Source: an uncultured bacterium
Lineage (GTDB): Bacteria > Oederibacteriota > JAAXVQ01 > JAUVAV01
Direction: 5' to 3'
DNA length: 64,000 nt
Assembly: GCA_963710755.1 (NCBI GenBank)
Contig: CAVQBK010000003.1
Coordinates: 992,001-1,056,000, forward strand
Under the pieces are notes generated by a model. The model worked only from the letters and a program-made list of their open reading frames with translations. It was not told the DNA's origin and ran no database searches. Positions within the stretch are counted from its first letter, which is position 1. Every line of letters starts with the position of its first letter. Below, in pieces: positions 1 to 64,000 of the stretch. The translations under genes and the position numbers were made by a program.

Positions 1-1061
1 ATCAGTTTGCTGCTGCACCGGTGGTGCTTTCCCGTGCCCACCTGAGCCATGCCCGGCAACATGTAGGCGTCCTAATGAATTCAGGCTCTGCCAACGCCTG
101 TACGGGCAAGCAAGGTTTTCAGGATGCTCTTGAGTTAACCCGCGCCACAGCTGCAGTTTTGGGATGTACACCCGAACAAATACTCATCGCCTCCACCGGC
201 GTCATCGGTCAACGATTGCCAGTAAGTAAAGTGGCCGAAGCTCTGCCCGGATTGAGAAAAAACCTGCAAAGTACCAAAGGATTGGAGGCCGCCCAGGCTA
301 TCATGACCACCGATCTGGTGCCCAAAATGGCCGAGACTACCTTAAGACTCAACGGGGAAAAAGTTACCATTGGGGGCATAGCCAAAGGGTCAGGCATGAT
401 CCATCCTAACATGGCCACCATGCTTTGTCTGCTTACCACGGATGCGGCCATACCCAAGGCTGTCCTGACCCGGTTGCTTAAACTGGCAAGCCGGTCGACT
501 TTTAATGCCATTAGTGTGGATGGTGAATGCTCCACCAATGATACGGTTTTTCTTCTGGCCAATGGCGCTGCCGGACCGCGGGCCAAAGTGACCGGGGCTA
601 AAGAGCAGCAGTTGTATCTGGAAGGTTTGACGCAAGTCATGGATAAGTTAGCCCAGGACATTGTTCTCGATGGGGAAGGGGCCACCAAATTAATGGATAT
701 TACCGTGCGTGGGGCCAAGACTGAGGATCAGGCCATGACAGCGGCCAGAGCCATTGGGGATTCCCAATTGGTCAAAACCGCGGTTTACGGCGAGGACGCC
801 AATTGGGGAAGAATTTTACAAAGCTTGGGCGCCACGACTATTAGCTTGAACCCGCAAAAAGTTTCAGTCAAAATCAATGGCCTGTTGCTGGTCCAGCGAG
901 GTCTGGACAGTGGCGTGTCCATAGCCCGCGGCAATCAAGTCCTAAAAAAGAAAAAGATCGTCATCGAAGTGGATCTTCACCTGGGCTCCGGCCAGGCTCG
1001 GTACCGTACCTGCGATTTATCCAAAGCTTATATTGATATCAATGCCGGTTACCGTTCTTGA
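1..1061 (+). CDS. argJ: Ornithine acetyltransferase ArgJ (5' partial)
   Basis: Frame is open from the window start (QFAAAPV). Motifs NSGSANACTG, STGVIG, KGSGMIHPNMATML (autoproteolysis site), STNDTV and DGEGATK are present. Confidence 0.97.
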   Translation, partial: QFAAAPVVLSRAHLSHARQHVGVLMNSGSANACTGKQGFQDALELTRATAAVLGCTPEQILIASTGVIGQRLPVSKVAEALPGLRKNLQSTKGLEAAQAIMTTDLVPKMAETTLRLNGEKVTIGGIAKGSGMIHPNMATMLCLLTTDAAIPKAVLTRLLKLASRSTFNAISVDGECSTNDTVFLLANGAAGPRAKVTGAKEQQLYLEGLTQVMDKLAQDIVLDGEGATKLMDITVRGAKTEDQAMTAARAIGDSQLVKTAVYGEDANWGRILQSLGATTISLNPQKVSVKINGLLLVQRGLDSGVSIARGNQVLKKKKIVIEVDLHLGSGQARYRTCDLSKAYIDINAGYRS

Positions 1062-1184
1062 TGTTCTGAGCCAGCCGGTGCCTTCACCATAACGGGAAAA
1101 CCAACGCCTTGACCCCATTTTAAAACTCCTACAGCCAGGGACACAAGGTCCCTGATCCTATGTAAAGGACCAACAGTCATTGCC

Positions 1185-2084
1185 ATGAACTTACTTACGA
1201 TTAACCACTGGCAAGCCTATGAACTGCTCGATGCCGGACAGGGACAGAAACTGGAACGTTTCGGCGACCATGTGCTGATCCGGCCTGAGCCCCAGGCCTT
1301 GTGGCCGGCCCGCTGGTCCAAAAGCGAGTGGGAAAAACGGGCCCACGTACAATTTCTGCCCACCGCCAGTAACAGCGGGCAATGGAAAAAATTGAAGTCA
1401 GCCTCAGACCAATGGATGGTAGATTATCAATTAGCAGATAAGAAAAAAATTACCATGCGCCTGGGACTCACGGCCTTTAAGCATGTGGGACTCTTCCCGG
1501 AGCAGGCTCCCAATTGGGAATTTATTTATGCGGCCATGGCATCCATGCACACGCCAAAATTTCTTAATTTGTTTGCCTATACCGGCGCTGCCTCCTTGGT
1601 GGCCCGCGCTGCAGGCGCGGAGGTGGTGCATGTGGATAGCGTCAAGCAAGTGGTGCGCTGGGCCCAGGCCAATGCGGAGCTCAATCAATTGGACCAGATT
1701 CGCTGGATGGTGGATGACGCCCTGAAATTCGTCAAAAAAGAGCTGAGGCGCGGCCGCCAATACCAGGGCATTATCCTTGATCCGCCTGCTTACGGACATG
1801 GTCCCAATGGTGAAAAATGGAGACTGGAGGAGCATCTTGCGCCTTTGATGGGCCAGGTGCTGCGCTTGCTTGATCCGGCAAGACACTTGCTAATCCTTAA
1901 TGCCTATAGTCTTGGCCTCTCGGCCCTGGTGCTCGAAAATATCCTAATGCCTTATAGCGAGCATTACCAATCTGACCTAGCCATCGGTGAATTATATCTG
2001 CAAGCCCAGTCAGGGATCAAACTGCCCGTGGGTATATGGGGGCGGTTAAGTAAAAATGTAAAGCATCAACTCGGCGACAGATAA
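1185..2084 (+). CDS. Class I SAM-dependent methyltransferase (RlmI/RlmK-like)
   Basis: HVGLFPEQ, LNLFAYTGAAS (SAM binding) and ILDPPAYG motifs. Confidence 0.85.
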   Translation: MNLLTINHWQAYELLDAGQGQKLERFGDHVLIRPEPQALWPARWSKSEWEKRAHVQFLPTASNSGQWKKLKSASDQWMVDYQLADKKKITMRLGLTAFKHVGLFPEQAPNWEFIYAAMASMHTPKFLNLFAYTGAASLVARAAGAEVVHVDSVKQVVRWAQANAELNQLDQIRWMVDDALKFVKKELRRGRQYQGIILDPPAYGHGPNGEKWRLEEHLAPLMGQVLRLLDPARHLLILNAYSLGLSALVLENILMPYSEHYQSDLAIGELYLQAQSGIKLPVGIWGRLSKNVKHQLGDR

Positions 2085-2125
2085 ATCACCATCTCTAAGC
2101 GACTGGCGGGTTAGCTAATAAACCC

Positions 2126-2154
2126 TTGCGCACTTTAAGTGCATGTGGTATATA
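2126..2154 (+). promoter_or_regulatory. Sigma70-type promoter of rpsB operon
   Basis: TTGCGC-17 nt-TATATA with a TG extension, about 120 nt upstream of rpsB. Confidence 0.55.
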
Positions 2155-2167
2155 TCCTTGATCTAAA

Positions 2168-2262
2168 AAACACACGCCTTTTGACTTAAAAAGCCTTGCT
2201 CTTGCTCTGTGATGGAGACAGGAGTCCTTTTTGAGAGTGACAAGGGCGGCGGAAAACAAAAA
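2168..2262 (+). promoter_or_regulatory. Putative S2 (rpsB) autoregulatory leader
   Basis: CACACGCC near the 5' end and GGGCGGCGGAAAAC near the 3' end, in the 5' UTR position typical of S2 leaders. Not tested with a covariance model. Confidence 0.5.
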
Positions 2263-2276
2263 AAGGAGTTAGGATC

Positions 2277-3140
2277 ATGGCAAACATTTCAATGAAGCAG
2301 TTGCTCGAAGCGGGCGTTCACTTTGGGCATCAAACCAGACGGTGGAATCCCAAAATGGCCCGTTATATTTATGGTGAACGCAACGGGATCTATATCATTG
2401 ATCTTCAAAAAACCGTAAAAAAATTGAAAGAAGCCACTCGTTTTGTCCGCGATCTGGTAGCCAGCGGCCAAAAGATTGCCTTTGTGGGTACCAAGAAGCA
2501 AGCCAAAGATTCGGTGCAGGAAGAAGCATCACGATGCAACATGTTTTTCATTAATCACCGTTGGCTCGGTGGCACTCTTACCAACTTCCAAACTATCCGT
2601 AAAACTATAGCGCGCATGAAAAATTTGAAGCAAATGATGGAAGACGGGTCCCTGGATAAATTGCCTAAAAAGGAAAGAACCTTAGCTGGCAAAGAGTTGG
2701 TTAAGATGGACCGCTCCCTGGGTGGTATTAAGGATATGGACGATCTGCCTGGTGCGATTTTTGTGGTAGATACCAAAAAAGAACACAATGCTCTGGCAGA
2801 AGCCAGGAAACTGGGCATCCCCATTGTGGGTATTGTGGACACCAATTGTGATCCCGACGAAGTGGATCATATCATTCCCGGCAATGATGATGCCATCCGG
2901 GCTGTGCGTTTGATCTCCAGTTTGATGGCCGATTCCTGCCTGGAAGGCATGGAGATAAGACGGCAGGAATTGGAACGTCAACAAAAAGCCGAGCAGGAAG
3001 AAGCTGCCGCAGCAACAGAAGGTGAGGGCGCGGAGCAGGAAGCAGTAAGCCCTGCCGGACAGGAACCGGAAGCACCTGCTAATGCTCAGGGTGCAGCACA
3101 AGATTCAACCTCGTCGGTGGTCTCCGGACCGCAGGCGTAA
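2277..3140 (+). CDS. rpsB: 30S ribosomal protein S2 with acidic C-terminal tail
   Basis: [35 protein letters not shown] and PGNDDAIR. Confidence 0.99.
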
Positions 3141-3180
3141 TCATTATTATTTTTAAAGGATTTCAGGAGGATAGGTTATT

Positions 3181-3777
3181 ATGGCGATTACTGCTGCAAT
3201 GGTTAATGAATTAAGACAAAAAACAGGCGTTGGCCTTATGGATTGCAAAGCAGCACTGCAGGAATGTGACGGCGACTTTGAAAAAGCTATGAAGTACTTG
3301 CGTGAGAAAGGATTGGCTACGGCTGCTAAAAAAGCAGACCGCAGCGCTTCCGACGGCACCATTGCTTCCTATATCCATGCCGGTGGTAAGTTGGGCGTGA
3401 TGATCGAAGTGAATTCAGAAACCGATTTTGTGGCCAAAACCGAAGACTTTCAGGAGCTGGCTAAGAATCTGGCCATGCATGTGGCGGCGTCCGCCCCGGC
3501 CTATGTCAAACGTGAAGATGTACCGGCTGAGGTCGTGGATCAGGAACGGGAGATTTATAAAAACCAAATGGTGGACAGCAAAAAACCGGCTGATATCATG
3601 GAAAAAATCATCAACGGGAAATTGGATAAATTTTTCCAGGAGACCTGCTTGCTGGAGCAAGTTTATGTTAAGGATCCAGATAAAAAAGTCCGTGATCTGA
3701 TTGCGGATACAGTAGCCAAAGTGGGCGAAAATATTCAAGTCAGACGTTTTGCTCGCTTTGCTGTAGGTCAGGAGTAA
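3181..3777 (+). CDS. tsf: Elongation factor Ts (short form)
   Basis: [14 protein letters not shown] and [10 protein letters not shown]; follows rpsB. Confidence 0.99.
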
Positions 3778-3782
3778 TTAGC

Positions 3783-4502
3783 GTGCCCGGCCGTGGCCTT
3801 AAGTACCGGCGGGTGTTACTTAAAATATCCGGTGAAGGGTTGGCCGGGCCGCAGGGTTTTGGTATTGATCATCAAAAAGTCCGGGCCGTGGCCACCCAGA
3901 TCCAGGAATTGGTTAAAAAAGGCCTTCAAGTCGCCTTGGTGATTGGCGGTGGCAACATCTTGCGCGGCGCCAAGGCGGAAATCGAAGGTATGGACCGGGT
4001 TTCCGCTGATTATATGGGCATGCTGGCCACGGTGCTCAACGCTTTGGCCATGCAGGATAGCCTGGAGAAACTTGGCGTAGCCACCCGGGTGCAAACCGCG
4101 ATTGAGATGCATAAGGTCGCCGAGGTTTATATCCGGCGCAAAGCTATTCGTCATCTGGAAAAAGGCCGGGTGGTGATATTTGCGGCCGGCACCGGCAATC
4201 CCTATTTTTCCACCGATACGGCTGCTACCTTGCGGGCCATCGAAATAAATGCCGATGTAATTCTCAAAGCCACCAATGTGGATGGAGTATACTCAGCTGA
4301 TCCCAAGAAAGATCCTCAAGCCCAACGCTATCAGCAACTGACCTATATGGAGGTTATCCAGGCACAATTAAAGGTGATGGATACCACTGCCATCAGCTTG
4401 TGCATGGACAACCGTTTACCCATTCTAGTCTTTAACCTAACACCGGAAGAAAATATTCAAGCCGCGGTCTCAGGCGAACCGATCGGCACGATTGTGCACT
4501 AA
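3783..4502 (+). CDS. pyrH: UMP kinase
   Basis: [23 protein letters not shown] and GNPYFSTD. Confidence 0.99.
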
Positions 4503-4526
4503 TGACAAGCGAAAAGGAGGCCAACC

Positions 4527-5096
4527 ATGGCAGGTGATACACCAGAACTCGTGTTTCAACAACTCAGAGAAAGAATGGAAAAATCCATTGAAGCTCTTAA
4601 ACGGGAATTTTCTGCGGTCAGAACAGGCCGGGCTTCGTCGGCCTTATTGGAGCCGGTTAAAGTGGAGTATTACGGCAATCTGACGCCGGTTAATCAGATC
4701 GCTTCCGTAGCCACGCCCGACGCTCATACCCTGGAAATCAAACCATGGGATAGCAGCATTATCAATGAGATTGAAAAGGCGATTTTAAAAGCCAACTTGG
4801 GCATCACGCCCAATAGCGATGGCCATGTGATCCGAATGGTGTTTCCCTCGCTCACGGAAGAACGGCGCAAAGAACTGGTTAAACAAGTCCATAAAATAGC
4901 GGAAGATTTAAAAGTGGAAATTCGAAATCACCGCCGCAAAGCACTGGATGGCATCAAGCAGCTCAAGAAAGACAAAGCCATTAGTGAAGACGATGAGCGC
5001 GTGGAAGAAGGCAAAATTCAAAAACTCACCGATGAATTCATTGAGAAAACCGACCATATCACCAAAACCAAGGAGAAAGAGTTGATGGAAGTTTAA
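4527..5096 (+). CDS. frr: Ribosome recycling factor
   Basis: RTGRAS and LTEERRKELVK; synteny. Confidence 0.99.
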   Translation: MAGDTPELVFQQLRERMEKSIEALKREFSAVRTGRASSALLEPVKVEYYGNLTPVNQIASVATPDAHTLEIKPWDSSIINEIEKAILKANLGITPNSDGHVIRMVFPSLTEERRKELVKQVHKIAEDLKVEIRNHRRKALDGIKQLKKDKAISEDDERVEEGKIQKLTDEFIEKTDHITKTKEKELMEV

Positions 5097-5123
5097 TCTT
5101 CCATAAGATCACCTGATGATCAC

Positions 5124-5153
5124 GCCCCCTGGTGCATCGGGGGGCTTTTTTTT
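5124..5153 (+). terminator. Intrinsic terminator after frr
   Basis: GCCCCC-TGGTGCATCG-GGGGGC hairpin followed by T8. Confidence 0.75.
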
Positions 5154-5175
5154 AGGTGAAAAAGGTGAAGTTGCC

Positions 5176-5913
5176 ATGCCCAAACCTAAAACATCGGCCC
5201 TACAAAAAAGCTTAGCCAAGACATTGCCCCGGCATGTGGCTGTGATCATGGATGGTAACGGACGGTGGGCCAAAAAGCGGGGATTACCACGGGTGGAAGG
5301 GCACCGGGCCGGCATGGCTTCGGTTCATGCCATTATCCGGGAATGCGGCCGCTTGGAAATAAGCTATCTCACGCTTTACGCTTTTTCAACGGAAAACTGG
5401 CGGCGTCCCAAACAAGAAGTCAACTTTTTGATGCGCCTGTTGATTGAATATTTAAAAAAAGAACTGGATGAACTTCACCGTCAGGGCGTGCGCCTGCAGA
5501 TGCTGGGTCAGCGCGAACGTATTCCCGGCCGGGTGTTGGAATACATTGACTTTGCCATTGCCAAGACCAAAGAAAACCAAGGACTCAAGCTTAACCTGGC
5601 GTTCAATTATGGTGGCCGTCAAGAAATCGTGGACGCAGTCAATGCCATTGTGCACAGCACTCCCAAAGTACCCTTGACGGAGAAGTCGTTTGGAGCCTTT
5701 CTCTATACACGCGGCATGCCTGATCCGGATTTGTTGATCCGCACTTCCGGTGAAATGCGTCTCTCCAATTTTTTATTATGGCAGCTCGCTTATGCCGAAC
5801 TGGTGGTCACGCCCGTGCTGTGGCCTGATTTTCGTGAACCGGAATTTGCTCAGGCCCTGCAAGAATATCAACGCCGGGAACGACGTTATGGCGGCATCGG
5901 AGGAAAAACATGA
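5176..5913 (+). CDS. uppS: Undecaprenyl diphosphate synthase
   Basis: HVAVIMDGNGRWA, FSTENW and RTSGEMRLSNF. Start moved to ATG 5176, after the terminator and an AAGGTG RBS. Confidence 0.97.
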   Translation: MPKPKTSALQKSLAKTLPRHVAVIMDGNGRWAKKRGLPRVEGHRAGMASVHAIIRECGRLEISYLTLYAFSTENWRRPKQEVNFLMRLLIEYLKKELDELHRQGVRLQMLGQRERIPGRVLEYIDFAIAKTKENQGLKLNLAFNYGGRQEIVDAVNAIVHSTPKVPLTEKSFGAFLYTRGMPDPDLLIRTSGEMRLSNFLLWQLAYAELVVTPVLWPDFREPEFAQALQEYQRRERRYGGIGGKT

Positions 5914-6743
5914 AAATGCGTCTTTTGGTGGCACTCCTGTTTTTGCCTCTCTTTGCCTGGGTTATTTTCCTTTCCACGCCCTTGCCGTTTTTAATCCTGC
6001 TGGTGGTGGGGGTTGTCTTGGCGGCGCTGGAACTGGGTCAGTTGATCCGCAACCGGGACATTCGCTTCAGCTATGCCATCACGCTGCCCGCTATTCTGGC
6101 CATTGTCCTGTTGGCGGCTTTTCCTGGCTTACTAAAAACCTGGGAAGGCCAAAGTACCGATGCCTTTTGGTCCATTCTGATGATAAGCATGCTTGTTTTG
6201 AGTATGCGTGAAGTCTTCATGGGTTTTCACAAGACTAATTTTGCCAACATCAGCGCCAATCTCTTTGCCATTTTACTGGTGGGCGGGATCGGCAGTTTTG
6301 TGGCCCTCCTGCGTTTATTGCCCCACGGGCAGTGGTGGATCTTTGTCCTATTTGGTTATAACTGGGTTTATGATTCGGGAGCACTCTTCACGGGGATGCT
6401 TTTGGGCAAGCATCAGTTGGCGCCTACCATATCTCCGGCCAAAACTATTGAGGGTTTGGCAGGGGGCCTGGTTATGAATGTGGTGCTGGGCAGCCTGGCC
6501 TATGCCTTTATTATTCCCCAAGCCATGGGCTTTTCCTTTTTAGGCTTTGTGGTACTGGGGTTGCTCATCGGCTTGTGTTCCCAGGCCGGCGATCTGGTGG
6601 AATCGCTGATCAAGCGTTGGTCCGGGCAAAAAGATTCGTCTGCTTTTATACCCGGGCATGGGGGTATTTTGGACAAAATCGACAATCTGATTTTCTCGGC
6701 ACCCGTGCTTTACCTTTTTGCCAAGTTATTGGAAAGATTATGA
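5910..6743 (+). CDS. cdsA: Phosphatidate cytidylyltransferase
   Basis: Hydrophobic protein with SPAKTIEG and GDLVESLIKR..KDS..IPGHGGILD. Confidence 0.96.
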   Translation: MKMRLLVALLFLPLFAWVIFLSTPLPFLILLVVGVVLAALELGQLIRNRDIRFSYAITLPAILAIVLLAAFPGLLKTWEGQSTDAFWSILMISMLVLSMREVFMGFHKTNFANISANLFAILLVGGIGSFVALLRLLPHGQWWIFVLFGYNWVYDSGALFTGMLLGKHQLAPTISPAKTIEGLAGGLVMNVVLGSLAYAFIIPQAMGFSFLGFVVLGLLIGLCSQAGDLVESLIKRWSGQKDSSAFIPGHGGILDKIDNLIFSAPVLYLFAKLLERL

Positions 6744-7924
6744 ATGCCATTAAGCGGATCAGTATTCTGGGCTCCACCGGGTCCATCGGAAAATCCACTT
6801 TGGACGTGGTGGCCCGTCATCGTGGACAATACCAAGTGGAAGCCATGGCCGCTCATCGCAGTACGGATAAACTGATTAGTCAGATCAAACGGTTTCATCC
6901 TGCTTTGGTGGCTGTAGCCGATGCGGATGCCGCCCAAGAGGTTAAGAAACGCTGCCAGCGTTTACGGCTAAAAACCAAGGTGGTCGGTGGCGAAGCGGGT
7001 GTCTGCCAAGCGGCGACCATGAAGCGGACCTCTCTGGTTATTTCCGCCATCGTTGGTCAGGCCGGGCTGGTACCGACCATGGCCGCGATTCAAGCCGGTA
7101 AAGATATAGGACTGGCCAATAAAGAAACTTTGGTTACGGCCGGGCCCTTGGTGATGCGTGCTGTTAAAAAACATGGCGTGAGTTTGTTGCCCGTTGATTC
7201 GGAGCATGCTGCCCTGGACCAATGTCTGCATGGACACCGCGGAGTGGAAGTCAAACGACTGATTTTAACCGCTTCCGGCGGCCCCTTTGCCAAGGCCAGC
7301 TTGGCGCAATTGCGGCGCGTGGGCAAAGAAGACGCCCTCAATCATCCCACCTGGTCCATGGGGCGAAAAATCACCATCGATTCAGCGACTTTGATGAATA
7401 AAGGGCTGGAAGTTATCGAAGCCCATTATTTATTTGATATCGCTTATAACCGCATCGAGGTGGTAATCCATCCTCAAAGCATTGTGCATTCTATGGTGGA
7501 GTATGTTGACGGATCGACACTGGCGCAGTTATCCTCGCCGGATATGCGCCTGCCGATCCAAACGGCCCTGACCGCACCGGCCCGCTTGGCCAGCAGCGTC
7601 AAACCTTTGGATTTTACTAAAGGGTTGAATTTAACTTTTGGACCGCCCGATGCTACGCGCTTTCCCTGTTTACAATTGGCCTACCAAGCAGGCCAAAAAG
7701 GCGGCAGCGCTCCGGCGGTCCTGAATGCGGCCAATGAAGTTGCTGTTCAGGCTTTTTTGGAAGACAAAATTAAATTTTTAGATATATCCAGAATCATTGC
7801 CCAGGTTTTAAATGGTCACGCCTACACCAAACGGTTGTCGTTGCGGGTGATTCAACAAGCTGATGCCTGGGCAAGACAAGCCACTGCGGAGGTGATTGCA
7901 TCATGGAAACAGTCATCCAATTAA
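6740..7924 (+). CDS. dxr: 1-deoxy-D-xylulose 5-phosphate reductoisomerase
   Basis: LGSTGSIG, LANKE, PVDSEH and HPTWSMGRKIT. ATG 6740 overlaps the cdsA stop. Confidence 0.98.
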   Translation: MNAIKRISILGSTGSIGKSTLDVVARHRGQYQVEAMAAHRSTDKLISQIKRFHPALVAVADADAAQEVKKRCQRLRLKTKVVGGEAGVCQAATMKRTSLVISAIVGQAGLVPTMAAIQAGKDIGLANKETLVTAGPLVMRAVKKHGVSLLPVDSEHAALDQCLHGHRGVEVKRLILTASGGPFAKASLAQLRRVGKEDALNHPTWSMGRKITIDSATLMNKGLEVIEAHYLFDIAYNRIEVVIHPQSIVHSMVEYVDGSTLAQLSSPDMRLPIQTALTAPARLASSVKPLDFTKGLNLTFGPPDATRFPCLQLAYQAGQKGGSAPAVLNAANEVAVQAFLEDKIKFLDISRIIAQVLNGHAYTKRLSLRVIQQADAWARQATAEVIASWKQSSN

Positions 7925-9315
7925 TGAGCACGGCCGGAGCCCAGATTCATCTGGGACCGATGCTGGGCTCGCTGAAAATTGTGCTCATGGGTGTTTTGGC
8001 CTTGGGGCTGTTGATTTTCGTGCATGAATTGGGACATTTTGCCGTAGCCAAATGGTCGGGCATTAAAGTATTGAAATTTTCCCTGGGGTTTGGAAAAACC
8101 ATTTTTGGATTCACCCATAAGGGAACCGAATACGTGATCTCGGCTTTACCCTTGGGTGGATTTGTGAAAATGGCCGGGGAAAATCCTCATGAAGTTGAGC
8201 CAGGCGTCAAGGAAAAGGGCGATTATTTTTCCAAGCCCTGGTGGATCCGGCTGCTGGTGCTGTTGGCCGGCCCGGGCATGAATCTGCTCACTGCCGCGCT
8301 TATCCTGGGCATACTTTACTGGGTCGGGTTCAATGTACCCATCGCCAAGCCGCAAATCGTTCAGGTGGCGCCTGCCTCGCCGGCAGCGACTGCCGGTTTG
8401 AAGCCCGGTGATGTTATCGTCGGGTTGGACAACCAGAAAACCGACAATTGGGAAAAATTTTCGGACCAATTGAATCAAGCTGCTGCTCAAGCCTCGGGAC
8501 AGCCGTTGCATTTGGACATTGTCCGAGACGGCCGCACCCAGTTGGTCACCATCACGCCGTCACATCCTACCAAAACGTCCTGGAAAATGGGGGTGGCCAT
8601 TGCGCCGGCAGCCACGACAGTCATTGACCGGGTGATCGTGGGCACGCCGGCGGAATTGGCGGGATTGAAAAAAGGCGACCGAATTCTGGCAGTGGAGAAC
8701 CATCCGGTGTGGAGTAAATATGATTTTCAAAAACTGCTGTGGCCCCGGGCGGATAAACCAACCACCTTGCAAGTTCAACGGGGGAGTAGTGTTTTTGCCG
8801 TTAAATTAACTCCCCTTGCCCAGGAATATCCCAACCAGGGCAAGGTGGGTGTCATAGGGGTGGGGTTTAAGGCCTCTGACCGTGAGAGCACGGTGCATTA
8901 CCCGTTTTTTACCGCCATGAGCCTGGGCCTGGGGCATACCTGGTCCATGTCCAGGATGATTCTTGTTTCTCTGGGACAAATGGTGACAGGAAAATTATCA
9001 GTAAAAGATTCTTTGGGCGGACCAATTACCATTATGCGTATGGCCGGCCAGGAAGCCCGCAGTGGCTTCAAGGATTTTCTCTTTTTTATCTCCGGTATTT
9101 CCATCATGCTGGCTATTCTGAATCTACTGCCTATTCCAGTTTTGGACGGCGGTAGTGTGGCCTTTTTTCTGATTGAAGGCCTCAGAGGCAAGCCGGTATC
9201 CTTGAAAATCCAGGAACGGGCTCAACAGGTTGGATTTTTATTTTTAATTGCCCTGATGTTGTTTGCCACAGCCAATGATATTTACAAATGGGTCCTCTCT
9301 GCTTTTGGAGGATAA
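7903..9315 (+). CDS. rseP: RIP metalloprotease RseP with two PDZ domains
   Basis: HELGH and NLLPIPVLDGG, plus two PA..AGLK.GD PDZ motifs. Start uncertain. Confidence 0.96.
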   Translation: METVIQLMSTAGAQIHLGPMLGSLKIVLMGVLALGLLIFVHELGHFAVAKWSGIKVLKFSLGFGKTIFGFTHKGTEYVISALPLGGFVKMAGENPHEVEPGVKEKGDYFSKPWWIRLLVLLAGPGMNLLTAALILGILYWVGFNVPIAKPQIVQVAPASPAATAGLKPGDVIVGLDNQKTDNWEKFSDQLNQAAAQASGQPLHLDIVRDGRTQLVTITPSHPTKTSWKMGVAIAPAATTVIDRVIVGTPAELAGLKKGDRILAVENHPVWSKYDFQKLLWPRADKPTTLQVQRGSSVFAVKLTPLAQEYPNQGKVGVIGVGFKASDRESTVHYPFFTAMSLGLGHTWSMSRMILVSLGQMVTGKLSVKDSLGGPITIMRMAGQEARSGFKDFLFFISGISIMLAILNLLPIPVLDGGSVAFFLIEGLRGKPVSLKIQERAQQVGFLFLIALMLFATANDIYKWVLSAFGG

Positions 9316-9371
9316 ACCACCTCTTGCTGTTTTTTACAACAGAGAGGATAAAAAGAATAAGGTAAAACAAC

Positions 9372-10457
9372 ATGCAAAGAAATAAAACCAGAAGTGTAAC
9401 CATAGGTTCGGCGGTGATCGGCGGCCGCCATCCGGTGTTGATCCAGTCCATGACCAACACCAAGACCCATGATGAGAAGGCTACGCGGCGACAAATAAAA
9501 AAATTAGTGTCAGCAGGCTGTGAATTAGTACGTGTGGCTGTTCCCGATAAGAAAGCCCTGAGCGTATTACCGGCATTGATTGCCAAAGCGCCGGTACCCT
9601 TGATTGCAGATGTGCATTTTGACAAGGCCTTGGCCCTGGGGGCTATCGAAGCCGGGATCGCTAAAGTACGGATCAATCCGGGGAATATGGGGTTGGACGC
9701 CTCCCGGGAAGTGGCCAAACGAGCAGCGCTTAGAGGGGCGGCCGTACGCATTGGGGTGAACGCCGGCTCCTTACCAGAGCAAGCTAAAAAGCAATGTAAA
9801 ACGCCGCAAAGCTTGGGCAGGCTTATGGCACGCACGGCCTTGCGCTATGCCCGGGTGTTGGAGCAACAGGGATTGACCGCTATTGTACTTTCGGTCAAAG
9901 CCTCGTCCATTCCGGCAACTATTACCGCTTACCGGCATTTGGCAGATCAAAGTGACTTTCCCCTACATCTGGGGCTGACGGAAGCCGGCGGTTTTCTGGC
10001 AGGATCGATCAAGACCGCAGCCGGGCTGGCCCCGTTGCTGCTCGACGGTATCGGCGATACCCTGCGGGTTTCGCTTACCGGGGATCCGGTGAACGAAATC
10101 CAGGTGGCCAATTTACTGTTGAATTTCACTGGTGTGCGCAGGAGAGGCGTGGAGCTTATTGCTTGTCCTACCTGTGGGCGTACGGAGGTGGACTTAACCG
10201 CTATGGTGGAACGACTCGAGAAAGCTTTGGCCCACGTGGTTCATCCCCTAACCGTGGCGGTTATGGGATGTGTGGTTAATGGGCCCGGTGAAGCCCGGCA
10301 TGCAGATGTAGGGCTGGCCGGCGCTGCGGACGGCACCTTTATGCTGTTCGCCAAAGGCCGCGTTTTAAAACGAGTGCCCGCAGCCATTGCGGTTCCCGCG
10401 CTGTTGGCAGAGATTGAGCAGTTGCTCCATCGTGATAAAAAGGAAGTTCAACCATGA
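9372..10457 (+). CDS. ispG: HMBPP synthase
   Basis: QSMTNT, RINPGN, RIGVNAGS, CPTCGR and MGCVVNGPGE. Confidence 0.98.
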   Translation: MQRNKTRSVTIGSAVIGGRHPVLIQSMTNTKTHDEKATRRQIKKLVSAGCELVRVAVPDKKALSVLPALIAKAPVPLIADVHFDKALALGAIEAGIAKVRINPGNMGLDASREVAKRAALRGAAVRIGVNAGSLPEQAKKQCKTPQSLGRLMARTALRYARVLEQQGLTAIVLSVKASSIPATITAYRHLADQSDFPLHLGLTEAGGFLAGSIKTAAGLAPLLLDGIGDTLRVSLTGDPVNEIQVANLLLNFTGVRRRGVELIACPTCGRTEVDLTAMVERLEKALAHVVHPLTVAVMGCVVNGPGEARHADVGLAGAADGTFMLFAKGRVLKRVPAAIAVPALLAEIEQLLHRDKKEVQP

Positions 10458-11434
10458 TCCTATACAAACCATGGATGATGCTGCTGGTGTTGGGCATCAG
10501 CCTGCTACAGCTCCTGTCGGGATGTTCCAACAGTCCGGGCGCCATTACGGTAGAGCCCAATCCGGTGGGCTTGGCCATTGATCCCAGAGGGACGCATTTG
10601 TTTGTGGCCTGCCAAGGGGGAAAGCAGTTAATCGCCTGGGATCTGATAAAGAAAAAACGTACGGCCGCGGTCACCATCGAAGGAGAGGCTGGCCGCATAT
10701 ATATTGATCGCTATCAAACCCATCTGGTGGTGTTGGATCAGGCACTAAAGAAAATATTATATTTTAATTATCCGCTGTTGAAGATGGTTTCAGAACGTTC
10801 TTTGGCTGACGCGCCCAGTGCCTGGGTGCAGGACTCACAGACGCATTTACAATATGTGGCTAATCGGGAGAAAAACATAGTCCAACCCTATCTGGATAGT
10901 CATGCCATGCCCCTGATTCCAATCGGTCTGGGACCGGCTGATCTGGCAATTCAGCCTGAGACCAATTTGCTATGGTCAGCCAATGAAAAAGCTAATGAAG
11001 TGGCCGTAGTGGATATGGCTTCCAACTTGGTGCTTAAAAGGATACATGTTTGGGCCAATCCCCATCGTTTGGTTTTTTCGCCCCTGGGGGATAAGTTATT
11101 CGTGCTCTGCCTTGGCCATGATGCCGTGCCTTCCAAAAGTGTCATTCAAACTATCGATTTAAACTATCAAACCGCAGGTTTGACTTGGGGCTTGGGACCG
11201 CAGGAGCGGCATTTGGCCATGGATCCCAAAGGACGCTTTTTGTTTACCGCAGGACAAGAAGAGGTTAAAATCATCTCCCTGGATACCGGCATTACTTTAC
11301 AGCGTCTGGCCCTGGCCAAAGCGATCAATGGTCTGGCCGTATCTCCAGACGGGGAACGGCTCTATGTGGCCTGTCAGGACGAATCCGTAGTGCGGGTGTT
11401 CCCAGTAGACAGGGAACATTTAATCGAACAATAG
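10454..11434 (+). CDS. YncE/YVTN-like beta-propeller lipoprotein
   Basis: Lipobox LSGC and repeated P..LA..PDG.LYV blades. Confidence 0.8.
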   Translation: MILYKPWMMLLVLGISLLQLLSGCSNSPGAITVEPNPVGLAIDPRGTHLFVACQGGKQLIAWDLIKKKRTAAVTIEGEAGRIYIDRYQTHLVVLDQALKKILYFNYPLLKMVSERSLADAPSAWVQDSQTHLQYVANREKNIVQPYLDSHAMPLIPIGLGPADLAIQPETNLLWSANEKANEVAVVDMASNLVLKRIHVWANPHRLVFSPLGDKLFVLCLGHDAVPSKSVIQTIDLNYQTAGLTWGLGPQERHLAMDPKGRFLFTAGQEEVKIISLDTGITLQRLALAKAINGLAVSPDGERLYVACQDESVVRVFPVDREHLIEQ

Positions 11435-11449
11435 ATTGAGGACAAGCGT

Positions 11450-13165
11450 ATGCGTTGGACAAAAACTCTGTTAGAAACCCAGAAAGAAATTCCTGCGGAA
11501 GCAGAGGTTATCAGCCATCAAATGATGGTGCGGGCGGGATTGATCCGTAAAGTCGCTGCCGGTATTTATGACTACCTGCCCTTGGGCTATCGGGTGGTAC
11601 GAAAAATTGAGACCATTATTCGCGAGGAGATGGACCGCGCCGGTGCATTGGAAGTCCTCCTGCCCATTCTTTCCCCTGCCGAGTTATGGCAGGAAACAGG
11701 ACGGTGGGATAAATATGGTGCGGAACTATTCCGGGTTAAAGATCGTCACGACCGCGCCTTTGCCCTGGGCCCCACTCATGAAGAAGTGATGACGGATCTG
11801 GTTCGCCAAATGGTCAAATCCTACCGCCAACTGCCGATCAATCTGTATCAGATTCATACCAAATTCCGTGATGAGATCAGGCCCCGCTTTGGGGTCATGC
11901 GCTCCCGGGAATTTATTATGAAGGACGCCTATTCCTTTAACCGCAATGAGCAGGGTGCCCAGCAGGATTATCAGACCATGTTCGAGACCTATCATCGCAT
12001 CTTTGAAAGGTGCGGATTGCGGTTTAAAGCCGTAGAAGCGGATTCAGGCACTATCGGTGGCTCTTTTTCCTCGGAATTCATGGTGTTGGCCGATACGGGT
12101 GAGGATGCCATTGCCACCTGTTCCGTCTGCCATTATGCAGCTAATACAGAAAAAGCAACCGGCCGGGTTAAACCAGCACCAGCTGGGGATGAGAAGGCGC
12201 CATTGACACTGGTAGCCACGCCTAACCGCCATAGTGTACAGGATGTCGCCGATTTTCTGAACGTGCCCCTGACGCGCATCGCTAAAACCATGCTCTACGA
12301 TGCCGACGGCCAAGTGGTGGCGGTATTAATTCGCGGCGACCGGGAAGTTAATGAAGTTAAATTGTTGAATCATCTGGGAGCTACAACCCTCAAGCTGGCC
12401 TCGGTTCAGCAAATAGAAGCAGCCACCGGTGCGCCTGTAGGATTTGCCGGTCCTTTCGGGCTTAAAGGTGTAGCCCACCTGTTGATGGACAGGTCTTTGG
12501 AAGGCACTGTTGATCTGGTGACCGGGGGAAATCAAAAGGACACCCATGCCACCGGCGTCCAGCCCGGTCGTGATTTTCAGGCTGAACAAATTCTGGATCT
12601 CACTGTGGCTCAAGCCGGCGATGGTTGTCCTTGTTGCAATGGAGAACTTACCATTGAACGGGGCATTGAGGTAGGCCATGTCTTTAAATTGGGGTTGAAA
12701 TATTCGCAAAGTATGAATGCCACTTTTCTGGATGAGGCCGGCCAGAGCCAATTTTGTGTTATGGGGTGTTATGGCATCGGCGTTACCAGAATTGTGGCTG
12801 CTGCCATTGAACAAAATCATGACGAGGCGGGTATCAAATGGCCCATGGCCCTGGCCCCTTATCAGGTAATTCTGTTACCATTGACCCCCAAAGACGAAAA
12901 AGCCCAAGCCATGGCCGAATCGGTTTATGAAGAGCTGACGACTGCTGGGCTGGAGGTGCTGCTGGACGACCGGGATGAACGGGCGGGGATTAAATTCAAG
13001 GATGCCGATCTGCTGGGTATCCCCATCCGGCTAACCTTTGGCAAGAGTGTGGCCGATAATAAAATCGAATTGAAGCGGCGTGATCAAGAGGAGAAAAGTT
13101 TAATCGAAAGGGATCAAATAAAACCAGTGATCATTGAAATGATCACCAAAATGATGAATGGATGA
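11450..13165 (+). CDS. proS: Proline--tRNA ligase (bacterial type with editing insertion)
   Basis: LGPTHEE, FRDEIRPRFG, GIEVGHVFKLG and MGCYGIG. Confidence 0.99.
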   Translation: MRWTKTLLETQKEIPAEAEVISHQMMVRAGLIRKVAAGIYDYLPLGYRVVRKIETIIREEMDRAGALEVLLPILSPAELWQETGRWDKYGAELFRVKDRHDRAFALGPTHEEVMTDLVRQMVKSYRQLPINLYQIHTKFRDEIRPRFGVMRSREFIMKDAYSFNRNEQGAQQDYQTMFETYHRIFERCGLRFKAVEADSGTIGGSFSSEFMVLADTGEDAIATCSVCHYAANTEKATGRVKPAPAGDEKAPLTLVATPNRHSVQDVADFLNVPLTRIAKTMLYDADGQVVAVLIRGDREVNEVKLLNHLGATTLKLASVQQIEAATGAPVGFAGPFGLKGVAHLLMDRSLEGTVDLVTGGNQKDTHATGVQPGRDFQAEQILDLTVAQAGDGCPCCNGELTIERGIEVGHVFKLGLKYSQSMNATFLDEAGQSQFCVMGCYGIGVTRIVAAAIEQNHDEAGIKWPMALAPYQVILLPLTPKDEKAQAMAESVYEELTTAGLEVLLDDRDERAGIKFKDADLLGIPIRLTFGKSVADNKIELKRRDQEEKSLIERDQIKPVIIEMITKMMNG

Positions 13166-14327
13166 ACCCATGAACATAGGACTGGTCACGGACACGTACT
13201 TCCCCCGGGTCAACGGGGTGGCAAAATCAATCCAAACCTTTGCCCAGGAATTTGAAAAGCTCGGCCACAAAGTTTATATTTTTGCACCGCAATTTCCGGA
13301 AGCCAAAGAGTCCACGGAAACTCTTTGGCGATTTCCCTCGCAGTATCTGTTCTTTAATCCTGAAGACCGGCTCCCCAATCCTTTTAAAAAGCAATCCCGT
13401 CTTTTTTTAAAAAAAGTCTCGTCTTTGCATCTCGATGTCCTTCATACCCAGACGCCTTTCGCTTTGGGTATGGCCATGGCCCGCTTGGGCAAACGCCTGG
13501 GAATTCCCACGCTGCACACGTATCACACTTTATTTGAAGCCTATATGCCGCATTATTTTCCTTTTGTGCCCAAGGCCTTGAGTATTCCATTTGCCAAAAA
13601 ACTTAGTAAAATTCTGTGTGATATGCATGATTTTATAATTGTACCGTCAACATCTATTTATGAACGGCTTCAGAGTTACGGTGTGACCAAGCCTATAAAA
13701 ATTCTGCCGACCGGCACCGATCTTTCACCCTTTAAGCAGGTTGATCATCGCCGGATGCGTCAGCAAATCGGGCTCGCTGAGGATGAACCTATGCTGCTGA
13801 CTATGGGACGGGTGGCCCATGAGAAAAATCTTCCTTTTCTATTGGATGTGTATGAAAAACTCGCGCCCCGTTTTCCCAAAGCACGTTTGGTAATTGCCGG
13901 CGTGGGACCGGCCCTGGAGAGTGTGAAGGCCGAGACCAAACGACGGAAATTGGAAAATAAGGTGATGTTCATTGGGCTGCTGTCAAAGCAGGATTGGGCT
14001 GATCTCTACGCGGCCGCGGACATTAACCTTCTGGCTTCGGTTACGGAAACCCAGGGGCTGGTGCTCACGGAAGCCATGGCCGCCGGCACGCCTTGTGTGG
14101 CAGTAGCTGCCATGGGGGTAAAAGATGTTATGGCCGGTGGCGGCGGGTTGGCTGTGAACCTGGATGTGAACGAGTTTGCCGAGGCGGTTACCAGGCTATT
14201 GACGGACAAGGCGTTGTATGCAAAAGCCTTGGAAGAAGCGGCCCAGCAGGCCATTAATTGGTCAGCTGAAACCAAAGCCGAGGAAATGCTGGAGACTTAC
14301 CAGAAACTCATTAACAGTAAAAAATAA
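13158..14327 (+). CDS. GT4 family glycosyltransferase (diacylglycerol glucosyltransferase-like)
   Basis: TDTYFPRVNGV, HTYHT, GRVAHEKN and ETQGLVLTEAMAAG. Confidence 0.9.
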   Translation: MDEPMNIGLVTDTYFPRVNGVAKSIQTFAQEFEKLGHKVYIFAPQFPEAKESTETLWRFPSQYLFFNPEDRLPNPFKKQSRLFLKKVSSLHLDVLHTQTPFALGMAMARLGKRLGIPTLHTYHTLFEAYMPHYFPFVPKALSIPFAKKLSKILCDMHDFIIVPSTSIYERLQSYGVTKPIKILPTGTDLSPFKQVDHRRMRQQIGLAEDEPMLLTMGRVAHEKNLPFLLDVYEKLAPRFPKARLVIAGVGPALESVKAETKRRKLENKVMFIGLLSKQDWADLYAAADINLLASVTETQGLVLTEAMAAGTPCVAVAAMGVKDVMAGGGGLAVNLDVNEFAEAVTRLLTDKALYAKALEEAAQQAINWSAETKAEEMLETYQKLINSKK

Positions 14328-14395
14328 ACCCAATCAAAATTGGTAAAAATCGACTAAAGCCAACACCATGGTTATACAGGTTATGGAGTACGCTG

Positions 14396-14698
14396 ATGGA
14401 AGACCATTTATCTGAAGAAGACATTAAAAAACTGTTTAAAATTAGGAAAAAAAAGCAATGGCTGGTTTTTATACCAGCTGTTATTTTTATCGTTGGATAC
14501 CAACTCTTGGGTTGGATGGGCGCCACCCATATTGGCGGGCTTCCGCGGCAAATTTTGTTCTATCCCTTCATTTTATTTATTATGGTAGGCATTGTGTATA
14601 TTTATATCAATTGGCGTTGTCCTGTATGCCGGAAATATCTGGGTGCCACCTTTAATCCTCGTATTTGCCCGAAATGCGGGACCACGCTCCGTGACTAA
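14396..14698 (+). CDS. Small two-TM protein with C-terminal zinc ribbon
   Basis: Two hydrophobic segments followed by WRCPVC...CPKCG. Confidence 0.75.
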   Translation: MEDHLSEEDIKKLFKIRKKKQWLVFIPAVIFIVGYQLLGWMGATHIGGLPRQILFYPFILFIMVGIVYIYINWRCPVCRKYLGATFNPRICPKCGTTLRD

Positions 14699-15072
14699 AA
14701 GAGAAAGCCTATCCAGCACCTCATCTTCTTCCAACATTTCAAATAACCGGGAGCTCAATTAAGCCCGTAAAAATTCGTTTTTTCATTGAGCCCCTTCCCG
14801 TTTGGCGTATAATAAAGTCCTATTTCAGCTTAAAACAATCAGTTTTGGATAGTTGCGGCTATTTTTGCATTAAATAATGTCGCGAATCATATCCGAAATG
14901 GGTTGGAATCCTCGATAGGCGAGGTTTTATTTCGTTAAAAAAATTAAAAAAAGTGAAAGAAAATTTATAATCGTCCGTCTAAAGAAACATAGCAATAAAA
15001 ATTTAAGGAAGTCGCGAGTGGATCTTAAACCATAAGCGGGAACTTTTCACTTTAACGGCTGGGAGGGAAAAA

Positions 15073-16014
15073 ATGGAGCCAATGTCCGGAAGCAAGCGAT
15101 CATTTCCACTTCGTGCTGTTCTTTGGTCTTTCAAGACCTGCTTTTTTGCTGCTATGATAATGATGTTTACAGGGATAGCGGTGCCCCAACTTCTCCGGGC
15201 CATGACCATTCATACGGCTGAAGAAACAGTTGCCAAGGATATTACCCAAGCCTTCAACCAAGTTACAGTGAAAATGTTCAACGGTTATATTAAAGTAGAA
15301 GCAGTTCCCCAGAAAAACGCTACCATGACCATTGTCAAACGGGGCAGTGGTTACAGTCCTGAAGAAGCCAAAGCGGATTTAAAAAATATTGATATCCAAA
15401 TAGCGGTCAAGGCAGGCCGTCTGGAAATTATTGCCAGACGTCTGGATAACCGTCTGGATCGGCCCAATAGCGGTGCCTCTGCCTCACTTCAAGTCCCGGT
15501 GAGCACCAGCTTGCTGCTGGCTTCCAGCAACGGCGAGATTGACGCTTTGGGTCCTGTAAATGCTGTTACAGCCAGTACCTCCAACAATCCAATTCAAGTG
15601 GTCGGGGCTAAAGGTCCATTGACCCTTGAAACCAGCAATGATCCCATTAATGTCGACGGTGGCAGCGGAAAATTAGTCCTGAAAAACAGCAATGGCGAGA
15701 TCACGGTCGTTAGTCAGTCGGCTGAAGTCTTGGCCGAGACCTCCAATAGCGCCATTCGCTTTGAAGGTGGCTTATTACCAGGTACCAGTCGATTTTCAAC
15801 CAGCAATGACGACATTACCTTGGTCCTAGGAAGTAGCACGGCCTTTAGCTTGGACGGGGAAACCTCCAATGGCGAAATTCGCAGTGATTTCAAATTTCAC
15901 CACCAACCATCGCAAAACGACCAAGACGTTGTCAAAGCCCAGACCAGCGCTCATCCAGCGGTTAAAATTATCTGCCGCACCAGCAATAGTGATATTACCA
16001 TCAATAAAAAATAA
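15073..16014 (+). CDS. DUF4097-like beta-strand-repeat protein (putative adhesin)
   Basis: N-terminal hydrophobic segment and repeated [ST]SN[GDN].I units (SSNGEI, TSNNPI, TSNDPI, NSNGEI, TSNDDI, TSNGEI). Confidence 0.8.
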   Translation: MEPMSGSKRSFPLRAVLWSFKTCFFAAMIMMFTGIAVPQLLRAMTIHTAEETVAKDITQAFNQVTVKMFNGYIKVEAVPQKNATMTIVKRGSGYSPEEAKADLKNIDIQIAVKAGRLEIIARRLDNRLDRPNSGASASLQVPVSTSLLLASSNGEIDALGPVNAVTASTSNNPIQVVGAKGPLTLETSNDPINVDGGSGKLVLKNSNGEITVVSQSAEVLAETSNSAIRFEGGLLPGTSRFSTSNDDITLVLGSSTAFSLDGETSNGEIRSDFKFHHQPSQNDQDVVKAQTSAHPAVKIICRTSNSDITINKK

Positions 16015-16293
16015 AAAAAATGAAAGGAAATCCGGGCAAACCTGTCAATACTAAGGGCGTAAAAATGATTTGAAATATTTTAGGCAGCACTAACCGGAGG
16101 CCCGATTATCTGATATACTTGCTTATGGTTTTAACGTTCCTTCATAATAAGTTCTCATTGATCCCGGGGCAAACCTTGGGGATGAATGCGAAACAGTAAA
16201 ATAAAATTTCACTCGACTCAAATGCCCCACATTCGGGGCAGACCCGCGGCTTGCCGTGGGGAGATTTACGGGTCTTGCGCCCCGGAGGACGAC

Positions 16294-19200
16294 ATGTTAT
16301 TAGGGAATACTCAGTCTTTTTGTTACAGGAGCATGGTTGTCCTTGCTACAGCTATCTGCTTTTTAATGGTTCCTTCGTTTGCCTTATCCAAAAAAAAACC
16401 TGACGTCGTAGAAATTCGGATTAAAAGCGGCGGCCGGGACCAGAAAATCCAAGAAGGATTGGATAAAACCAATCAAGGTATTGCTGCCGCCATGAGCGAC
16501 AGCGAAGAAGGAATTGAGCAAAGCAGCGGGGCAGTCAGCCGGCATGAGATCAAAGAGGAAATCAGCAAACGTTCTTCCGAGGGTTTTAGCTCTGATACTG
16601 GAAAAAAATACAAGGAAATGGGAAGCCAACTCCAACAGGAAAATGAAGCGAGAGGTACAGAACTTCGGGAAACTTATACCCGACAAGGCGACCAGCTCAG
16701 AGCTGAAAACCAAGCTCGAGGTGATGAAGTAAAAAAAGAATCTCTGGCAAAAGTACAAGAAGCGCAAGATGAAATCAATGCTGATAAAATGAAGGATGAA
16801 TATGAACAGAAGGGTGCAGGTTATGCTAACAAGGCTAAACACGATCTGGGCGAAACTCTCTGGAAAGCTCATAACAGCCTTAATGATTCGGCTAATGCTG
16901 ATAAAAGGAAATTGAATTATGTGAGCGCTGAAGCCAACTACAAAGCCGCCGACAAATTGGTTGCTATCAAAAAAAAGCTGGACAAGACGGATGTCAACGG
17001 CAGCGTTCCCAAAGATGCACAACCCGATTCAACCGTTGATTATGAATCGTCCGGCAATAACATCTTGGCGGGACAAGATTCCAGTGACAAAAAAGCCGGT
17101 AGCAACAATCAGTCTAACATAAAGAACCCGCTTTCTAATGAGGTTATAAATGAAGGCGTTGTGACGATGTTAAAACAAAGCAAAATCCAATCATATATGG
17201 AAAGCAATATGGATAAGGCCACAGCTTTGCAAAAAAATAATCCCAGCGGGGCCGGCGTGGATTCTGGGCAATTCACCCAATCTGCCGGCGGTCTGACGGA
17301 TCAGTATCAGGGTACAGGTAATAATATTGGAATGCCAGGCGTTAATGGCAATGCCGATTTGATGTCCGGCACTATGGCTCAGAGTGGCGTAAAAATCACT
17401 GAAAATGGATCCAGGCAGGGTATTGGCACTGCTGCAGCTAACGGAAATAACGGATATGGATACATGGCGGGCAGTAGCATAGACGGCACTGGCAAAGGTA
17501 GCAACTATAGTAATGTTGCTACAAGTGGTAGTGGATCGGCTAACATTGAAGGTGCCAGCCATTCTGGCAGCAGTTCGGCCAGTAATGCAAATAGTTATTC
17601 TCAAAGCTCAGAAACTTATGCTGGCAGCAAAAGTGCCGGTGCCGGTAGTGGTGTCTCGAATTCTGCAGCAGGCACGGATAAAATAAATAGTAATTATGGT
17701 GGCGGTGGGGATAGTAGTGGGTCCGGATCTTCCGCATCCGCAGAAGCGGGCAGCAACGGCCAAAATCCCCGCAGCGGCGACCAATCGGAAAAAGCTGAAT
17801 CGCCAAGCGCCAGTAAGACAAGTGCCAAGCAACAGGGCAATTCTGGTAAACCCCAAAATGTTGCTGCAAACAGCAGTGTAGGAAACAAGCAGACTGTCAA
17901 AGGCCAGCCAGTTAATAACCCGTCTTCCAGCAAAAAAAATGCCAACGCCAACTCTTTGGCCCACGCTTACAAGCCTAAAACGGGTGGCACCAAGACTGCG
18001 GGTATTGTGGTCAATAGTGTGGATTATCATAGTACAGCAATTAATGCTGCCGTAGGCGAGAATGCAACATCGAATTTGGGGTCCATCGTTTTTAAAGGCA
18101 GTGAAATCAACGGCGTTGTTGTTAATAGCGATCAGGACGGCAATAATCGCATTAATGCTGCCGTGGGCGCCGCAACAGCCGCAAACCAAAGCAGTGTGGT
18201 TACTCGAAACAGCAAAATCAAGGGTGCAGTTGTCAACGCGGTGAGGGGACAAAACATGGTCAATGCGGCGGTGGGCGTAAACGCAGAAGCCAATCAAGGA
18301 TCTGTAGCTGTCAAAGAAAGCCAGGTCAACGGTGTCTTGATAAACTCATCCAGTAGTCAAACCCAGGTTAATGCGGCCATTGGCGAAAATGTTACCGCTA
18401 ATCAATCCGCAGTCCAAATACGATCCAGCCAAATGTCGGGTGCAGCGGTGAACGTGCAGAAAAGCCAGAACGCTATCAACGCAGCCATTGGAAACGATGC
18501 GCACAGTAACCAAGCCAGCACCCATTTAAAGAACAGTAAACTCGAAGGTGTGGCTGTTAATGCGGCCACAGGGAATAATCATATCAATGCAGGAATTGGT
18601 GCCGATGTTAAAGCCAATCAAACGTCCACGCATATGGAAAACAGCACCCTGCAAGGTGTGGCGGTCAATGGCGCTGCTGGTACCAATCTTACCAACGTGG
18701 GGATTGGGGGAAACGTGAAGGCCAACCAAGCGTCCACGCATATGGAAAACAGCACCCTGCAAGGTGTGGCGGTCAATGGCGCTGCTGGTACCAATCTTAC
18801 CAACGTGGGGATTGGGGAAAACGTGAAGGCCAACCAAGCGTCCACGCATATGGAAAACAGCACCCTGCAAGGTGTGGCGGTCAATGGTGCTGCCGGTGCT
18901 AATCTCACCAACGTGGGGATTGGGGAAAACGCGAAAGCCAACCAAGCAGCCACGCACATGGAAAACAGCCGGCTGCAAGGTGCTGCCATAAATATTGCCG
19001 GTGGTGCAGCGGCGACCAATGTTGGGATCGGTGAAAATGTAAAAGCCAACCAAGCGTCCACGCATATGGAAAACAGCCGGCTGCAAGGTGCTGCCATAAA
19101 TATTGCCGGTGGTGCAGCGGCGACCAATGTTGGGATCGGTGAAAATGTAAAAGCCAACCAAGCGTCCACGCATATGGAAAACAGCACCCTGCAAGGTGTA

Positions 19201-20733
19201 GCTGTTAATGGTGGTGCCGGAGCCTATCTCACCAACGTGGGCATAGGTTCGAATGTGAAAGCCAACCAAGCATCCACACACATGAAAAACAGTCGGCTGC
19301 AAGGTACTGCCGTAAATATTGTCGGCGGCGCAGCTGCTACCAACGTGGGGATTGGGGAAAACGTGAAAGCCAATCAAGCGTCCACGCATATGGAAAATAG
19401 CACCCTGCAGGGTGCTGCAGTGAATACTGCTGGTGGCGCGGTGGTAACCAACGTAGGAATCGGTGAAAACGTGAAAGCCAGTCAAGGCTCAACTCATATG
19501 GAAAACAGCCGGCTGCAAGGCGCGGCCGTGAATATCGCTGGTGGTGCGGCCACCACCAATGTAGGGATTGGAGAAAATGTGAAAGCCAGTCAAGGTTCAA
19601 CTCATATGGAAAACAGCCGGCTGCAAGGCGCGGCCGTGAATATCGCCGCCGGCGTGGCAGTGACCAATGTTGGTATTGGCCAAAACGTTAAAACCAATCA
19701 AGGCGCTACAAGTCTGGAAAATAGCCGGATGCACGGAGCCGCAGTTAACCTTGTCGGGGGAGCTGGTGCTACCAATGTAGGTATCGGTGAGAATGTCAAA
19801 GCTAACCAGGCATCAGTGAGTGCAAAAAACAGTCATTTGAACGGCATGGCGGTAAATGCCGGTGTGGGTGGGCTTCTTACCAATATTGGTATTGGTAAGA
19901 ATGTCAAAGCCAATCAGGCGTCTGTACGCGCCGTCAATAGTTCGGTCAAAGGCTCGGTGATAAATGCTACTGCTGCTGGGTTGGCTACCAATGTGGCTAT
20001 TGGGGAGAACGCCACCTCCAATCAGACATCCGTGCACACAGAAGGCAGTCATATGCAGGGTGAAGTTAAAAATACAGCCGTTGCTGGGGCTGCTACCAAT
20101 ATTGCCATTGGTAAAAATGTTAAGGCCAATCAGGCGGCCGTGCACTTGAAAAATAGTAATCTCAAAGGTAACGTGAATAATAATGCTGGCGGTGGTTTAA
20201 TGACCAACGTGGCTATTGGCGAGGGTGCCACAGCCAACCAAGCGGCCGTGGATATGGAGAACAGCACCTTAAAAGGTAATGTTTCTAATAATATTTCCGG
20301 TGTTGCAGGTACCAATATTGCTCTCGGCGGCAACGGAACCAAGGCCAATCAATCTGCGGTGGTTATGAAAAATAGCCAATTGGAAGGCGACGTTAATAAT
20401 AATGTGAGCAGCATTGGCACGAATTTAGCACTTTCCGGGGGACGTGCCAATCAGGGAACGGTTTATATGGAAAAAGCCAGTTACCGCGGAAATATTACCA
20501 ACAACGTTTCAGGTATGACAGCGACCAATTTGGCAGTGGGTAATAATGCCGAAGCGAATTCCGCATCTGTGGTGATTAAAAATCGCTCCGGTGGAGGTGG
20601 ACTTCACACTGGTTCTGGTGCGGGAATTGTGATAAACGACATTAAGGTTCCTGGCGGTAGCTTGACGGGGCAGAATTTAAATGTACAGGCGGGAAAAGGG
20701 ACTTCAAATAAAAATTCTGTGGTATTCAAATGA
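16294..20733 (+). CDS. Large secreted repeat protein with helical N-terminus, Ser/Gly/Asn linker and about 24 x 36-aa beta-repeats (candidate fibre/adhesin subunit)
   Basis: GGAGG RBS before ATG 16294 (the ORF track starts at 16186). Signal-like segment VVLATAICFLMVPSFALS. Repeat consensus TNVGIGENVKANQASTHMENSTLQGVAVNGAAGTNL. Confidence 0.85.
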   Translation: MLLGNTQSFCYRSMVVLATAICFLMVPSFALSKKKPDVVEIRIKSGGRDQKIQEGLDKTNQGIAAAMSDSEEGIEQSSGAVSRHEIKEEISKRSSEGFSSDTGKKYKEMGSQLQQENEARGTELRETYTRQGDQLRAENQARGDEVKKESLAKVQEAQDEINADKMKDEYEQKGAGYANKAKHDLGETLWKAHNSLNDSANADKRKLNYVSAEANYKAADKLVAIKKKLDKTDVNGSVPKDAQPDSTVDYESSGNNILAGQDSSDKKAGSNNQSNIKNPLSNEVINEGVVTMLKQSKIQSYMESNMDKATALQKNNPSGAGVDSGQFTQSAGGLTDQYQGTGNNIGMPGVNGNADLMSGTMAQSGVKITENGSRQGIGTAAANGNNGYGYMAGSSIDGTGKGSNYSNVATSGSGSANIEGASHSGSSSASNANSYSQSSETYAGSKSAGAGSGVSNSAAGTDKINSNYGGGGDSSGSGSSASAEAGSNGQNPRSGDQSEKAESPSASKTSAKQQGNSGKPQNVAANSSVGNKQTVKGQPVNNPSSSKKNANANSLAHAYKPKTGGTKTAGIVVNSVDYHSTAINAAVGENATSNLGSIVFKGSEINGVVVNSDQDGNNRINAAVGAATAANQSSVVTRNSKIKGAVVNAVRGQNMVNAAVGVNAEANQGSVAVKESQVNGVLINSSSSQTQVNAAIGENVTANQSAVQIRSSQMSGAAVNVQKSQNAINAAIGNDAHSNQASTHLKNSKLEGVAVNAATGNNHINAGIGADVKANQTSTHMENSTLQGVAVNGAAGTNLTNVGIGGNVKANQASTHMENSTLQGVAVNGAAGTNLTNVGIGENVKANQASTHMENSTLQGVAVNGAAGANLTNVGIGENAKANQAATHMENSRLQGAAINIAGGAAATNVGIGENVKANQASTHMENSRLQGAAINIAGGAAATNVGIGENVKANQASTHMENSTLQGVAVNGGAGAYLTNVGIGSNVKANQASTHMKNSRLQGTAVNIVGGAAATNVGIGENVKANQASTHMENSTLQGAAVNTAGGAVVTNVGIGENVKASQGSTHMENSRLQGAAVNIAGGAATTNVGIGENVKASQGSTHMENSRLQGAAVNIAAGVAVTNVGIGQNVKTNQGATSLENSRMHGAAVNLVGGAGATNVGIGENVKANQASVSAKNSHLNGMAVNAGVGGLLTNIGIGKNVKANQASVRAVNSSVKGSVINATAAGLATNVAIGENATSNQTSVHTEGSHMQGEVKNTAVAGAATNIAIGKNVKANQAAVHLKNSNLKGNVNNNAGGGLMTNVAIGEGATANQAAVDMENSTLKGNVSNNISGVAGTNIALGGNGTKANQSAVVMKNSQLEGDVNNNVSSIGTNLALSGGRANQGTVYMEKASYRGNITNNVSGMTATNLAVGNNAEANSASVVIKNRSGGGGLHTGSGAGIVINDIKVPGGSLTGQNLNVQAGKGTSNKNSVVFK
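18619..19650 (+). repeat. 108-bp coding tandem repeat, about 9-10 highly similar copies
   Basis: The core CA[CT]ATGGAAAACAGC..CTGCAAGG recurs every 108 nt (units starting near 18619, 18727, 18835 and onward). Confidence 0.95.
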
Positions 20734-20960
20734 GCTTATGTACAAACAGGGCGTCTTTCCTTTGCTCTAAGGCCAGGCTGTTGGCATGAGCATTAAGTGG
20801 CCTCTCAATTTATTTTACCAGAGGCAATAAAGATCTGAGCGCTAGCAAAATATTTTTTTAAACAGACAATCTAACGTGGGAGGTGAACAGAACCATAGAA
20901 AGGGATTTTTTAGAAATTAGGCTTAATGAAAAAACATTCTTAAAAAAATGAGGAGGAATT

Positions 20961-21707
20961 ATGAAGAAAATCAGTTTATTTATCGCAATGTTATCTTTGT
21001 TAGCCATGCAAGCCTATGCTGCATCCAGCTCACAGGTGGGCGGTGAGATGAGCAATGAATCAAAAATTGGTAAAAATGCTATTAATGCCGCGGTCGGCGA
21101 CGGGTCCAAAGCAAATATGGGTTCTATTAAGTTTTCCGGCACAACCACGGAAAAAGGAAGCAGTGTTAAAAACAGCTCCAATATCGAAGGTGGGGCTATC
21201 AACGCCTCGGTTGGAGAAAACACCACTGCCAACATGGGCTCGATCAGCATGAAGAATACCAAAATTCAAGGTACAGTGAATAATTCAGCTAACGTCACCA
21301 AAGGTTCAATTAACGCTGCAGTGGGCAAGAATTCCAAAGCCACCATGTCCAGCATTGAGATCGAGGGCGGAGGCGTGGGAAAAACCGGCACAGTAAATAA
21401 TGCAGCAGTTATGAAAGGTAAGCAAATCAATGCCGCAGTGGGCGATGGCTCTAGTGCCAGTATGGGTAGTGTTTCCCTTAAGAATAGTCAAGTGAATGGC
21501 GAAATTAATAATACCGCTAATATCACAGGCGGTATTAATGCCGCGGTGGGTGATCACTCGAAAGCCACCATGGGTTCTGTGGATATAGCGAATACGAATG
21601 TCACATCAGGCGCCACCGTTAACAACAGCGCCAGTATTGACAACGGCATCAATGCTTCGGTAGGAAGGAACACCGAAGCGAATATGGGCTCGATTTCGGG
21701 AGAATAG
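20961..21707 (+). CDS. Secreted 248-aa protein made of six INA[AS]VG..A.MGS[IV] repeats (candidate major fibre/amyloid subunit)
   Basis: Strong GAGGAGG RBS and Sec signal MKKISLFIAMLSLLAMQAYA. The mature part is almost entirely 36-39-aa N/S/G-rich repeats with no Cys, Trp or Pro. Confidence 0.85.
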   Translation: MKKISLFIAMLSLLAMQAYAASSSQVGGEMSNESKIGKNAINAAVGDGSKANMGSIKFSGTTTEKGSSVKNSSNIEGGAINASVGENTTANMGSISMKNTKIQGTVNNSANVTKGSINAAVGKNSKATMSSIEIEGGGVGKTGTVNNAAVMKGKQINAAVGDGSSASMGSVSLKNSQVNGEINNTANITGGINAAVGDHSKATMGSVDIANTNVTSGATVNNSASIDNGINASVGRNTEANMGSISGE

Positions 21708-21720
21708 CAAACCGGAAAGA

Positions 21721-21756
21721 TTCCCCGGGCCGGGTAGGAATGTACGGCCCGGGGAA
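21721..21756 (+). promoter_or_regulatory. 12-bp GC-rich stem-loop after the 248-aa gene (mRNA stabiliser or weak terminator)
   Basis: TTCCCCGGGCCG / CGGCCCGGGGAA perfect inverted repeat with no U-tract. Confidence 0.65.
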
Positions 21757-21847
21757 AATATATAGGGGTGAAGTTGTTCGAATTCTGGGTTTATGGGTTC
21801 AAGCATTGAGGTCAGCAGAGAGTGTGCTGGCAGATTGGATGAAGATA

Positions 21848-22198
21848 ATGCGAAAGCTCGCCATTTTTTTATTTGCTGGTATTGCCTATTGTATTATATT
21901 ACCCGCCTTTGTTGTATGGGGAAATGATTTAGATGATGGGATTTCCACCTATACCGATGAATCTATTGGGGCGGATGATGATTTAGGTAGTAGTGCCAAC
22001 AATATCAATTTTATTGTAGTAGATGCCGTTGGAAAAGCCAAAACAAGAAAAAGTGCTGATGCCAAAGACAAGGGCAACGACGCCCAAAAAAACGTCACCA
22101 ATGTTTATGATGGGCAGTCGGACAACAACGAAAACAGTGTGGTGGTGGAAGCAGGGAGCAAGGTGGACAAGGTTTATAATATTGTCATTGAAAAATAG
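21848..22198 (+). CDS. Small secreted acidic protein
   Basis: Likely start MRKLAIFLFAG (or 21839). A signal-like segment is followed by NDLDDGIS..DDDLG and C-terminal NNENSVVV..VYNIVIEK. Confidence 0.75.
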   Translation: MRKLAIFLFAGIAYCIILPAFVVWGNDLDDGISTYTDESIGADDDLGSSANNINFIVVDAVGKAKTRKSADAKDKGNDAQKNVTNVYDGQSDNNENSVVVEAGSKVDKVYNIVIEK

Positions 22199-22240
22199 CT
22201 GGTAATTCTTTAATATACTATTTCTTGCTGGAGTTAACCC

Positions 22241-23386
22241 ATGATAGTGAGTGCCAAGATGAAGGTCCCTCGGAAAACAAGCGTTCTTACATTTCAATCA
22301 CTGATGATTGTTGGGTTGAGTTTGCTGCAATTGGCTTGCTCCTCTTTGGACCCACGGCAGGTGGATATGGAGCTTAAAGAGACCAAGCCGTTCACAACGA
22401 TTACCAACTACACCCAATCCCTGCACAATCTGGGGTTGATGACGGAAATCTATGGCACTCCCAACATGAAGATTCAGTGCCAGCCAGTGGGAGACAATAC
22501 CGGGTCCTCCATGGCCACTGGCGGCGAAATTCCTCGCGATATTACGGAGATGATGAAAAGTGCCCTTAATTCTATCGGCGGCCGGACTGTGTATATTCCC
22601 TATGATCCTTCTTTTATCCAGAACCAAATGGTCACCGGGTACTCCAATTTTTCCAATAAAGTCATTCCCGACGTGGTACTCACCGGAGGGATTACCGAAT
22701 TTGACCGCGGCTTGGAAACGCGTGGTACCAACACCGATGCAAGTGCTGACGCAGAATTTAAAGGCTTACCCGCGGACTTTCCCTCCGCCGCTACGGGAAT
22801 TCGCTACAGCAGTGCTGACAAATATGGGGTGGCCCGTATAACTCTGGATTTTAATCTTCTCGATTTTCAAACCATGACCGGGTTGTCGCGTATGAATACG
22901 GTCAATTCTATGGAAGTCAGGAAAGTACTGGCAGACCGGGAATTGGGCATCAGCTTATTTGGTCAGTCTTTTGGCGGTAAAGGCAGTATTAAAAAAGTCC
23001 AGGGACGGCATGCGGCTGTCAGGGTACTGGTGGAACTGAGCATGATTGAGTTGGTAGGTAAACATCTCATGCTTCCTTACTGGCGTCTTTTAGGTAATGA
23101 TGCTACACCCGACCGCGTCGTGCTGGACAGCATTGACAATTACTTTTACAATTTAACCAATACCGGTGTGACGGCCAGCGTCCAGGAATGGTTATATCTC
23201 TATGGCTATAATGTGGCTCTGACCGGCGTTTTAGATAAAGCCACGCTGGCAGCCCTGAAAAAAGTTTATCCTGATTATAACGCCAATTTAGGGACTATTG
23301 ATCTGCAGACCTTTCGCTATGTGTATCTGAACATCCCGATTGATTTGAGTGCCAAAAGAAGGCGAAGACAGTTTGATACCCTGTAA
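22241..23386 (+). CDS. CsgG/HfaB-like lipoprotein with C-terminal peptidoglycan-binding domain
   Basis: Lipobox-like LQLAC. DVVLTGGITEFD and RITLDFNLLDFQT resemble the CsgG/HfaB core. VQEWLYLYGY...GVLDKATLAALK resembles PG_binding_1. Start uncertain. Confidence 0.75.
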   Translation: MIVSAKMKVPRKTSVLTFQSLMIVGLSLLQLACSSLDPRQVDMELKETKPFTTITNYTQSLHNLGLMTEIYGTPNMKIQCQPVGDNTGSSMATGGEIPRDITEMMKSALNSIGGRTVYIPYDPSFIQNQMVTGYSNFSNKVIPDVVLTGGITEFDRGLETRGTNTDASADAEFKGLPADFPSAATGIRYSSADKYGVARITLDFNLLDFQTMTGLSRMNTVNSMEVRKVLADRELGISLFGQSFGGKGSIKKVQGRHAAVRVLVELSMIELVGKHLMLPYWRLLGNDATPDRVVLDSIDNYFYNLTNTGVTASVQEWLYLYGYNVALTGVLDKATLAALKKVYPDYNANLGTIDLQTFRYVYLNIPIDLSAKRRRRQFDTL

Positions 23387-23415
23387 CTATATTTCTGCAT
23401 AAGGTGGGAGCGTTG

Positions 23416-23994
23416 ATGAAGAAATATATCCTAACAGCATTCATAATCATGGTTTTATCCACGGCTGGTTACGCAGCCAATCGTATGGCTAAGAAGCATC
23501 TGGCGCTGGGTGATCGTTTATTTCAACAGCACCGCGTTGAAGAGGCGATTCAGGAATGGCAAATTGCTCTGGATCTGGACAAAAAGCTAGTGATTGCCAA
23601 GGAAAACATTGAGGCTGCCCGGTATTATCAAAAGCACGGCGAAATGCCTGTCAAAAAAGAACCAGAAGTGATTCAAACCGATGTGGATAATTTACCGGGA
23701 GCGGAAAAACCCATTGTGAAACCTCAACCCAAAGTTCCCGTGGATCGAATTAAAACTGAGATTTTACAAATTGAAAAAAACGGAGGACGGGCCACCAAAA
23801 TCTTAATCAATGCTGGCACGGCCAATGGCGTGGGGGTGGGCATGGAAGGTATTGTAGTAGAGCTCAATGGCGCCCCCCTGGCGGCTTTCCGGGTCACTGC
23901 TGCCGATACGGATAAAAGCTTGGCTGACATTATTTCCCTCAATCGGGATGTGAGCAATACAGCTGTTGCCATCGTGGACCGGCCCAGGGAGTAA
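23416..23994 (+). CDS. Secreted TPR protein with FlgT C-terminal-like domain
   Basis: Signal MKKYILTAFIIMVLSTAGYA, TPR HLALGDRLFQQHRVEEAIQEWQIALDLD, a Pro/Lys linker, and ILINAGTANGVGVGM. Confidence 0.7.
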   Translation: MKKYILTAFIIMVLSTAGYAANRMAKKHLALGDRLFQQHRVEEAIQEWQIALDLDKKLVIAKENIEAARYYQKHGEMPVKKEPEVIQTDVDNLPGAEKPIVKPQPKVPVDRIKTEILQIEKNGGRATKILINAGTANGVGVGMEGIVVELNGAPLAAFRVTAADTDKSLADIISLNRDVSNTAVAIVDRPRE

Positions 23995-24052
23995 GTTGTT
24001 TAAAACGAAAATATTTTGACGATGTATTTCGCGTTTACCAGCTTTATACGTG

Positions 24053-24090
24053 GGCCTGCCTTTTCCAGAAAGGCTGGCCTTTTTTATTTT
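24053..24090 (+). terminator. Intrinsic terminator closing the repeat-protein cluster
   Basis: GGCCTGCCTTT-TCCAG-AAAGGCTGGCC followed by TTTTTTATTTT. Confidence 0.75.
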
Positions 24091-24154
24091 ATCCAGAACT
24101 TCAATTTAAGACTTAACCGGAGTACCTTTATGTATGAGGCGCTCCGCTTTGGGC

Positions 24155-24183
24155 TTGACGGTACTTGGGATCAGCACTATAAT
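24155..24183 (+). promoter_or_regulatory. Sigma70 promoter of polC
   Basis: TTGACG-17 nt-TATAAT. Confidence 0.85.
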
Positions 24184-24217
24184 CTCGTCCTTGTATGAAT
24201 AAGACGTGGAGACAACC

Positions 24218-27200
24218 ATGAGCTGTGATGTACGCTTGGAGTCTATTGCCCTAACCCCTCTGTTAAAAAATGTCCTTGAAAACCTGGAAATCGCCGATCA
24301 TATGAAAAAACACGTACTCAGTGCCCAAGCATCCTCTGTGACGGTCACCACCAAGCCCCCAACTATTTTGATCCAATTATTATCCAATCATGCCATTGAA
24401 AAGCCTGCTCTGGAAGCTTTATCCCAGTCCTTAAGTGAAACGTGGGACCAACCATCCCCCCCCCGCATCGTTTGGGATTTGCATTACCCCAATGGTCAGG
24501 TCTCGGCCCTTGCCTATCTGCAGGAACATTGGCAGGATTTGTTGGTGGTTTTTTCCAAGGAAGTCAATATGGCCGCGGCTTATCTGTCTCTGGTACGGTT
24601 TCAAGCTCTGGAAGAAGGGAAAATTAAAATCGCCCTGGCTAATAAAATGAGTTTGGCGGCTTTGAAAAAGCAAGAAGGGGACAAAAAGATCAGTCGGTTG
24701 TTGAGTGAGCGGTTGCAGCGCGAAATTCAGGTGAAATTTGAACTGGGCAATTTCGAAGAAGAAGTCAAACACCGCGAAGCTTTATATGAACAGCGCATTC
24801 GGGAAGAGTTGGAAAGGATGCAGCAAGAAAAAGATCTGGGGCCACAATCTGACGGCCAGGATCGGCCTCATGGAGGCAAACCACAAAAAGCAGCCTGGAA
24901 GCTGGTTTTTGGCAGAAGCATCGCCGGCCAGCCACGTCCTATCAAAGAGATCAACGAAGAAGAAAAAAATGTTGTTTTTGAGGGGGAATTGGTAGCTTTT
25001 GAAAAAAAGGTGTTGCGCACCGGACGGCAGCTGGTACTGATGGATATTTATGATAAAACCAGCAGTATTAATGCGCGCATGTTTGTGGATGCAGAGCAAC
25101 AGGTTTCGTCTGAGATTAAATGCGGCGCCTATGTACGAATTAAAGGATCCGTTCAGACAGATAAATATTCTCAAGATTTATGCATGATGGTCAATAGTGT
25201 GATGGTTGGAGAAAAAGAGCGGCGCCATGATCTTATGGCAGCCCAGGATAAACGGGTGGAGTTGCATGCCCATTCGCAAATGAGTGCCATGGATGCTTTA
25301 CCGGAAGTCAAACAGCTGGTGGCCAAAGCTGCGGAATTCGGCCATCCCGCTGTGGCCATCACGGATCATGGTGTGGTGCAGGGGTTTCCTGAGGCTATGG
25401 CTGCTGCTTCAGCCCATGGACTTAAAGTGATCTATGGGGTGGAAAGCTATTTGATCGAGGATGAATGGCTCAAAGATAAAAAACCCAAACGGCCTTATCA
25501 TATTGTTATTTTAGTCAAAGAATTCAAGGGGTTACGCAATCTCTACCGTTTGACCTCGGAAGCGCATCTCAAGTACTTTTATCGTCATCCTCGTATTCCC
25601 CGCTCCTTGCTGGAAAAATACCGGGAAGGGCTGATTTTTGGAACTGCCTGCGAACAAGGGGAGTTATACCGGCGCCTGTTGGAAGGGGCCAATGACCAGG
25701 AGCTGGCGGTTATTGCCGGCCGCTATGATTATGTGGAAATTATGCCTAATGGCAACAATCAGTTCCTTATCCGCAATGGTGTGGTCAAGGATGATCTGGA
25801 ACTTCAGGCCATTAATAAACGGCTTGTGGCCATCGCCCAAAGTCAGGGCCGCCCGGTGGTGGCCACGGGGGATGTTCACTTTCTGGAACCAGGTGATGAA
25901 ATTTTCCGATGTATTTTGCAAGCCGGCCAGGGCTATGATGATGCAGCGCAACAAGCTCCCCTTTATTTCCACACCACCGAAGAAATGCTAAAAGAATTCG
26001 ATTATCTGGGTGAACCCTTAGCCAAAGAGGTTGTGATCCAAGGTCCGCAAAAGGTAGCCGGATGGATTGAAAAAATTGAACCTCTAAAACTGGATTTTTA
26101 CCCGCCCAAACTACCTGACGCGGAAGCCAAATTGGAAAAAATGGCCCTCAGCCGGGCCCATGAAATCTACGGCACACCCTTGCCTGAAGTGGTGGACCAA
26201 CGGTTAAAACGGGAAATTACGGCTATCAACCACAATAAATTTGCCAGTTTATTTCTCATAGCCCGTGAACTGGTGCAAAAATCGCTGGCCGACGGTTATC
26301 TGGTAGGTTCGCGCGGATCGGTCGGGTCCTCCTTAACTGCGACCATGCTGGGGATTACCGAGGTCAATCCGCTGCCCGGGCATTACTTATGCACCAGCTG
26401 TCGTCATGTGGCTTGGGATGTGGAAGGCCGTATGGGCGCCGATTTACCGGATGAACAATGTCCGGTTTGTGGCCTGGTCATGAGCAAGCAAGGCATGGAC
26501 ATTCCCTTTGAAGTCTTCATGGGCTTTAAAGGGGATAAAACACCCGACATTGACTTGAATTTTTCCGGAGAATACCAAAGCCGGGCTCATAAATTTTTAG
26601 AAGAATTGTTTGATGCTGATCACATTTTCAGGGCAGGCACTATCTCGACGGTGGCCGATCGGACGGCTTATGGGTTTGTAAAAAAGTATTTGGATGACAA
26701 CAAACTGGTATTGCGTGAAGCTGAGATCAATCGTTTGACCCGGGGATGTGCGGGTGTCAAAAAAACTACCGGTCAGCATCCAGGCGGCATCATGATTGTA
26801 CCTGCCGATATGTCGATTTATGATTTTACGCCTGTGCAGCGACCTGCGGACGATAAAAATTCCGACGTCGTGACCACACATTTGGACTATCACGCCATCC
26901 ACGATGCCTTACTTAAATTGGATGTGCTCGGCCACGATGATCCTACCTCCCTACGCCGGCTGGGGGACTGGACCGGAGTGGATGTCAGATCCATTCCTTT
27001 GGATGATCCGGAAACATTAAAGATATTTTCCGGTCTGGACTCTTTGGGCCTTTCAGAAGCAGACATCCACACTGGGATCGGCACTCTGGGCATTCCCGAA
27101 TTTGGAACGGAATTCGTAAGACAGATGTTGGATATCACCAAGCCCAAGGCCTTTTCTGAATTAGTACGCATCTCCGGCCTGTCGCACGGCACCGATGTAT

Positions 27201-27967
27201 GGCTTAATAATGCTGCTGATCTTATTAAGGCCGGTACAGCTACCCTTTCCACGGTTATTTCAGCCCGTGATGACATTATGAATTACCTTATTTCCAAAGA
27301 TTTGGAACCATCCTTGGCTTTCAAAATAATGGAATCCGTTCGCAAAGGTAAGGGGCTGACGCCGGAGTGGGAAACAGCCATGAAAAACCATAAAGTACCC
27401 GAGTGGTACATCGAATCCTGTAATAAGATTAAATACATGTTTCCCAAGGCCCATGCGGTGGCTTATTGCATTATGGCCTTCAGGATAGCTTATTTTAAAG
27501 TACATTTCCCAACTGCTTTTTATGCCAATTACTTTTCTTTAAATGCGGAATCCTTCGATGCCCAACTGGTGGTTTTTGGAGGGTTGCAGGGGGTTAATAA
27601 TAAATTAAAGGAACTTAAAGGCCGCCAGGATTTGACGGCCAAGGATAAAAATGCTCAGACCGTACTGGAAGTTGTCCGGGAAGCCTTTGCCCGGGGCATT
27701 GAATTTAAACCGGTGAACATGGCCATCTCCGCGGCCGAAACCTTCAAGATCCTGGGGGACAAGCAAATTATCCCACCTCTGATATCCTTAAACGGCCTGG
27801 GTCTGACGTGCGCCAAAAAAATTGTCCAGGAAAGGGAGCTCAGGCTTTTCCGGTCAGTGGAGGATTTGAGCAAGCGTACGGGAGCCAATAAAAACGTCAT
27901 CGAAATCATGACTCAGCATGGATGCTTGACCGTATTGCCGGCCAGCGATCAAACGTCGTTGTTTTAA
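24218..27967 (+). CDS. polC: DNA polymerase III, PolC-type, without embedded exonuclease
   Basis: OB fold precedes the PHP domain (RVELHAH, AITDHG, TGDVH). Also GSRGSVGSS, a Cys4 Zn finger, PDIDLNFSG, KLDVLGHDDPT, KIKYMFPKAHA and a C-terminal clamp motif QTSLF. Start is ATG 24218 (GGAGA RBS) or GTG 24206. Confidence 0.97.
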   Translation: MSCDVRLESIALTPLLKNVLENLEIADHMKKHVLSAQASSVTVTTKPPTILIQLLSNHAIEKPALEALSQSLSETWDQPSPPRIVWDLHYPNGQVSALAYLQEHWQDLLVVFSKEVNMAAAYLSLVRFQALEEGKIKIALANKMSLAALKKQEGDKKISRLLSERLQREIQVKFELGNFEEEVKHREALYEQRIREELERMQQEKDLGPQSDGQDRPHGGKPQKAAWKLVFGRSIAGQPRPIKEINEEEKNVVFEGELVAFEKKVLRTGRQLVLMDIYDKTSSINARMFVDAEQQVSSEIKCGAYVRIKGSVQTDKYSQDLCMMVNSVMVGEKERRHDLMAAQDKRVELHAHSQMSAMDALPEVKQLVAKAAEFGHPAVAITDHGVVQGFPEAMAAASAHGLKVIYGVESYLIEDEWLKDKKPKRPYHIVILVKEFKGLRNLYRLTSEAHLKYFYRHPRIPRSLLEKYREGLIFGTACEQGELYRRLLEGANDQELAVIAGRYDYVEIMPNGNNQFLIRNGVVKDDLELQAINKRLVAIAQSQGRPVVATGDVHFLEPGDEIFRCILQAGQGYDDAAQQAPLYFHTTEEMLKEFDYLGEPLAKEVVIQGPQKVAGWIEKIEPLKLDFYPPKLPDAEAKLEKMALSRAHEIYGTPLPEVVDQRLKREITAINHNKFASLFLIARELVQKSLADGYLVGSRGSVGSSLTATMLGITEVNPLPGHYLCTSCRHVAWDVEGRMGADLPDEQCPVCGLVMSKQGMDIPFEVFMGFKGDKTPDIDLNFSGEYQSRAHKFLEELFDADHIFRAGTISTVADRTAYGFVKKYLDDNKLVLREAEINRLTRGCAGVKKTTGQHPGGIMIVPADMSIYDFTPVQRPADDKNSDVVTTHLDYHAIHDALLKLDVLGHDDPTSLRRLGDWTGVDVRSIPLDDPETLKIFSGLDSLGLSEADIHTGIGTLGIPEFGTEFVRQMLDITKPKAFSELVRISGLSHGTDVWLNNAADLIKAGTATLSTVISARDDIMNYLISKDLEPSLAFKIMESVRKGKGLTPEWETAMKNHKVPEWYIESCNKIKYMFPKAHAVAYCIMAFRIAYFKVHFPTAFYANYFSLNAESFDAQLVVFGGLQGVNNKLKELKGRQDLTAKDKNAQTVLEVVREAFARGIEFKPVNMAISAAETFKILGDKQIIPPLISLNGLGLTCAKKIVQERELRLFRSVEDLSKRTGANKNVIEIMTQHGCLTVLPASDQTSLF

Positions 27968-27988
27968 TGGTCACGGTCTTGTTCGAGA

Positions 27989-28918
27989 TCAGCCTACCAG
28001 TCGTATTTCCGGTTCCAGCCAAACCCCTTTTTGCGTCTGCACTTCCTGTTGCATATGGTGCATGACAGCTTCCACGTCCGTAGCCGTGGCGCTGTTCCAG
28101 TTAATAATAAAATTGGCATGATGCTCAAAAACCCGGGCACCACCCGCGCTGTAGCCTTTGAGGCCGCAGTCTTCTAGTAACTGGCCTGAAGGCATGCTGT
28201 GCGCATGGTCGTTTTTAAAGACGCAGCCGGCAGAAGGCCAATCAAATTGATGCTTACTGGTACGGTCACGAAGATGAAGGTCACTCTGGGTCTTGACATG
28301 TTCAGGATCTTCAGGCCTCAGCTGCAAAACCGCTTCCACGATAGTCCACGGTTGGGTCTGGAATAGGGAATGTTTATAGGCAAACTGACACTCGCCCCGG
28401 GTGAGTGTTTTTATTTTGCCCGCACTGTCCAGGGCTGTCACTTGTTCAGTTATATCGGCAAAAGAGGATCCGTAGCAGCGGGCATTCATGAAAAGCCCCC
28501 CACCGACGAAGCCGGGCAGGCCACAGGCCCACTCAAAGCCGCCAAGACCAGTTTGTATGGTGAAGGCGGTCAGGGCAGCCACCGGTAAACCAGCACCTAC
28601 TTTGACACGATGATTTTCCAATAATTCCAGGTGATCCAACCGGGAGGTACTAAGTACCAGTCCCTGAAATCCTGGGTCGCGAAAGAGCACATTGCTTCCG
28701 CCTCCCAAAATAAAAGTGGCCAATTTCAAATCATGGGCTGCCTGCAACAACGCCTGTAGGTCGGCTAATGAGTCCGGGGCAGCAAAAGCTGCGGCCGGTC
28801 CGCCGCATTTAAAGGTGACCAAGCCGGCCGTGGGGTAATCCATCAGCACAGGAGTAGTTCCGGCTAGGTTCTGTAGGTCAGAGAGTTGATCCTTCAAGAT
28901 GACATCCGATCTTACCAT
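27989..28918 (-). CDS. murB: UDP-N-acetylenolpyruvoylglucosamine reductase
   Basis: GGGSNVL, PGFVGGGLFMNA, PSAGCVFKN, HANFIIN and LEPEI. Confidence 0.95.
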   Translation of the reverse strand: MVRSDVILKDQLSDLQNLAGTTPVLMDYPTAGLVTFKCGGPAAAFAAPDSLADLQALLQAAHDLKLATFILGGGSNVLFRDPGFQGLVLSTSRLDHLELLENHRVKVGAGLPVAALTAFTIQTGLGGFEWACGLPGFVGGGLFMNARCYGSSFADITEQVTALDSAGKIKTLTRGECQFAYKHSLFQTQPWTIVEAVLQLRPEDPEHVKTQSDLHLRDRTSKHQFDWPSAGCVFKNDHAHSMPSGQLLEDCGLKGYSAGGARVFEHHANFIINWNSATATDVEAVMHHMQQEVQTQKGVWLEPEIRLVG

Positions 28919-29148
28919 TGGGAAGACAATCGTCCTCCGTAACAGTTAAAAATGGGTTATCCGTTTTAAAAAGTCCACTTGGGCAGGGCTGGGCAATTTC
29001 CTACCTTTTTCTATAGCAATCACGCACATTTTTTCCGGCGTTTGACCACACCATCCGGGATTGATAGGATGATAGTAAACTCCGATAGGGTTTGGCAACA
29101 AAAAAACAGATGGCGCACAGAGGCCGGCTTGGGCTTCATATTTTTTGC

Positions 29149-29177
29149 TTGACTTGAAGCAGAAACAGCCCTATTCT
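29149..29177 (+). promoter_or_regulatory. Sigma70 promoter of nusA-infB operon
   Basis: TTGACT-17 nt-TATTCT. Confidence 0.7.
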
Positions 29178-29203
29178 ACTGCCTTAAGTTGAGTCTTTGC
29201 GCG

Positions 29204-29239
29204 AAAGAGTGGGACGACTAGGCCCACTCTTTTTATTTT
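29204..29239 (+). promoter_or_regulatory. rimP-leader-like terminator/attenuator hairpin
   Basis: AAAGAGTGGG-ACGACTAGG-CCCACTCTTTTTATTTT, matching the GAGTGGG/CCCACTC hairpin commonly found ahead of rimP-nusA-infB. Confidence 0.75.
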
Positions 29240-29353
29240 AGGCCCCCAAAGGAACGCTGCCTTGTCGGCGAAACTTGGGGGCAACACGCATGGGCTTCAG
29301 CCTGAGCATGGTGATGTCAGCCAATGTGCTTGCATAAAAAAAAGGTGATGACT

Positions 29354-30877
29354 ATGAACTTTGAAATTGTAGAAGTAATGCGTCAGATTGAACGTTCCCG
29401 CAAGGTAGAACGGCATGTATTGATTGAAGCTATTGAAGCAGCCTTGATTTCAGCCTCCCGTAAAAATTACGGCGCTGCCCAGGATATCCGGGTGGAATTT
29501 AATGAAGCTACCGGTGAACTGGTGGCCCATGTGCGCAAGGAAGTAGTGGAAGATGTGCAGGAAACCTGGCACCAAATAGCTTTGGAGGAAGCCCAACGCC
29601 TGAATCCCCAGGTTCAGCTGGGAGATATTGTGGAACAAACCATGTCGCCTTCTGATTTCGGGCGCATTGCTGCTCAAACCGCCAAACAGGTGGTACTGCA
29701 GCGGGTTCGGGAATCGGAACGCAATGCCAATTATGAAGAATTCAAGAAGCGCCTAGGAGAATTAATCAACGGGTCGGTTATCAGGATCGAGCATAAAAAT
29801 GTCATCATCGACCTGGGAGAAACGGAAGCCATTCTTCCAGCCCGGGAACAAGCGCCCAAGGAATATTACCAAAGCGGCGATCGCATTAAGGCCTATGTAT
29901 TGGATGTTCGCCGCAGCAACCGTGCCCCCCAGGTAATCCTGTCACGCAGCCATCCCGGATTGATTAAAAAAATGTTTGAAATGGAAGTCCCGGAAGTTGC
30001 CGAAGGCGTGGTGGAAATCAAGGGTGTAGCTAGGGAAGCCGGCTCGCGTTCCAAGGTCATGGTTTACAGCAGTGATAAAAATGTTGATCCTGTGGGTGCT
30101 TGCGTGGGTATCAAGGGATCACGCATCCAATCCATAGTGCGCGAGATTCGCGGAGAAAAAATCGACGTTATTCCGTTTTCTGAAGATATTACCACTTTGC
30201 TAAAAGCAGCCCTGCAGCCGGCTAAAATACAAAACGTGGAAATGATAATGGACAAAAAACAAGCCACGGTGGTGGTCAAGGAAGACCAATTGTCCTTAGC
30301 CATTGGAAAAAACGGGCAGAATGTACGCCTGGCCTCCAAACTTACGGGCTGGAAAATAGATATTGTCAGTGATACCCAGAATCAGGAACAAATGCGGCGC
30401 AAGGCCGAAGAAGCTTTTATTCAAGCGGCGCCACCATTAAATAAAATTAAAGGCATCAGTGAGAAACTGGCTGCTGTGCTGGGTGAAGCGGGCTATGGCA
30501 CCGTGGCCCAGCTCCAGGGCATCACGGCCGAGCAATTGGCCGAGCTGCCAGGAATTGGTTTGAAAACAGCCGAGAAAATATTGGCGGCCGTTAGCAGCTA
30601 TCTGCCCACCAAGGAAACACCCAAAACGGAACGTACGGCCGAGGAATTGTTTGCCAGTTGGGGAAAACCGGAAGCCGAGGGCAAAGTTGATGAAAAAGTG
30701 GTTCGTGCCCGGGATTTATTTTCCGGGTTGGACCAGTTAAAGGAAGAAGAACAGGAAAGCAAGGAGAATGCTGATCAGATCCAGTCAGAGGAGGACAAGC
30801 CAGCCATCGCGGAAGCACCATCAGAAGAGGATCTAAACGAGGGGTCTGCATCAGAGGAAGAAGGTGAAAGTGAATGA
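29354..30877 (+). CDS. nusA: Transcription factor NusA with HhH and acidic C-terminal extension
   Basis: FGRIAAQTAKQV, AREAGSRSK, DPVGACVG and LAIGKNGQNVRLA. Start set at MNFEI after an AAGGTG RBS. Confidence 0.98.
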   Translation: MNFEIVEVMRQIERSRKVERHVLIEAIEAALISASRKNYGAAQDIRVEFNEATGELVAHVRKEVVEDVQETWHQIALEEAQRLNPQVQLGDIVEQTMSPSDFGRIAAQTAKQVVLQRVRESERNANYEEFKKRLGELINGSVIRIEHKNVIIDLGETEAILPAREQAPKEYYQSGDRIKAYVLDVRRSNRAPQVILSRSHPGLIKKMFEMEVPEVAEGVVEIKGVAREAGSRSKVMVYSSDKNVDPVGACVGIKGSRIQSIVREIRGEKIDVIPFSEDITTLLKAALQPAKIQNVEMIMDKKQATVVVKEDQLSLAIGKNGQNVRLASKLTGWKIDIVSDTQNQEQMRRKAEEAFIQAAPPLNKIKGISEKLAAVLGEAGYGTVAQLQGITAEQLAELPGIGLKTAEKILAAVSSYLPTKETPKTERTAEELFASWGKPEAEGKVDEKVVRARDLFSGLDQLKEEEQESKENADQIQSEEDKPAIAEAPSEEDLNEGSASEEEGESE

Positions 30878-33165
30878 ACCCGAAAACAAGAGTTTTTGAA
30901 TTAGCCAAAGAACTTCATCTCACCTCCAAAGAACTGGTGGGTGAATTGCAAAAGATGCGCATTCAGGTGAAAAGTCACATGAGTGTGCTTGAAGATGAAA
31001 CGGTTGCCTATATAAAGCGGCATTGGGGTGAAGATGAAATAGTGGATGATACCGTGGTGCCCGGCATGACGGTGGCCCCTCCCGAAGAAAAAAGCAAACC
31101 GCAGGAGCCGACCATTGAAGTGGTTAAAAAAGCTCAGGAGACACAGGAGGCGCCAACAGAACTGGAGTCCGAGGCTGCGGCATCCGTTGAACCCGTACCG
31201 GAAGCACCGACGGTACGGGAAAAACGCCGACCTGAAGAACTGGCCTTGGAAGCTGTTAGACAGGAAGCCGAAGCTGCTGCTACGGCCGCACCCGCAGTGA
31301 AACCAGTTCAGGTTAAAGAATCAACACCTCCTAAGAAGCCAGAACCAGACCCCAAACCGCCTAAGGTTTCGGAGGAACCACAACAACCGGCACCTGTAGC
31401 CCGGGAATTACCAACTCTGAAAGTTAATGAATCCGCCACAGTGGGCGAAGTAGCCGACCGTTTGAACGTCAAACCGGCTGAGGTAATCAAAAAACTGATC
31501 AGTTTGGGTGTTTTTGCCACTATCAATCAGCGTCTGGACCAAGATGTGCTGGAAATTCTTCTGAATGAATACGGCTATGCCTTGGAACTTCAGGAGATGT
31601 ACGGCGAGGACCTGCTTGATCAGAACGAGGAACCGGATAAGCCTGAAGACCTTAAGGCGCGCCCGCCGGTAGTGACCATTATGGGTCATGTCAATCACGG
31701 GAAAACCTCGTTACTTGATGCCATTCGCGAGACTAATGTTATTGAAGGTGAAGCAGGCGGTATTACCCAGCACATCGGCGCCTATCAAGTTATGCTACCC
31801 AACCGTGGAGAGGTCACCTTTTTAGACACGCCGGGGCATGAAGCCTTTACTACCCTTCGCGCCCGGGGCGCGCAGGTGACGGATGTGGTGGTGTTGGTTG
31901 TGGCCGCCGATGATGGTGTGCAACCGCAAACCGTGGAAGCCATTGATCATGCCAAGGCGGCCGGTGTGCCCATTATTGTGGCGGTTAATAAAATTGACAA
32001 ACCAGGAGCCAATCCCGATCAAGTTAAGCAAGAGCTGTCTCATTATCAATTGATTTCAGAAGAATGGGGCGGTAAAACCATTTTTGTGGAGATTTCCGCC
32101 AAAAAGAAAATAGGCATCGACAAGCTGCTGGAAATGATTTTGCTGGAAGCGGAGATGCTGGAATTGAAAGCTAATCCCTCGTCCCGAGCCAAAGGTACGG
32201 TCATTGAAGCCAAACTGGACCGTGGACGGGGTACGGTGGTAACGGCGCTGATAGAGCGGGGGACCATTAAAGTCGGAGATCCCATTGTCGTTGGCGTTCA
32301 ATATGGACGGGTCCGGGCTTTGAATAATGACCGCGGCCAAGCTGTAAAAAATGCCGGCCCAGGCACACCAGTGGAACTTTTGGGGATGTCCGGCATGCCC
32401 TCTGCCGGTGATATCCTGCAAGGGGTGGAAAGTGACAAACTGGCGCGTCAAGTGGCTATGAAACGGCAAATGATCAAACGGGAGCAAGAACTCAAAAAAG
32501 GCAACAAAATCACCTTGGATAACCTGAACAACCAAATCGCGGAAGGGGCGGTTAAAGAATTAAAGATTATTATCAAGGCTGATGTGCAGGGTTCGGCAGA
32601 AGTGTTGAAAGAATCCCTGGAAGGGCTGTCCACGGAAAAAGTGAAATTAACCTGTATTCATAGTGCGGTGGGCAACATCCGTGAGAGTGATATCATGTTG
32701 GCTGCGGCCAGTAACGCAATTCTCCTGGGATTCAATGTTACTCCTGAAAGTGGAGTGGATCAGGCCGCCAAACGGGAAGATGTGGATGTGCGTATTTACA
32801 AAGTCATTTATGAAATGGTGGAAGATGTTAAAGCCGCCATGACCGGACTCTTGGAACCGCATTATCACGAAGTGCCCCTGGGCAAGGCCGAAGTTAAAAC
32901 CCTATTTAAATTATCATCAGGACACTTTATTGCCGGGTCACAAGTCACCACCGGCAAAGTGCTGCGTAATGCCCATGGCAAGGTTGTTCGTCAGGGCGAG
33001 ATTATTCATCAGGGCAAAATTGAATCCCTGCGCCGCTTCAAAGAGGATGTCAAAGAAGTTGGCGTGGGTATGGAATGCGGAATTACCCTCACCGGATTTA
33101 AAGATTTTGAACCTGGTGATATCATTGAAGCCTTTGAATTGGAAGCCGTGGCCCAGAAATTATAA
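30874..33165 (+). CDS. infB: Translation initiation factor IF-2
   Basis: [33 protein letters not shown] and NKID. Confidence 0.99.
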
Positions 33166-33235
33166 ACGGCCAGAGTAATGAGCGGACTGAGTCAGTCCGT
33201 GCCTGGGGCTGAAAAGGGACCGCAGGTGAGCGACG

Positions 33236-33517
33236 ATGAAGATTGGCTGTTTGCAGGGCGAATTGTTTATCCCAGAAAACCGATCACTGAAAGAGAAACG
33301 CATGCTCTTGCGGCGTCTCTTCGACCGGCTGAGGAATCAATTCAATGTTTCCGTGGCGGAAGTGGACTTTCAGGATTATTGGCAACGTGCCGCCATTGCC
33401 ATTGTTTGTGTCAATACCACTGCCGCCGGGGCGCAGCGAACGCTGCAGCAGGCCCTCAATCTCATCGATCAACTGGCGGAAGCGGAATTAATCAACCCCA
33501 CGATGGATTTAATTTAG
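33236..33517 (+). CDS. ylxP: DUF503 (YlxP) protein
   Basis: SLKEKR and FNVSVAEVD; lies between infB and rbfA. Confidence 0.9.
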   Translation: MKIGCLQGELFIPENRSLKEKRMLLRRLFDRLRNQFNVSVAEVDFQDYWQRAAIAIVCVNTTAAGAQRTLQQALNLIDQLAEAELINPTMDLI

Positions 33518-33722
33518 ATAAGACGTGGCCGGGCTGCTGGGTTGGTCAAACCACAGATCTTTAATACGTCCTCCCCTTCATCCCTGGTGATAAAGGGGAA
33601 ATAATAAAATAAAATTCCCCTCGACTCAAAAGCACTACGGCTTGTTGCCGAAGGCAGTCCCATCAAGTTGGAGTTCATGACTGGTCGGGGCCGAAGGGTA
33701 ATTTAACACACAGAGGTAACTC

Positions 33723-34097
33723 ATGGGCGGAAAACGAACTGATCGCCTAGCTTCCCAATTGATGCGGGAAATCTCGGAGATTATCAGAAGAAAGATGACT
33801 GACCCCCGTTTGGCCTGGCTCTCCGTCACCCATGCCGAAGTCTCCAAAGACATGATGGAGGCAAAAATATTCATCCAAACCCTGGCGGAAGGTGAAAAAC
33901 AAATCGAGGCTTTAAACACGCTGAAACACGCCACGGGATTTATCAAGGGTGAACTGGGCCGTCGTCTCAATTGGCGTACTATCCCTAATTTGCAATTTAT
34001 GCTGGATGACGAATTGGAAAAGAATGAAAAAATATTAAGAGTGCTGGACCAATTGGCCATAGAGAGGGAAAAGAACAATGGTGGAACAGAAGCTTAA
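33723..34097 (+). CDS. rbfA: Ribosome-binding factor A
   Basis: RTDRLA, DPRL and IPNLQFMLD; synteny. Confidence 0.96.
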   Translation: MGGKRTDRLASQLMREISEIIRRKMTDPRLAWLSVTHAEVSKDMMEAKIFIQTLAEGEKQIEALNTLKHATGFIKGELGRRLNWRTIPNLQFMLDDELEKNEKILRVLDQLAIEREKNNGGTEA

Positions 34098-35085
34098 TCG
34101 CGATCCGGACTATGATCGCGAGTTCGAAAATGCCCTCAAAGTTATCAACGAGCATAAACAATTTATTTTAACTACACATATCAATCCCGATGGTGACGGC
34201 CTGGGTTGCGAATCGGCTTTGGTTCTGGCTCTGACCAGCATGGGCAAAAAAGTGCGTATCGTCAATGCTCATCCCATCCCCGATCTTTATTATTTTCTTC
34301 CTCAGCATGATGTATTTGAAGTGGGAGAGTTGCAAGCCACCTCCAAGGATGTGGTAATCTATCTGGAATGTCCTGACGAACAGCGTTCAGGCAATGTGAT
34401 AAAGCAGACCCAGAAGGCGGCCCATATCATCAATATTGATCACCACGTTTTTAATGCCCGATATGGCACAATCAATTTAATTGATCCCACCGCCTCGGCG
34501 GCCGGTGAACAAATTTGGGAATTGGTCAGTGCCCTCAATTGTTCACGTGATCAACGCATGGCCATTGGCATTTATACCGCTATTGCCACAGATACGGGGC
34601 ACTTCAAATATGCCGGGGTTACCCCGAGAACCCATCAAATCATCGGGCAATTAATTGAATTGGGCGTGCAGCCCAGCTATATGAATGAGCAACTTTATGA
34701 ACGGGTGCCCCTGGAAGCTTTGGCCCTTTTGGGCCGGGCGCTTTGCACGGTCAATTATAATCTCGAGAGAACAGTGGGGTGGTTTTACATTACCCGTGCC
34801 ATGCTGGCCGAAACCCATGCCAAACAAAATCAAACCGAGAACTTTGTCAATTATGTCCGGGCTGTGGATGGCGTGCAAGTGGCCATCTTTTTTCTGGAAA
34901 CTGAAGATGAAAAAATAAAAATATCCTTTCGCTCCCGTGGCTCCGTGGATGTTTCTACCATTGCCCATCACTTCGGTGGGGGAGGTCACCAGCGCGCAGC
35001 CGGGGCTCTACTGGAAGGCTCCATGGAACAAGTGCAGGAAAAAGTTTTGGCAGAGGTATTGACGCGCATGTCCCCTAAGGACTGA
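34078..35085 (+). CDS. DHH/DHHA1 phosphoesterase (NrnA-like)
   Basis: HINPDGDG, NIDHH, TDTG, SFRS and GGGGH. Confidence 0.93.
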   Translation: MVEQKLNRDPDYDREFENALKVINEHKQFILTTHINPDGDGLGCESALVLALTSMGKKVRIVNAHPIPDLYYFLPQHDVFEVGELQATSKDVVIYLECPDEQRSGNVIKQTQKAAHIINIDHHVFNARYGTINLIDPTASAAGEQIWELVSALNCSRDQRMAIGIYTAIATDTGHFKYAGVTPRTHQIIGQLIELGVQPSYMNEQLYERVPLEALALLGRALCTVNYNLERTVGWFYITRAMLAETHAKQNQTENFVNYVRAVDGVQVAIFFLETEDEKIKISFRSRGSVDVSTIAHHFGGGGHQRAAGALLEGSMEQVQEKVLAEVLTRMSPKD

Positions 35086-35087
35086 TC

Positions 35088-35981
35088 ATGCATGCCGGAT
35101 TTCTGCCCATGTTTAAACCGACGGGACCAAGTTCCGCTGCTTTTGTGGGGCAAGTACGCCGCCTGCTGGGGGGGCCTAAAGTCGGTCATACGGGTACTCT
35201 CGATCCGGCCGCGGACGGTCTGTTGATCTTGGCTTTTTCCCGAGCTACCTCCTTGATTCCTTATTTACCCACTGACAAACGCTATTTAGCCCACATCAAA
35301 TTAGGGGTGACCACCCACACCCTGGATGCCAGCGGCCGCGTCTTGGAACGCCGGCCGGTGCCGTCATTGGACCAAGCCCGGCTGGCCGATGTGTTGGCGT
35401 CCTTTACCGGCATGATTCAGCAAATTCCTCCTATGGTCTCAGCCCTGCAGGTCAAGGGTAAACGCTTGTATCGTTTGGCTCGGAAGGGGGTGGAGGTAGA
35501 TCGTCCTCCCCGGACCGTCACCATCTATAAGCTGGAGCTGCTTGCCCGCCACCAAGATGAATTGGTCCTGGATGTGCGTTGTTCCTCCGGGACTTATATT
35601 CGTACTCTGGCGGATGACATCGGTCAGGCCCTTGGCTGCGGTGCCCATTTGCAGATGCTAACCAGAACGGAGAGCAATGGATTTGATTCGAGCCAAGTCA
35701 TAACATGGGAAGTCTTATCGCAAACGGAGAATCGTACCCATTGGCAGGATCTGCTTGTTCCGCCCGAAAAAGCTTTGATACACCTGCCTCGGTTGCAGCT
35801 GGATGACCAGCAGGCCCGGGCCGTATGCCATGGCCAACCGGTCAAGCTCTTACAGCCGGTTCAGTGGCCAGCTGATCATCCTGGCTTGGTAATCGGCCCG
35901 GATCAGGCCTTTTTGGGCATGGGCATTATTACGGATCAGCAGCTGAAAATGAACCGGGTATGGTGGCCGCCAGTAGCTTAA
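35088..35981 (+). CDS. truB: tRNA pseudouridine(55) synthase
   Basis: KVGHTGTLDP, QIPPMVSA and CSSGTYIRTL. Confidence 0.97.
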   Translation: MHAGFLPMFKPTGPSSAAFVGQVRRLLGGPKVGHTGTLDPAADGLLILAFSRATSLIPYLPTDKRYLAHIKLGVTTHTLDASGRVLERRPVPSLDQARLADVLASFTGMIQQIPPMVSALQVKGKRLYRLARKGVEVDRPPRTVTIYKLELLARHQDELVLDVRCSSGTYIRTLADDIGQALGCGAHLQMLTRTESNGFDSSQVITWEVLSQTENRTHWQDLLVPPEKALIHLPRLQLDDQQARAVCHGQPVKLLQPVQWPADHPGLVIGPDQAFLGMGIITDQQLKMNRVWWPPVA

Positions 35982-36046
35982 TTCTAGGGTAGCGGCATGC
36001 CTGTGCCCCAGAACTGGGTTAGGCCTACTCGGACAAAGGAAGCGTC

Positions 36047-37036
36047 ATGAACGTTTATTATCGTTTTCCTCAACGCAGAAATCAGTTCCGGGTGATTACT
36101 GTTGGCGTATTCGATGGTGTTCATCTGGGGCATGCCAAATTACTGAAACGGCTGATTACGACTGCGCGGCAACAACACTTTCGCGCTGCGGTGATTACGT
36201 TTGATGATCATCCGCATGGCACCCTAGCCCCGGCTGAACGCCCCCCGCGCTTAGCCACTCCAGCGCAATGCCTTGAGCGCATGGCCTTTCTCGGCGTGGA
36301 CGAAGTATTCCTCATTTCCTTTACTCCCCAATTGGCAGCTTTAACCGCCGACACTTTTGTCAGGACTATTTTGGTGGCCAAACTCGGTGTTAAGCATATC
36401 GTGGTGGGGAAAGATTTTGTTTTTGGCAAGAACGGCCAAGGCAACATTCATTTATTAAGGAAAATGGGCAAGGTTTTGGGATTTGAAGTCACTGTGGTGT
36501 CACCATTGCGCAGAGACCGGCAAGTTGTGAGTTCCAGTACCTTGCGACAATTAATCGCCCGCGGCGCCGTGGCTCAAGCTGCACGCTGGTTAGGGTGGGC
36601 CTACACCCTTCATGGGGTGGTGGAACGAGGCGAGGGCCGAGGCAGCCAGTTGGGCATTCCCACGGCTAATTTAAGAACTACTCATGAGGTGGTCCCGTCA
36701 CCTGGAACCTATGCGGTCCTGGCAGTAATCCAAGGACAGATCTGGCCCGCCCTCTGTCACATTGGTAAGCGGCCGACATTTCACCGTTGGGGACCGGAAA
36801 CCATAGAAACCTACATTCCCGGATGGAAAGGCCGGTTATACGGCGAACGCCTGGAGGTGCAATTCCTCGGGAAGTTACGCCGGGAGAAACGGTTTCACGG
36901 TGCGGCGGCCTTGGTGCAACAAGTGATTAAAGACTGGGCGGACGCCATGTCCTTTTGGCCGGCTGGTATAACGCTCAGACATAAGGATTTACACGGGTTA
37001 ATTAACCACGACCAGAAACATCACGGCAACCTATAG
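36047..37036 (+). CDS. ribF: Bifunctional riboflavin kinase/FAD synthetase
   Basis: GVFDGVHLGH, GKDFVFG, VSSS, LGIPTAN and GKRPTF. Confidence 0.97.
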   Translation: MNVYYRFPQRRNQFRVITVGVFDGVHLGHAKLLKRLITTARQQHFRAAVITFDDHPHGTLAPAERPPRLATPAQCLERMAFLGVDEVFLISFTPQLAALTADTFVRTILVAKLGVKHIVVGKDFVFGKNGQGNIHLLRKMGKVLGFEVTVVSPLRRDRQVVSSSTLRQLIARGAVAQAARWLGWAYTLHGVVERGEGRGSQLGIPTANLRTTHEVVPSPGTYAVLAVIQGQIWPALCHIGKRPTFHRWGPETIETYIPGWKGRLYGERLEVQFLGKLRREKRFHGAAALVQQVIKDWADAMSFWPAGITLRHKDLHGLINHDQKHHGNL

Positions 37037-37301
37037 ATGAGTAAGGGCGCGGAAACCAGGCGCCCCAAAAAGGGCAATGTTTTTTTGCATTGGATGGCTG
37101 TACTGTTGGCGGGCTTGGGCCGATACTATGTTTTAGGACGGCCATCGTCAGCACCATTCAGGGTGTTTCTTTACTATGGCCGCCACAAAACACTATTAAC
37201 AGAAGGCCAACTCCTAAAAGGCTTCAAGTCCATGAACACCACGCGTGTCTCATGTACAAAGGCAGGGGCGAGGGGCATTGGCAGGGAGTGCGGGAGGTCC
37301 T

Positions 37302-37652
37302 ATGAAAGAACTGGATATCACCTTGGAACAAGCGGAAGATGTGGCGGTGCTCATAGCCAAGGGGATGATGGATATCGATGAGGTGCAGAAATTTGAGCGT
37401 TATATTTTGCGTTTGCTGAAAAATGATCAACTCAAAATCGTGTTGGATTTGAATCAATTGACCTATATCTCCTCTTCCGGGTTGGGCCTGATTATTGGTT
37501 ATATTCGCGATGTCCGGCGCAAAGGCGGGGATATCAAGATTGGCGGTATGTCGGAACGGGTTCAGGACATTTTAAATACCTTCGGATTTTCCGTCATTTT
37601 TGACACCTTTGCCACCAGGGAAGAAGCTCTGCTTAAGTTCAAGGACCTTTAA
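37302..37652 (+). CDS. STAS anti-sigma-factor antagonist
   Basis: GGAGG RBS before ATG 37302; VLDLNQLTYISSSGLG and GGDIKI. Confidence 0.88.
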   Translation: MKELDITLEQAEDVAVLIAKGMMDIDEVQKFERYILRLLKNDQLKIVLDLNQLTYISSSGLGLIIGYIRDVRRKGGDIKIGGMSERVQDILNTFGFSVIFDTFATREEALLKFKDL

Positions 37653-37657
37653 CACTC

Positions 37658-39196
37658 ATGCCGCCCGCTTCTCCCCAAGCCCTGAACGGCACTCCCATGC
37701 AATGGGGGCTTAAAACCGCGGCCTGGCTGACGGTAATGGTTTTTTTAACTGGCAGCGCCATAGTTTTGATGGTGCATTATCACCTTAACCGCAGTTTAAG
37801 CGCCCAACTGCAAGTCCGCGGGACGGTGCTGACCAGCCAGTTGGCGGCCAGTGCTTCGGAGGCCCTGGTAACCAAAGATCGGTTGATGATGACCGAAATG
37901 GTAACGGCCCTGGCCAAACAAGACAAAACGATCCTAATGGCCGCCTTGGTGGACATTGATCAACGCATCCTGGTCAGCAGTCATTCTGATTTGGAAGGGG
38001 AGCGTTACCCACAGCCACAGGAGGATACAGTCTGGGAGGCTAATGCGGTTGACGTCAATGCCGTACGTTACCGGCAGCAGCCATGTCTGGATTTTGCTTG
38101 CCGCATTGCTTTGGACCAGCGTATTAAAGCCAAGGCCCGCTTGTTGGGATATGCCCATCTCCTTTTTTCTTTACAACCCATCCACAACCTGACGCAGAGG
38201 CTTTTAATTAAAAATATATTGTTGGTTATGGCCGGCTGCAGCCTGAGCTTTTTTTTGAGCTGGTTTTTGTTCAGCTTGGTATACAAGGACCAACTTTATT
38301 ATATCAGAGTACTCGAGCTGATTACTCAAGGCCATTATAGTGAGATGCAAGAGAGCCAGAAGTCATCCTCCAGATATCAGGCCCAGATTCAAAGGCTTCA
38401 AGCTAATGTAGAGGGCATTATTCATAAACGGCTGGAAGAGGCCAAGGATCAGCAGCGGGGGAAAATGGCACTGACCATTCAAAATCAACTCATTCCCAAA
38501 CTGCCGCCCCAACTGCCTGGAATTGACCTTGGCCTTTATTTTAAATCGGGAAACACCGTGGGCGGAGATTATCTGGATTGTATCAAACTGGATGATCACC
38601 ATTGGGGCTTGGTTGTCGCGGATATTGCCGGCCAGGGCGTAGGGGCGGCCGTGATTATGAGTCAGGTCCGATCCTTTTTACGCAGCGTCTGCCAATACCA
38701 TTTGTCGCCCTTAAAAACACTTGTCACAACCAACCGGCAGTTGTATAAAGAAAAGCAAGAAAATGCCCTTATCACCATGACCTACGCGGTGTTGGATAGT
38801 GCAAAAACCACGCTGACCTTTTGCCGGGCCGGTCATGTGGGTACGCTGATCTATAGGAGAGGCCTTTCCAAATTGGAAGTGGAAAAACCGGCGGGTATAG
38901 CCATGGGGATGGCAGCACCCGAGTCCTTTGAAGCGGTTCTGGTAGAACGGAAAATAAAGCTGCTTCCCGGCGATTGCCTGTTGTTGTATACTGATGGCAT
39001 CATGAAAAAAATGGGACAGGACCGGTCATTTTACAGCCTGGAGAAGTTGAATGTGATTTTTTCACTTTATGCCAGCCGGCCTGCCAAGACCATTCTTAAA
39101 ATGATTGAAAATGACATGCAACAGTATAATGCCCTGGAACAATTGGATGATATGGGCATGATGTTGCTTAAGCTAGAGGAGGCCGAACTATCGTGA
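37658..39196 (+). CDS. Membrane-bound SpoIIE/RsbU-type PP2C phosphatase
   Basis: Two TM segments flank a sensor region. Catalytic motifs VGGDYLD, ADIAGQG, AGH, LYTDGI and DD. Confidence 0.9.
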   Translation: MPPASPQALNGTPMQWGLKTAAWLTVMVFLTGSAIVLMVHYHLNRSLSAQLQVRGTVLTSQLAASASEALVTKDRLMMTEMVTALAKQDKTILMAALVDIDQRILVSSHSDLEGERYPQPQEDTVWEANAVDVNAVRYRQQPCLDFACRIALDQRIKAKARLLGYAHLLFSLQPIHNLTQRLLIKNILLVMAGCSLSFFLSWFLFSLVYKDQLYYIRVLELITQGHYSEMQESQKSSSRYQAQIQRLQANVEGIIHKRLEEAKDQQRGKMALTIQNQLIPKLPPQLPGIDLGLYFKSGNTVGGDYLDCIKLDDHHWGLVVADIAGQGVGAAVIMSQVRSFLRSVCQYHLSPLKTLVTTNRQLYKEKQENALITMTYAVLDSAKTTLTFCRAGHVGTLIYRRGLSKLEVEKPAGIAMGMAAPESFEAVLVERKIKLLPGDCLLLYTDGIMKKMGQDRSFYSLEKLNVIFSLYASRPAKTILKMIENDMQQYNALEQLDDMGMMLLKLEEAELS

Positions 39197-39474
39197 ATAA
39201 AAAAGAATTGGCCAAACGTTTAACCAAACGTTTTGGCTTTAGCCAGCGGGAAGCCACTGTTATTCTGGACCAGTTTTTGGAGAGCATGGCCAGCGAGCTT
39301 GAAAAAAACCGGCGCGTGGAATTGCGCGGTCTGGGCACCCTGGGAACCAAACAACGCCGTCCCAGCCTGGGCCGGGTTGTGAAGACCGGGGAGACTGTGG
39401 CGGTACCGGCCATGCGCAGGGTCTATTTCCGGCCCGGACGCACCTTAAAAGAAATCCGTCCCTTGGATCAATAA
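39193..39474 (+). CDS. HU/IHF family DNA-binding protein
   Basis: MNKKELA, VELRGLG and TGETVAVPA...FRPG. Confidence 0.92.
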   Translation: MNKKELAKRLTKRFGFSQREATVILDQFLESMASELEKNRRVELRGLGTLGTKQRRPSLGRVVKTGETVAVPAMRRVYFRPGRTLKEIRPLDQ

Positions 39475-39480
39475 GCCTTG

Positions 39481-41697
39481 ATGAAAAGCCGTATTGATTT
39501 AACCACCTTAAATCCTCCGCAATATCGTGCCGTAACCTATGGGCAGGGGCCTCTGCTGGTATTAGCCGGCGCAGGCTCGGGAAAGACCCGTGTGATTACC
39601 TATCGTATCGCCTATCTGATGGAGACCGAAGAGCTCGCGCCCCATCAGCTCATGGCGGTTACCTTTACCAATAAGGCTGCCCAGGAAATGCGGGAACGCA
39701 TCAATAAATTAGTCGGAAAGAAAAGCGGTCAGGACATTTGGATTGGTACCTTTCATGCCCTCTGTCTGCGCATGCTCAAACAGAGCCTACCCTATGACTT
39801 TACCATTTATGATCAAGAGGACGCCAAGCGATTGATCAAGGAGTGTCAGCGCGAACTGAATATGGATGAAAAAATGCTTAAGGCCGATGTTCTTGGGTAT
39901 CGCATTGAAAGTGCCAAGCACGAATTAATCGATGAAGAGGAGTATGAACGGCTGGCCTCGGATTTTGCTACGCGGCTGACCGCCAAAGTCTATCGTCTTT
40001 ATCAGAAAAAGCTGGCCCGGAACCGGGCTTTGGACTTCGGTGATCTGATCATGACCACGGTTAAACTCTTTAAAACCCAACCGGAGCTGCTGCAAAAATA
40101 CCAAGACCAGTTTCGTTTCATTTTAGTGGATGAATACCAGGACATCAATCATTGCCAATATTATTGGATCAAGCTCTTGGCCGGTGAGCGGGCCAACCTC
40201 ACCGTGGTGGGTGATGATGACCAAAGTATTTATCAGTTTCGCGGTGCCGATTTAAGAAACATCCTGGAATTCGAGCGCGATTACCCTAAAACCGAAGTGG
40301 TTAAATTGGAACAGAATTACCGCTCCAGCCAGAATATTCTGGCGGCGGCTTCAGCAGTGGTTAAAAACAATAAAGGCCGAAAAGAAAAGACGTTATGGAC
40401 CGAAAAAGCCGCCGGCCCTCCCATTATTTATTTCCGTGCCCAGACGGAAATGGAGGAAGCCCAGTTTGTGGTTAAATCCATTGTGCAGGATGTTTTCGAC
40501 TATCACCGGCGTCATTTGAATGATTGCGTCATCCTTTACCGTACCAACGCCCAATCCCGCCCCTTTGAAGATGCCTTGCGCCGGGAGCGGGTACCTTATA
40601 AAATCGTAGGCGGCATGAAATTTTATGACCGCATGGAAATCAAGGATGTGCTTTCCTATTTAAAAGTGCTCGTCAATCCCAATGATGAACTGGCTCTGGG
40701 CCGGATCGTCAACACGCCAGCCCGGGGGTTGGGGGAAGGCGCCCTTGGCAAGATTCGGGAATCAGCCTCACGCTTGGAGTTGACCTCTATGGAGACCATG
40801 GCCTATTTGGCCGGGCACCCGGAGGAGTTACCCAACCGTTCCCGGGAAGCGGTGATCCAGTTTGCCCAGCTTATGGCCGGACTGAATGAGAAGAAAGACC
40901 ACCTGCCTTTGCCCCAATTTTTAAACGCCGTAATCATTGACAGCGGCTATCTGGCTATGTGGGAGAAAGCGCCCTTTGAAGAAGGTCAGGCGAGAATTGA
41001 AAATTTAAATGAACTGATCGTGGCGGCCGATGAATTCCAAAAAACCAGTGAGACCGGGCTGCAGGGTTTTTTGGATCAAATCGCTCTAGTATCCAACCTG
41101 GATGACGATCGTAAAAACAGCGACGAGGTCACCCTCATGACTTACCATAGCGCTAAAGGCCTTGAATTTCCCCTGGTCTTCATGGCTGGGATGGAGGAAG
41201 GGCTGTTTCCTCACGGCAACGCGCTTCAGGAAGAGCAGGGCATTGCAGAAGAACGACGGTTATGTTATGTGGGGATTACCCGTGCCATGGATCAACTGGT
41301 TATGACCGGAACGGCCATGCGCACCAATTTTGGAAACAGAATCTACAATACCGAATCCAGATTTCTTCACGAAATTCCGGGCTATTTATTCATTGGTCAA
41401 AAACCGCTTCACCATCAGAAAGCTGAAGCCCGGGCCCAGGACGCTGGTTTATTTTCCGGCGAGTCGGCTGATGCTGCGCCAGCGGACACCATAACGCTTG
41501 ATGAAGAGCCCGCTGCAGACCCGCTGCCTGTGGGGAGCAGGGTGCGCCATGCCAAATACGGGGCAGGCACGGTGGTGGCTAAAAGCGGGTCGGGTGAAGA
41601 TTTAAAGATCGAAGTGGCTTTCGTTAATTTTGGACGAAAAAAAATGTTGGCCCGCTTTGCAGCCTTGCAGGTTATGAGCGTACCTCAGCGTTCCTGA
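39481..41697 (+). CDS. pcrA: PcrA/UvrD DNA helicase
   Basis: AGAGSGKT, DEYQD, GDDDQSIY, QNYRS, HSAKGLEF and EERRLCYVGITRA, with a C-terminal Tudor-like VGSRVRHAKYG. Confidence 0.95.
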   Translation: MKSRIDLTTLNPPQYRAVTYGQGPLLVLAGAGSGKTRVITYRIAYLMETEELAPHQLMAVTFTNKAAQEMRERINKLVGKKSGQDIWIGTFHALCLRMLKQSLPYDFTIYDQEDAKRLIKECQRELNMDEKMLKADVLGYRIESAKHELIDEEEYERLASDFATRLTAKVYRLYQKKLARNRALDFGDLIMTTVKLFKTQPELLQKYQDQFRFILVDEYQDINHCQYYWIKLLAGERANLTVVGDDDQSIYQFRGADLRNILEFERDYPKTEVVKLEQNYRSSQNILAAASAVVKNNKGRKEKTLWTEKAAGPPIIYFRAQTEMEEAQFVVKSIVQDVFDYHRRHLNDCVILYRTNAQSRPFEDALRRERVPYKIVGGMKFYDRMEIKDVLSYLKVLVNPNDELALGRIVNTPARGLGEGALGKIRESASRLELTSMETMAYLAGHPEELPNRSREAVIQFAQLMAGLNEKKDHLPLPQFLNAVIIDSGYLAMWEKAPFEEGQARIENLNELIVAADEFQKTSETGLQGFLDQIALVSNLDDDRKNSDEVTLMTYHSAKGLEFPLVFMAGMEEGLFPHGNALQEEQGIAEERRLCYVGITRAMDQLVMTGTAMRTNFGNRIYNTESRFLHEIPGYLFIGQKPLHHQKAEARAQDAGLFSGESADAAPADTITLDEEPAADPLPVGSRVRHAKYGAGTVVAKSGSGEDLKIEVAFVNFGRKKMLARFAALQVMSVPQRS

Positions 41698-41745
41698 ATG
41701 GCTGCCATGGCCAGGGCAGGAACGCCAAACAAAGGAGATCAAGGC

Positions 41746-42111
41746 ATGAGCAGAAGCTTTGACATCAATATTATTGCATTGGAAAAACCGGAGACCCTGC
41801 TGTGCATGTTGACCGGATCCCTGGAATTAAGCTCAACCATGGAACTGGAAAATATTTTGGAAAAGGTGATTGTCACCAATCAGGAAAAAGTCATTTTCGA
41901 TCTTGGCCAGGTGTCCTATATTAACAGTCAGGGGTTCAGCGCTTTTTTAGCTGTTCAAAAAAAATTGAGCACCGGCAAGGGTGGTGTGGTGCTGGTGGCA
42001 GCCAACAAACGGTTGCGTTATATTCTGGACCTTACGGGGTTTTATCAAGCTATTCCCGTATATGATAATCTGGAAGAAGCCTTGCAGAAAGATGACCTCT
42101 TCAAAGCTTGA
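41746..42111 (+). CDS. STAS domain protein
   Basis: AAGGAG RBS; VIFDLGQVSYINSQG and ILDLTGF. Confidence 0.85.
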   Translation: MSRSFDINIIALEKPETLLCMLTGSLELSSTMELENILEKVIVTNQEKVIFDLGQVSYINSQGFSAFLAVQKKLSTGKGGVVLVAANKRLRYILDLTGFYQAIPVYDNLEEALQKDDLFKA

Positions 42112-42222
42112 TAAACCATTTTTTTAAGACAATTACCTCTATCCAGCGATAGACCGGGCCCGAAGGCCAATTATGGTCAAGGGCACCGCAAGCCCTATTT
42201 CTTCAACGCGAGGAGCCGCACC

Positions 42223-43710
42223 ATGAGCAATGCCGTCATCCTGGCCATGGACTTGGGTACCACCGGCAACCGCGTAGTAGCATTTGCTCAAAGCGGTGAA
42301 GTTGTTGCCCAAAAGTACTATGAATTCACGCAGCACTATCCTCAACCGGGCTGGGTGGAACATGATCCCCTGGAAATCAAAGACACGGCTCTGCGTGCCC
42401 TGCGCGAAGTGCTGGAAGCGGTAAAGGAGCACGAGGTGACAGGGCTGGGGATTACCAACCAGCGTGAAACCACTATCCTTTGGGAACGGCGAACCGGTCA
42501 GCCGATTTATCCGGCTATTGTTTGGCAATGCCGCCGGACTGAGGCACTGTGCCGGCAACTGGAACCTTACCGGGATCTGTTTAAACAAAAAACAGGATTG
42601 TTTTTAGATCCTTATTTTTCGGGTACCAAGATCCATTGGATTCTGGAGCATGTGCCTGGTGCCCGTCAAAGAGCCCAGCAAGGCGAACTCGCATTTGGAA
42701 CGGTGGATAGCTGGCTGTTGTGGCATTTGACTAACGGCCAGGTTCACGCCACGGAAGCCAGCAATGCTTCCCGCACACTCATTTTTAACCTTCATGATAT
42801 GGCTTTTGACCAGGAACTGCTGGAGTTGCTTCAAATTCCAAAGCGCCTGTTACCACAAGTACTGCCTTCTGATGCCTGCTTCGGCACAACTGATCTCAAG
42901 GTGGTGGGGCGACGTTTCCCTATTCATGCGATTTTAGGCGATCAGCAAGCCTCGCTCTATGCTCATAGCGGGGTGGGGGAAGGCAAGGTTAAAAATACTT
43001 ATGGTACTGGATTATTTGTGGTGACCAAAACGGGCGCCGAGCCTGTGGCGCATGACCGGTTGGTGACCACCGTGGCTTGGCAGCTACAGGATAAAATAAC
43101 CTATGCCCTGGAAGGCAGCATTTTTATGGGGGGGGCCATTCTGCAATGGACACGCGACAATCTGCACCTGCTGAACCATGCCTCCCAATCGGAAGCCCTG
43201 GCCCAGAGCCTACCTGACAACCAGGGCGTCTATTTGGTGCCTGCTTTTCAAGGCCTGGGTGCGCCTTATTGGCAATCCGATGCCCGCGCCCTATTGGTGG
43301 GCCTTTCCAGAAAATCGGACACAGCCGTGGTTGTACGTGCCGCGCTGGAAGCCATGGCCTACCAGACCAGGGATGTGGTTGCGGTGATGTCCGATCATTT
43401 GCCCTTTGCGCTCCAGGAACTTCATGTGGATGGCGGGGCCTGCGCCAATAATTTTCTTATGCAGTTTCAAGCCGACATTTTGGGCTTGCCTGTGATCCGG
43501 CCCAAAATAATCGAAGTTACAGCTCTGGGTGTTGCCGGGTTGGCCGGCTGTGCCTTGGGGTTCTGGTCACGGGAGGGATTCGAAACTAACTTAATGACGC
43601 CTGACCGCATCTTTAAACCGCAAATGACCAGCCAGCAGGCGCAAGCCTATTATAAACGTTGGCAGGATGCAGTGCATCTGTCCCTGTCCTGGTCCTCGGC
43701 CCAAGGTTGA
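42223..43710 (+). CDS. glpK: Glycerol kinase
   Basis: DLGTT, PGWVEHDP, ITNQRET, WQCRRT, GDQQA, KNTYGTG and DGGA. Confidence 0.96.
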   Translation: MSNAVILAMDLGTTGNRVVAFAQSGEVVAQKYYEFTQHYPQPGWVEHDPLEIKDTALRALREVLEAVKEHEVTGLGITNQRETTILWERRTGQPIYPAIVWQCRRTEALCRQLEPYRDLFKQKTGLFLDPYFSGTKIHWILEHVPGARQRAQQGELAFGTVDSWLLWHLTNGQVHATEASNASRTLIFNLHDMAFDQELLELLQIPKRLLPQVLPSDACFGTTDLKVVGRRFPIHAILGDQQASLYAHSGVGEGKVKNTYGTGLFVVTKTGAEPVAHDRLVTTVAWQLQDKITYALEGSIFMGGAILQWTRDNLHLLNHASQSEALAQSLPDNQGVYLVPAFQGLGAPYWQSDARALLVGLSRKSDTAVVVRAALEAMAYQTRDVVAVMSDHLPFALQELHVDGGACANNFLMQFQADILGLPVIRPKIIEVTALGVAGLAGCALGFWSREGFETNLMTPDRIFKPQMTSQQAQAYYKRWQDAVHLSLSWSSAQG

Positions 43711-44114
43711 ACTTGTCCGCTATCCTTCCTACCGATAATTGAAAAAACAATATACCCCATGATGAATTATAAAGATGAATGGGAACGTATTAAAAAAGAT
43801 TGCTTTTTGGAGTCTGAAGTCTTTATAATTTGAATCCCCTTTCCAGCCGTGGGCATGACGTCAATGCTCCGCAGGGTAGAAAGAACCAATGGTGAGCAGC
43901 CGGCCCAGGGCCTTGCTGCCGCTGCTGCAGTCCTCGAGGTATAGTCTAAGGTTGTCAGGTCGTCTTCCGGTTCAGAATTATAAGTAACACATTCTCAGGT
44001 GGGTACGCTTTCAGATACAGGGGCCTTGCCGATCAAGGCGCAGCTCCTTTGGGTGATAACATCAATGTTGACCATAAAGTAAAGATTAACGTTAAGTGAG
44101 ACGAAGAGGTGGGG

Positions 44115-44660
44115 ATGGAAATTCAGAATAAGATCGAAGAATGCCTGGCCCGCTATCAAAGCCTTTGCCACATCGTGGATCAGCAATTTGAGCAGGCCTT
44201 GAAATACCATGGCTGGCAAATGAACTGCCGCAAAGGGTGTGACCAATGCTGTACCCTGCAAAGTGTCATGCCTTTGGAAGCCTACATCATCAGGGGTTTT
44301 CTTCAGCAACAAAACCAAGCCTGGTTTGAGCAGATGGAAGATCACCAGGGGAACGCCTGCATTTTTCTTCACCAGCAGCAGTGTCTGATCTATCCGGTCC
44401 GGCCCATGATATGCCGCAGCCATGGACTGTTTTTACGCATGGACCAAAATACTATTGTACCCAGTTGTTCCCAAAACTTTATCTCCAACCAGGGACAATT
44501 GGAACACCGCATGCTTTTTGATAATCACTGGGCTACTCTTCAGCTGGCCAAGCTTAACTTGGCTTTTGCCATGCTGCGCAACGAACGGGACTTGGCGGAC
44601 CGGCGGATCCCTTTGGTGGAGATCAAATCCAGCTTTCTTCCAACCTACAAAGTGAAGTGA
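44115..44660 (+). CDS. YkgJ-family cysteine-cluster protein
   Basis: CRKGCDQCC...CIFL...CLIYPVRPMICR. Confidence 0.88.
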   Translation: MEIQNKIEECLARYQSLCHIVDQQFEQALKYHGWQMNCRKGCDQCCTLQSVMPLEAYIIRGFLQQQNQAWFEQMEDHQGNACIFLHQQQCLIYPVRPMICRSHGLFLRMDQNTIVPSCSQNFISNQGQLEHRMLFDNHWATLQLAKLNLAFAMLRNERDLADRRIPLVEIKSSFLPTYKVK

Positions 44661-44851
44661 TGGTTTGGGGGCTTCCTGACCGGACTTAATATTTAAAAAA
44701 ACTCATTTTATTTAACTGAAATCAAAATGATCCGAAGCTATTGATCAGAAGCTGGGCGTTTTTTGCCAAAATCAGCTAAACGATGCTTAAATGCCGAACA
44801 GATCTTTTGTCATGGAATGTCATCCAAGGCATCAGGTCTTGAGGAGTTCCG

Positions 44852-47128
44852 ATGGATCGGCTGACTACTTATTTGAAAAAAGTATTTCCCAACCAACAAA
44901 CCACGTTGGAATTTAAATTATCCTTCATTACCTCAGTGATGATCACAGGTATTCTGATTTTTACCAGCCTGGCCGTGATCACCAGCATTAGCAGCCAATT
45001 TGCCGCGGACATCAAAGAATATAAAACTGAAAACCTGAATAAAATTAAACAGACCTTGAAAAACTACATTGACATTGCCTACGCGTCCATGGACACCACT
45101 TATAACCAAGCCCGGGATAAAACTTACTTGGAAGATCATTATGGCCACCGTCTTCAAGATATTACGGACGCTGCCCAAACAATTCTCCAAAGCAAAGCGG
45201 ATGAAGCCAACAGCGGACTAAAAACCTTGAGGCAAGCCCAACAGGAAGCCATGCAGGAAATAAAAAAGATCCGTTACGATAATGGTACCGGCTATATCTG
45301 GATCAATGATATGGGACGGCCTGTGCCTAGAATGATCATGCACCCCACTCTGCCGGTGCTGGACGGCAAGGTTTTGGACGATCCCAAGTTCAACTGCGCC
45401 CTGGGCATGAAAAAAAATCTTTTTGTGGCCTTTGTGGATGTGTGTGCTGAGAAAGGGGAAGGGTTTGTGGATTACCTCTGGCCCAAACCCACCAAGGAGG
45501 GCCTGACCCAGGAACAGCCCAAACTTTCCTATGTCCGGCTGTTTAAACCGTGGGGATGGGTTTATGGGACTGGCATTTACGTTGATGATGCCGTGGTTGA
45601 AGCAGAGGAAAAAATAAAAAGCGACATTAAGAAAATGCGTTATGCTGGCGGAGTGGGTTATATTTGGATCAACGACATGGGACGGCCTGTGCCCAAGATG
45701 ATCATGCACCCCACTCTGCCGGTGCTGGACGGCAAGGTTCTGGACGATCCCAAGTTCAACTGCGCCCTGGGCATGAAAAAAAATCTTTTCGTGGCCTTTG
45801 TGGATGTATGTGCGGAAAAAGGGGAAGGGTTTGTGGATTACCTTTGGCCTAAACCCACCCAGGACGGTCTGACCCAGGAACAGCCCAAGCTCTCCTTTGT
45901 CCGTCTCTACAGGCCGCTAAAATGGGTCATTGGCACCGGTGTCTACATTGATGACATCAATACCATGGTGGCTAAAAAAGTCAAGTCCATGAGACTGCAA
46001 GAGTTGTGGCTTATTTTTAAAATTCTCATCCCTATCGTTTTAATCAGCGGGCTGGCTTGGTGGGTAATGGCCAATGTTATGGGGGATATCACCAGTACCG
46101 TAAAAGCTATGGTGGTCAAACTTAAGCAGATGGCGGCCGGTGAAGGCGATCTTTCCAAACGTATAGACGTACTTAGCGAAGACGAACTAGGGGAACTTGC
46201 GGAAGGATTCAACGTGTTTTTAGACAAGCTCTCTTCCCTGATTGGGTCTTTTAAACGGTCGGCAGGAAAGGTGGATCATGCCTCTCGGGATATGGCGGAT
46301 ATGGGCAAGGGGTTAATCGGCAGTTCGGACAGCTTGGAGACCAAGGTGAGCCAGCTCAAAGGCAATATTCAGGAGCTCAATAAAAAAATGGATGCCACAT
46401 CAGCTGCTTCGGAACAAACATCAGCCAATTTGGTCAGCCTGGACATGGCGGTTAAGGAATTTACCCAAACCATCACCCATATTTCCGGAAATGCCACCAA
46501 ATCCAATCATATTGCAACAGAAGCTGTGGACGTGGTGAACAATGCTTCCCGTAAGATCAACGAACTATTCACCCGGACCGGGGAGATCGCCACCATTGTC
46601 AATGTTATATCCGATATTTCCGACCAGACCAAGTTACTGGCTCTCAATGCCAGTATTGAGGCTGCCCGGGCGGGGGAAGCGGGCCGTGGTTTCTCCGTGG
46701 TGGCCGAAGAAGTCAAGAATTTGGCCGGAGAGGTCAACGAAGCCGCGGTCAATATCCGTAACATTCTGGGCAACATGAAAGGGTCAACCAATGAGTCCAT
46801 GCAGGAGCTGGAAAAGATTAATAAGGTCATCAATGAGGTGAATGACTCCGTGACCGATATCGCGGCTGCGGTTCAGGAACAAACCGCCACCACCATGGGC
46901 ATCTCCAATAATATTTCAGAAGCTGCTGACGGGTTGAATGATGTTAATGTTGCCATTGCCGATGCATTGGAATTCAGCAACAAAATTCACGATGATACGG
47001 AAGTGGTTAATAAGGAGAGCCATCATGTCATGGACCAGGGCAGCAGCCTACATGAACACGCCGATGCCTTGCTCCAAGTGTCGGCCACCTTGTTGAACCT
47101 GATCGGGCGATTTCGATTAATGGACTAA
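44852..47128 (+). CDS. Methyl-accepting chemotaxis protein with duplicated Cache_2 sensor and HAMP domain
   Basis: TM, two [22 protein letters not shown] modules, TM, HAMP (GDLSKR, DELGEL) and [27 protein letters not shown]. Confidence 0.96.
45290..45906 (+). repeat. Internal direct duplication of about 250 bp (offset 366 nt)
   Basis: 45290-45540 versus 45656-45906 encode 85-aa segments differing at about 5 residues. Confidence 0.92.
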
Positions 47129-47372
47129 ATCCGGATGGCCATTTTGAGCTTGTCTCCCAAGTGCAGCTGGTGTAAGATGCCAGCTCGCAGTCCCGCAAAG
47201 TCAACCGACCTCGCATGCGAACTAGTTATAACTAATAAAAAAAATCCTTCCGGCGTTTTGTCCCTAGGCCAGAGCGCCGTCAGCCGTTAATGCCATTGGC
47301 CGGGATCTGCACTAGGATGTCAACTGCCAGCAGCCCCATGGCGATTTTTCGGAAAGGAGAAGCAGAGCAACC

Positions 47373-48389
47373 ATGAGAAAAATCGATTCTCTATTGCAAA
47401 AAGGTAAAGCGTTTCTGGGTGTCTCCATTCCCATTATTAGCGGAGGCATGACCTGGGTCAGCAACTATGCCTTGGTCAAGGCGGTCAGCGATCACGGGGC
47501 TTTTCCGGTGCTGGCCGGCGGCAACATGCCGCCTGACTTGTTTGAACAAGAAGTGGATAAGTGTGTGGCGCAATTGCAACGTCCCTTTGCGGTGAATTTG
47601 ATCACCATCGCGCCCAATTACCAGGTGCATCGGGAAATCTTAAAAAGCAAGAAAGTCCCTTTTGTGGTGTTTGCCGGCAATTTTCCCCGTATCAATGCTG
47701 TCCGGGAAATGAAAGCCGCGGGAAAGCAGACCATGGCCTTTGCCTCCACCAGCTCGATTGTGGAACAAATGGTGCGCTTTGGCATTGATGCCCTTATTCT
47801 GGAAGGTTCGGAGGCCGGTGGCCATATTGGCCATGTTTCCTTGACTATTTTACTTCAACAAGTTCTGTTTAAATACCGTCATCTGCCGGTTTTCGTGGCC
47901 GGCGGAATTGCCACCGGTAAAATGATGGCGCACTTATTGTTGATGGGCGCAGCCGGCGTCCAAATGGGTACCCGCTTTGTGATGACCGAGGAATGCACCG
48001 CCCATCCTGATTTCAAACAAGCGTTCCTTAACGCCAGAGCCCGGGAGGCTATTGCCACGCCCCAGTATGATTCCCGCTTGCCGGTCGTGGCCGTCCGGGC
48101 CATTAGCAACAAGGGTATGGAAAATTTCGGCAAATTACAGCTCGATTTAATTCAACGCATGGAACGTCATGAAGTTACACGAGAGCAAGCCCAGTATGAA
48201 GTGGAACACTATTGGATGGGATCGCTGCGCAAGGCTGTGGAAGAAGGGGACATTGACAACGGCTCCTTGATGGCCGGCCAGAGCGTGGGCTTGATCCATG
48301 ATATAAAACCCATCAAAACTATGTTGGATGAAATTGTCAATGATGCTGAAGAAGAATTAAATTGGGTGGCCGAACGCCTAGGCAGTTAA
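47373..48389 (+). CDS. Nitronate monooxygenase / FabK-like flavin oxidoreductase
   Basis: IISGGMTW, EGSEAGGHIG, AGGI, GVQMGTRF and SLMAGQS. Confidence 0.88.
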   Translation: MRKIDSLLQKGKAFLGVSIPIISGGMTWVSNYALVKAVSDHGAFPVLAGGNMPPDLFEQEVDKCVAQLQRPFAVNLITIAPNYQVHREILKSKKVPFVVFAGNFPRINAVREMKAAGKQTMAFASTSSIVEQMVRFGIDALILEGSEAGGHIGHVSLTILLQQVLFKYRHLPVFVAGGIATGKMMAHLLLMGAAGVQMGTRFVMTEECTAHPDFKQAFLNARAREAIATPQYDSRLPVVAVRAISNKGMENFGKLQLDLIQRMERHEVTREQAQYEVEHYWMGSLRKAVEEGDIDNGSLMAGQSVGLIHDIKPIKTMLDEIVNDAEEELNWVAERLGS

Positions 48390-48591
48390 GCCTAATGGCC
48401 GCTTGAACGGTTAATATCGTTGGCAAACCTGATTTGAAAAAGGCGCGGCTACATACGATCACAGGCTTGCTTATGGGATTTGCCTTATGCTATAGTGAAG
48501 CGGTTTTAAAAGCGCTTTCTCAACGCCTACGGCTTGTTCCTGAGAAACAAGCCTGCTGTAGGGCAGAGGCGGGCAGCTGAAGGAGAAGATC

Positions 48592-48882
48592 ATGCCGGAA
48601 ATCACGCAAGCAACAGTTGAAAAAATAGCCCGTCTGGCCAATATTCGTTTGGGCCAGGAAGAAGCGGGCCAGTATGCCAAGCAGCTGGAGCATGTGTTGG
48701 AGTATATTCATAAATTAAATGAACTTGATACCCACGGCATCCCTGAAACCGTGCATGCGTTGCCATTAAAAAATATCTGGCGGCTTGATGAGGTCCAAAC
48801 TGGTTTAAGCCAGGACCAAGCCCTGGATCAGGCACCGGAAGCGCAAGAAGGTTGTTTTCGCGTGCCGAGAATTATGGAATGA
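48592..48882 (+). CDS. gatC: Amidotransferase subunit C
   Basis: IARLA, LNELDT and APE..FRVP; upstream of gatA. Confidence 0.95.
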
Positions 48883-48889
48883 GCTGAAC

Positions 48890-50362
48890 ATGATGGCAAA
48901 GCTGGTTACGGCTAAGGCAATAGCAGAGGCAATCAAAAAGCGACAGATTTCCGCTGAAGAAATCTGTAAGGAAACCATTAACAATATTGAAGCCATTGAT
49001 CCTAAAGTCCAAGCTTTTATCACGCTGAATACGCAAGCTGCCCTGGAAGAAGCCCGCCGGGTGGACAAGGCCATAGCTGAAGGAACCCCGGTGGGCCCTT
49101 TGGCGGGTGTACCCATCGCACTTAAGGATAATCTTTGCACCCGGAATTTGCCAACTACCTGCGCTTCCAAAATGTTGGAAGGTTGGCAACCGCCTTACAA
49201 TGCTACTGTGGTAGAACGATTAAAAGCCAGCGGCATGGTGCTGGTAGGGAAAGTCAATATGGATGAATTTGCCATGGGCTCATCCTGTGAAAATTCTGCC
49301 TTTAAGACCACCAACAATCCCTGGGATCTAAAAGCCGTGACCGGAGGTTCCTCCGGTGGCTCGGCGGCAGCTGTGGCTGCCGGTATGGTGCCGATTGCTC
49401 TGGGTTCTGATACGGGGGGCTCCATTCGTCAGCCTGCGGCTTTTTGTGGCGTCCTGGGATTAAAGCCCACTTACGGACGGGTTTCCCGGTATGGCTTGGT
49501 GGCTTTTGCCAGCTCCCTGGATCAAATCGGCCCCATGGCCCGCACCAGTGAGGACCTGGCTCTGGTTATGTCGATTATAGCCGGCCACGACCCCAAGGAC
49601 AGCACCAGTGCGGAGCTGGCGGTACCCGATTATAGTTCGGCCTTGGGCAACTCCCTGGCTGGGATGAAGATAGGTCTGCCCAAGGAATATGATAATGAAG
49701 GCATCCACGCTGATATTGGTGAGGCTTTAGGCCAGGCCCGTAAGGTGCTTGCGGCCCAAGGTGCTCAATTGGTAGACGTTAGTCTGCCACACACCGACTA
49801 TTGTTTGGCGGCCTATTATTTGATTGCCACGGCGGAAGCTTCATCCAATCTGGCGCGCTATGATGGTGTCCGCTATGGCTTGCGCGTCAAGGGCGAGCCC
49901 CTGAGTACCATGGTACAAACCACCCGTGCGCAAGGCTTCGGGGCGGAAGTAAAACGGCGGATCATGCTCGGCACCTATGCGCTCTCGGCCGGCTACTATG
50001 ATGCTTATTATAAAAAAGCCTTGCAGGTACGCACGCTCATACAACAGGATTTTAATCAGGCCTTCCAGCATTGCGATGTGTTATTAACCCCTACCTCGCC
50101 AACGGTGGCCTTTAAACAGGGAGAAAAGACCGATGATCCCCTGACCATGTATTTGTCGGATATTTTTACCATTTCCATCAATTTGGCCGGCCTGCCGGGA
50201 TTAAATGTACCCTGCGGGTTCAGCCGGGAAGGTCTGCCCATCGGGATGCAGCTCATTGGCCGGGCCTATGACGAAAGCTCTTTGCTCAAAGTGGCTCATG
50301 TTTATCAACAGCAAACCAGCTGGCATACACAAACACCAACGTTATCAATAGGAGGAAAGTAA
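48890..50362 (+). CDS. gatA: Amidotransferase subunit A
   Basis: [22 protein letters not shown] and SSNLARYDG. Confidence 0.98.
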
Positions 50363-50363
50363 G

Positions 50364-50642
50364 ATGATTTGTAATAAGTGTAAAAATCAAAAGAAATTTC
50401 AAGCCGTGGTGACTTATTATGAACCGGTGGAGATATGGGAATTCAATGAAGACGGTTCCATGGCGCGGTTCAATCAACCTGAGACCGGGGATCTGGAAAT
50501 AAAATTATCCTGTCCTATTTGCAATTCCGATGATGTGGACACTCAGGGGTACGCTATTCAATCCTTTGTCGAAAGCCCGCTTACCCGTCTGAACGGCGAT
50601 GAATGGGATGCCAAAGTACAGGAAGCGGAAAAAAACAGTTAA
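50364..50642 (+). CDS. Small acidic protein with CxxC...CxxC zinc ribbon
   Basis: AGGAGG RBS within the gatA end; CNKC and CPIC. Confidence 0.78.
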   Translation: MICNKCKNQKKFQAVVTYYEPVEIWEFNEDGSMARFNQPETGDLEIKLSCPICNSDDVDTQGYAIQSFVESPLTRLNGDEWDAKVQEAEKNS

Positions 50643-50782
50643 GCTTCTCCTGGGCGTGCCTGCCTGGCTCCGGGGAACCTCCCCGGCGGTGTCTCCCAGT
50701 GCCCGGCAAGGCCAGCCCAAAGCCGGCAGCCCCTAGGTGGAATTATTCAGGGGCGGGGTTAGAAAAATGAGGACGGTAGTAA

Positions 50783-52234
50783 ATGCAGCAAGCTTATGAA
50801 ATTGTGGTGGGATTGGAAGTTCACGCGGAATTATTAACGCAGTCCAAAATATTTTGCACCTGCCCTACCACCTTCGGAGCCAAATCCAACACCCAAGTCT
50901 GTGCGACCTGTCTGGGCCTTCCGGGCACCCTGCCCGTGCTCAATCAGGAAGTTCTACATCTGGCCATTAAAGCCGGCCTGGCCCTGAATTGCACCATTGC
51001 CAAACACTCCAAATTCGATCGGAAAAATTATTTTTATCCCGATCTTCCCAAAGCTTATCAAATTTCTCAGTATGACATGCCCATTGCCAAGGCCGGTCAC
51101 TTAACCATTACAGTGAACGGCGAGACTAAAACCATCGGGTTGACCCGCATTCACATGGAAGAGGATGCCGGTAAACTGGTTCACTTGGGGGGCAAGGGGC
51201 AGATTGGCGATGCGGTCGGATCCTTGGTGGATTACAACCGCACCGGCGTGCCTCTCATTGAGATTGTCAGCGAACCGGACTTGCGCTCCGGAGAAGAAGC
51301 CTACGCCTATCTAACAGCCTTGAAAGAGATATTGCAATATGCCGCCATTTCGGACTGCAATATGGAAGAAGGCAGTTTGCGTTGTGATGCTAACATCTCG
51401 GTGCGGCCGGCCGGCCAAACGGGCCTGGGCACCAAAACGGAAATTAAAAATATGAACTCCTTCAAAAATGTGCGCACGGCCATCGACTACGAAGCCGGCC
51501 GTCAAATCAAGGCACTGCAAAGTGGCGGTACCATCACGCAGGAAACACGCTTATGGGATCCCGATAAGGCGGTGACCGTACCCATGCGCAGCAAGGAAGA
51601 AGCGCACGATTACCGTTATTTTCCGGAACCGGATTTGCCCTTGATTGAAGTGAACGAGGCCATGCTGGAGGGTGCACAGGCAGCGCTGCCGGAACTACCC
51701 CAGGCCAAACGGGCACGTTTCATGAAGTCTTATGAGCTGAATGATTATGATGCCGGCGTATTGACGGCCTCGCGGACATTGGCCGATTATTTTGAAGAAG
51801 CCTTAGATACCGGCGTTACCCCCAAGGCTGTCTGTAATTGGCTGACTGTGGAATTGCTGGGCAGGCTGCATGGGGAAGGCAAAAGCATTGAAGAGTCCCC
51901 CATGAAACCGAGACAGTTGGCGGAACTGGTGGAGCACATCGAGAAGGGCACTATCTCCGGAAAAATCGGGAAACAAGTTTTTGCCGAAATGATGGAGACC
52001 GGCCAGGATGCCGGCACGGTAATTGCCCGACTTGGCTTGGTGCAAATATCGGATCCCGAGGCCCTTATGGCCATGGTTGCCGAGGTGCTGGCCGCCAATG
52101 CCGGCGCTGTGGCAGAATATCACGCCGGCAAAGCGCAAGCTTTGGGATTTTTGGTGGGACAGGTCATGAAAGCTTCACGGGGTCAAGCCAATCCAAAAAT
52201 GGTCAATCAGTTGCTGAAGCAAAAGCTGGATTAG
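50783..52234 (+). CDS. gatB: Amidotransferase subunit B
   Basis: GLEVH, RKNYFYPDLPK, EEDAGK and YRYFPEPD. Confidence 0.99.
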   Translation: MQQAYEIVVGLEVHAELLTQSKIFCTCPTTFGAKSNTQVCATCLGLPGTLPVLNQEVLHLAIKAGLALNCTIAKHSKFDRKNYFYPDLPKAYQISQYDMPIAKAGHLTITVNGETKTIGLTRIHMEEDAGKLVHLGGKGQIGDAVGSLVDYNRTGVPLIEIVSEPDLRSGEEAYAYLTALKEILQYAAISDCNMEEGSLRCDANISVRPAGQTGLGTKTEIKNMNSFKNVRTAIDYEAGRQIKALQSGGTITQETRLWDPDKAVTVPMRSKEEAHDYRYFPEPDLPLIEVNEAMLEGAQAALPELPQAKRARFMKSYELNDYDAGVLTASRTLADYFEEALDTGVTPKAVCNWLTVELLGRLHGEGKSIEESPMKPRQLAELVEHIEKGTISGKIGKQVFAEMMETGQDAGTVIARLGLVQISDPEALMAMVAEVLAANAGAVAEYHAGKAQALGFLVGQVMKASRGQANPKMVNQLLKQKLD

Positions 52235-52271
52235 TTTATGCGGATTAGAGCAAAGGTGTAAAGGTGGAGGC

Positions 52272-53663
52272 TTGGGGATTTTAGTGATGGAAGCTATGAA
52301 GCCAATGATTAAGGTGGGGGACCAGCTGGAGCTTGAAGTGTACGCCTTGGCTTATGGCGGGGAAGGCATTGCCAAGCATCAAGGACTGGTCGTGTTTGTG
52401 CCCGAAGCCCTGCCTGGAGACACGGTGCTGGTCACTATTTTACAAGTGAAAAAACGTTTTGCCCGCGGTGAACTTAACGCCATCATTAAGCCGTCCGGCA
52501 AACGGGTCGAAACGTTTTGCAACAAGGCGGCGGTTTGCGGCGGCTGCACCTGGCAACATTTTAACTATCCCGATCAGCTTAAGGCCAAACAAGCGTTTGT
52601 GGAAAACGCGTTGCAGCATGTGGGGCATCTTAAAGCCGCCCATGTACTGCCGGTTATTAAGGCCGTACCCAATCAAGGTTATCGCCATAAAATTCAGATT
52701 CCCTTCCAGCAAATCGATGGCCAATTAGCTGCCGGTTTCTATAGTAAAAAAACGCATCGGGTAGTGCCTATCGAGGAATGCCCGGTGCAACCGGGTCTGG
52801 GGAATAAAATTTTTAAGACTTTCCTGTCCCTGGCCCAGCAGTATGGCTACACCGGTTACGATGAAACCACACAAAGCGGCCAACTGCGTCATCTGGTCAT
52901 CCGCCTCAACAAACAACTTAAGGAAGCCTCGGTGGTGGTGGTGACCCAGGAAAAAGACTTGCCCCATCTGCAGGAATTGGCCCAGACCCTGCACCAGGCC
53001 ATTCCAGAAATTTCCGGTGTGGTGCATAACCTCAATCAAGCCCAGACCAATGTGATCCTGGGGCCCCATTATAAAACGCTGGTCGGCCGCTCCTATCTGT
53101 ATGAGGAGATAGGCGGTCTTAAGTACCGTGTTTCCGTAGAATCCTTCTTCCAAGTCAATCCCCACCAACTGGGACATTTGGCGCAAGTGGTGCTTAATTA
53201 TGCAGCTTTGAATGGTTATGAAAAAGTGGTGGATCTGTATTGCGGTGTGGGTTTCTTTACTCTGGAAGCAGCCAGAAAAGCGCGTATGGTTTACGGCATT
53301 GAGAATGTGCCCCATGCCATTGAAGATGCGCAAGCTAATAAACACCTCAATCAATTTACCAATGTGGAATTTAAATGCCAGGACGCTACCCAAGGCGTGG
53401 AAGAATTAATCGCCAAAGGGTTTTTACCAGATGTGCTGATTCTTGATCCGCCCCGGCGGGGGTGCGATCCCCAGTTGCTAAAAAAAATCATGGCGTGGAA
53501 AACCAAACGGCTGGTATATATTTCCTGTAATCCTGTATCCCTGGCCCGGGATTTAGCCCTGCTAACCAAAGGCGGTTACCGCATCCACCAGGTACAACCC
53601 CTGGATCTTTTTCCCCATACCTATCATATCGAGAGCGTGGCCAGTTTGGTTCGAAGCAAATAA
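52272..53663 (+). CDS. rlmD: 23S rRNA (uracil-C5) methyltransferase RlmD/RlmCD-type
   Basis: TRAM domain, C..CGGC, FFQVN, DLYCGVG, DPPR, YISCNP and DLFPHTYHIE. The start may lie slightly downstream. Confidence 0.92.
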   Translation: MGILVMEAMKPMIKVGDQLELEVYALAYGGEGIAKHQGLVVFVPEALPGDTVLVTILQVKKRFARGELNAIIKPSGKRVETFCNKAAVCGGCTWQHFNYPDQLKAKQAFVENALQHVGHLKAAHVLPVIKAVPNQGYRHKIQIPFQQIDGQLAAGFYSKKTHRVVPIEECPVQPGLGNKIFKTFLSLAQQYGYTGYDETTQSGQLRHLVIRLNKQLKEASVVVVTQEKDLPHLQELAQTLHQAIPEISGVVHNLNQAQTNVILGPHYKTLVGRSYLYEEIGGLKYRVSVESFFQVNPHQLGHLAQVVLNYAALNGYEKVVDLYCGVGFFTLEAARKARMVYGIENVPHAIEDAQANKHLNQFTNVEFKCQDATQGVEELIAKGFLPDVLILDPPRRGCDPQLLKKIMAWKTKRLVYISCNPVSLARDLALLTKGGYRIHQVQPLDLFPHTYHIESVASLVRSK

Positions 53664-53689
53664 CCGCCCGTCCGGGAAAGGGGCTCAGC

Positions 53690-56284
53690 ATGACCACATC
53701 GCCAACGGCACATCAAAAATTCCTGATTATTGACGGCACCGCCCAAGTTTATCGTGCTTTTTATGCCATTAAGCTCCTCACTGATCCCGACGGTCAGCCG
53801 GTCAATGCTGTTTACGGCGTGGCCTCCATGCTCCTTAACTTGTGGCGGCAGGAACGTCCCACCCATATGGCTGTGGTTTTTGACCGGCCTGAACCCACCT
53901 TTCGTCATCAGGCCTTCCCGGCCTACAAAGCTCAGCGCGAAAAAGTGCCGGAGGACCTGGTTCGCCAGCTGCCCATGATCAAGACCTTGCTGGGGCAATT
54001 GGGATTTGTGGTGGTGGAACAAGCCGGTTTGGAAGCCGATGACATTATCAGCACCATGGCCACTGAAGCGGCTGCCGACCGAGTGCCGGTTCTGGTGGTG
54101 AGTAGTGATAAAGATTTGTTTCAAATCGTTAATAAACAGATTCACATGTTGCGCCCCTTGCGCGGCGGCAAAGGGGAATACGAACGCCTGGATAGCCACG
54201 GCGTGGCGGCCACTTTTGGCGTCGAGCCCGCCCAAGTTCCGGAAGTACTGGCGCTCATGGGAGACAATTCCGACAATATTCCCGGCGTAGCCGGTATTGG
54301 GCCCAAAACCGCCGTGGCCTTGATAGCTCAGTATCGCACGGTAGATAATCTCTACCTTCACCTGGATGAAATCAAACAGGATAAGCTCAGGGAAAAACTG
54401 CAGCACCAGCGCGAGCAGGCTTTCCAATCGTTGCACCTGGTTAAAGTGCTGACCAATGCGGCTTTGGAAAAAAAATGGCATGAATGTGCGGCGCCGGCTG
54501 AGATTCCGGTCACTGGTTGGGAAGGGTTGAACCGGCTTGGCTTCAAACGATTGCTGACCGCGCTGACGCCGCCGCAGGAAACTGCAGCCTTGCCGCCGGC
54601 CTGGGGCCAGGAGGTGCACCTGCTGGAGGATGTAACCCAATTATGCCATGCTGCCCGGACCCATAAACAGTTGGCCGTGGACATGGTGCGTGATCATCTG
54701 GTCTTGGCTGTTAACACCACCCAAGCTCTGCAGCTGCCTCTGGCAGGCTTTACGCTTGCCGGACTGCTCCAAGCTTACCCTTGTCTGCTCGACTGCCTGG
54801 AAAATGAAACCATTGCTAAAATCAGTTATCAATTTAAACCGCTGCTGATCGCCTGCTTGGAAAGCCAACGCCGCGCGGGTGGTCCGGTGGAGGATTTGCA
54901 TCTGGCCGCGCACTTGCTTGATCTTCCGGCCAATAGTCTGGAACGTTTTGTGGAGCGGCTGTTGGGCCCGGTGGGCGAGCAGACCTCGCCCGGCGCTTTA
55001 GCCTGCGCTTTGCTTCAAATCCATAAACAGCTTCTGAAAAAAATGAGGCATGAGAAGTTGGACCAAGTCTACACCTCTATCGAACTGCCGCTGCTGCCGG
55101 TGTTGGCCAAAATGGAATGGACCGGCGTGGCCATTGATGTAAAGGCTGTTAATAAAATGGCCCAGCAATTGGGCCGTCAGTTGGACCAATTGGAAAAAGA
55201 CATCCAGACCATGGCCGGCCATGACTTTAACGTACGTTCTCCCCAACAGCTGGCTGAGGTCCTGTTTGACCAGCTCAATCTCTCGCCTGGGAAAAAGACC
55301 AAGACCGGCCGTTCCACCAGCGTGGAAGTGCTGGAGATGCTGGCACCGCAGCACCCGCTGCCCGCCACGGTCTTGGAGTATCGAAAACTTCAGAAAATAA
55401 AATCCACCTATCTGGATGTTCTGCCCAAACTGATTTCACCTCAAGACCAGCGCTTGCATACGACCTTTAATCAAGTGGGCGCAGCCACGGGCCGTCTTTC
55501 CTCCACCGATCCCAATCTACAAAACATTCCTGTACGCACCGAGATAGGCCAAAAGCTGCGGGCCATGTTTATTCCCCAACAATCGCGGGATCTGCTGCTC
55601 TCGGCCGACTACTCCCAGATCGAGTTACGTCTGCTGGCGCATTTGTCCGAGGACCAACAGATGCTGGAGGATTTTAAAAACAACCGTGATATCCACCGTA
55701 CCATGGCAGCGGATATTTTTAGTGTGTCCCTGGATGAGGTCACACCGGATATGCGCCGTCAGGCCAAAACCTGCAATTTCGGTATTGCCTATGGGGTCAG
55801 CCCCTACGGGCTGGCCAAGCAGATCGGCGTTCCTCCATTTCGTGCCAAGGCCTTCATTGACGGTTTTTATCACCGTTATCCCGGGGTCAGGGCTTTCCTG
55901 GATCAAACCCTGGTTCAGGCCCACGCCGACGGCTATGTTACCACCTTGATGGGACGGAAACGGCACCTTCCTGACATCCATTCCGCCAACCGCACCATCC
56001 GGGAAGCGGCAGAACGGATGGCCATTAATGCCCCCATTCAAGGGTCAGCCGCAGACCTAATCAAGCTGGCTATGATTGAGATTGACCGGGCTTTGGAAGC
56101 AGGCCGTTTATCTTCACGCATGATTCTGCAAGTGCACGATGAATTGTTATTTGAAGGGCCGGCTGAAGAAATGGAACCCTTGAAAGCTCTGGTGGTCAAT
56201 AAAATGAGCAAAGTCTATCCACTGAAGGTAACCCTCACCGTGGATGTGGGCTACGGCAACAATTGGAAAGAAGCCCACACTTGA
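53690..56284 (+). CDS. polA: DNA polymerase I
   Basis: 5'-nuclease motifs EADD and GDNSDNIPGV; polymerase motifs TGRLSS, DYSQIELR and QVHDEL. The 3'-5' exonuclease region looks degenerate. Confidence 0.98.
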   Translation: MTTSPTAHQKFLIIDGTAQVYRAFYAIKLLTDPDGQPVNAVYGVASMLLNLWRQERPTHMAVVFDRPEPTFRHQAFPAYKAQREKVPEDLVRQLPMIKTLLGQLGFVVVEQAGLEADDIISTMATEAAADRVPVLVVSSDKDLFQIVNKQIHMLRPLRGGKGEYERLDSHGVAATFGVEPAQVPEVLALMGDNSDNIPGVAGIGPKTAVALIAQYRTVDNLYLHLDEIKQDKLREKLQHQREQAFQSLHLVKVLTNAALEKKWHECAAPAEIPVTGWEGLNRLGFKRLLTALTPPQETAALPPAWGQEVHLLEDVTQLCHAARTHKQLAVDMVRDHLVLAVNTTQALQLPLAGFTLAGLLQAYPCLLDCLENETIAKISYQFKPLLIACLESQRRAGGPVEDLHLAAHLLDLPANSLERFVERLLGPVGEQTSPGALACALLQIHKQLLKKMRHEKLDQVYTSIELPLLPVLAKMEWTGVAIDVKAVNKMAQQLGRQLDQLEKDIQTMAGHDFNVRSPQQLAEVLFDQLNLSPGKKTKTGRSTSVEVLEMLAPQHPLPATVLEYRKLQKIKSTYLDVLPKLISPQDQRLHTTFNQVGAATGRLSSTDPNLQNIPVRTEIGQKLRAMFIPQQSRDLLLSADYSQIELRLLAHLSEDQQMLEDFKNNRDIHRTMAADIFSVSLDEVTPDMRRQAKTCNFGIAYGVSPYGLAKQIGVPPFRAKAFIDGFYHRYPGVRAFLDQTLVQAHADGYVTTLMGRKRHLPDIHSANRTIREAAERMAINAPIQGSAADLIKLAMIEIDRALEAGRLSSRMILQVHDELLFEGPAEEMEPLKALVVNKMSKVYPLKVTLTVDVGYGNNWKEAHT

Positions 56285-56309
56285 CCGGAACTCAAATATT
56301 TATTACCAT
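56281..56309 (+). promoter_or_regulatory. Sigma70-type promoter overlapping the polA stop
   Basis: TTGACC-17 nt-TACCAT. Confidence 0.55.
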
Positions 56310-56527
56310 GGTTAATAGTCTCCCAACTGGGATGGGCATGGCGGATACACAACTCTGGCACCTAAGGTCGCGAAGGGCTTGAGCTTCCGGTATTAAACCC
56401 GGCATTGAACTGCCATAAGCCATCACATGCCATGGCGTCGGTCTGAAGAACCAAAGGGCAACCCGTTACCCGAGGTATCCTCTTGGTGGCAGCTTGACCT
56501 AAACACTTATCCGATAAACAGGTAGCT

Positions 56528-57250
56528 ATGACCAAAAAAGAAAAGGCACCAATTATTGTTATCACCGGGGGGACGGGGTCAGGGAAAAGCACGGTGGCCG
56601 CGGTCTTCAATAAACTGGGCGCCCGCTTGATTGATGTGGACCGTTTTGCTCATCGTTTTTTAAAACCCGGCTCACCAGCCTGGCACCAGCTCCTGCAAGC
56701 ATTTGCCGGCGTCAAACTGCGTCAGCCTAAATCCTTTAATCAACCTTATGCGCCGGAAGATTTTATAGATGCCCAACAGCAACCCCTGACCTCATTGCCT
56801 TGGCTGATCAATCAACAAGGGGTAATCCGGCGGGACAAACTGGGGGCCAAGGTTTTTGCCGACAGCGCTGCCTTGGAACAGCTGAATAAAATTATTCATC
56901 CCCGCCTGCGCAAGGCTTTGGACGCCAAATTGACTATGCATCGCCGCCTCAGCACCAAACCAGTGGTTCTGGATATGGCTGTCTATCCTGAGAAACTATT
57001 CCGCGGCTTGGGGGATGTGGTACTATGGGTGAGGGCCCCCGGAGGGTTACGGGCCCAGCGTCTGGCCGATCACCGCCGTCTGAGCCTGGAAGAAGCCAGT
57101 GCCCGCGTGCGGATTCAATGGAAAGATGATGAATTTAAAAAGGTGGCCAACTTTATCCTGCCCAACCTGGGCTCCGATACCGACTTGAAAAAATCCGCCG
57201 AAGCCCTATGGCCCCAGCTGCTGAAATTTGCCTACGATGGAGGCAAATAA
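56528..57250 (+). CDS. coaE: Dephospho-CoA kinase
   Basis: ITGGTGSGKST, DVD and LGAKVF..LNKIIHP; downstream of polA. Confidence 0.9.
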   Translation: MTKKEKAPIIVITGGTGSGKSTVAAVFNKLGARLIDVDRFAHRFLKPGSPAWHQLLQAFAGVKLRQPKSFNQPYAPEDFIDAQQQPLTSLPWLINQQGVIRRDKLGAKVFADSAALEQLNKIIHPRLRKALDAKLTMHRRLSTKPVVLDMAVYPEKLFRGLGDVVLWVRAPGGLRAQRLADHRRLSLEEASARVRIQWKDDEFKKVANFILPNLGSDTDLKKSAEALWPQLLKFAYDGGK

Positions 57251-58719
57251 TGCAATATTATTTTGAAGAGATGCCTATGCAACGATGGCTGCTCTTTATT
57301 TTTTTAGCCATGACCTTTCCTCTGAATTATCTTCTGGCCTATTTTTTAAATGATCATGTTTGGCTAATCCTGGTTGCCTTCACACCCTTGGTGGGACAAT
57401 TGTTTGTGTCCAACCGTGTGGGTAATTTACTTCTAGTGGTCAGCGTTCTTTTCTATACCCTTTCCGCCATGCGTTTGGAACATCCTGAACTCCGGGCAAT
57501 CCTGATTTTCTATATTCTGGTGGCCCTGCTGATGAGTATTTTCGGCTATTTTTACCGTCGGCGGAAAATACTGGAAACCAATGTTTTTGAAGATAAGCTT
57601 TCCACTCTGCATGAGGAGCTGACCCTCCAGCGAGAACAATACAAGAGTGATCTTATGATCAGTGTGGCGGATAGAAAAAAATTCGAAAAATATTCTATGC
57701 TTAACAGGGTGTCCAATGCCTTTAGTGCGGAATTGCAGCTGCAAAAATTGCTCGCTTCGGCGGTAAAGGAAATACAGCATGTGATCGGTCCGGAACGAGG
57801 ACGGTTTATCATTGCCGCTTCAGGCGTGGATAGTGACGAAGTTTATCTTCGCAGTTTGCCGGAACAAGTTGAGAACGACGATATGCTTCAAGACCAGTTT
57901 TCTTCCTGGATTCAGGAACATAAGGTCGGTCTGCTCATTGACGACACTAAAAATGATTTTCGTTTCCACGCCTTGGATGATCAAGACCGTGTCAGAAGTC
58001 TAATGATCGTACCCATGCTGATAGCCGGCCAACTTAAGGGTTTTGTACGGGTGGAGAGCCCTTGGGAAAACATGTTTAACGTCAATGATTTACAGTTGCT
58101 TACCATCATGACCGATATCATCGCGGTCTCCACAGAAAATGCCAGGCTCTTTCAGCAACAAAAAGAACTCGCGGTGACGGACAGTTTGACCGGATTGTAT
58201 CTGCGTCGTTTTCTGGACAAACGTATTGAAGAGGAGTATGGCCGATACCAGGCACATGGTACGGTCTTCAGCCTGATGATCCTGGATATCGATCATTTTA
58301 AGCATATCAACGACCGTTTGGGTCATATTGCCGGCGACCAAGTGCTCATCCAGCTGGCCAAATTATTACAACAGGAAATTCGCAGCATTGATATCGTGGC
58401 CCGTTATGGCGGGGAGGAATTTATCATTCTGCTGCCCAATACCTGGATTGAAGGCGCTTTGGTACTGGCAGAACGTATCCGGAAAAAAGTTCAACAACAT
58501 CCATTTAATGCCCTGGATCAGAGTCTGAAGGTGACGCTTAGCATCGGCGTGGGGGAATGTCCACGGCATGCAATTGAAGTGGCTGCCCTAATTAGGAAGA
58601 CGGATGACGCCTTGTACCGGGCTAAACGTAATGGACGCAACCAAGTCAGTTTGGCTGAGGAGCAGTCATCTTCAACACCGGACGCAGCCGGGGGGCTCTA
58701 TGACCAGAACCAGGCGTAA
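57250..58719 (+). CDS. Membrane GAF-GGDEF diguanylate cyclase
   Basis: N-terminal TM segments, GAF, TDSLTGL, DIDHFK and RSIDIVARYGGEEF (RxxD I-site present). ATG overlaps the coaE stop. Confidence 0.93.
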   Translation: MQYYFEEMPMQRWLLFIFLAMTFPLNYLLAYFLNDHVWLILVAFTPLVGQLFVSNRVGNLLLVVSVLFYTLSAMRLEHPELRAILIFYILVALLMSIFGYFYRRRKILETNVFEDKLSTLHEELTLQREQYKSDLMISVADRKKFEKYSMLNRVSNAFSAELQLQKLLASAVKEIQHVIGPERGRFIIAASGVDSDEVYLRSLPEQVENDDMLQDQFSSWIQEHKVGLLIDDTKNDFRFHALDDQDRVRSLMIVPMLIAGQLKGFVRVESPWENMFNVNDLQLLTIMTDIIAVSTENARLFQQQKELAVTDSLTGLYLRRFLDKRIEEEYGRYQAHGTVFSLMILDIDHFKHINDRLGHIAGDQVLIQLAKLLQQEIRSIDIVARYGGEEFIILLPNTWIEGALVLAERIRKKVQQHPFNALDQSLKVTLSIGVGECPRHAIEVAALIRKTDDALYRAKRNGRNQVSLAEEQSSSTPDAAGGLYDQNQA

Positions 58720-60136
58720 CTATGGCATATTGGCGGTGGGGGTTGTGCTTATCAACAGCCTTACCTATATCAATTATCAGCAGGATGCCATGCTTCCGTT
58801 TTCCTTACTCTTTTTACCCCTGATCATTCTGGCCGGGTACTGGGAGGAAACCATTGGTGCTTTGGCCGTAACCGTGGTCTCGGTTTTAACCATGGTGGCC
58901 CTTAATTTACTGCGTATTGTCGATCCTAAAAACGCCATGGTGGCGGTTGTGACTTTTGGCATGGCTTTCGGTCTGGTGGCGCTTATCAACTATGACCGGG
59001 AACGCAAACATCGGCGCCGGCTGGAAGAACTTACACCCAAGGAACAGGAATTGGCTGCCGTACAGCAGCGCGTCAACACCATCAGGGAGCAAATCGAAGG
59101 TTATGAGAAACGACTAAGGGGTCTTATCAAAGTCTATCAGGTTACCAAGGTGCTGGGTGGCATGATCAAGCTAGTCCCCATGCTGGATGAAGCGCGCCTG
59201 ATTGTGTCCGGCATACTATCTTCCCATTTTCGGTCAGCCAACACGGAACCGGCGCGTCTGGCCATTTATATTCCCGACGAAGAATCAAGTGATTTTGTAA
59301 GAACCGGTTCGCGGGGGCTGGAAATTTCCGATGAGGGATTTCCGGAAAAAATCACGGCCAAACATTTGAAACGTTGGCTGGGGGAAGATTTGAATTCCGT
59401 GCTTATTGAAGATTTGCGGCAGGAAGAACGGTTTCGACCTTTTGCCGAACAGGTGACGTTTCGGGCCTTGATGGCAGTGCCGCTGGTGCTCAATGACATT
59501 GTGATCGGCGTGCTCATGATGGGGGCCAATAAACCGGCCAGTTTTTCGGCCCAGGAATTCAATAAGATTGAAGTGCTGGGGCGCCAAATTGCCCTGGCAC
59601 TCAAGAAGGTTTTTTTATATCGTAAGGTTCAAAAACTCTCGGTAACCGACAGCTTGACCGGGCTTTATGTGCGCCGTTTTTTCCATGAACGGCTGAACGA
59701 GGAGATTATCCGAGCCAAACGTTATCAACAACAGCTATGTCTGCTCATGCTCGATCTGGACCATTTTAAGGAGGTCAACGACCAATTTGGCCATCAGCAG
59801 GGAGACACGGTGCTGATGGAAGTTGCCCGGCGGCTGCAAACCGTGGCCGGTCAAACCGCCTTGGTGGCCAGGTATGGCGGAGAGGAATTCGCGGTCATCC
59901 TGCCCAACACTAGTGCCAAAGCAGGTTCGGAATTGGGCAAGATCATTAATCGTCATATGAAAGCTTCACCCATTAGTCTTGCCGGGGGCCAGGGCATTAC
60001 CTTAACGATTTCCATTGGTGTCAGTGCCTTTCCGGCCCTGGCCAGAGATCAGGACAATCTGCTGGCGTCAGCCGATCAAGCCTTATATCAGGCCAAGCAC
60101 GAAGGCCGTGACCGGGTGGTGGTATTTCAGGGTTGA
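58700..60136 (+). CDS. Membrane GAF-GGDEF diguanylate cyclase
   Basis: N-terminal TM segments, coiled coil, GAF, TDSLTGL, DLDHFK and RYGGEEF; no RxxD. Confidence 0.93.
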   Translation: MTRTRRNYGILAVGVVLINSLTYINYQQDAMLPFSLLFLPLIILAGYWEETIGALAVTVVSVLTMVALNLLRIVDPKNAMVAVVTFGMAFGLVALINYDRERKHRRRLEELTPKEQELAAVQQRVNTIREQIEGYEKRLRGLIKVYQVTKVLGGMIKLVPMLDEARLIVSGILSSHFRSANTEPARLAIYIPDEESSDFVRTGSRGLEISDEGFPEKITAKHLKRWLGEDLNSVLIEDLRQEERFRPFAEQVTFRALMAVPLVLNDIVIGVLMMGANKPASFSAQEFNKIEVLGRQIALALKKVFLYRKVQKLSVTDSLTGLYVRRFFHERLNEEIIRAKRYQQQLCLLMLDLDHFKEVNDQFGHQQGDTVLMEVARRLQTVAGQTALVARYGGEEFAVILPNTSAKAGSELGKIINRHMKASPISLAGGQGITLTISIGVSAFPALARDQDNLLASADQALYQAKHEGRDRVVVFQG

Positions 60137-60169
60137 GGCCGATGATTAAAAAATCTTAGGAGAAAAGGA

Positions 60170-60198
60170 TTGACAAGGCCGAAGGGGTTAGCTATACT
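60170..60198 (+). promoter_or_regulatory. Sigma70 promoter of rho
   Basis: TTGACA-17 nt-TATACT. Confidence 0.8.
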
Positions 60199-60676
60199 TT
60201 TTTCAACCTACCGGACGGTAACATCAAAACGTTTTGATTTCAAGTTTTCCCTCACATTTAGAATCACCTTATCGGGAATATTGTCATGACCGGATTGTAC
60301 TTTTTTCCCTTTTTTTATCAATAACGCATGTCCAAGGCCGATACTGTGATCACCGATCGGAGAGTGTGGTTTACTACCAGGACAATATCCTCAATAAGCA
60401 TTGTGGTGGTTCCTGGAGGTTAGTGACGGCAAACTGGCGGCAAGGGAAACCATCATCCCAAAGGTATTCGCAGTTCGGTTAGTCATGCTAAAGACGACTC
60501 ATGGGACTCATTTCAAAAAGGCATTTCATTACGAAAACACAATTTCCTTTTAGGTTTTAGTCAAGCACGACAATCATCGGGCCGCTCCAATCGCTCTTTA
60601 AATCCCGATTTATTATATATAAAATGCTGCCGCCGGCAGCCAAGTTAAGCATCACCCAAAGGGGGAAGAAAGCTTT

Positions 60677-61927
60677 ATGAACGTTACGGAATTAAAACAT
60701 AAAAGCATTTCCGAATTAAACGCCATGGCCAAGAAAATGAAACTGACCGGCGTGGCCGGGTTGAAGACCCAGGAGCTCATCTTTAGAATCATTGAAGCGC
60801 AGGCCTCGAAAAATGGTGATATCAGCGCGGAAGGCGTATTGGAAGTCTTGCCCGACGGCTTTGGCTTCATGCGCTCTCCCGATTATAATTATCTTCCCGG
60901 ACCGGATGATATTTATGTTTCGCCCTCCCAGATCAGACGATTCTCCCTGCGTACGGGGGACACCATTACCGGGCAAGTCCGGCCGCCCAAGGAAGGCGAA
61001 CGTTATTTTGCGCTTTTAAAAGTGGAGAAGATTAATTTTCAAAAACCGGAAAAACAAGAAGATAAAATTCTCTTCGATAATCTCACCCCTATCCATCCCC
61101 GGGAGAGGCTGAATCTTGAATTCAAAGAAGGGGATATCAGCACGCGTATCATGGATCTGTTGATTCCCATCGGCAAGGGACAACGCGGGTTGATTGTCGC
61201 CCCCCCGCGTACTGGGAAGACTATTTTGCTGCAAAAAATAGCCAATGCCATCACCGCCAACCATCCCGATGTGTGGCTAATCGTTCTTCTGATTGATGAA
61301 CGGCCGGAAGAAGTGACGGACATGCAGCGCTCAGTTAAAGGCGAAGTGGTGTCGTCGACCTTTGATGAACCGGCCGACCGCCATGTGCAAGTTGCGGACA
61401 TGGTCATTGAGAAAGCCAAACGTTTGGTGGAGACAGGCATTGACGTGGTCATTTTGCTTGACTCGATCACCCGTCTTGGCAGGGCCCATAATACCATTAT
61501 TCCTTCCTCCGGGAAAATCCTCTCCGGTGGCGTGGATTCCAACGCCCTGCAACGTCCCAAACGTTTCTTTGGCGCGGCGCGCGCACTGGAAGAAGGCGGC
61601 AGCTTGACCATTATTGCCACGGCCCTGGTGGATACGGGCAGCAGGATGGACGAGGTTATCTTTGAGGAATTTAAAGGCACCGGTAATATGGAACTTTGTT
61701 TGGACCGCAAACTGGTGGAAAAACGTGTGTTCCCCGCCATTGATATTAGCCGATCCGGCACCCGGCGTGAAGAACTGCTCATTGGGCCCGACGATTTGGC
61801 CCGTATCTGGGTTCTAAGAAAAGTATTAAATTCCATTTCCAGTGTGGAAGCCATGGAGTTGCTCATCGAGAAGATGGGCAAGACCAAAACCAACAAGGCC
61901 TTCCTGGAAGCCATGAATGTGGGCTAA
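60677..61927 (+). CDS. rho: Transcription termination factor Rho
   Basis: [39 protein letters not shown] and [10 protein letters not shown]. Confidence 0.99.
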
Positions 61928-62093
61928 CTCAAAATTTTGTGGGCAAGCATGGGAGGGTTAACCCTTGGCGCCTGTGCGTGAGATATGTTTTTTGAATTAA
62001 CGGTTGCTAAAAAAAAGGGCTTGTGCTAGACTAGCGCACACTTTTTAAGGAAGGGAACCTATCCTATCGGTTCCCAGGTTTTGGAGGCCAATT

Positions 62094-62303
62094 GTGAAAG
62101 AGAAGATTCATCCTAAATATGAAGCCACTACCGTGACCTGCGCCTGCGGCAATACCTTTGAAACGCGCACCACGGTAGCACCACAGCTGCGTGTGGAAAT
62201 TTGCTCCGCCTGTCACCCGTTCTTTACAGGTACGCAGAAACTGGTGGATACCGCAGGCCGGGTGGAAAAATTCCGTCGTCGTTATCAAAAGAAACAAGCT
62301 TAG
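62094..62303 (+). CDS. rpmE: 50S ribosomal protein L31 (Zn-binding type)
   Basis: [19 protein letters not shown] and GRVEKF; GTG start with GGAGG RBS. Confidence 0.98.
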
Positions 62304-62318
62304 CTCAAGATCAATCTT

Positions 62319-62369
62319 AAGGCTCATTTTGGTCGATTTTTGGCCAGAATGAGCCTTTTGTTTCTTTTA
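62319..62369 (+). terminator. Intrinsic terminator after rpmE
   Basis: AAGGCTCATTTTGGTC / GGCCAGAATGAGCCTT stem followed by a T-rich tail. Confidence 0.75.
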
Positions 62370-62418
62370 CCCTGATGTGTGTTTGACATATCTGGGCAAA
62401 GGCGGTAAATGAGGACTT

Positions 62419-63105
62419 ATGAACGTACTATTGCTAAAACACACCCAGGATCCCGAACTCGTGGTGGCCCAAGCCGGCAAATTGTGCTATTCCGCAGTAG
62501 GGGTGAACGAGATTGCCCAACAATTAACGCCTGCTAAAACCGAAGCCTTTATTAAAAAACTTATTGAGCTTGGTCATTTTTCGGCTTTGGAACATGCTGT
62601 TTTTACCTTTGCGGTTGAAGGGGTGTCCCGCGCTTTAACCCATCAACTGGTCCGGCACCGTCTGGCTTCTTACTCTCAGCAGAGCCAGCGCTATGTCAGT
62701 ATGCACGATTTTCCCTATGTCACCCCGCCTTCTCTGGAAGCTAATCCGGCTTTGAAAACACGTTATCAAGAAGTCATGCAACGTCTGGGAGCAGACTATG
62801 AAGCCTTGCTGGAAGCTGGTGTACCCGCCGAAGATGCGCGCTATTTGCTGCCCAATGCCTGTGAAACCAAAATGGTGATCACCATGAATGCCCGGGAATT
62901 GCATCACTTTTTTAGACTGCGTTGTTGTAACCGCGCCCAATGGGAGATTCACGCCATGGCAGACCTGATGCTTAAAACCGTGAAAGCCGTGGCGCCGGGG
63001 TTGTTCGTGGGCGCCGGACCGGGTTGCGTGGCCGGGCCCTGCCCGGAGGGGTCTATGACTTGTGGTGAGGCCCGGGACGTTAAAGCCAAATATCAAGCCC
63101 TTTGA
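62419..63105 (+). CDS. thyX: FAD-dependent thymidylate synthase
   Basis: GHFSALEH, RHRLASYSQQSQRY, EDARYLLP and AQWEI. Confidence 0.98.
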   Translation: MNVLLLKHTQDPELVVAQAGKLCYSAVGVNEIAQQLTPAKTEAFIKKLIELGHFSALEHAVFTFAVEGVSRALTHQLVRHRLASYSQQSQRYVSMHDFPYVTPPSLEANPALKTRYQEVMQRLGADYEALLEAGVPAEDARYLLPNACETKMVITMNARELHHFFRLRCCNRAQWEIHAMADLMLKTVKAVAPGLFVGAGPGCVAGPCPEGSMTCGEARDVKAKYQAL

Positions 63106-63574
63106 GTTATAAGCACATTCCAAAACCGGGCAAGCCGGAAACAACATTAGCCTATGATCACTGGCTTTGAAATCAACAGTTAGTGATCGATCTCCCTACA
63201 TAAGGAGGATAAAAGGTGGATTGGCGGATGACAAGACGACGTGAAGCCTTTTGACGCCGGTGAGTTTAGAGCGTCCACAGTGGCCACACCGAAAATCCTG
63301 CTAGTCCCTTTCCAAAGGGGAGAAGTAATTATCTTGGTTTTGTTGTGGAAAGACCATTTTTTATAGTCTTTTTGATTGTTACCCCGGTCCGATTTTAGCC
63401 GGGGTTAAGAGGTCTTTAATTTTTACCTTATAAAGTCTATGGGCTCCGGCTAAGAACTTGTCCGAATAACGATGATGAAAAGAGCTTTGTATCTTTAAAT
63501 AATAAAAAAAATTTCGCAACAAGAACTAGCTACATAAGCAATGTAGAACTTGACGACTTACAATCGGAGAACCT

Positions 63575-64000
63575 ATGTGGGAAAAACTTAAAAAAGTTGA
63601 AGAAAAATTCATGGCGCTTGAAAAGGAGCTTTCCGATCCATCTATCATGAACGACCAAAAACGCTATCAGGATGTGGCTCGTAAACATGCTGAGCTATCA
63701 GAAATAGCGGAAGTACTGCGGAACCATCACCAGCTGGAAAAAGAGCTGGACGAAGCACGCCAAATGCTGGGCGCCGAGTCGGATATGGCGGCCCTGGCCG
63801 AGGAAGAGATCAGCTCCTTAACCGCGCGTCTGGCCCAAAACGAAACCCATTTAAAAGCTTTGCTGGTGCCTCGCGATCCCAATGACAGTAAAAATGTGTT
63901 TATGGAAATACGGGCCGGTACCGGCGGTGAGGAAGCGGCCTTGTTTGCTGCTGATTTGTTTCGTCTCTATACCCGGTATGCAGAACAGCGTCATTGGAAA
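63575..64000 (+). CDS. prfA: Peptide chain release factor 1 (3' partial)
   Basis: GGAGA RBS; MWEKLKKVEEKF...LLVPRDPNDSKNVFMEIRAGTGGEEAALFA; runs off the window. Confidence 0.95.
   Translation, partial: MWEKLKKVEEKFMALEKELSDPSIMNDQKRYQDVARKHAELSEIAEVLRNHHQLEKELDEARQMLGAESDMAALAEEEISSLTARLAQNETHLKALLVPRDPNDSKNVFMEIRAGTGGEEAALFAADLFRLYTRYAEQRHWK

Follow-up and report, generated by a model that had tools for sequence, protein, structure and literature searches.

Curli subunits stack head-to-tail through their terminal repeats as described in PMC10192328, which gives the curlin repeat a length of 23 ± 5 residues; its minimal form is stated as X6-Q-X-G-X2-N-X10 in PMC3521004. The curli channel CsgG is reported as a nonameric 36-stranded barrel (PMC4389571). 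The cargo of most CsgG-family channels is not known: PMC3521004 counts 171 curli genes among 601 Pfam CsgG hits, and an Acinetobacter CsgG cluster is described as carrying no curli subunit (10.1101/2021.05.19.444899). CsgG-family proteins exist outside fibre systems too. The Fap subunit is presented as having three repeats joined by linkers (PMC12392863, PMC12822426), and a GTDB screen is reported to have detected operons of both the curli and the Fap type in Desulfobacterota and Nitrospirota (PMC12822426). The holdfast anchor of the Caulobacterales (HfaA, HfaB, HfaD and HfaE) employs a CsgG-family lipoprotein to export non-curlin subunits, and HfaA and HfaD are described as forming SDS-resistant complexes that depend on HfaB (10.1101/2022.07.20.500906).

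Here, we analyse a stretch of 64,000 nucleotides from an uncultured bacterium (the window) in which five genes, B, A, S, G and T, follow one another in that order on one strand. The original prediction, made from the sequence of the window, took A for an uncapped, all-repeat major subunit of a fibre. In our assessment, A probably acts as the major subunit in a surface fibre; this fibre would be exported via G and would grow head-to-tail. The evidence comprises the repeat anatomy, the terminal register, the genomic linkage and an RNA hairpin, all of which are read from the sequences, together with the predicted folds of A and G. The cassette likely works like curli, with CsgG-type export and an open-ended subunit, but appears to lie outside the curlin, Fap and Hfa families. 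No description of a B-A-S-G cassette was found in the full-text literature that was searched, most subscription papers lying outside that search.

Sequence and repeat anatomy of A

Gene A (20961..21707, forward strand) is a single frame of 248 amino acids that ends in TAG and encodes an all-repeat protein, the candidate major fibre subunit; the sequence AGGAGG at 20951..20956 (forward strand) constitutes its ribosome-binding site. Residues 1–20 (20961..21020) form a likely Sec signal peptide ending in A-Y-A, as assigned by eye from the −3/−1 rule, and residues 1–18 have a pLDDT of under 50 in the model described below. Six contiguous repeats (21021..21704) follow, consisting of residues 21–59, 60–98, 99–135, 136–174, 175–210 and 211–248, with lengths of 39, 39, 37, 39, 36 and 38 residues, respectively, and they tile residues 21–248 with no remainder. 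Each repeat presumably corresponds to one coil of the predicted β-solenoid. If cleaved after residue 20, mature A contains 228 residues, including 32 Asn, 34 Gly and no Tyr; as had been predicted, it also contains no Pro, Cys or Trp. Gln is scarce in the repeat (3%), in contrast to curlin and Fap.

The original prediction quoted the repeat as six 16-residue segments, all of which occur letter for letter in the 20961–21707 frame, each preceded by the predicted [VIM].N.[AS].[IVM] strand (MSNESKI, VKNSSNI, VNNSANV, VNNAAVM, INNTANI and VNNSASI). The 16-residue motif is therefore present, but the real unit is the whole of 36–39 residues. The repeats extend to the very C-terminus in the sense that the units tile to residue 248, although SGE trails the last quoted motif, and the MGS signature is found in the repeats generally, but the third reads MSS. 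The motif N[AVIL][AGS][VIL]GxxxxAxM, derived from the A sequence itself, occurs six times in A compared with a maximum of once in 100,000 shuffles; a motif-free identity autocorrelation peaks with a value of 0.30 at lag 76, compared with 0.21 for the best of 1,000 shuffles. Family scans placed A, B, S and G in no Pfam or NCBIfam family over the cut-off, a PDB sequence search with A returned no match and all Atlas leads for A are below 0.9.

The repeat family

A word-index homologue search with A produced one match among 2,707 candidates. This yield is an artefact because the repeat is divergent; the full search with a repeat HMM, which had been proposed together with the original prediction, recovered a family of 204 clusters (50% identity) at E ≤ 0.001, 70 of them at 1e-10. 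Some of the weak rows among the 204 may be compositional. The number of repeat matches per protein ranges from 2 to 28, and the family autocorrelation is 0.64 at lag 36 and 0.06–0.08 at lags 22–24.

The family unit, obtained from sets of 192 and 344 cut units, is 36 residues in length, with N-V-A-I-G-x-G-A/N/S-x-A-N-M-G-S-V-x-M/I-x at positions 1–18 and x-S-x-V-K-G-x-V-x-N-x-S/A-x-V-x-x-A/S-A at positions 19–36. Two Asn and two Gly columns (N1, G5, G24 and N28) are invariant, bearing out the fixed Asn and Gly positions that had been anticipated; the patterns used for cutting force N1 in the 192-unit set and N1, G24 and N28 in the 344-unit set, and in a plain unfiltered alignment the four positions are 90–100% conserved. 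The strand formed by positions 35–5 displays small residues on one face and aliphatic residues on the opposite face, suggesting that both sides are buried.

For the alignment, 46 short homologues were chosen from ∼70 short repeat genes, with the exclusion of sequences with X runs, frameshifted halves, B fragments, very short fragments and six complete genes of more than 321 residues. The 150 cluster representatives constitute a separate set, in which 25 proteins have 88–104 residues, most of them consisting of a signal peptide and just two repeats; two coils are likely to be too few for folding alone.

The repeats are also found fused to other domains. Of 19 fusion candidates scanned, 11 carry FecR-like domains (P0153, P0165, P0174, P0179, P0180, P0202, P0203, P0214, P0215, P0222 and P0228) with the repeats C-terminal, and those inspected end in the register of A. 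The repeats are fused N-terminally to subtilases in two of the 19 (P0131 and P0170) and to a CsgG-like piece in one (P0185); a lipase-like domain occurs in P0259. These fusions are possible fibre cargo or a sensing module.

Terminal register

The C-terminus is located 18 residues after the last anchor Asn in all 46 aligned short homologues, and the six complete genes of more than 321 residues, which are outside this set, share the same ending. Among the 150 representatives, 50 have no anchor by the pattern; of the other 100, 57 terminate at offset 18, with every other offset used by four at most. At the N-terminus, a −3/−1 cleavage site (scored as Ala or Gly at −1 and a small residue at −3) falls exactly before position 19 in 32 of the 42 homologues in which the N-terminus is present, compared with 24 of 42 for an offset of −2 and at most 13 for the remaining offsets. 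In four of the ten misses the pattern had picked a later repeat. The A protein of the window has two extra N-terminal residues relative to this register if it is cut after A-Y-A; this slight offset and the variation of its repeats between 36 and 39 residues count against stacking. Both ends are constant although the repeat number varies from 2 to 28.

Because its first residue occupies position 19 and its last residue position 18, the mature chain contains a whole number of coils at any repeat number, so that copies would join without a gap or an overlap. This two-ended register is required for seamless stacking and is not required of a monomer, and thus fits head-to-tail growth. The FecR-like fusions that end in the register of A are likewise consistent with joining onto a polymer.

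Predicted structure of A

The AF2 model of A, calculated from 46 sequences, has a pLDDT of 91.8 and a pTM of 0.86. Strands extend from residue 24 to residue 247, with four or five strands per repeat. A is predicted to be an uncapped all-β solenoid with no helix or added domain, rather than a capped or globular protein, in agreement with the original prediction.

A Foldseek search of the PDB with the model gave nothing at E ≤ 0.001. The best structural matches from VIA-align are parallel β-helices, with Z scores of 11.4 and lower in a flat list without a leader; such a list and the lack of a Foldseek match do not establish a new fold. Matches include Vag8 (Z = 11.4, r.m.s.d. of 4.2 for 167 aligned residues), the antifreeze protein 3p4g (Z = 11.4, 2.5 for 113), the bactofilin BacA (Z = 9.7, 2.4 Å for 94 residues), a Thermus thermophilus bactofilin (Z = 8.6, 1.9 Å for 82 residues) and the CsgA fibril 8enq (Z = 7.7, 8.5 for 108). 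Six-coil β-helices align across the whole length of A. The 94 residues aligned with BacA span model residues 21–225, which would fit one repeat per coil. Bactofilins and parallel β-helices share the six-coil geometry and open ends of the A model; A differs in having about twice the residues per coil and a signal peptide, and shows no sequence match to bactofilins.

The candidate channel G

Gene G (22241..23386, forward strand) encodes a 381-residue lipoprotein with a predicted CsgG/HfaB-type fold and a helical C-terminal domain. Searches yielded 864 relatives among 5,065 candidates, with proteins named from Desulfuromonas thiophila and Geomonas sp. Red276 among them, and an alignment of 96 proteins (the window protein, 73 of 120 listed matches and 22 from the loci described below) shows Cys33 to be invariant (96/96). 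Weak matches (E ≤ 0.05) to Pfam CsgG (PF03783) and PG_binding_1 were obtained for 30 and 41 of the 96, respectively, and a weak match to HfaB for 22 of the 96, the best relative having an E value of 8e-5. The G protein of the window has no Pfam CsgG hit and no match in a PDB sequence search, and matches the NCBIfam HfaB model with an E value of 0.006 (15.8 bits against a cut-off of 300). The G profile aligns with Escherichia coli CsgG over 184 columns (E = 5e-4), and the Atlas neighbours of G are clusters with CsgG plus PG_binding_1 (0.92).

The G model (pLDDT of 86.5) contains two long β-hairpins (residues 145–208 and 214–253). The ten best PDB matches from Foldseek are all CsgG (best E = 1.3e-10, probability 1.0, 12–14% identity), with modest TM-scores of 0.31–0.34 by query length and 0.46–0.59 by target; HpaA, FlgT and PelC follow well behind (E ≃ 0.003–0.008). 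As judged from profile and model, G is a distant CsgG relative with a CsgG-type fold, and its C-terminal helical domain probably binds peptidoglycan. The host genome contains three Omp85 genes, from which it follows that the host has an outer membrane.

The partner genes B, S and T

Gene B (16294..20733, forward strand) encodes 1479 residues from an ATG located behind GGAGG, in a frame that is open from 16186. The protein consists of a likely signal peptide, a low-complexity N-terminal region of ∼580 residues, ∼24 repeats of 36 residues, mostly with NQ where the A family has NM, and a conserved C-terminal module that ends in N-K-N-S-V-V-F-K. B is a candidate minor or nucleator subunit. Its middle repeats are nearly identical in DNA (window 18600–19700, with the same 14-mer at 18645, 18753, 18861 and 19185), a sign of recent repeat expansion.

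Gene S (21839..22198, forward strand; start at 21839 or 21848) encodes an exported acidic protein of ∼120 residues with a conserved DLDDGIS start and a C-terminal strand, N-x-N-S-V-V, which is invariant and also closes B. This common strand is a lead that S might seed the fibre, and S is a candidate adaptor between channel and fibre. The last 45 residues of S bear a faint resemblance to half a repeat (E = 0.05; 4.9 bits, compared with 1.5 for the reversed sequence). Homology to CsgF was rejected on sequence (profile against E. coli CsgF, E = 0.08, probability 0.7%), and none of 43 S proteins matches PF10614 or PF10627, the CsgF and CsgE models.

Gene T (23416..23994, forward strand) encodes an exported TPR protein with a C-terminal domain of ∼85 residues (G-G-x-V ... 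N-x-G ... G-I-x-V-G-x-x-G) and is a lineage-specific accessory. The C-terminal domain, for which a PDB search returned no match, recurs in the gene that follows G at the loci of relatives (L016:12067-13353, L017:4705-6171, L018:11488-12780 and L020:5192-6493); the N-terminal part of this gene encodes a TPR in two relatives, as in the window, and a PorV-like barrel elsewhere. Behind the cassette, the relatives' loci L022:4121-7763 and L019:5198-8056 contain PorV-like genes and encode proteins whose C-terminal sorting domains are type IX-like.

The hairpin after A

A GC-rich RNA hairpin of 12 pairs (21721..21756, forward strand) begins 13 nt past the A stop codon, with no U run behind it. Its free energy is −29.2 kcal/mol (z = −4.0), and none of 200 shuffles was as good. 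With dinucleotide shuffles, z < −2 was obtained in the 60 bases past the stop for 43 of 53 A-type genes, compared with two of 20 B, two of 49 S and three of 62 G genes (7/131 neighbour genes overall); the S control partly reads coding DNA because many S–G gaps are short. The stems vary in sequence across taxa, and a U-rich tail is found in 13 of the 53. A hairpin past a gene is no proof of higher expression; its conservation after A fits a major subunit, and it likely raises the A message over the S and G messages. Together with the terminal register, it provides an indirect sign in the sequences that supports a head-to-tail major subunit.

A terminator-like hairpin after T (24058..24074, forward strand; z = −2.8 for 23995–24080) is likely to be the operon end. 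It was located by a consensus scan that found 15 sites compared with 11.2 expected and is hence weak alone. A promoter scan was uninformative (18 sites, compared with 12.6 expected).

Conservation and linkage across genomes

A search for A over 61 related genomes found it in six, including the host. In the relatives, A, S and G occur together in eight of nine stretches, the ninth of which stops inside a B-like gene, and the B-A-S-G order is kept wherever the contigs reach. Of 99 genomes from the host phylum, the same six contain both the A and G profiles and 93 contain neither; the six are kin and do not count as independent events. In species genomes, a scan for G gave 64 loci with 51–89% identity from Desulfuromonadaceae, Desulfobacterales, Desulfobulbales, Nitrospirota, FCPU426, Sulfurospirillaceae and others, three of them duplicating other loci of the analysis.

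With a repeat HMM built solely from nine A sequences and B, a repeat gene was detected in 54 of the 64 loci, a figure that becomes 43 of 45 once only loci with 2.5 kb or more upstream are counted; these loci are kin. Of the ten loci without one, eight have less than 2 kb upstream and one (L083) is cut 36 bases downstream; L064 has 5.6 kb upstream and 8.9 kb downstream of G with no repeat gene and is a real exception within that stretch. S is present in 49 of the 64 loci in BLAST searches with the window protein; clustering places it at 65 of 72 G loci. An A-type gene is present in 52 of the 64 and a B-type C-terminus in 20, B never occurring without A. B is found in 15 of the 33 loci with at least 4 kb upstream of A, and L049 adds a variant ending that was missed by the pattern. 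Since B is seen in part of the loci, A-S-G forms the core, with B being optional or located elsewhere.

In the host genome (98% complete) the repeat HMM finds A and B only, and no curlin was detected, with the E. coli control giving a signal. Loci outside the window lineage add genes for an LPP20-like protein, a 99-residue protein, a 125-residue protein and a GIN-domain protein (55, 41, 37 and 27 of 73 loci, respectively), of which the 99- and 125-residue proteins are exported. Profiles for these four partners found none in the host genome; the window lineage instead carries T or a PorV-like gene with a T-type C-terminal domain.

Comparison with curli, Fap and holdfast anchors

The cassette shares several features with curli (type VIII secretion): a CsgG-fold lipoprotein channel in the operon (at the level of the predicted fold), exported all-repeat subunits of variable repeat number predicted to be open-ended β-solenoids, two adjacent repeat proteins of which one is short, and a small exported partner gene (S) beside the channel gene. 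As had been proposed, the subunit itself is not curlin, with the kernel, repeat length and profile comparisons all failing. The A repeat spans 36–39 residues, compared with the 23 ± 5 of curlin, and lacks the Q-x-G-x-x-N kernel. The X6-Q-X-G-X2-N-X10 pattern occurs neither in A nor in B and twice in 81 family proteins with 703 repeat matches; Q-x4-N-x5-Q has no match in family proteins. Pfam PF07012 (curlin) gives no hit for A and is not among the 25 families listed for the 46 homologues, and the A-family profile aligns with E. coli CsgA with an hhalign E value of 0.47. None of CsgE, CsgC, CsgD and CsgH was hit among the five cassette genes. In addition, A lacks a long unstructured targeting segment ahead of the first repeat, and G is 100 residues longer than CsgG, with a C-terminal helical domain.

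As in the A family, the Fap repeat is ∼37 residues in length, is Asn/Gly-rich and has several short strands per layer, and a local N-x-A-x-G-x-G look-alike of nine columns is present. The Fap amyloid of Pseudomonas (subunits FapC and FapB, protease FapD) differs in its channel, FapF as opposed to a CsgG-type G, and in its three linker-separated repeats, compared with contiguous repeats of free number. The Fap reference set comprised 72 proteins with the published motif from metagenomes, from 80 of at least 120 loci and picked by motif alone. Kinship was not supported: 99 Fap-motif repeats aligned with 153 family units over nine columns (probability 7%), and the best cross-HMM scores of 3.0 and 1.6 bits are matched by 2.4 and 0.5 bits for reversed controls. 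GN-x-G-x-N and NQQxN are absent, NQQxN having no occurrence in 81 family proteins. With respect to the Greek-key cross-section of Fap, the A model aligned with FapC (9u4u) with an E value of 0.21 and a TM-score of 0.08, an alignment hindered by the out-of-chain-order layers of FapC, and FapC is not among the best 50 VIA-align rows. The likeness to FapC drawn in the original prediction survives as an analogy with a nine-residue look-alike and does not extend to kinship. The comparison with curlin and Fap HMMs suggested there was carried out, with no match to curlin and Fap scores equal to those of the reversed controls.

The cassette resembles the holdfast anchor in pairing a CsgG-family lipoprotein with non-curlin subunits. 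It is found in other phyla with no linked holdfast genes seen, and G is far under the HfaB cut-off. A separate candidate, the pentapeptide-repeat fold, was rejected (autocorrelation of 0.09 at lags 5 and 20, no tandem motifs, TM-scores of 0.10–0.15); pentapeptide HMM hits in 22 of the 46 homologues and weak PDB hits are read as compositional, and A has none.

Proposed mechanism and alternative explanations

In the mechanism that we propose, A, B and S would cross the inner membrane by Sec, and G would oligomerize in the outer membrane, with its two hairpins contributing to a β-barrel and its C-terminal domain tying the channel to peptidoglycan. Unfolded A would pass through the channel and then fold with one repeat per coil, giving ∼6 × 4.8 Å, or 29 Å per subunit. 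With a mature chain that runs from repeat position 19 through to position 18, the first coil of each A would extend the last coil of the A before it. S may anchor the fibre base to the channel in the manner of CsgF, a parallel drawn from position rather than sequence, and B would be an optional long minor subunit or nucleator. The hairpin could protect the A mRNA or damp read-through, leading to an excess of A over S and G.

A, B and S might instead form a short finite surface anchor at G, as HfaA and HfaD do at HfaB, tethering a polysaccharide or matrix polymer rather than building long fibres. We consider this unlikely. HfaB is the sole NCBIfam match of note for G (in the window and in 22 of the 96 relatives), one Atlas lead for A (0.77) points to a cluster that is 70% PF27277 HfaD, and the SDS-resistant HfaA/HfaD complexes described above offer a precedent; yet the HfaA and HfaD NCBIfam models match none of the 46 homologues and the Atlas score, with its low recognition (1307), is below 0.9. 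Across 73 loci, the neighbouring genes show no recurrent polysaccharide family, and a high-copy polymer would account for the strict two-ended register and for the hairpin better than a fixed anchor. A monomeric or small-oligomeric secreted β-solenoid, such as an adhesin or an ice- or mineral-binding protein with polar, non-stacking open ends, appears very improbable. Monomeric adhesins and an antifreeze protein (Vag8 and 3p4g) do head the structural matches, and the fusions to FecR-like and subtilase domains indicate that the repeats are possible in non-subunit proteins. In a monomer, however, nothing would require the two ends to share a register, many members consist of a signal peptide and two repeats, likely too few coils to stand alone, and the inspected FecR-like fusions end in the register of A, which fits joining onto a polymer.

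The least probable of the alternatives, by a slight degree, is that A polymerizes in the periplasm as a non-amyloid, bactofilin-like scaffold tied to the wall by G, with G being a structural ring and not an exporter. Bactofilins are among the nearest geometric matches (BacA and the T. thermophilus protein), PG_binding_1 occurs in 41 of the 96 G relatives, and FlgT, HpaA and PelC, which do not export fibres, share part of the CsgG fold. Nevertheless, the bactofilin rows do not rise above generic β-helices, the G model retains two long hairpins and its score with CsgG is seven orders of magnitude above those with FlgT and HpaA. Bactofilins are cytoplasmic and are not known to carry signal peptides, which also counts against this arrangement.

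The exported head-to-tail fibre remains our preferred reading. More tentatively, the cassette could stand next to curli and Fap as a third large class of secreted bacterial fibres, with a CsgG-fold channel, an unrelated amyloid-like subunit of 36-residue repeats and an exact head-to-tail register, common in sulfur- and metal-cycling anaerobes and with FecR-like and protease domains plugged in via fused repeats; we regard this broader view as possible, short of probable. For one widespread clade of CsgG-family channels, the family provides a defined candidate cargo that is not curlin, and a 228-residue protein opens the question of orphan CsgG export to direct test. Should A polymerize, Desulfobacterota, Nitrospirota and other anaerobes would have in it a matrix fibre, none of that kind having been found in the literature searched; members with 2–28 repeats and natural enzyme fusions would offer a regular, programmable protein material, and G a new nanopore scaffold.

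Genomic surroundings

The cassette lies between housekeeping genes, those upstream (window 7903–14327) being presumably RseP-, IspG- and ProS-like. A DUF4097 (Toastrack) gene is located just upstream of B (15073–16014) and does not recur among the conserved cassette neighbours. In other loci an ECF-type sigma factor gene, absent from the window locus, lies directly upstream of B (L020:11162-11821, L017:13745-14485 and L021:10558-11208; two assigned by Pfam and the third by eye). A second, unrelated CsgG-domain gene that is over the Pfam cut-off is present in the host genome (C3:969406-969747), ∼39 kb upstream of B and outside the window. One genome (G014) contains three copies of the cassette (L017, L018, L019 and L024), the third of which looks split between the ends of contigs C10 and C15. 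An S–G pair on a 2.4 kb low-coverage contig assigned to an archaeon (L074) is likely to be a binning error. Downstream of the cassette (24206–35981) are genes that we take to encode a PolC-type polymerase, MurB, NusA, IF-2, RbfA and a TruB-like protein; a PolC-type polymerase is uncommon in a bacterium with an outer membrane.
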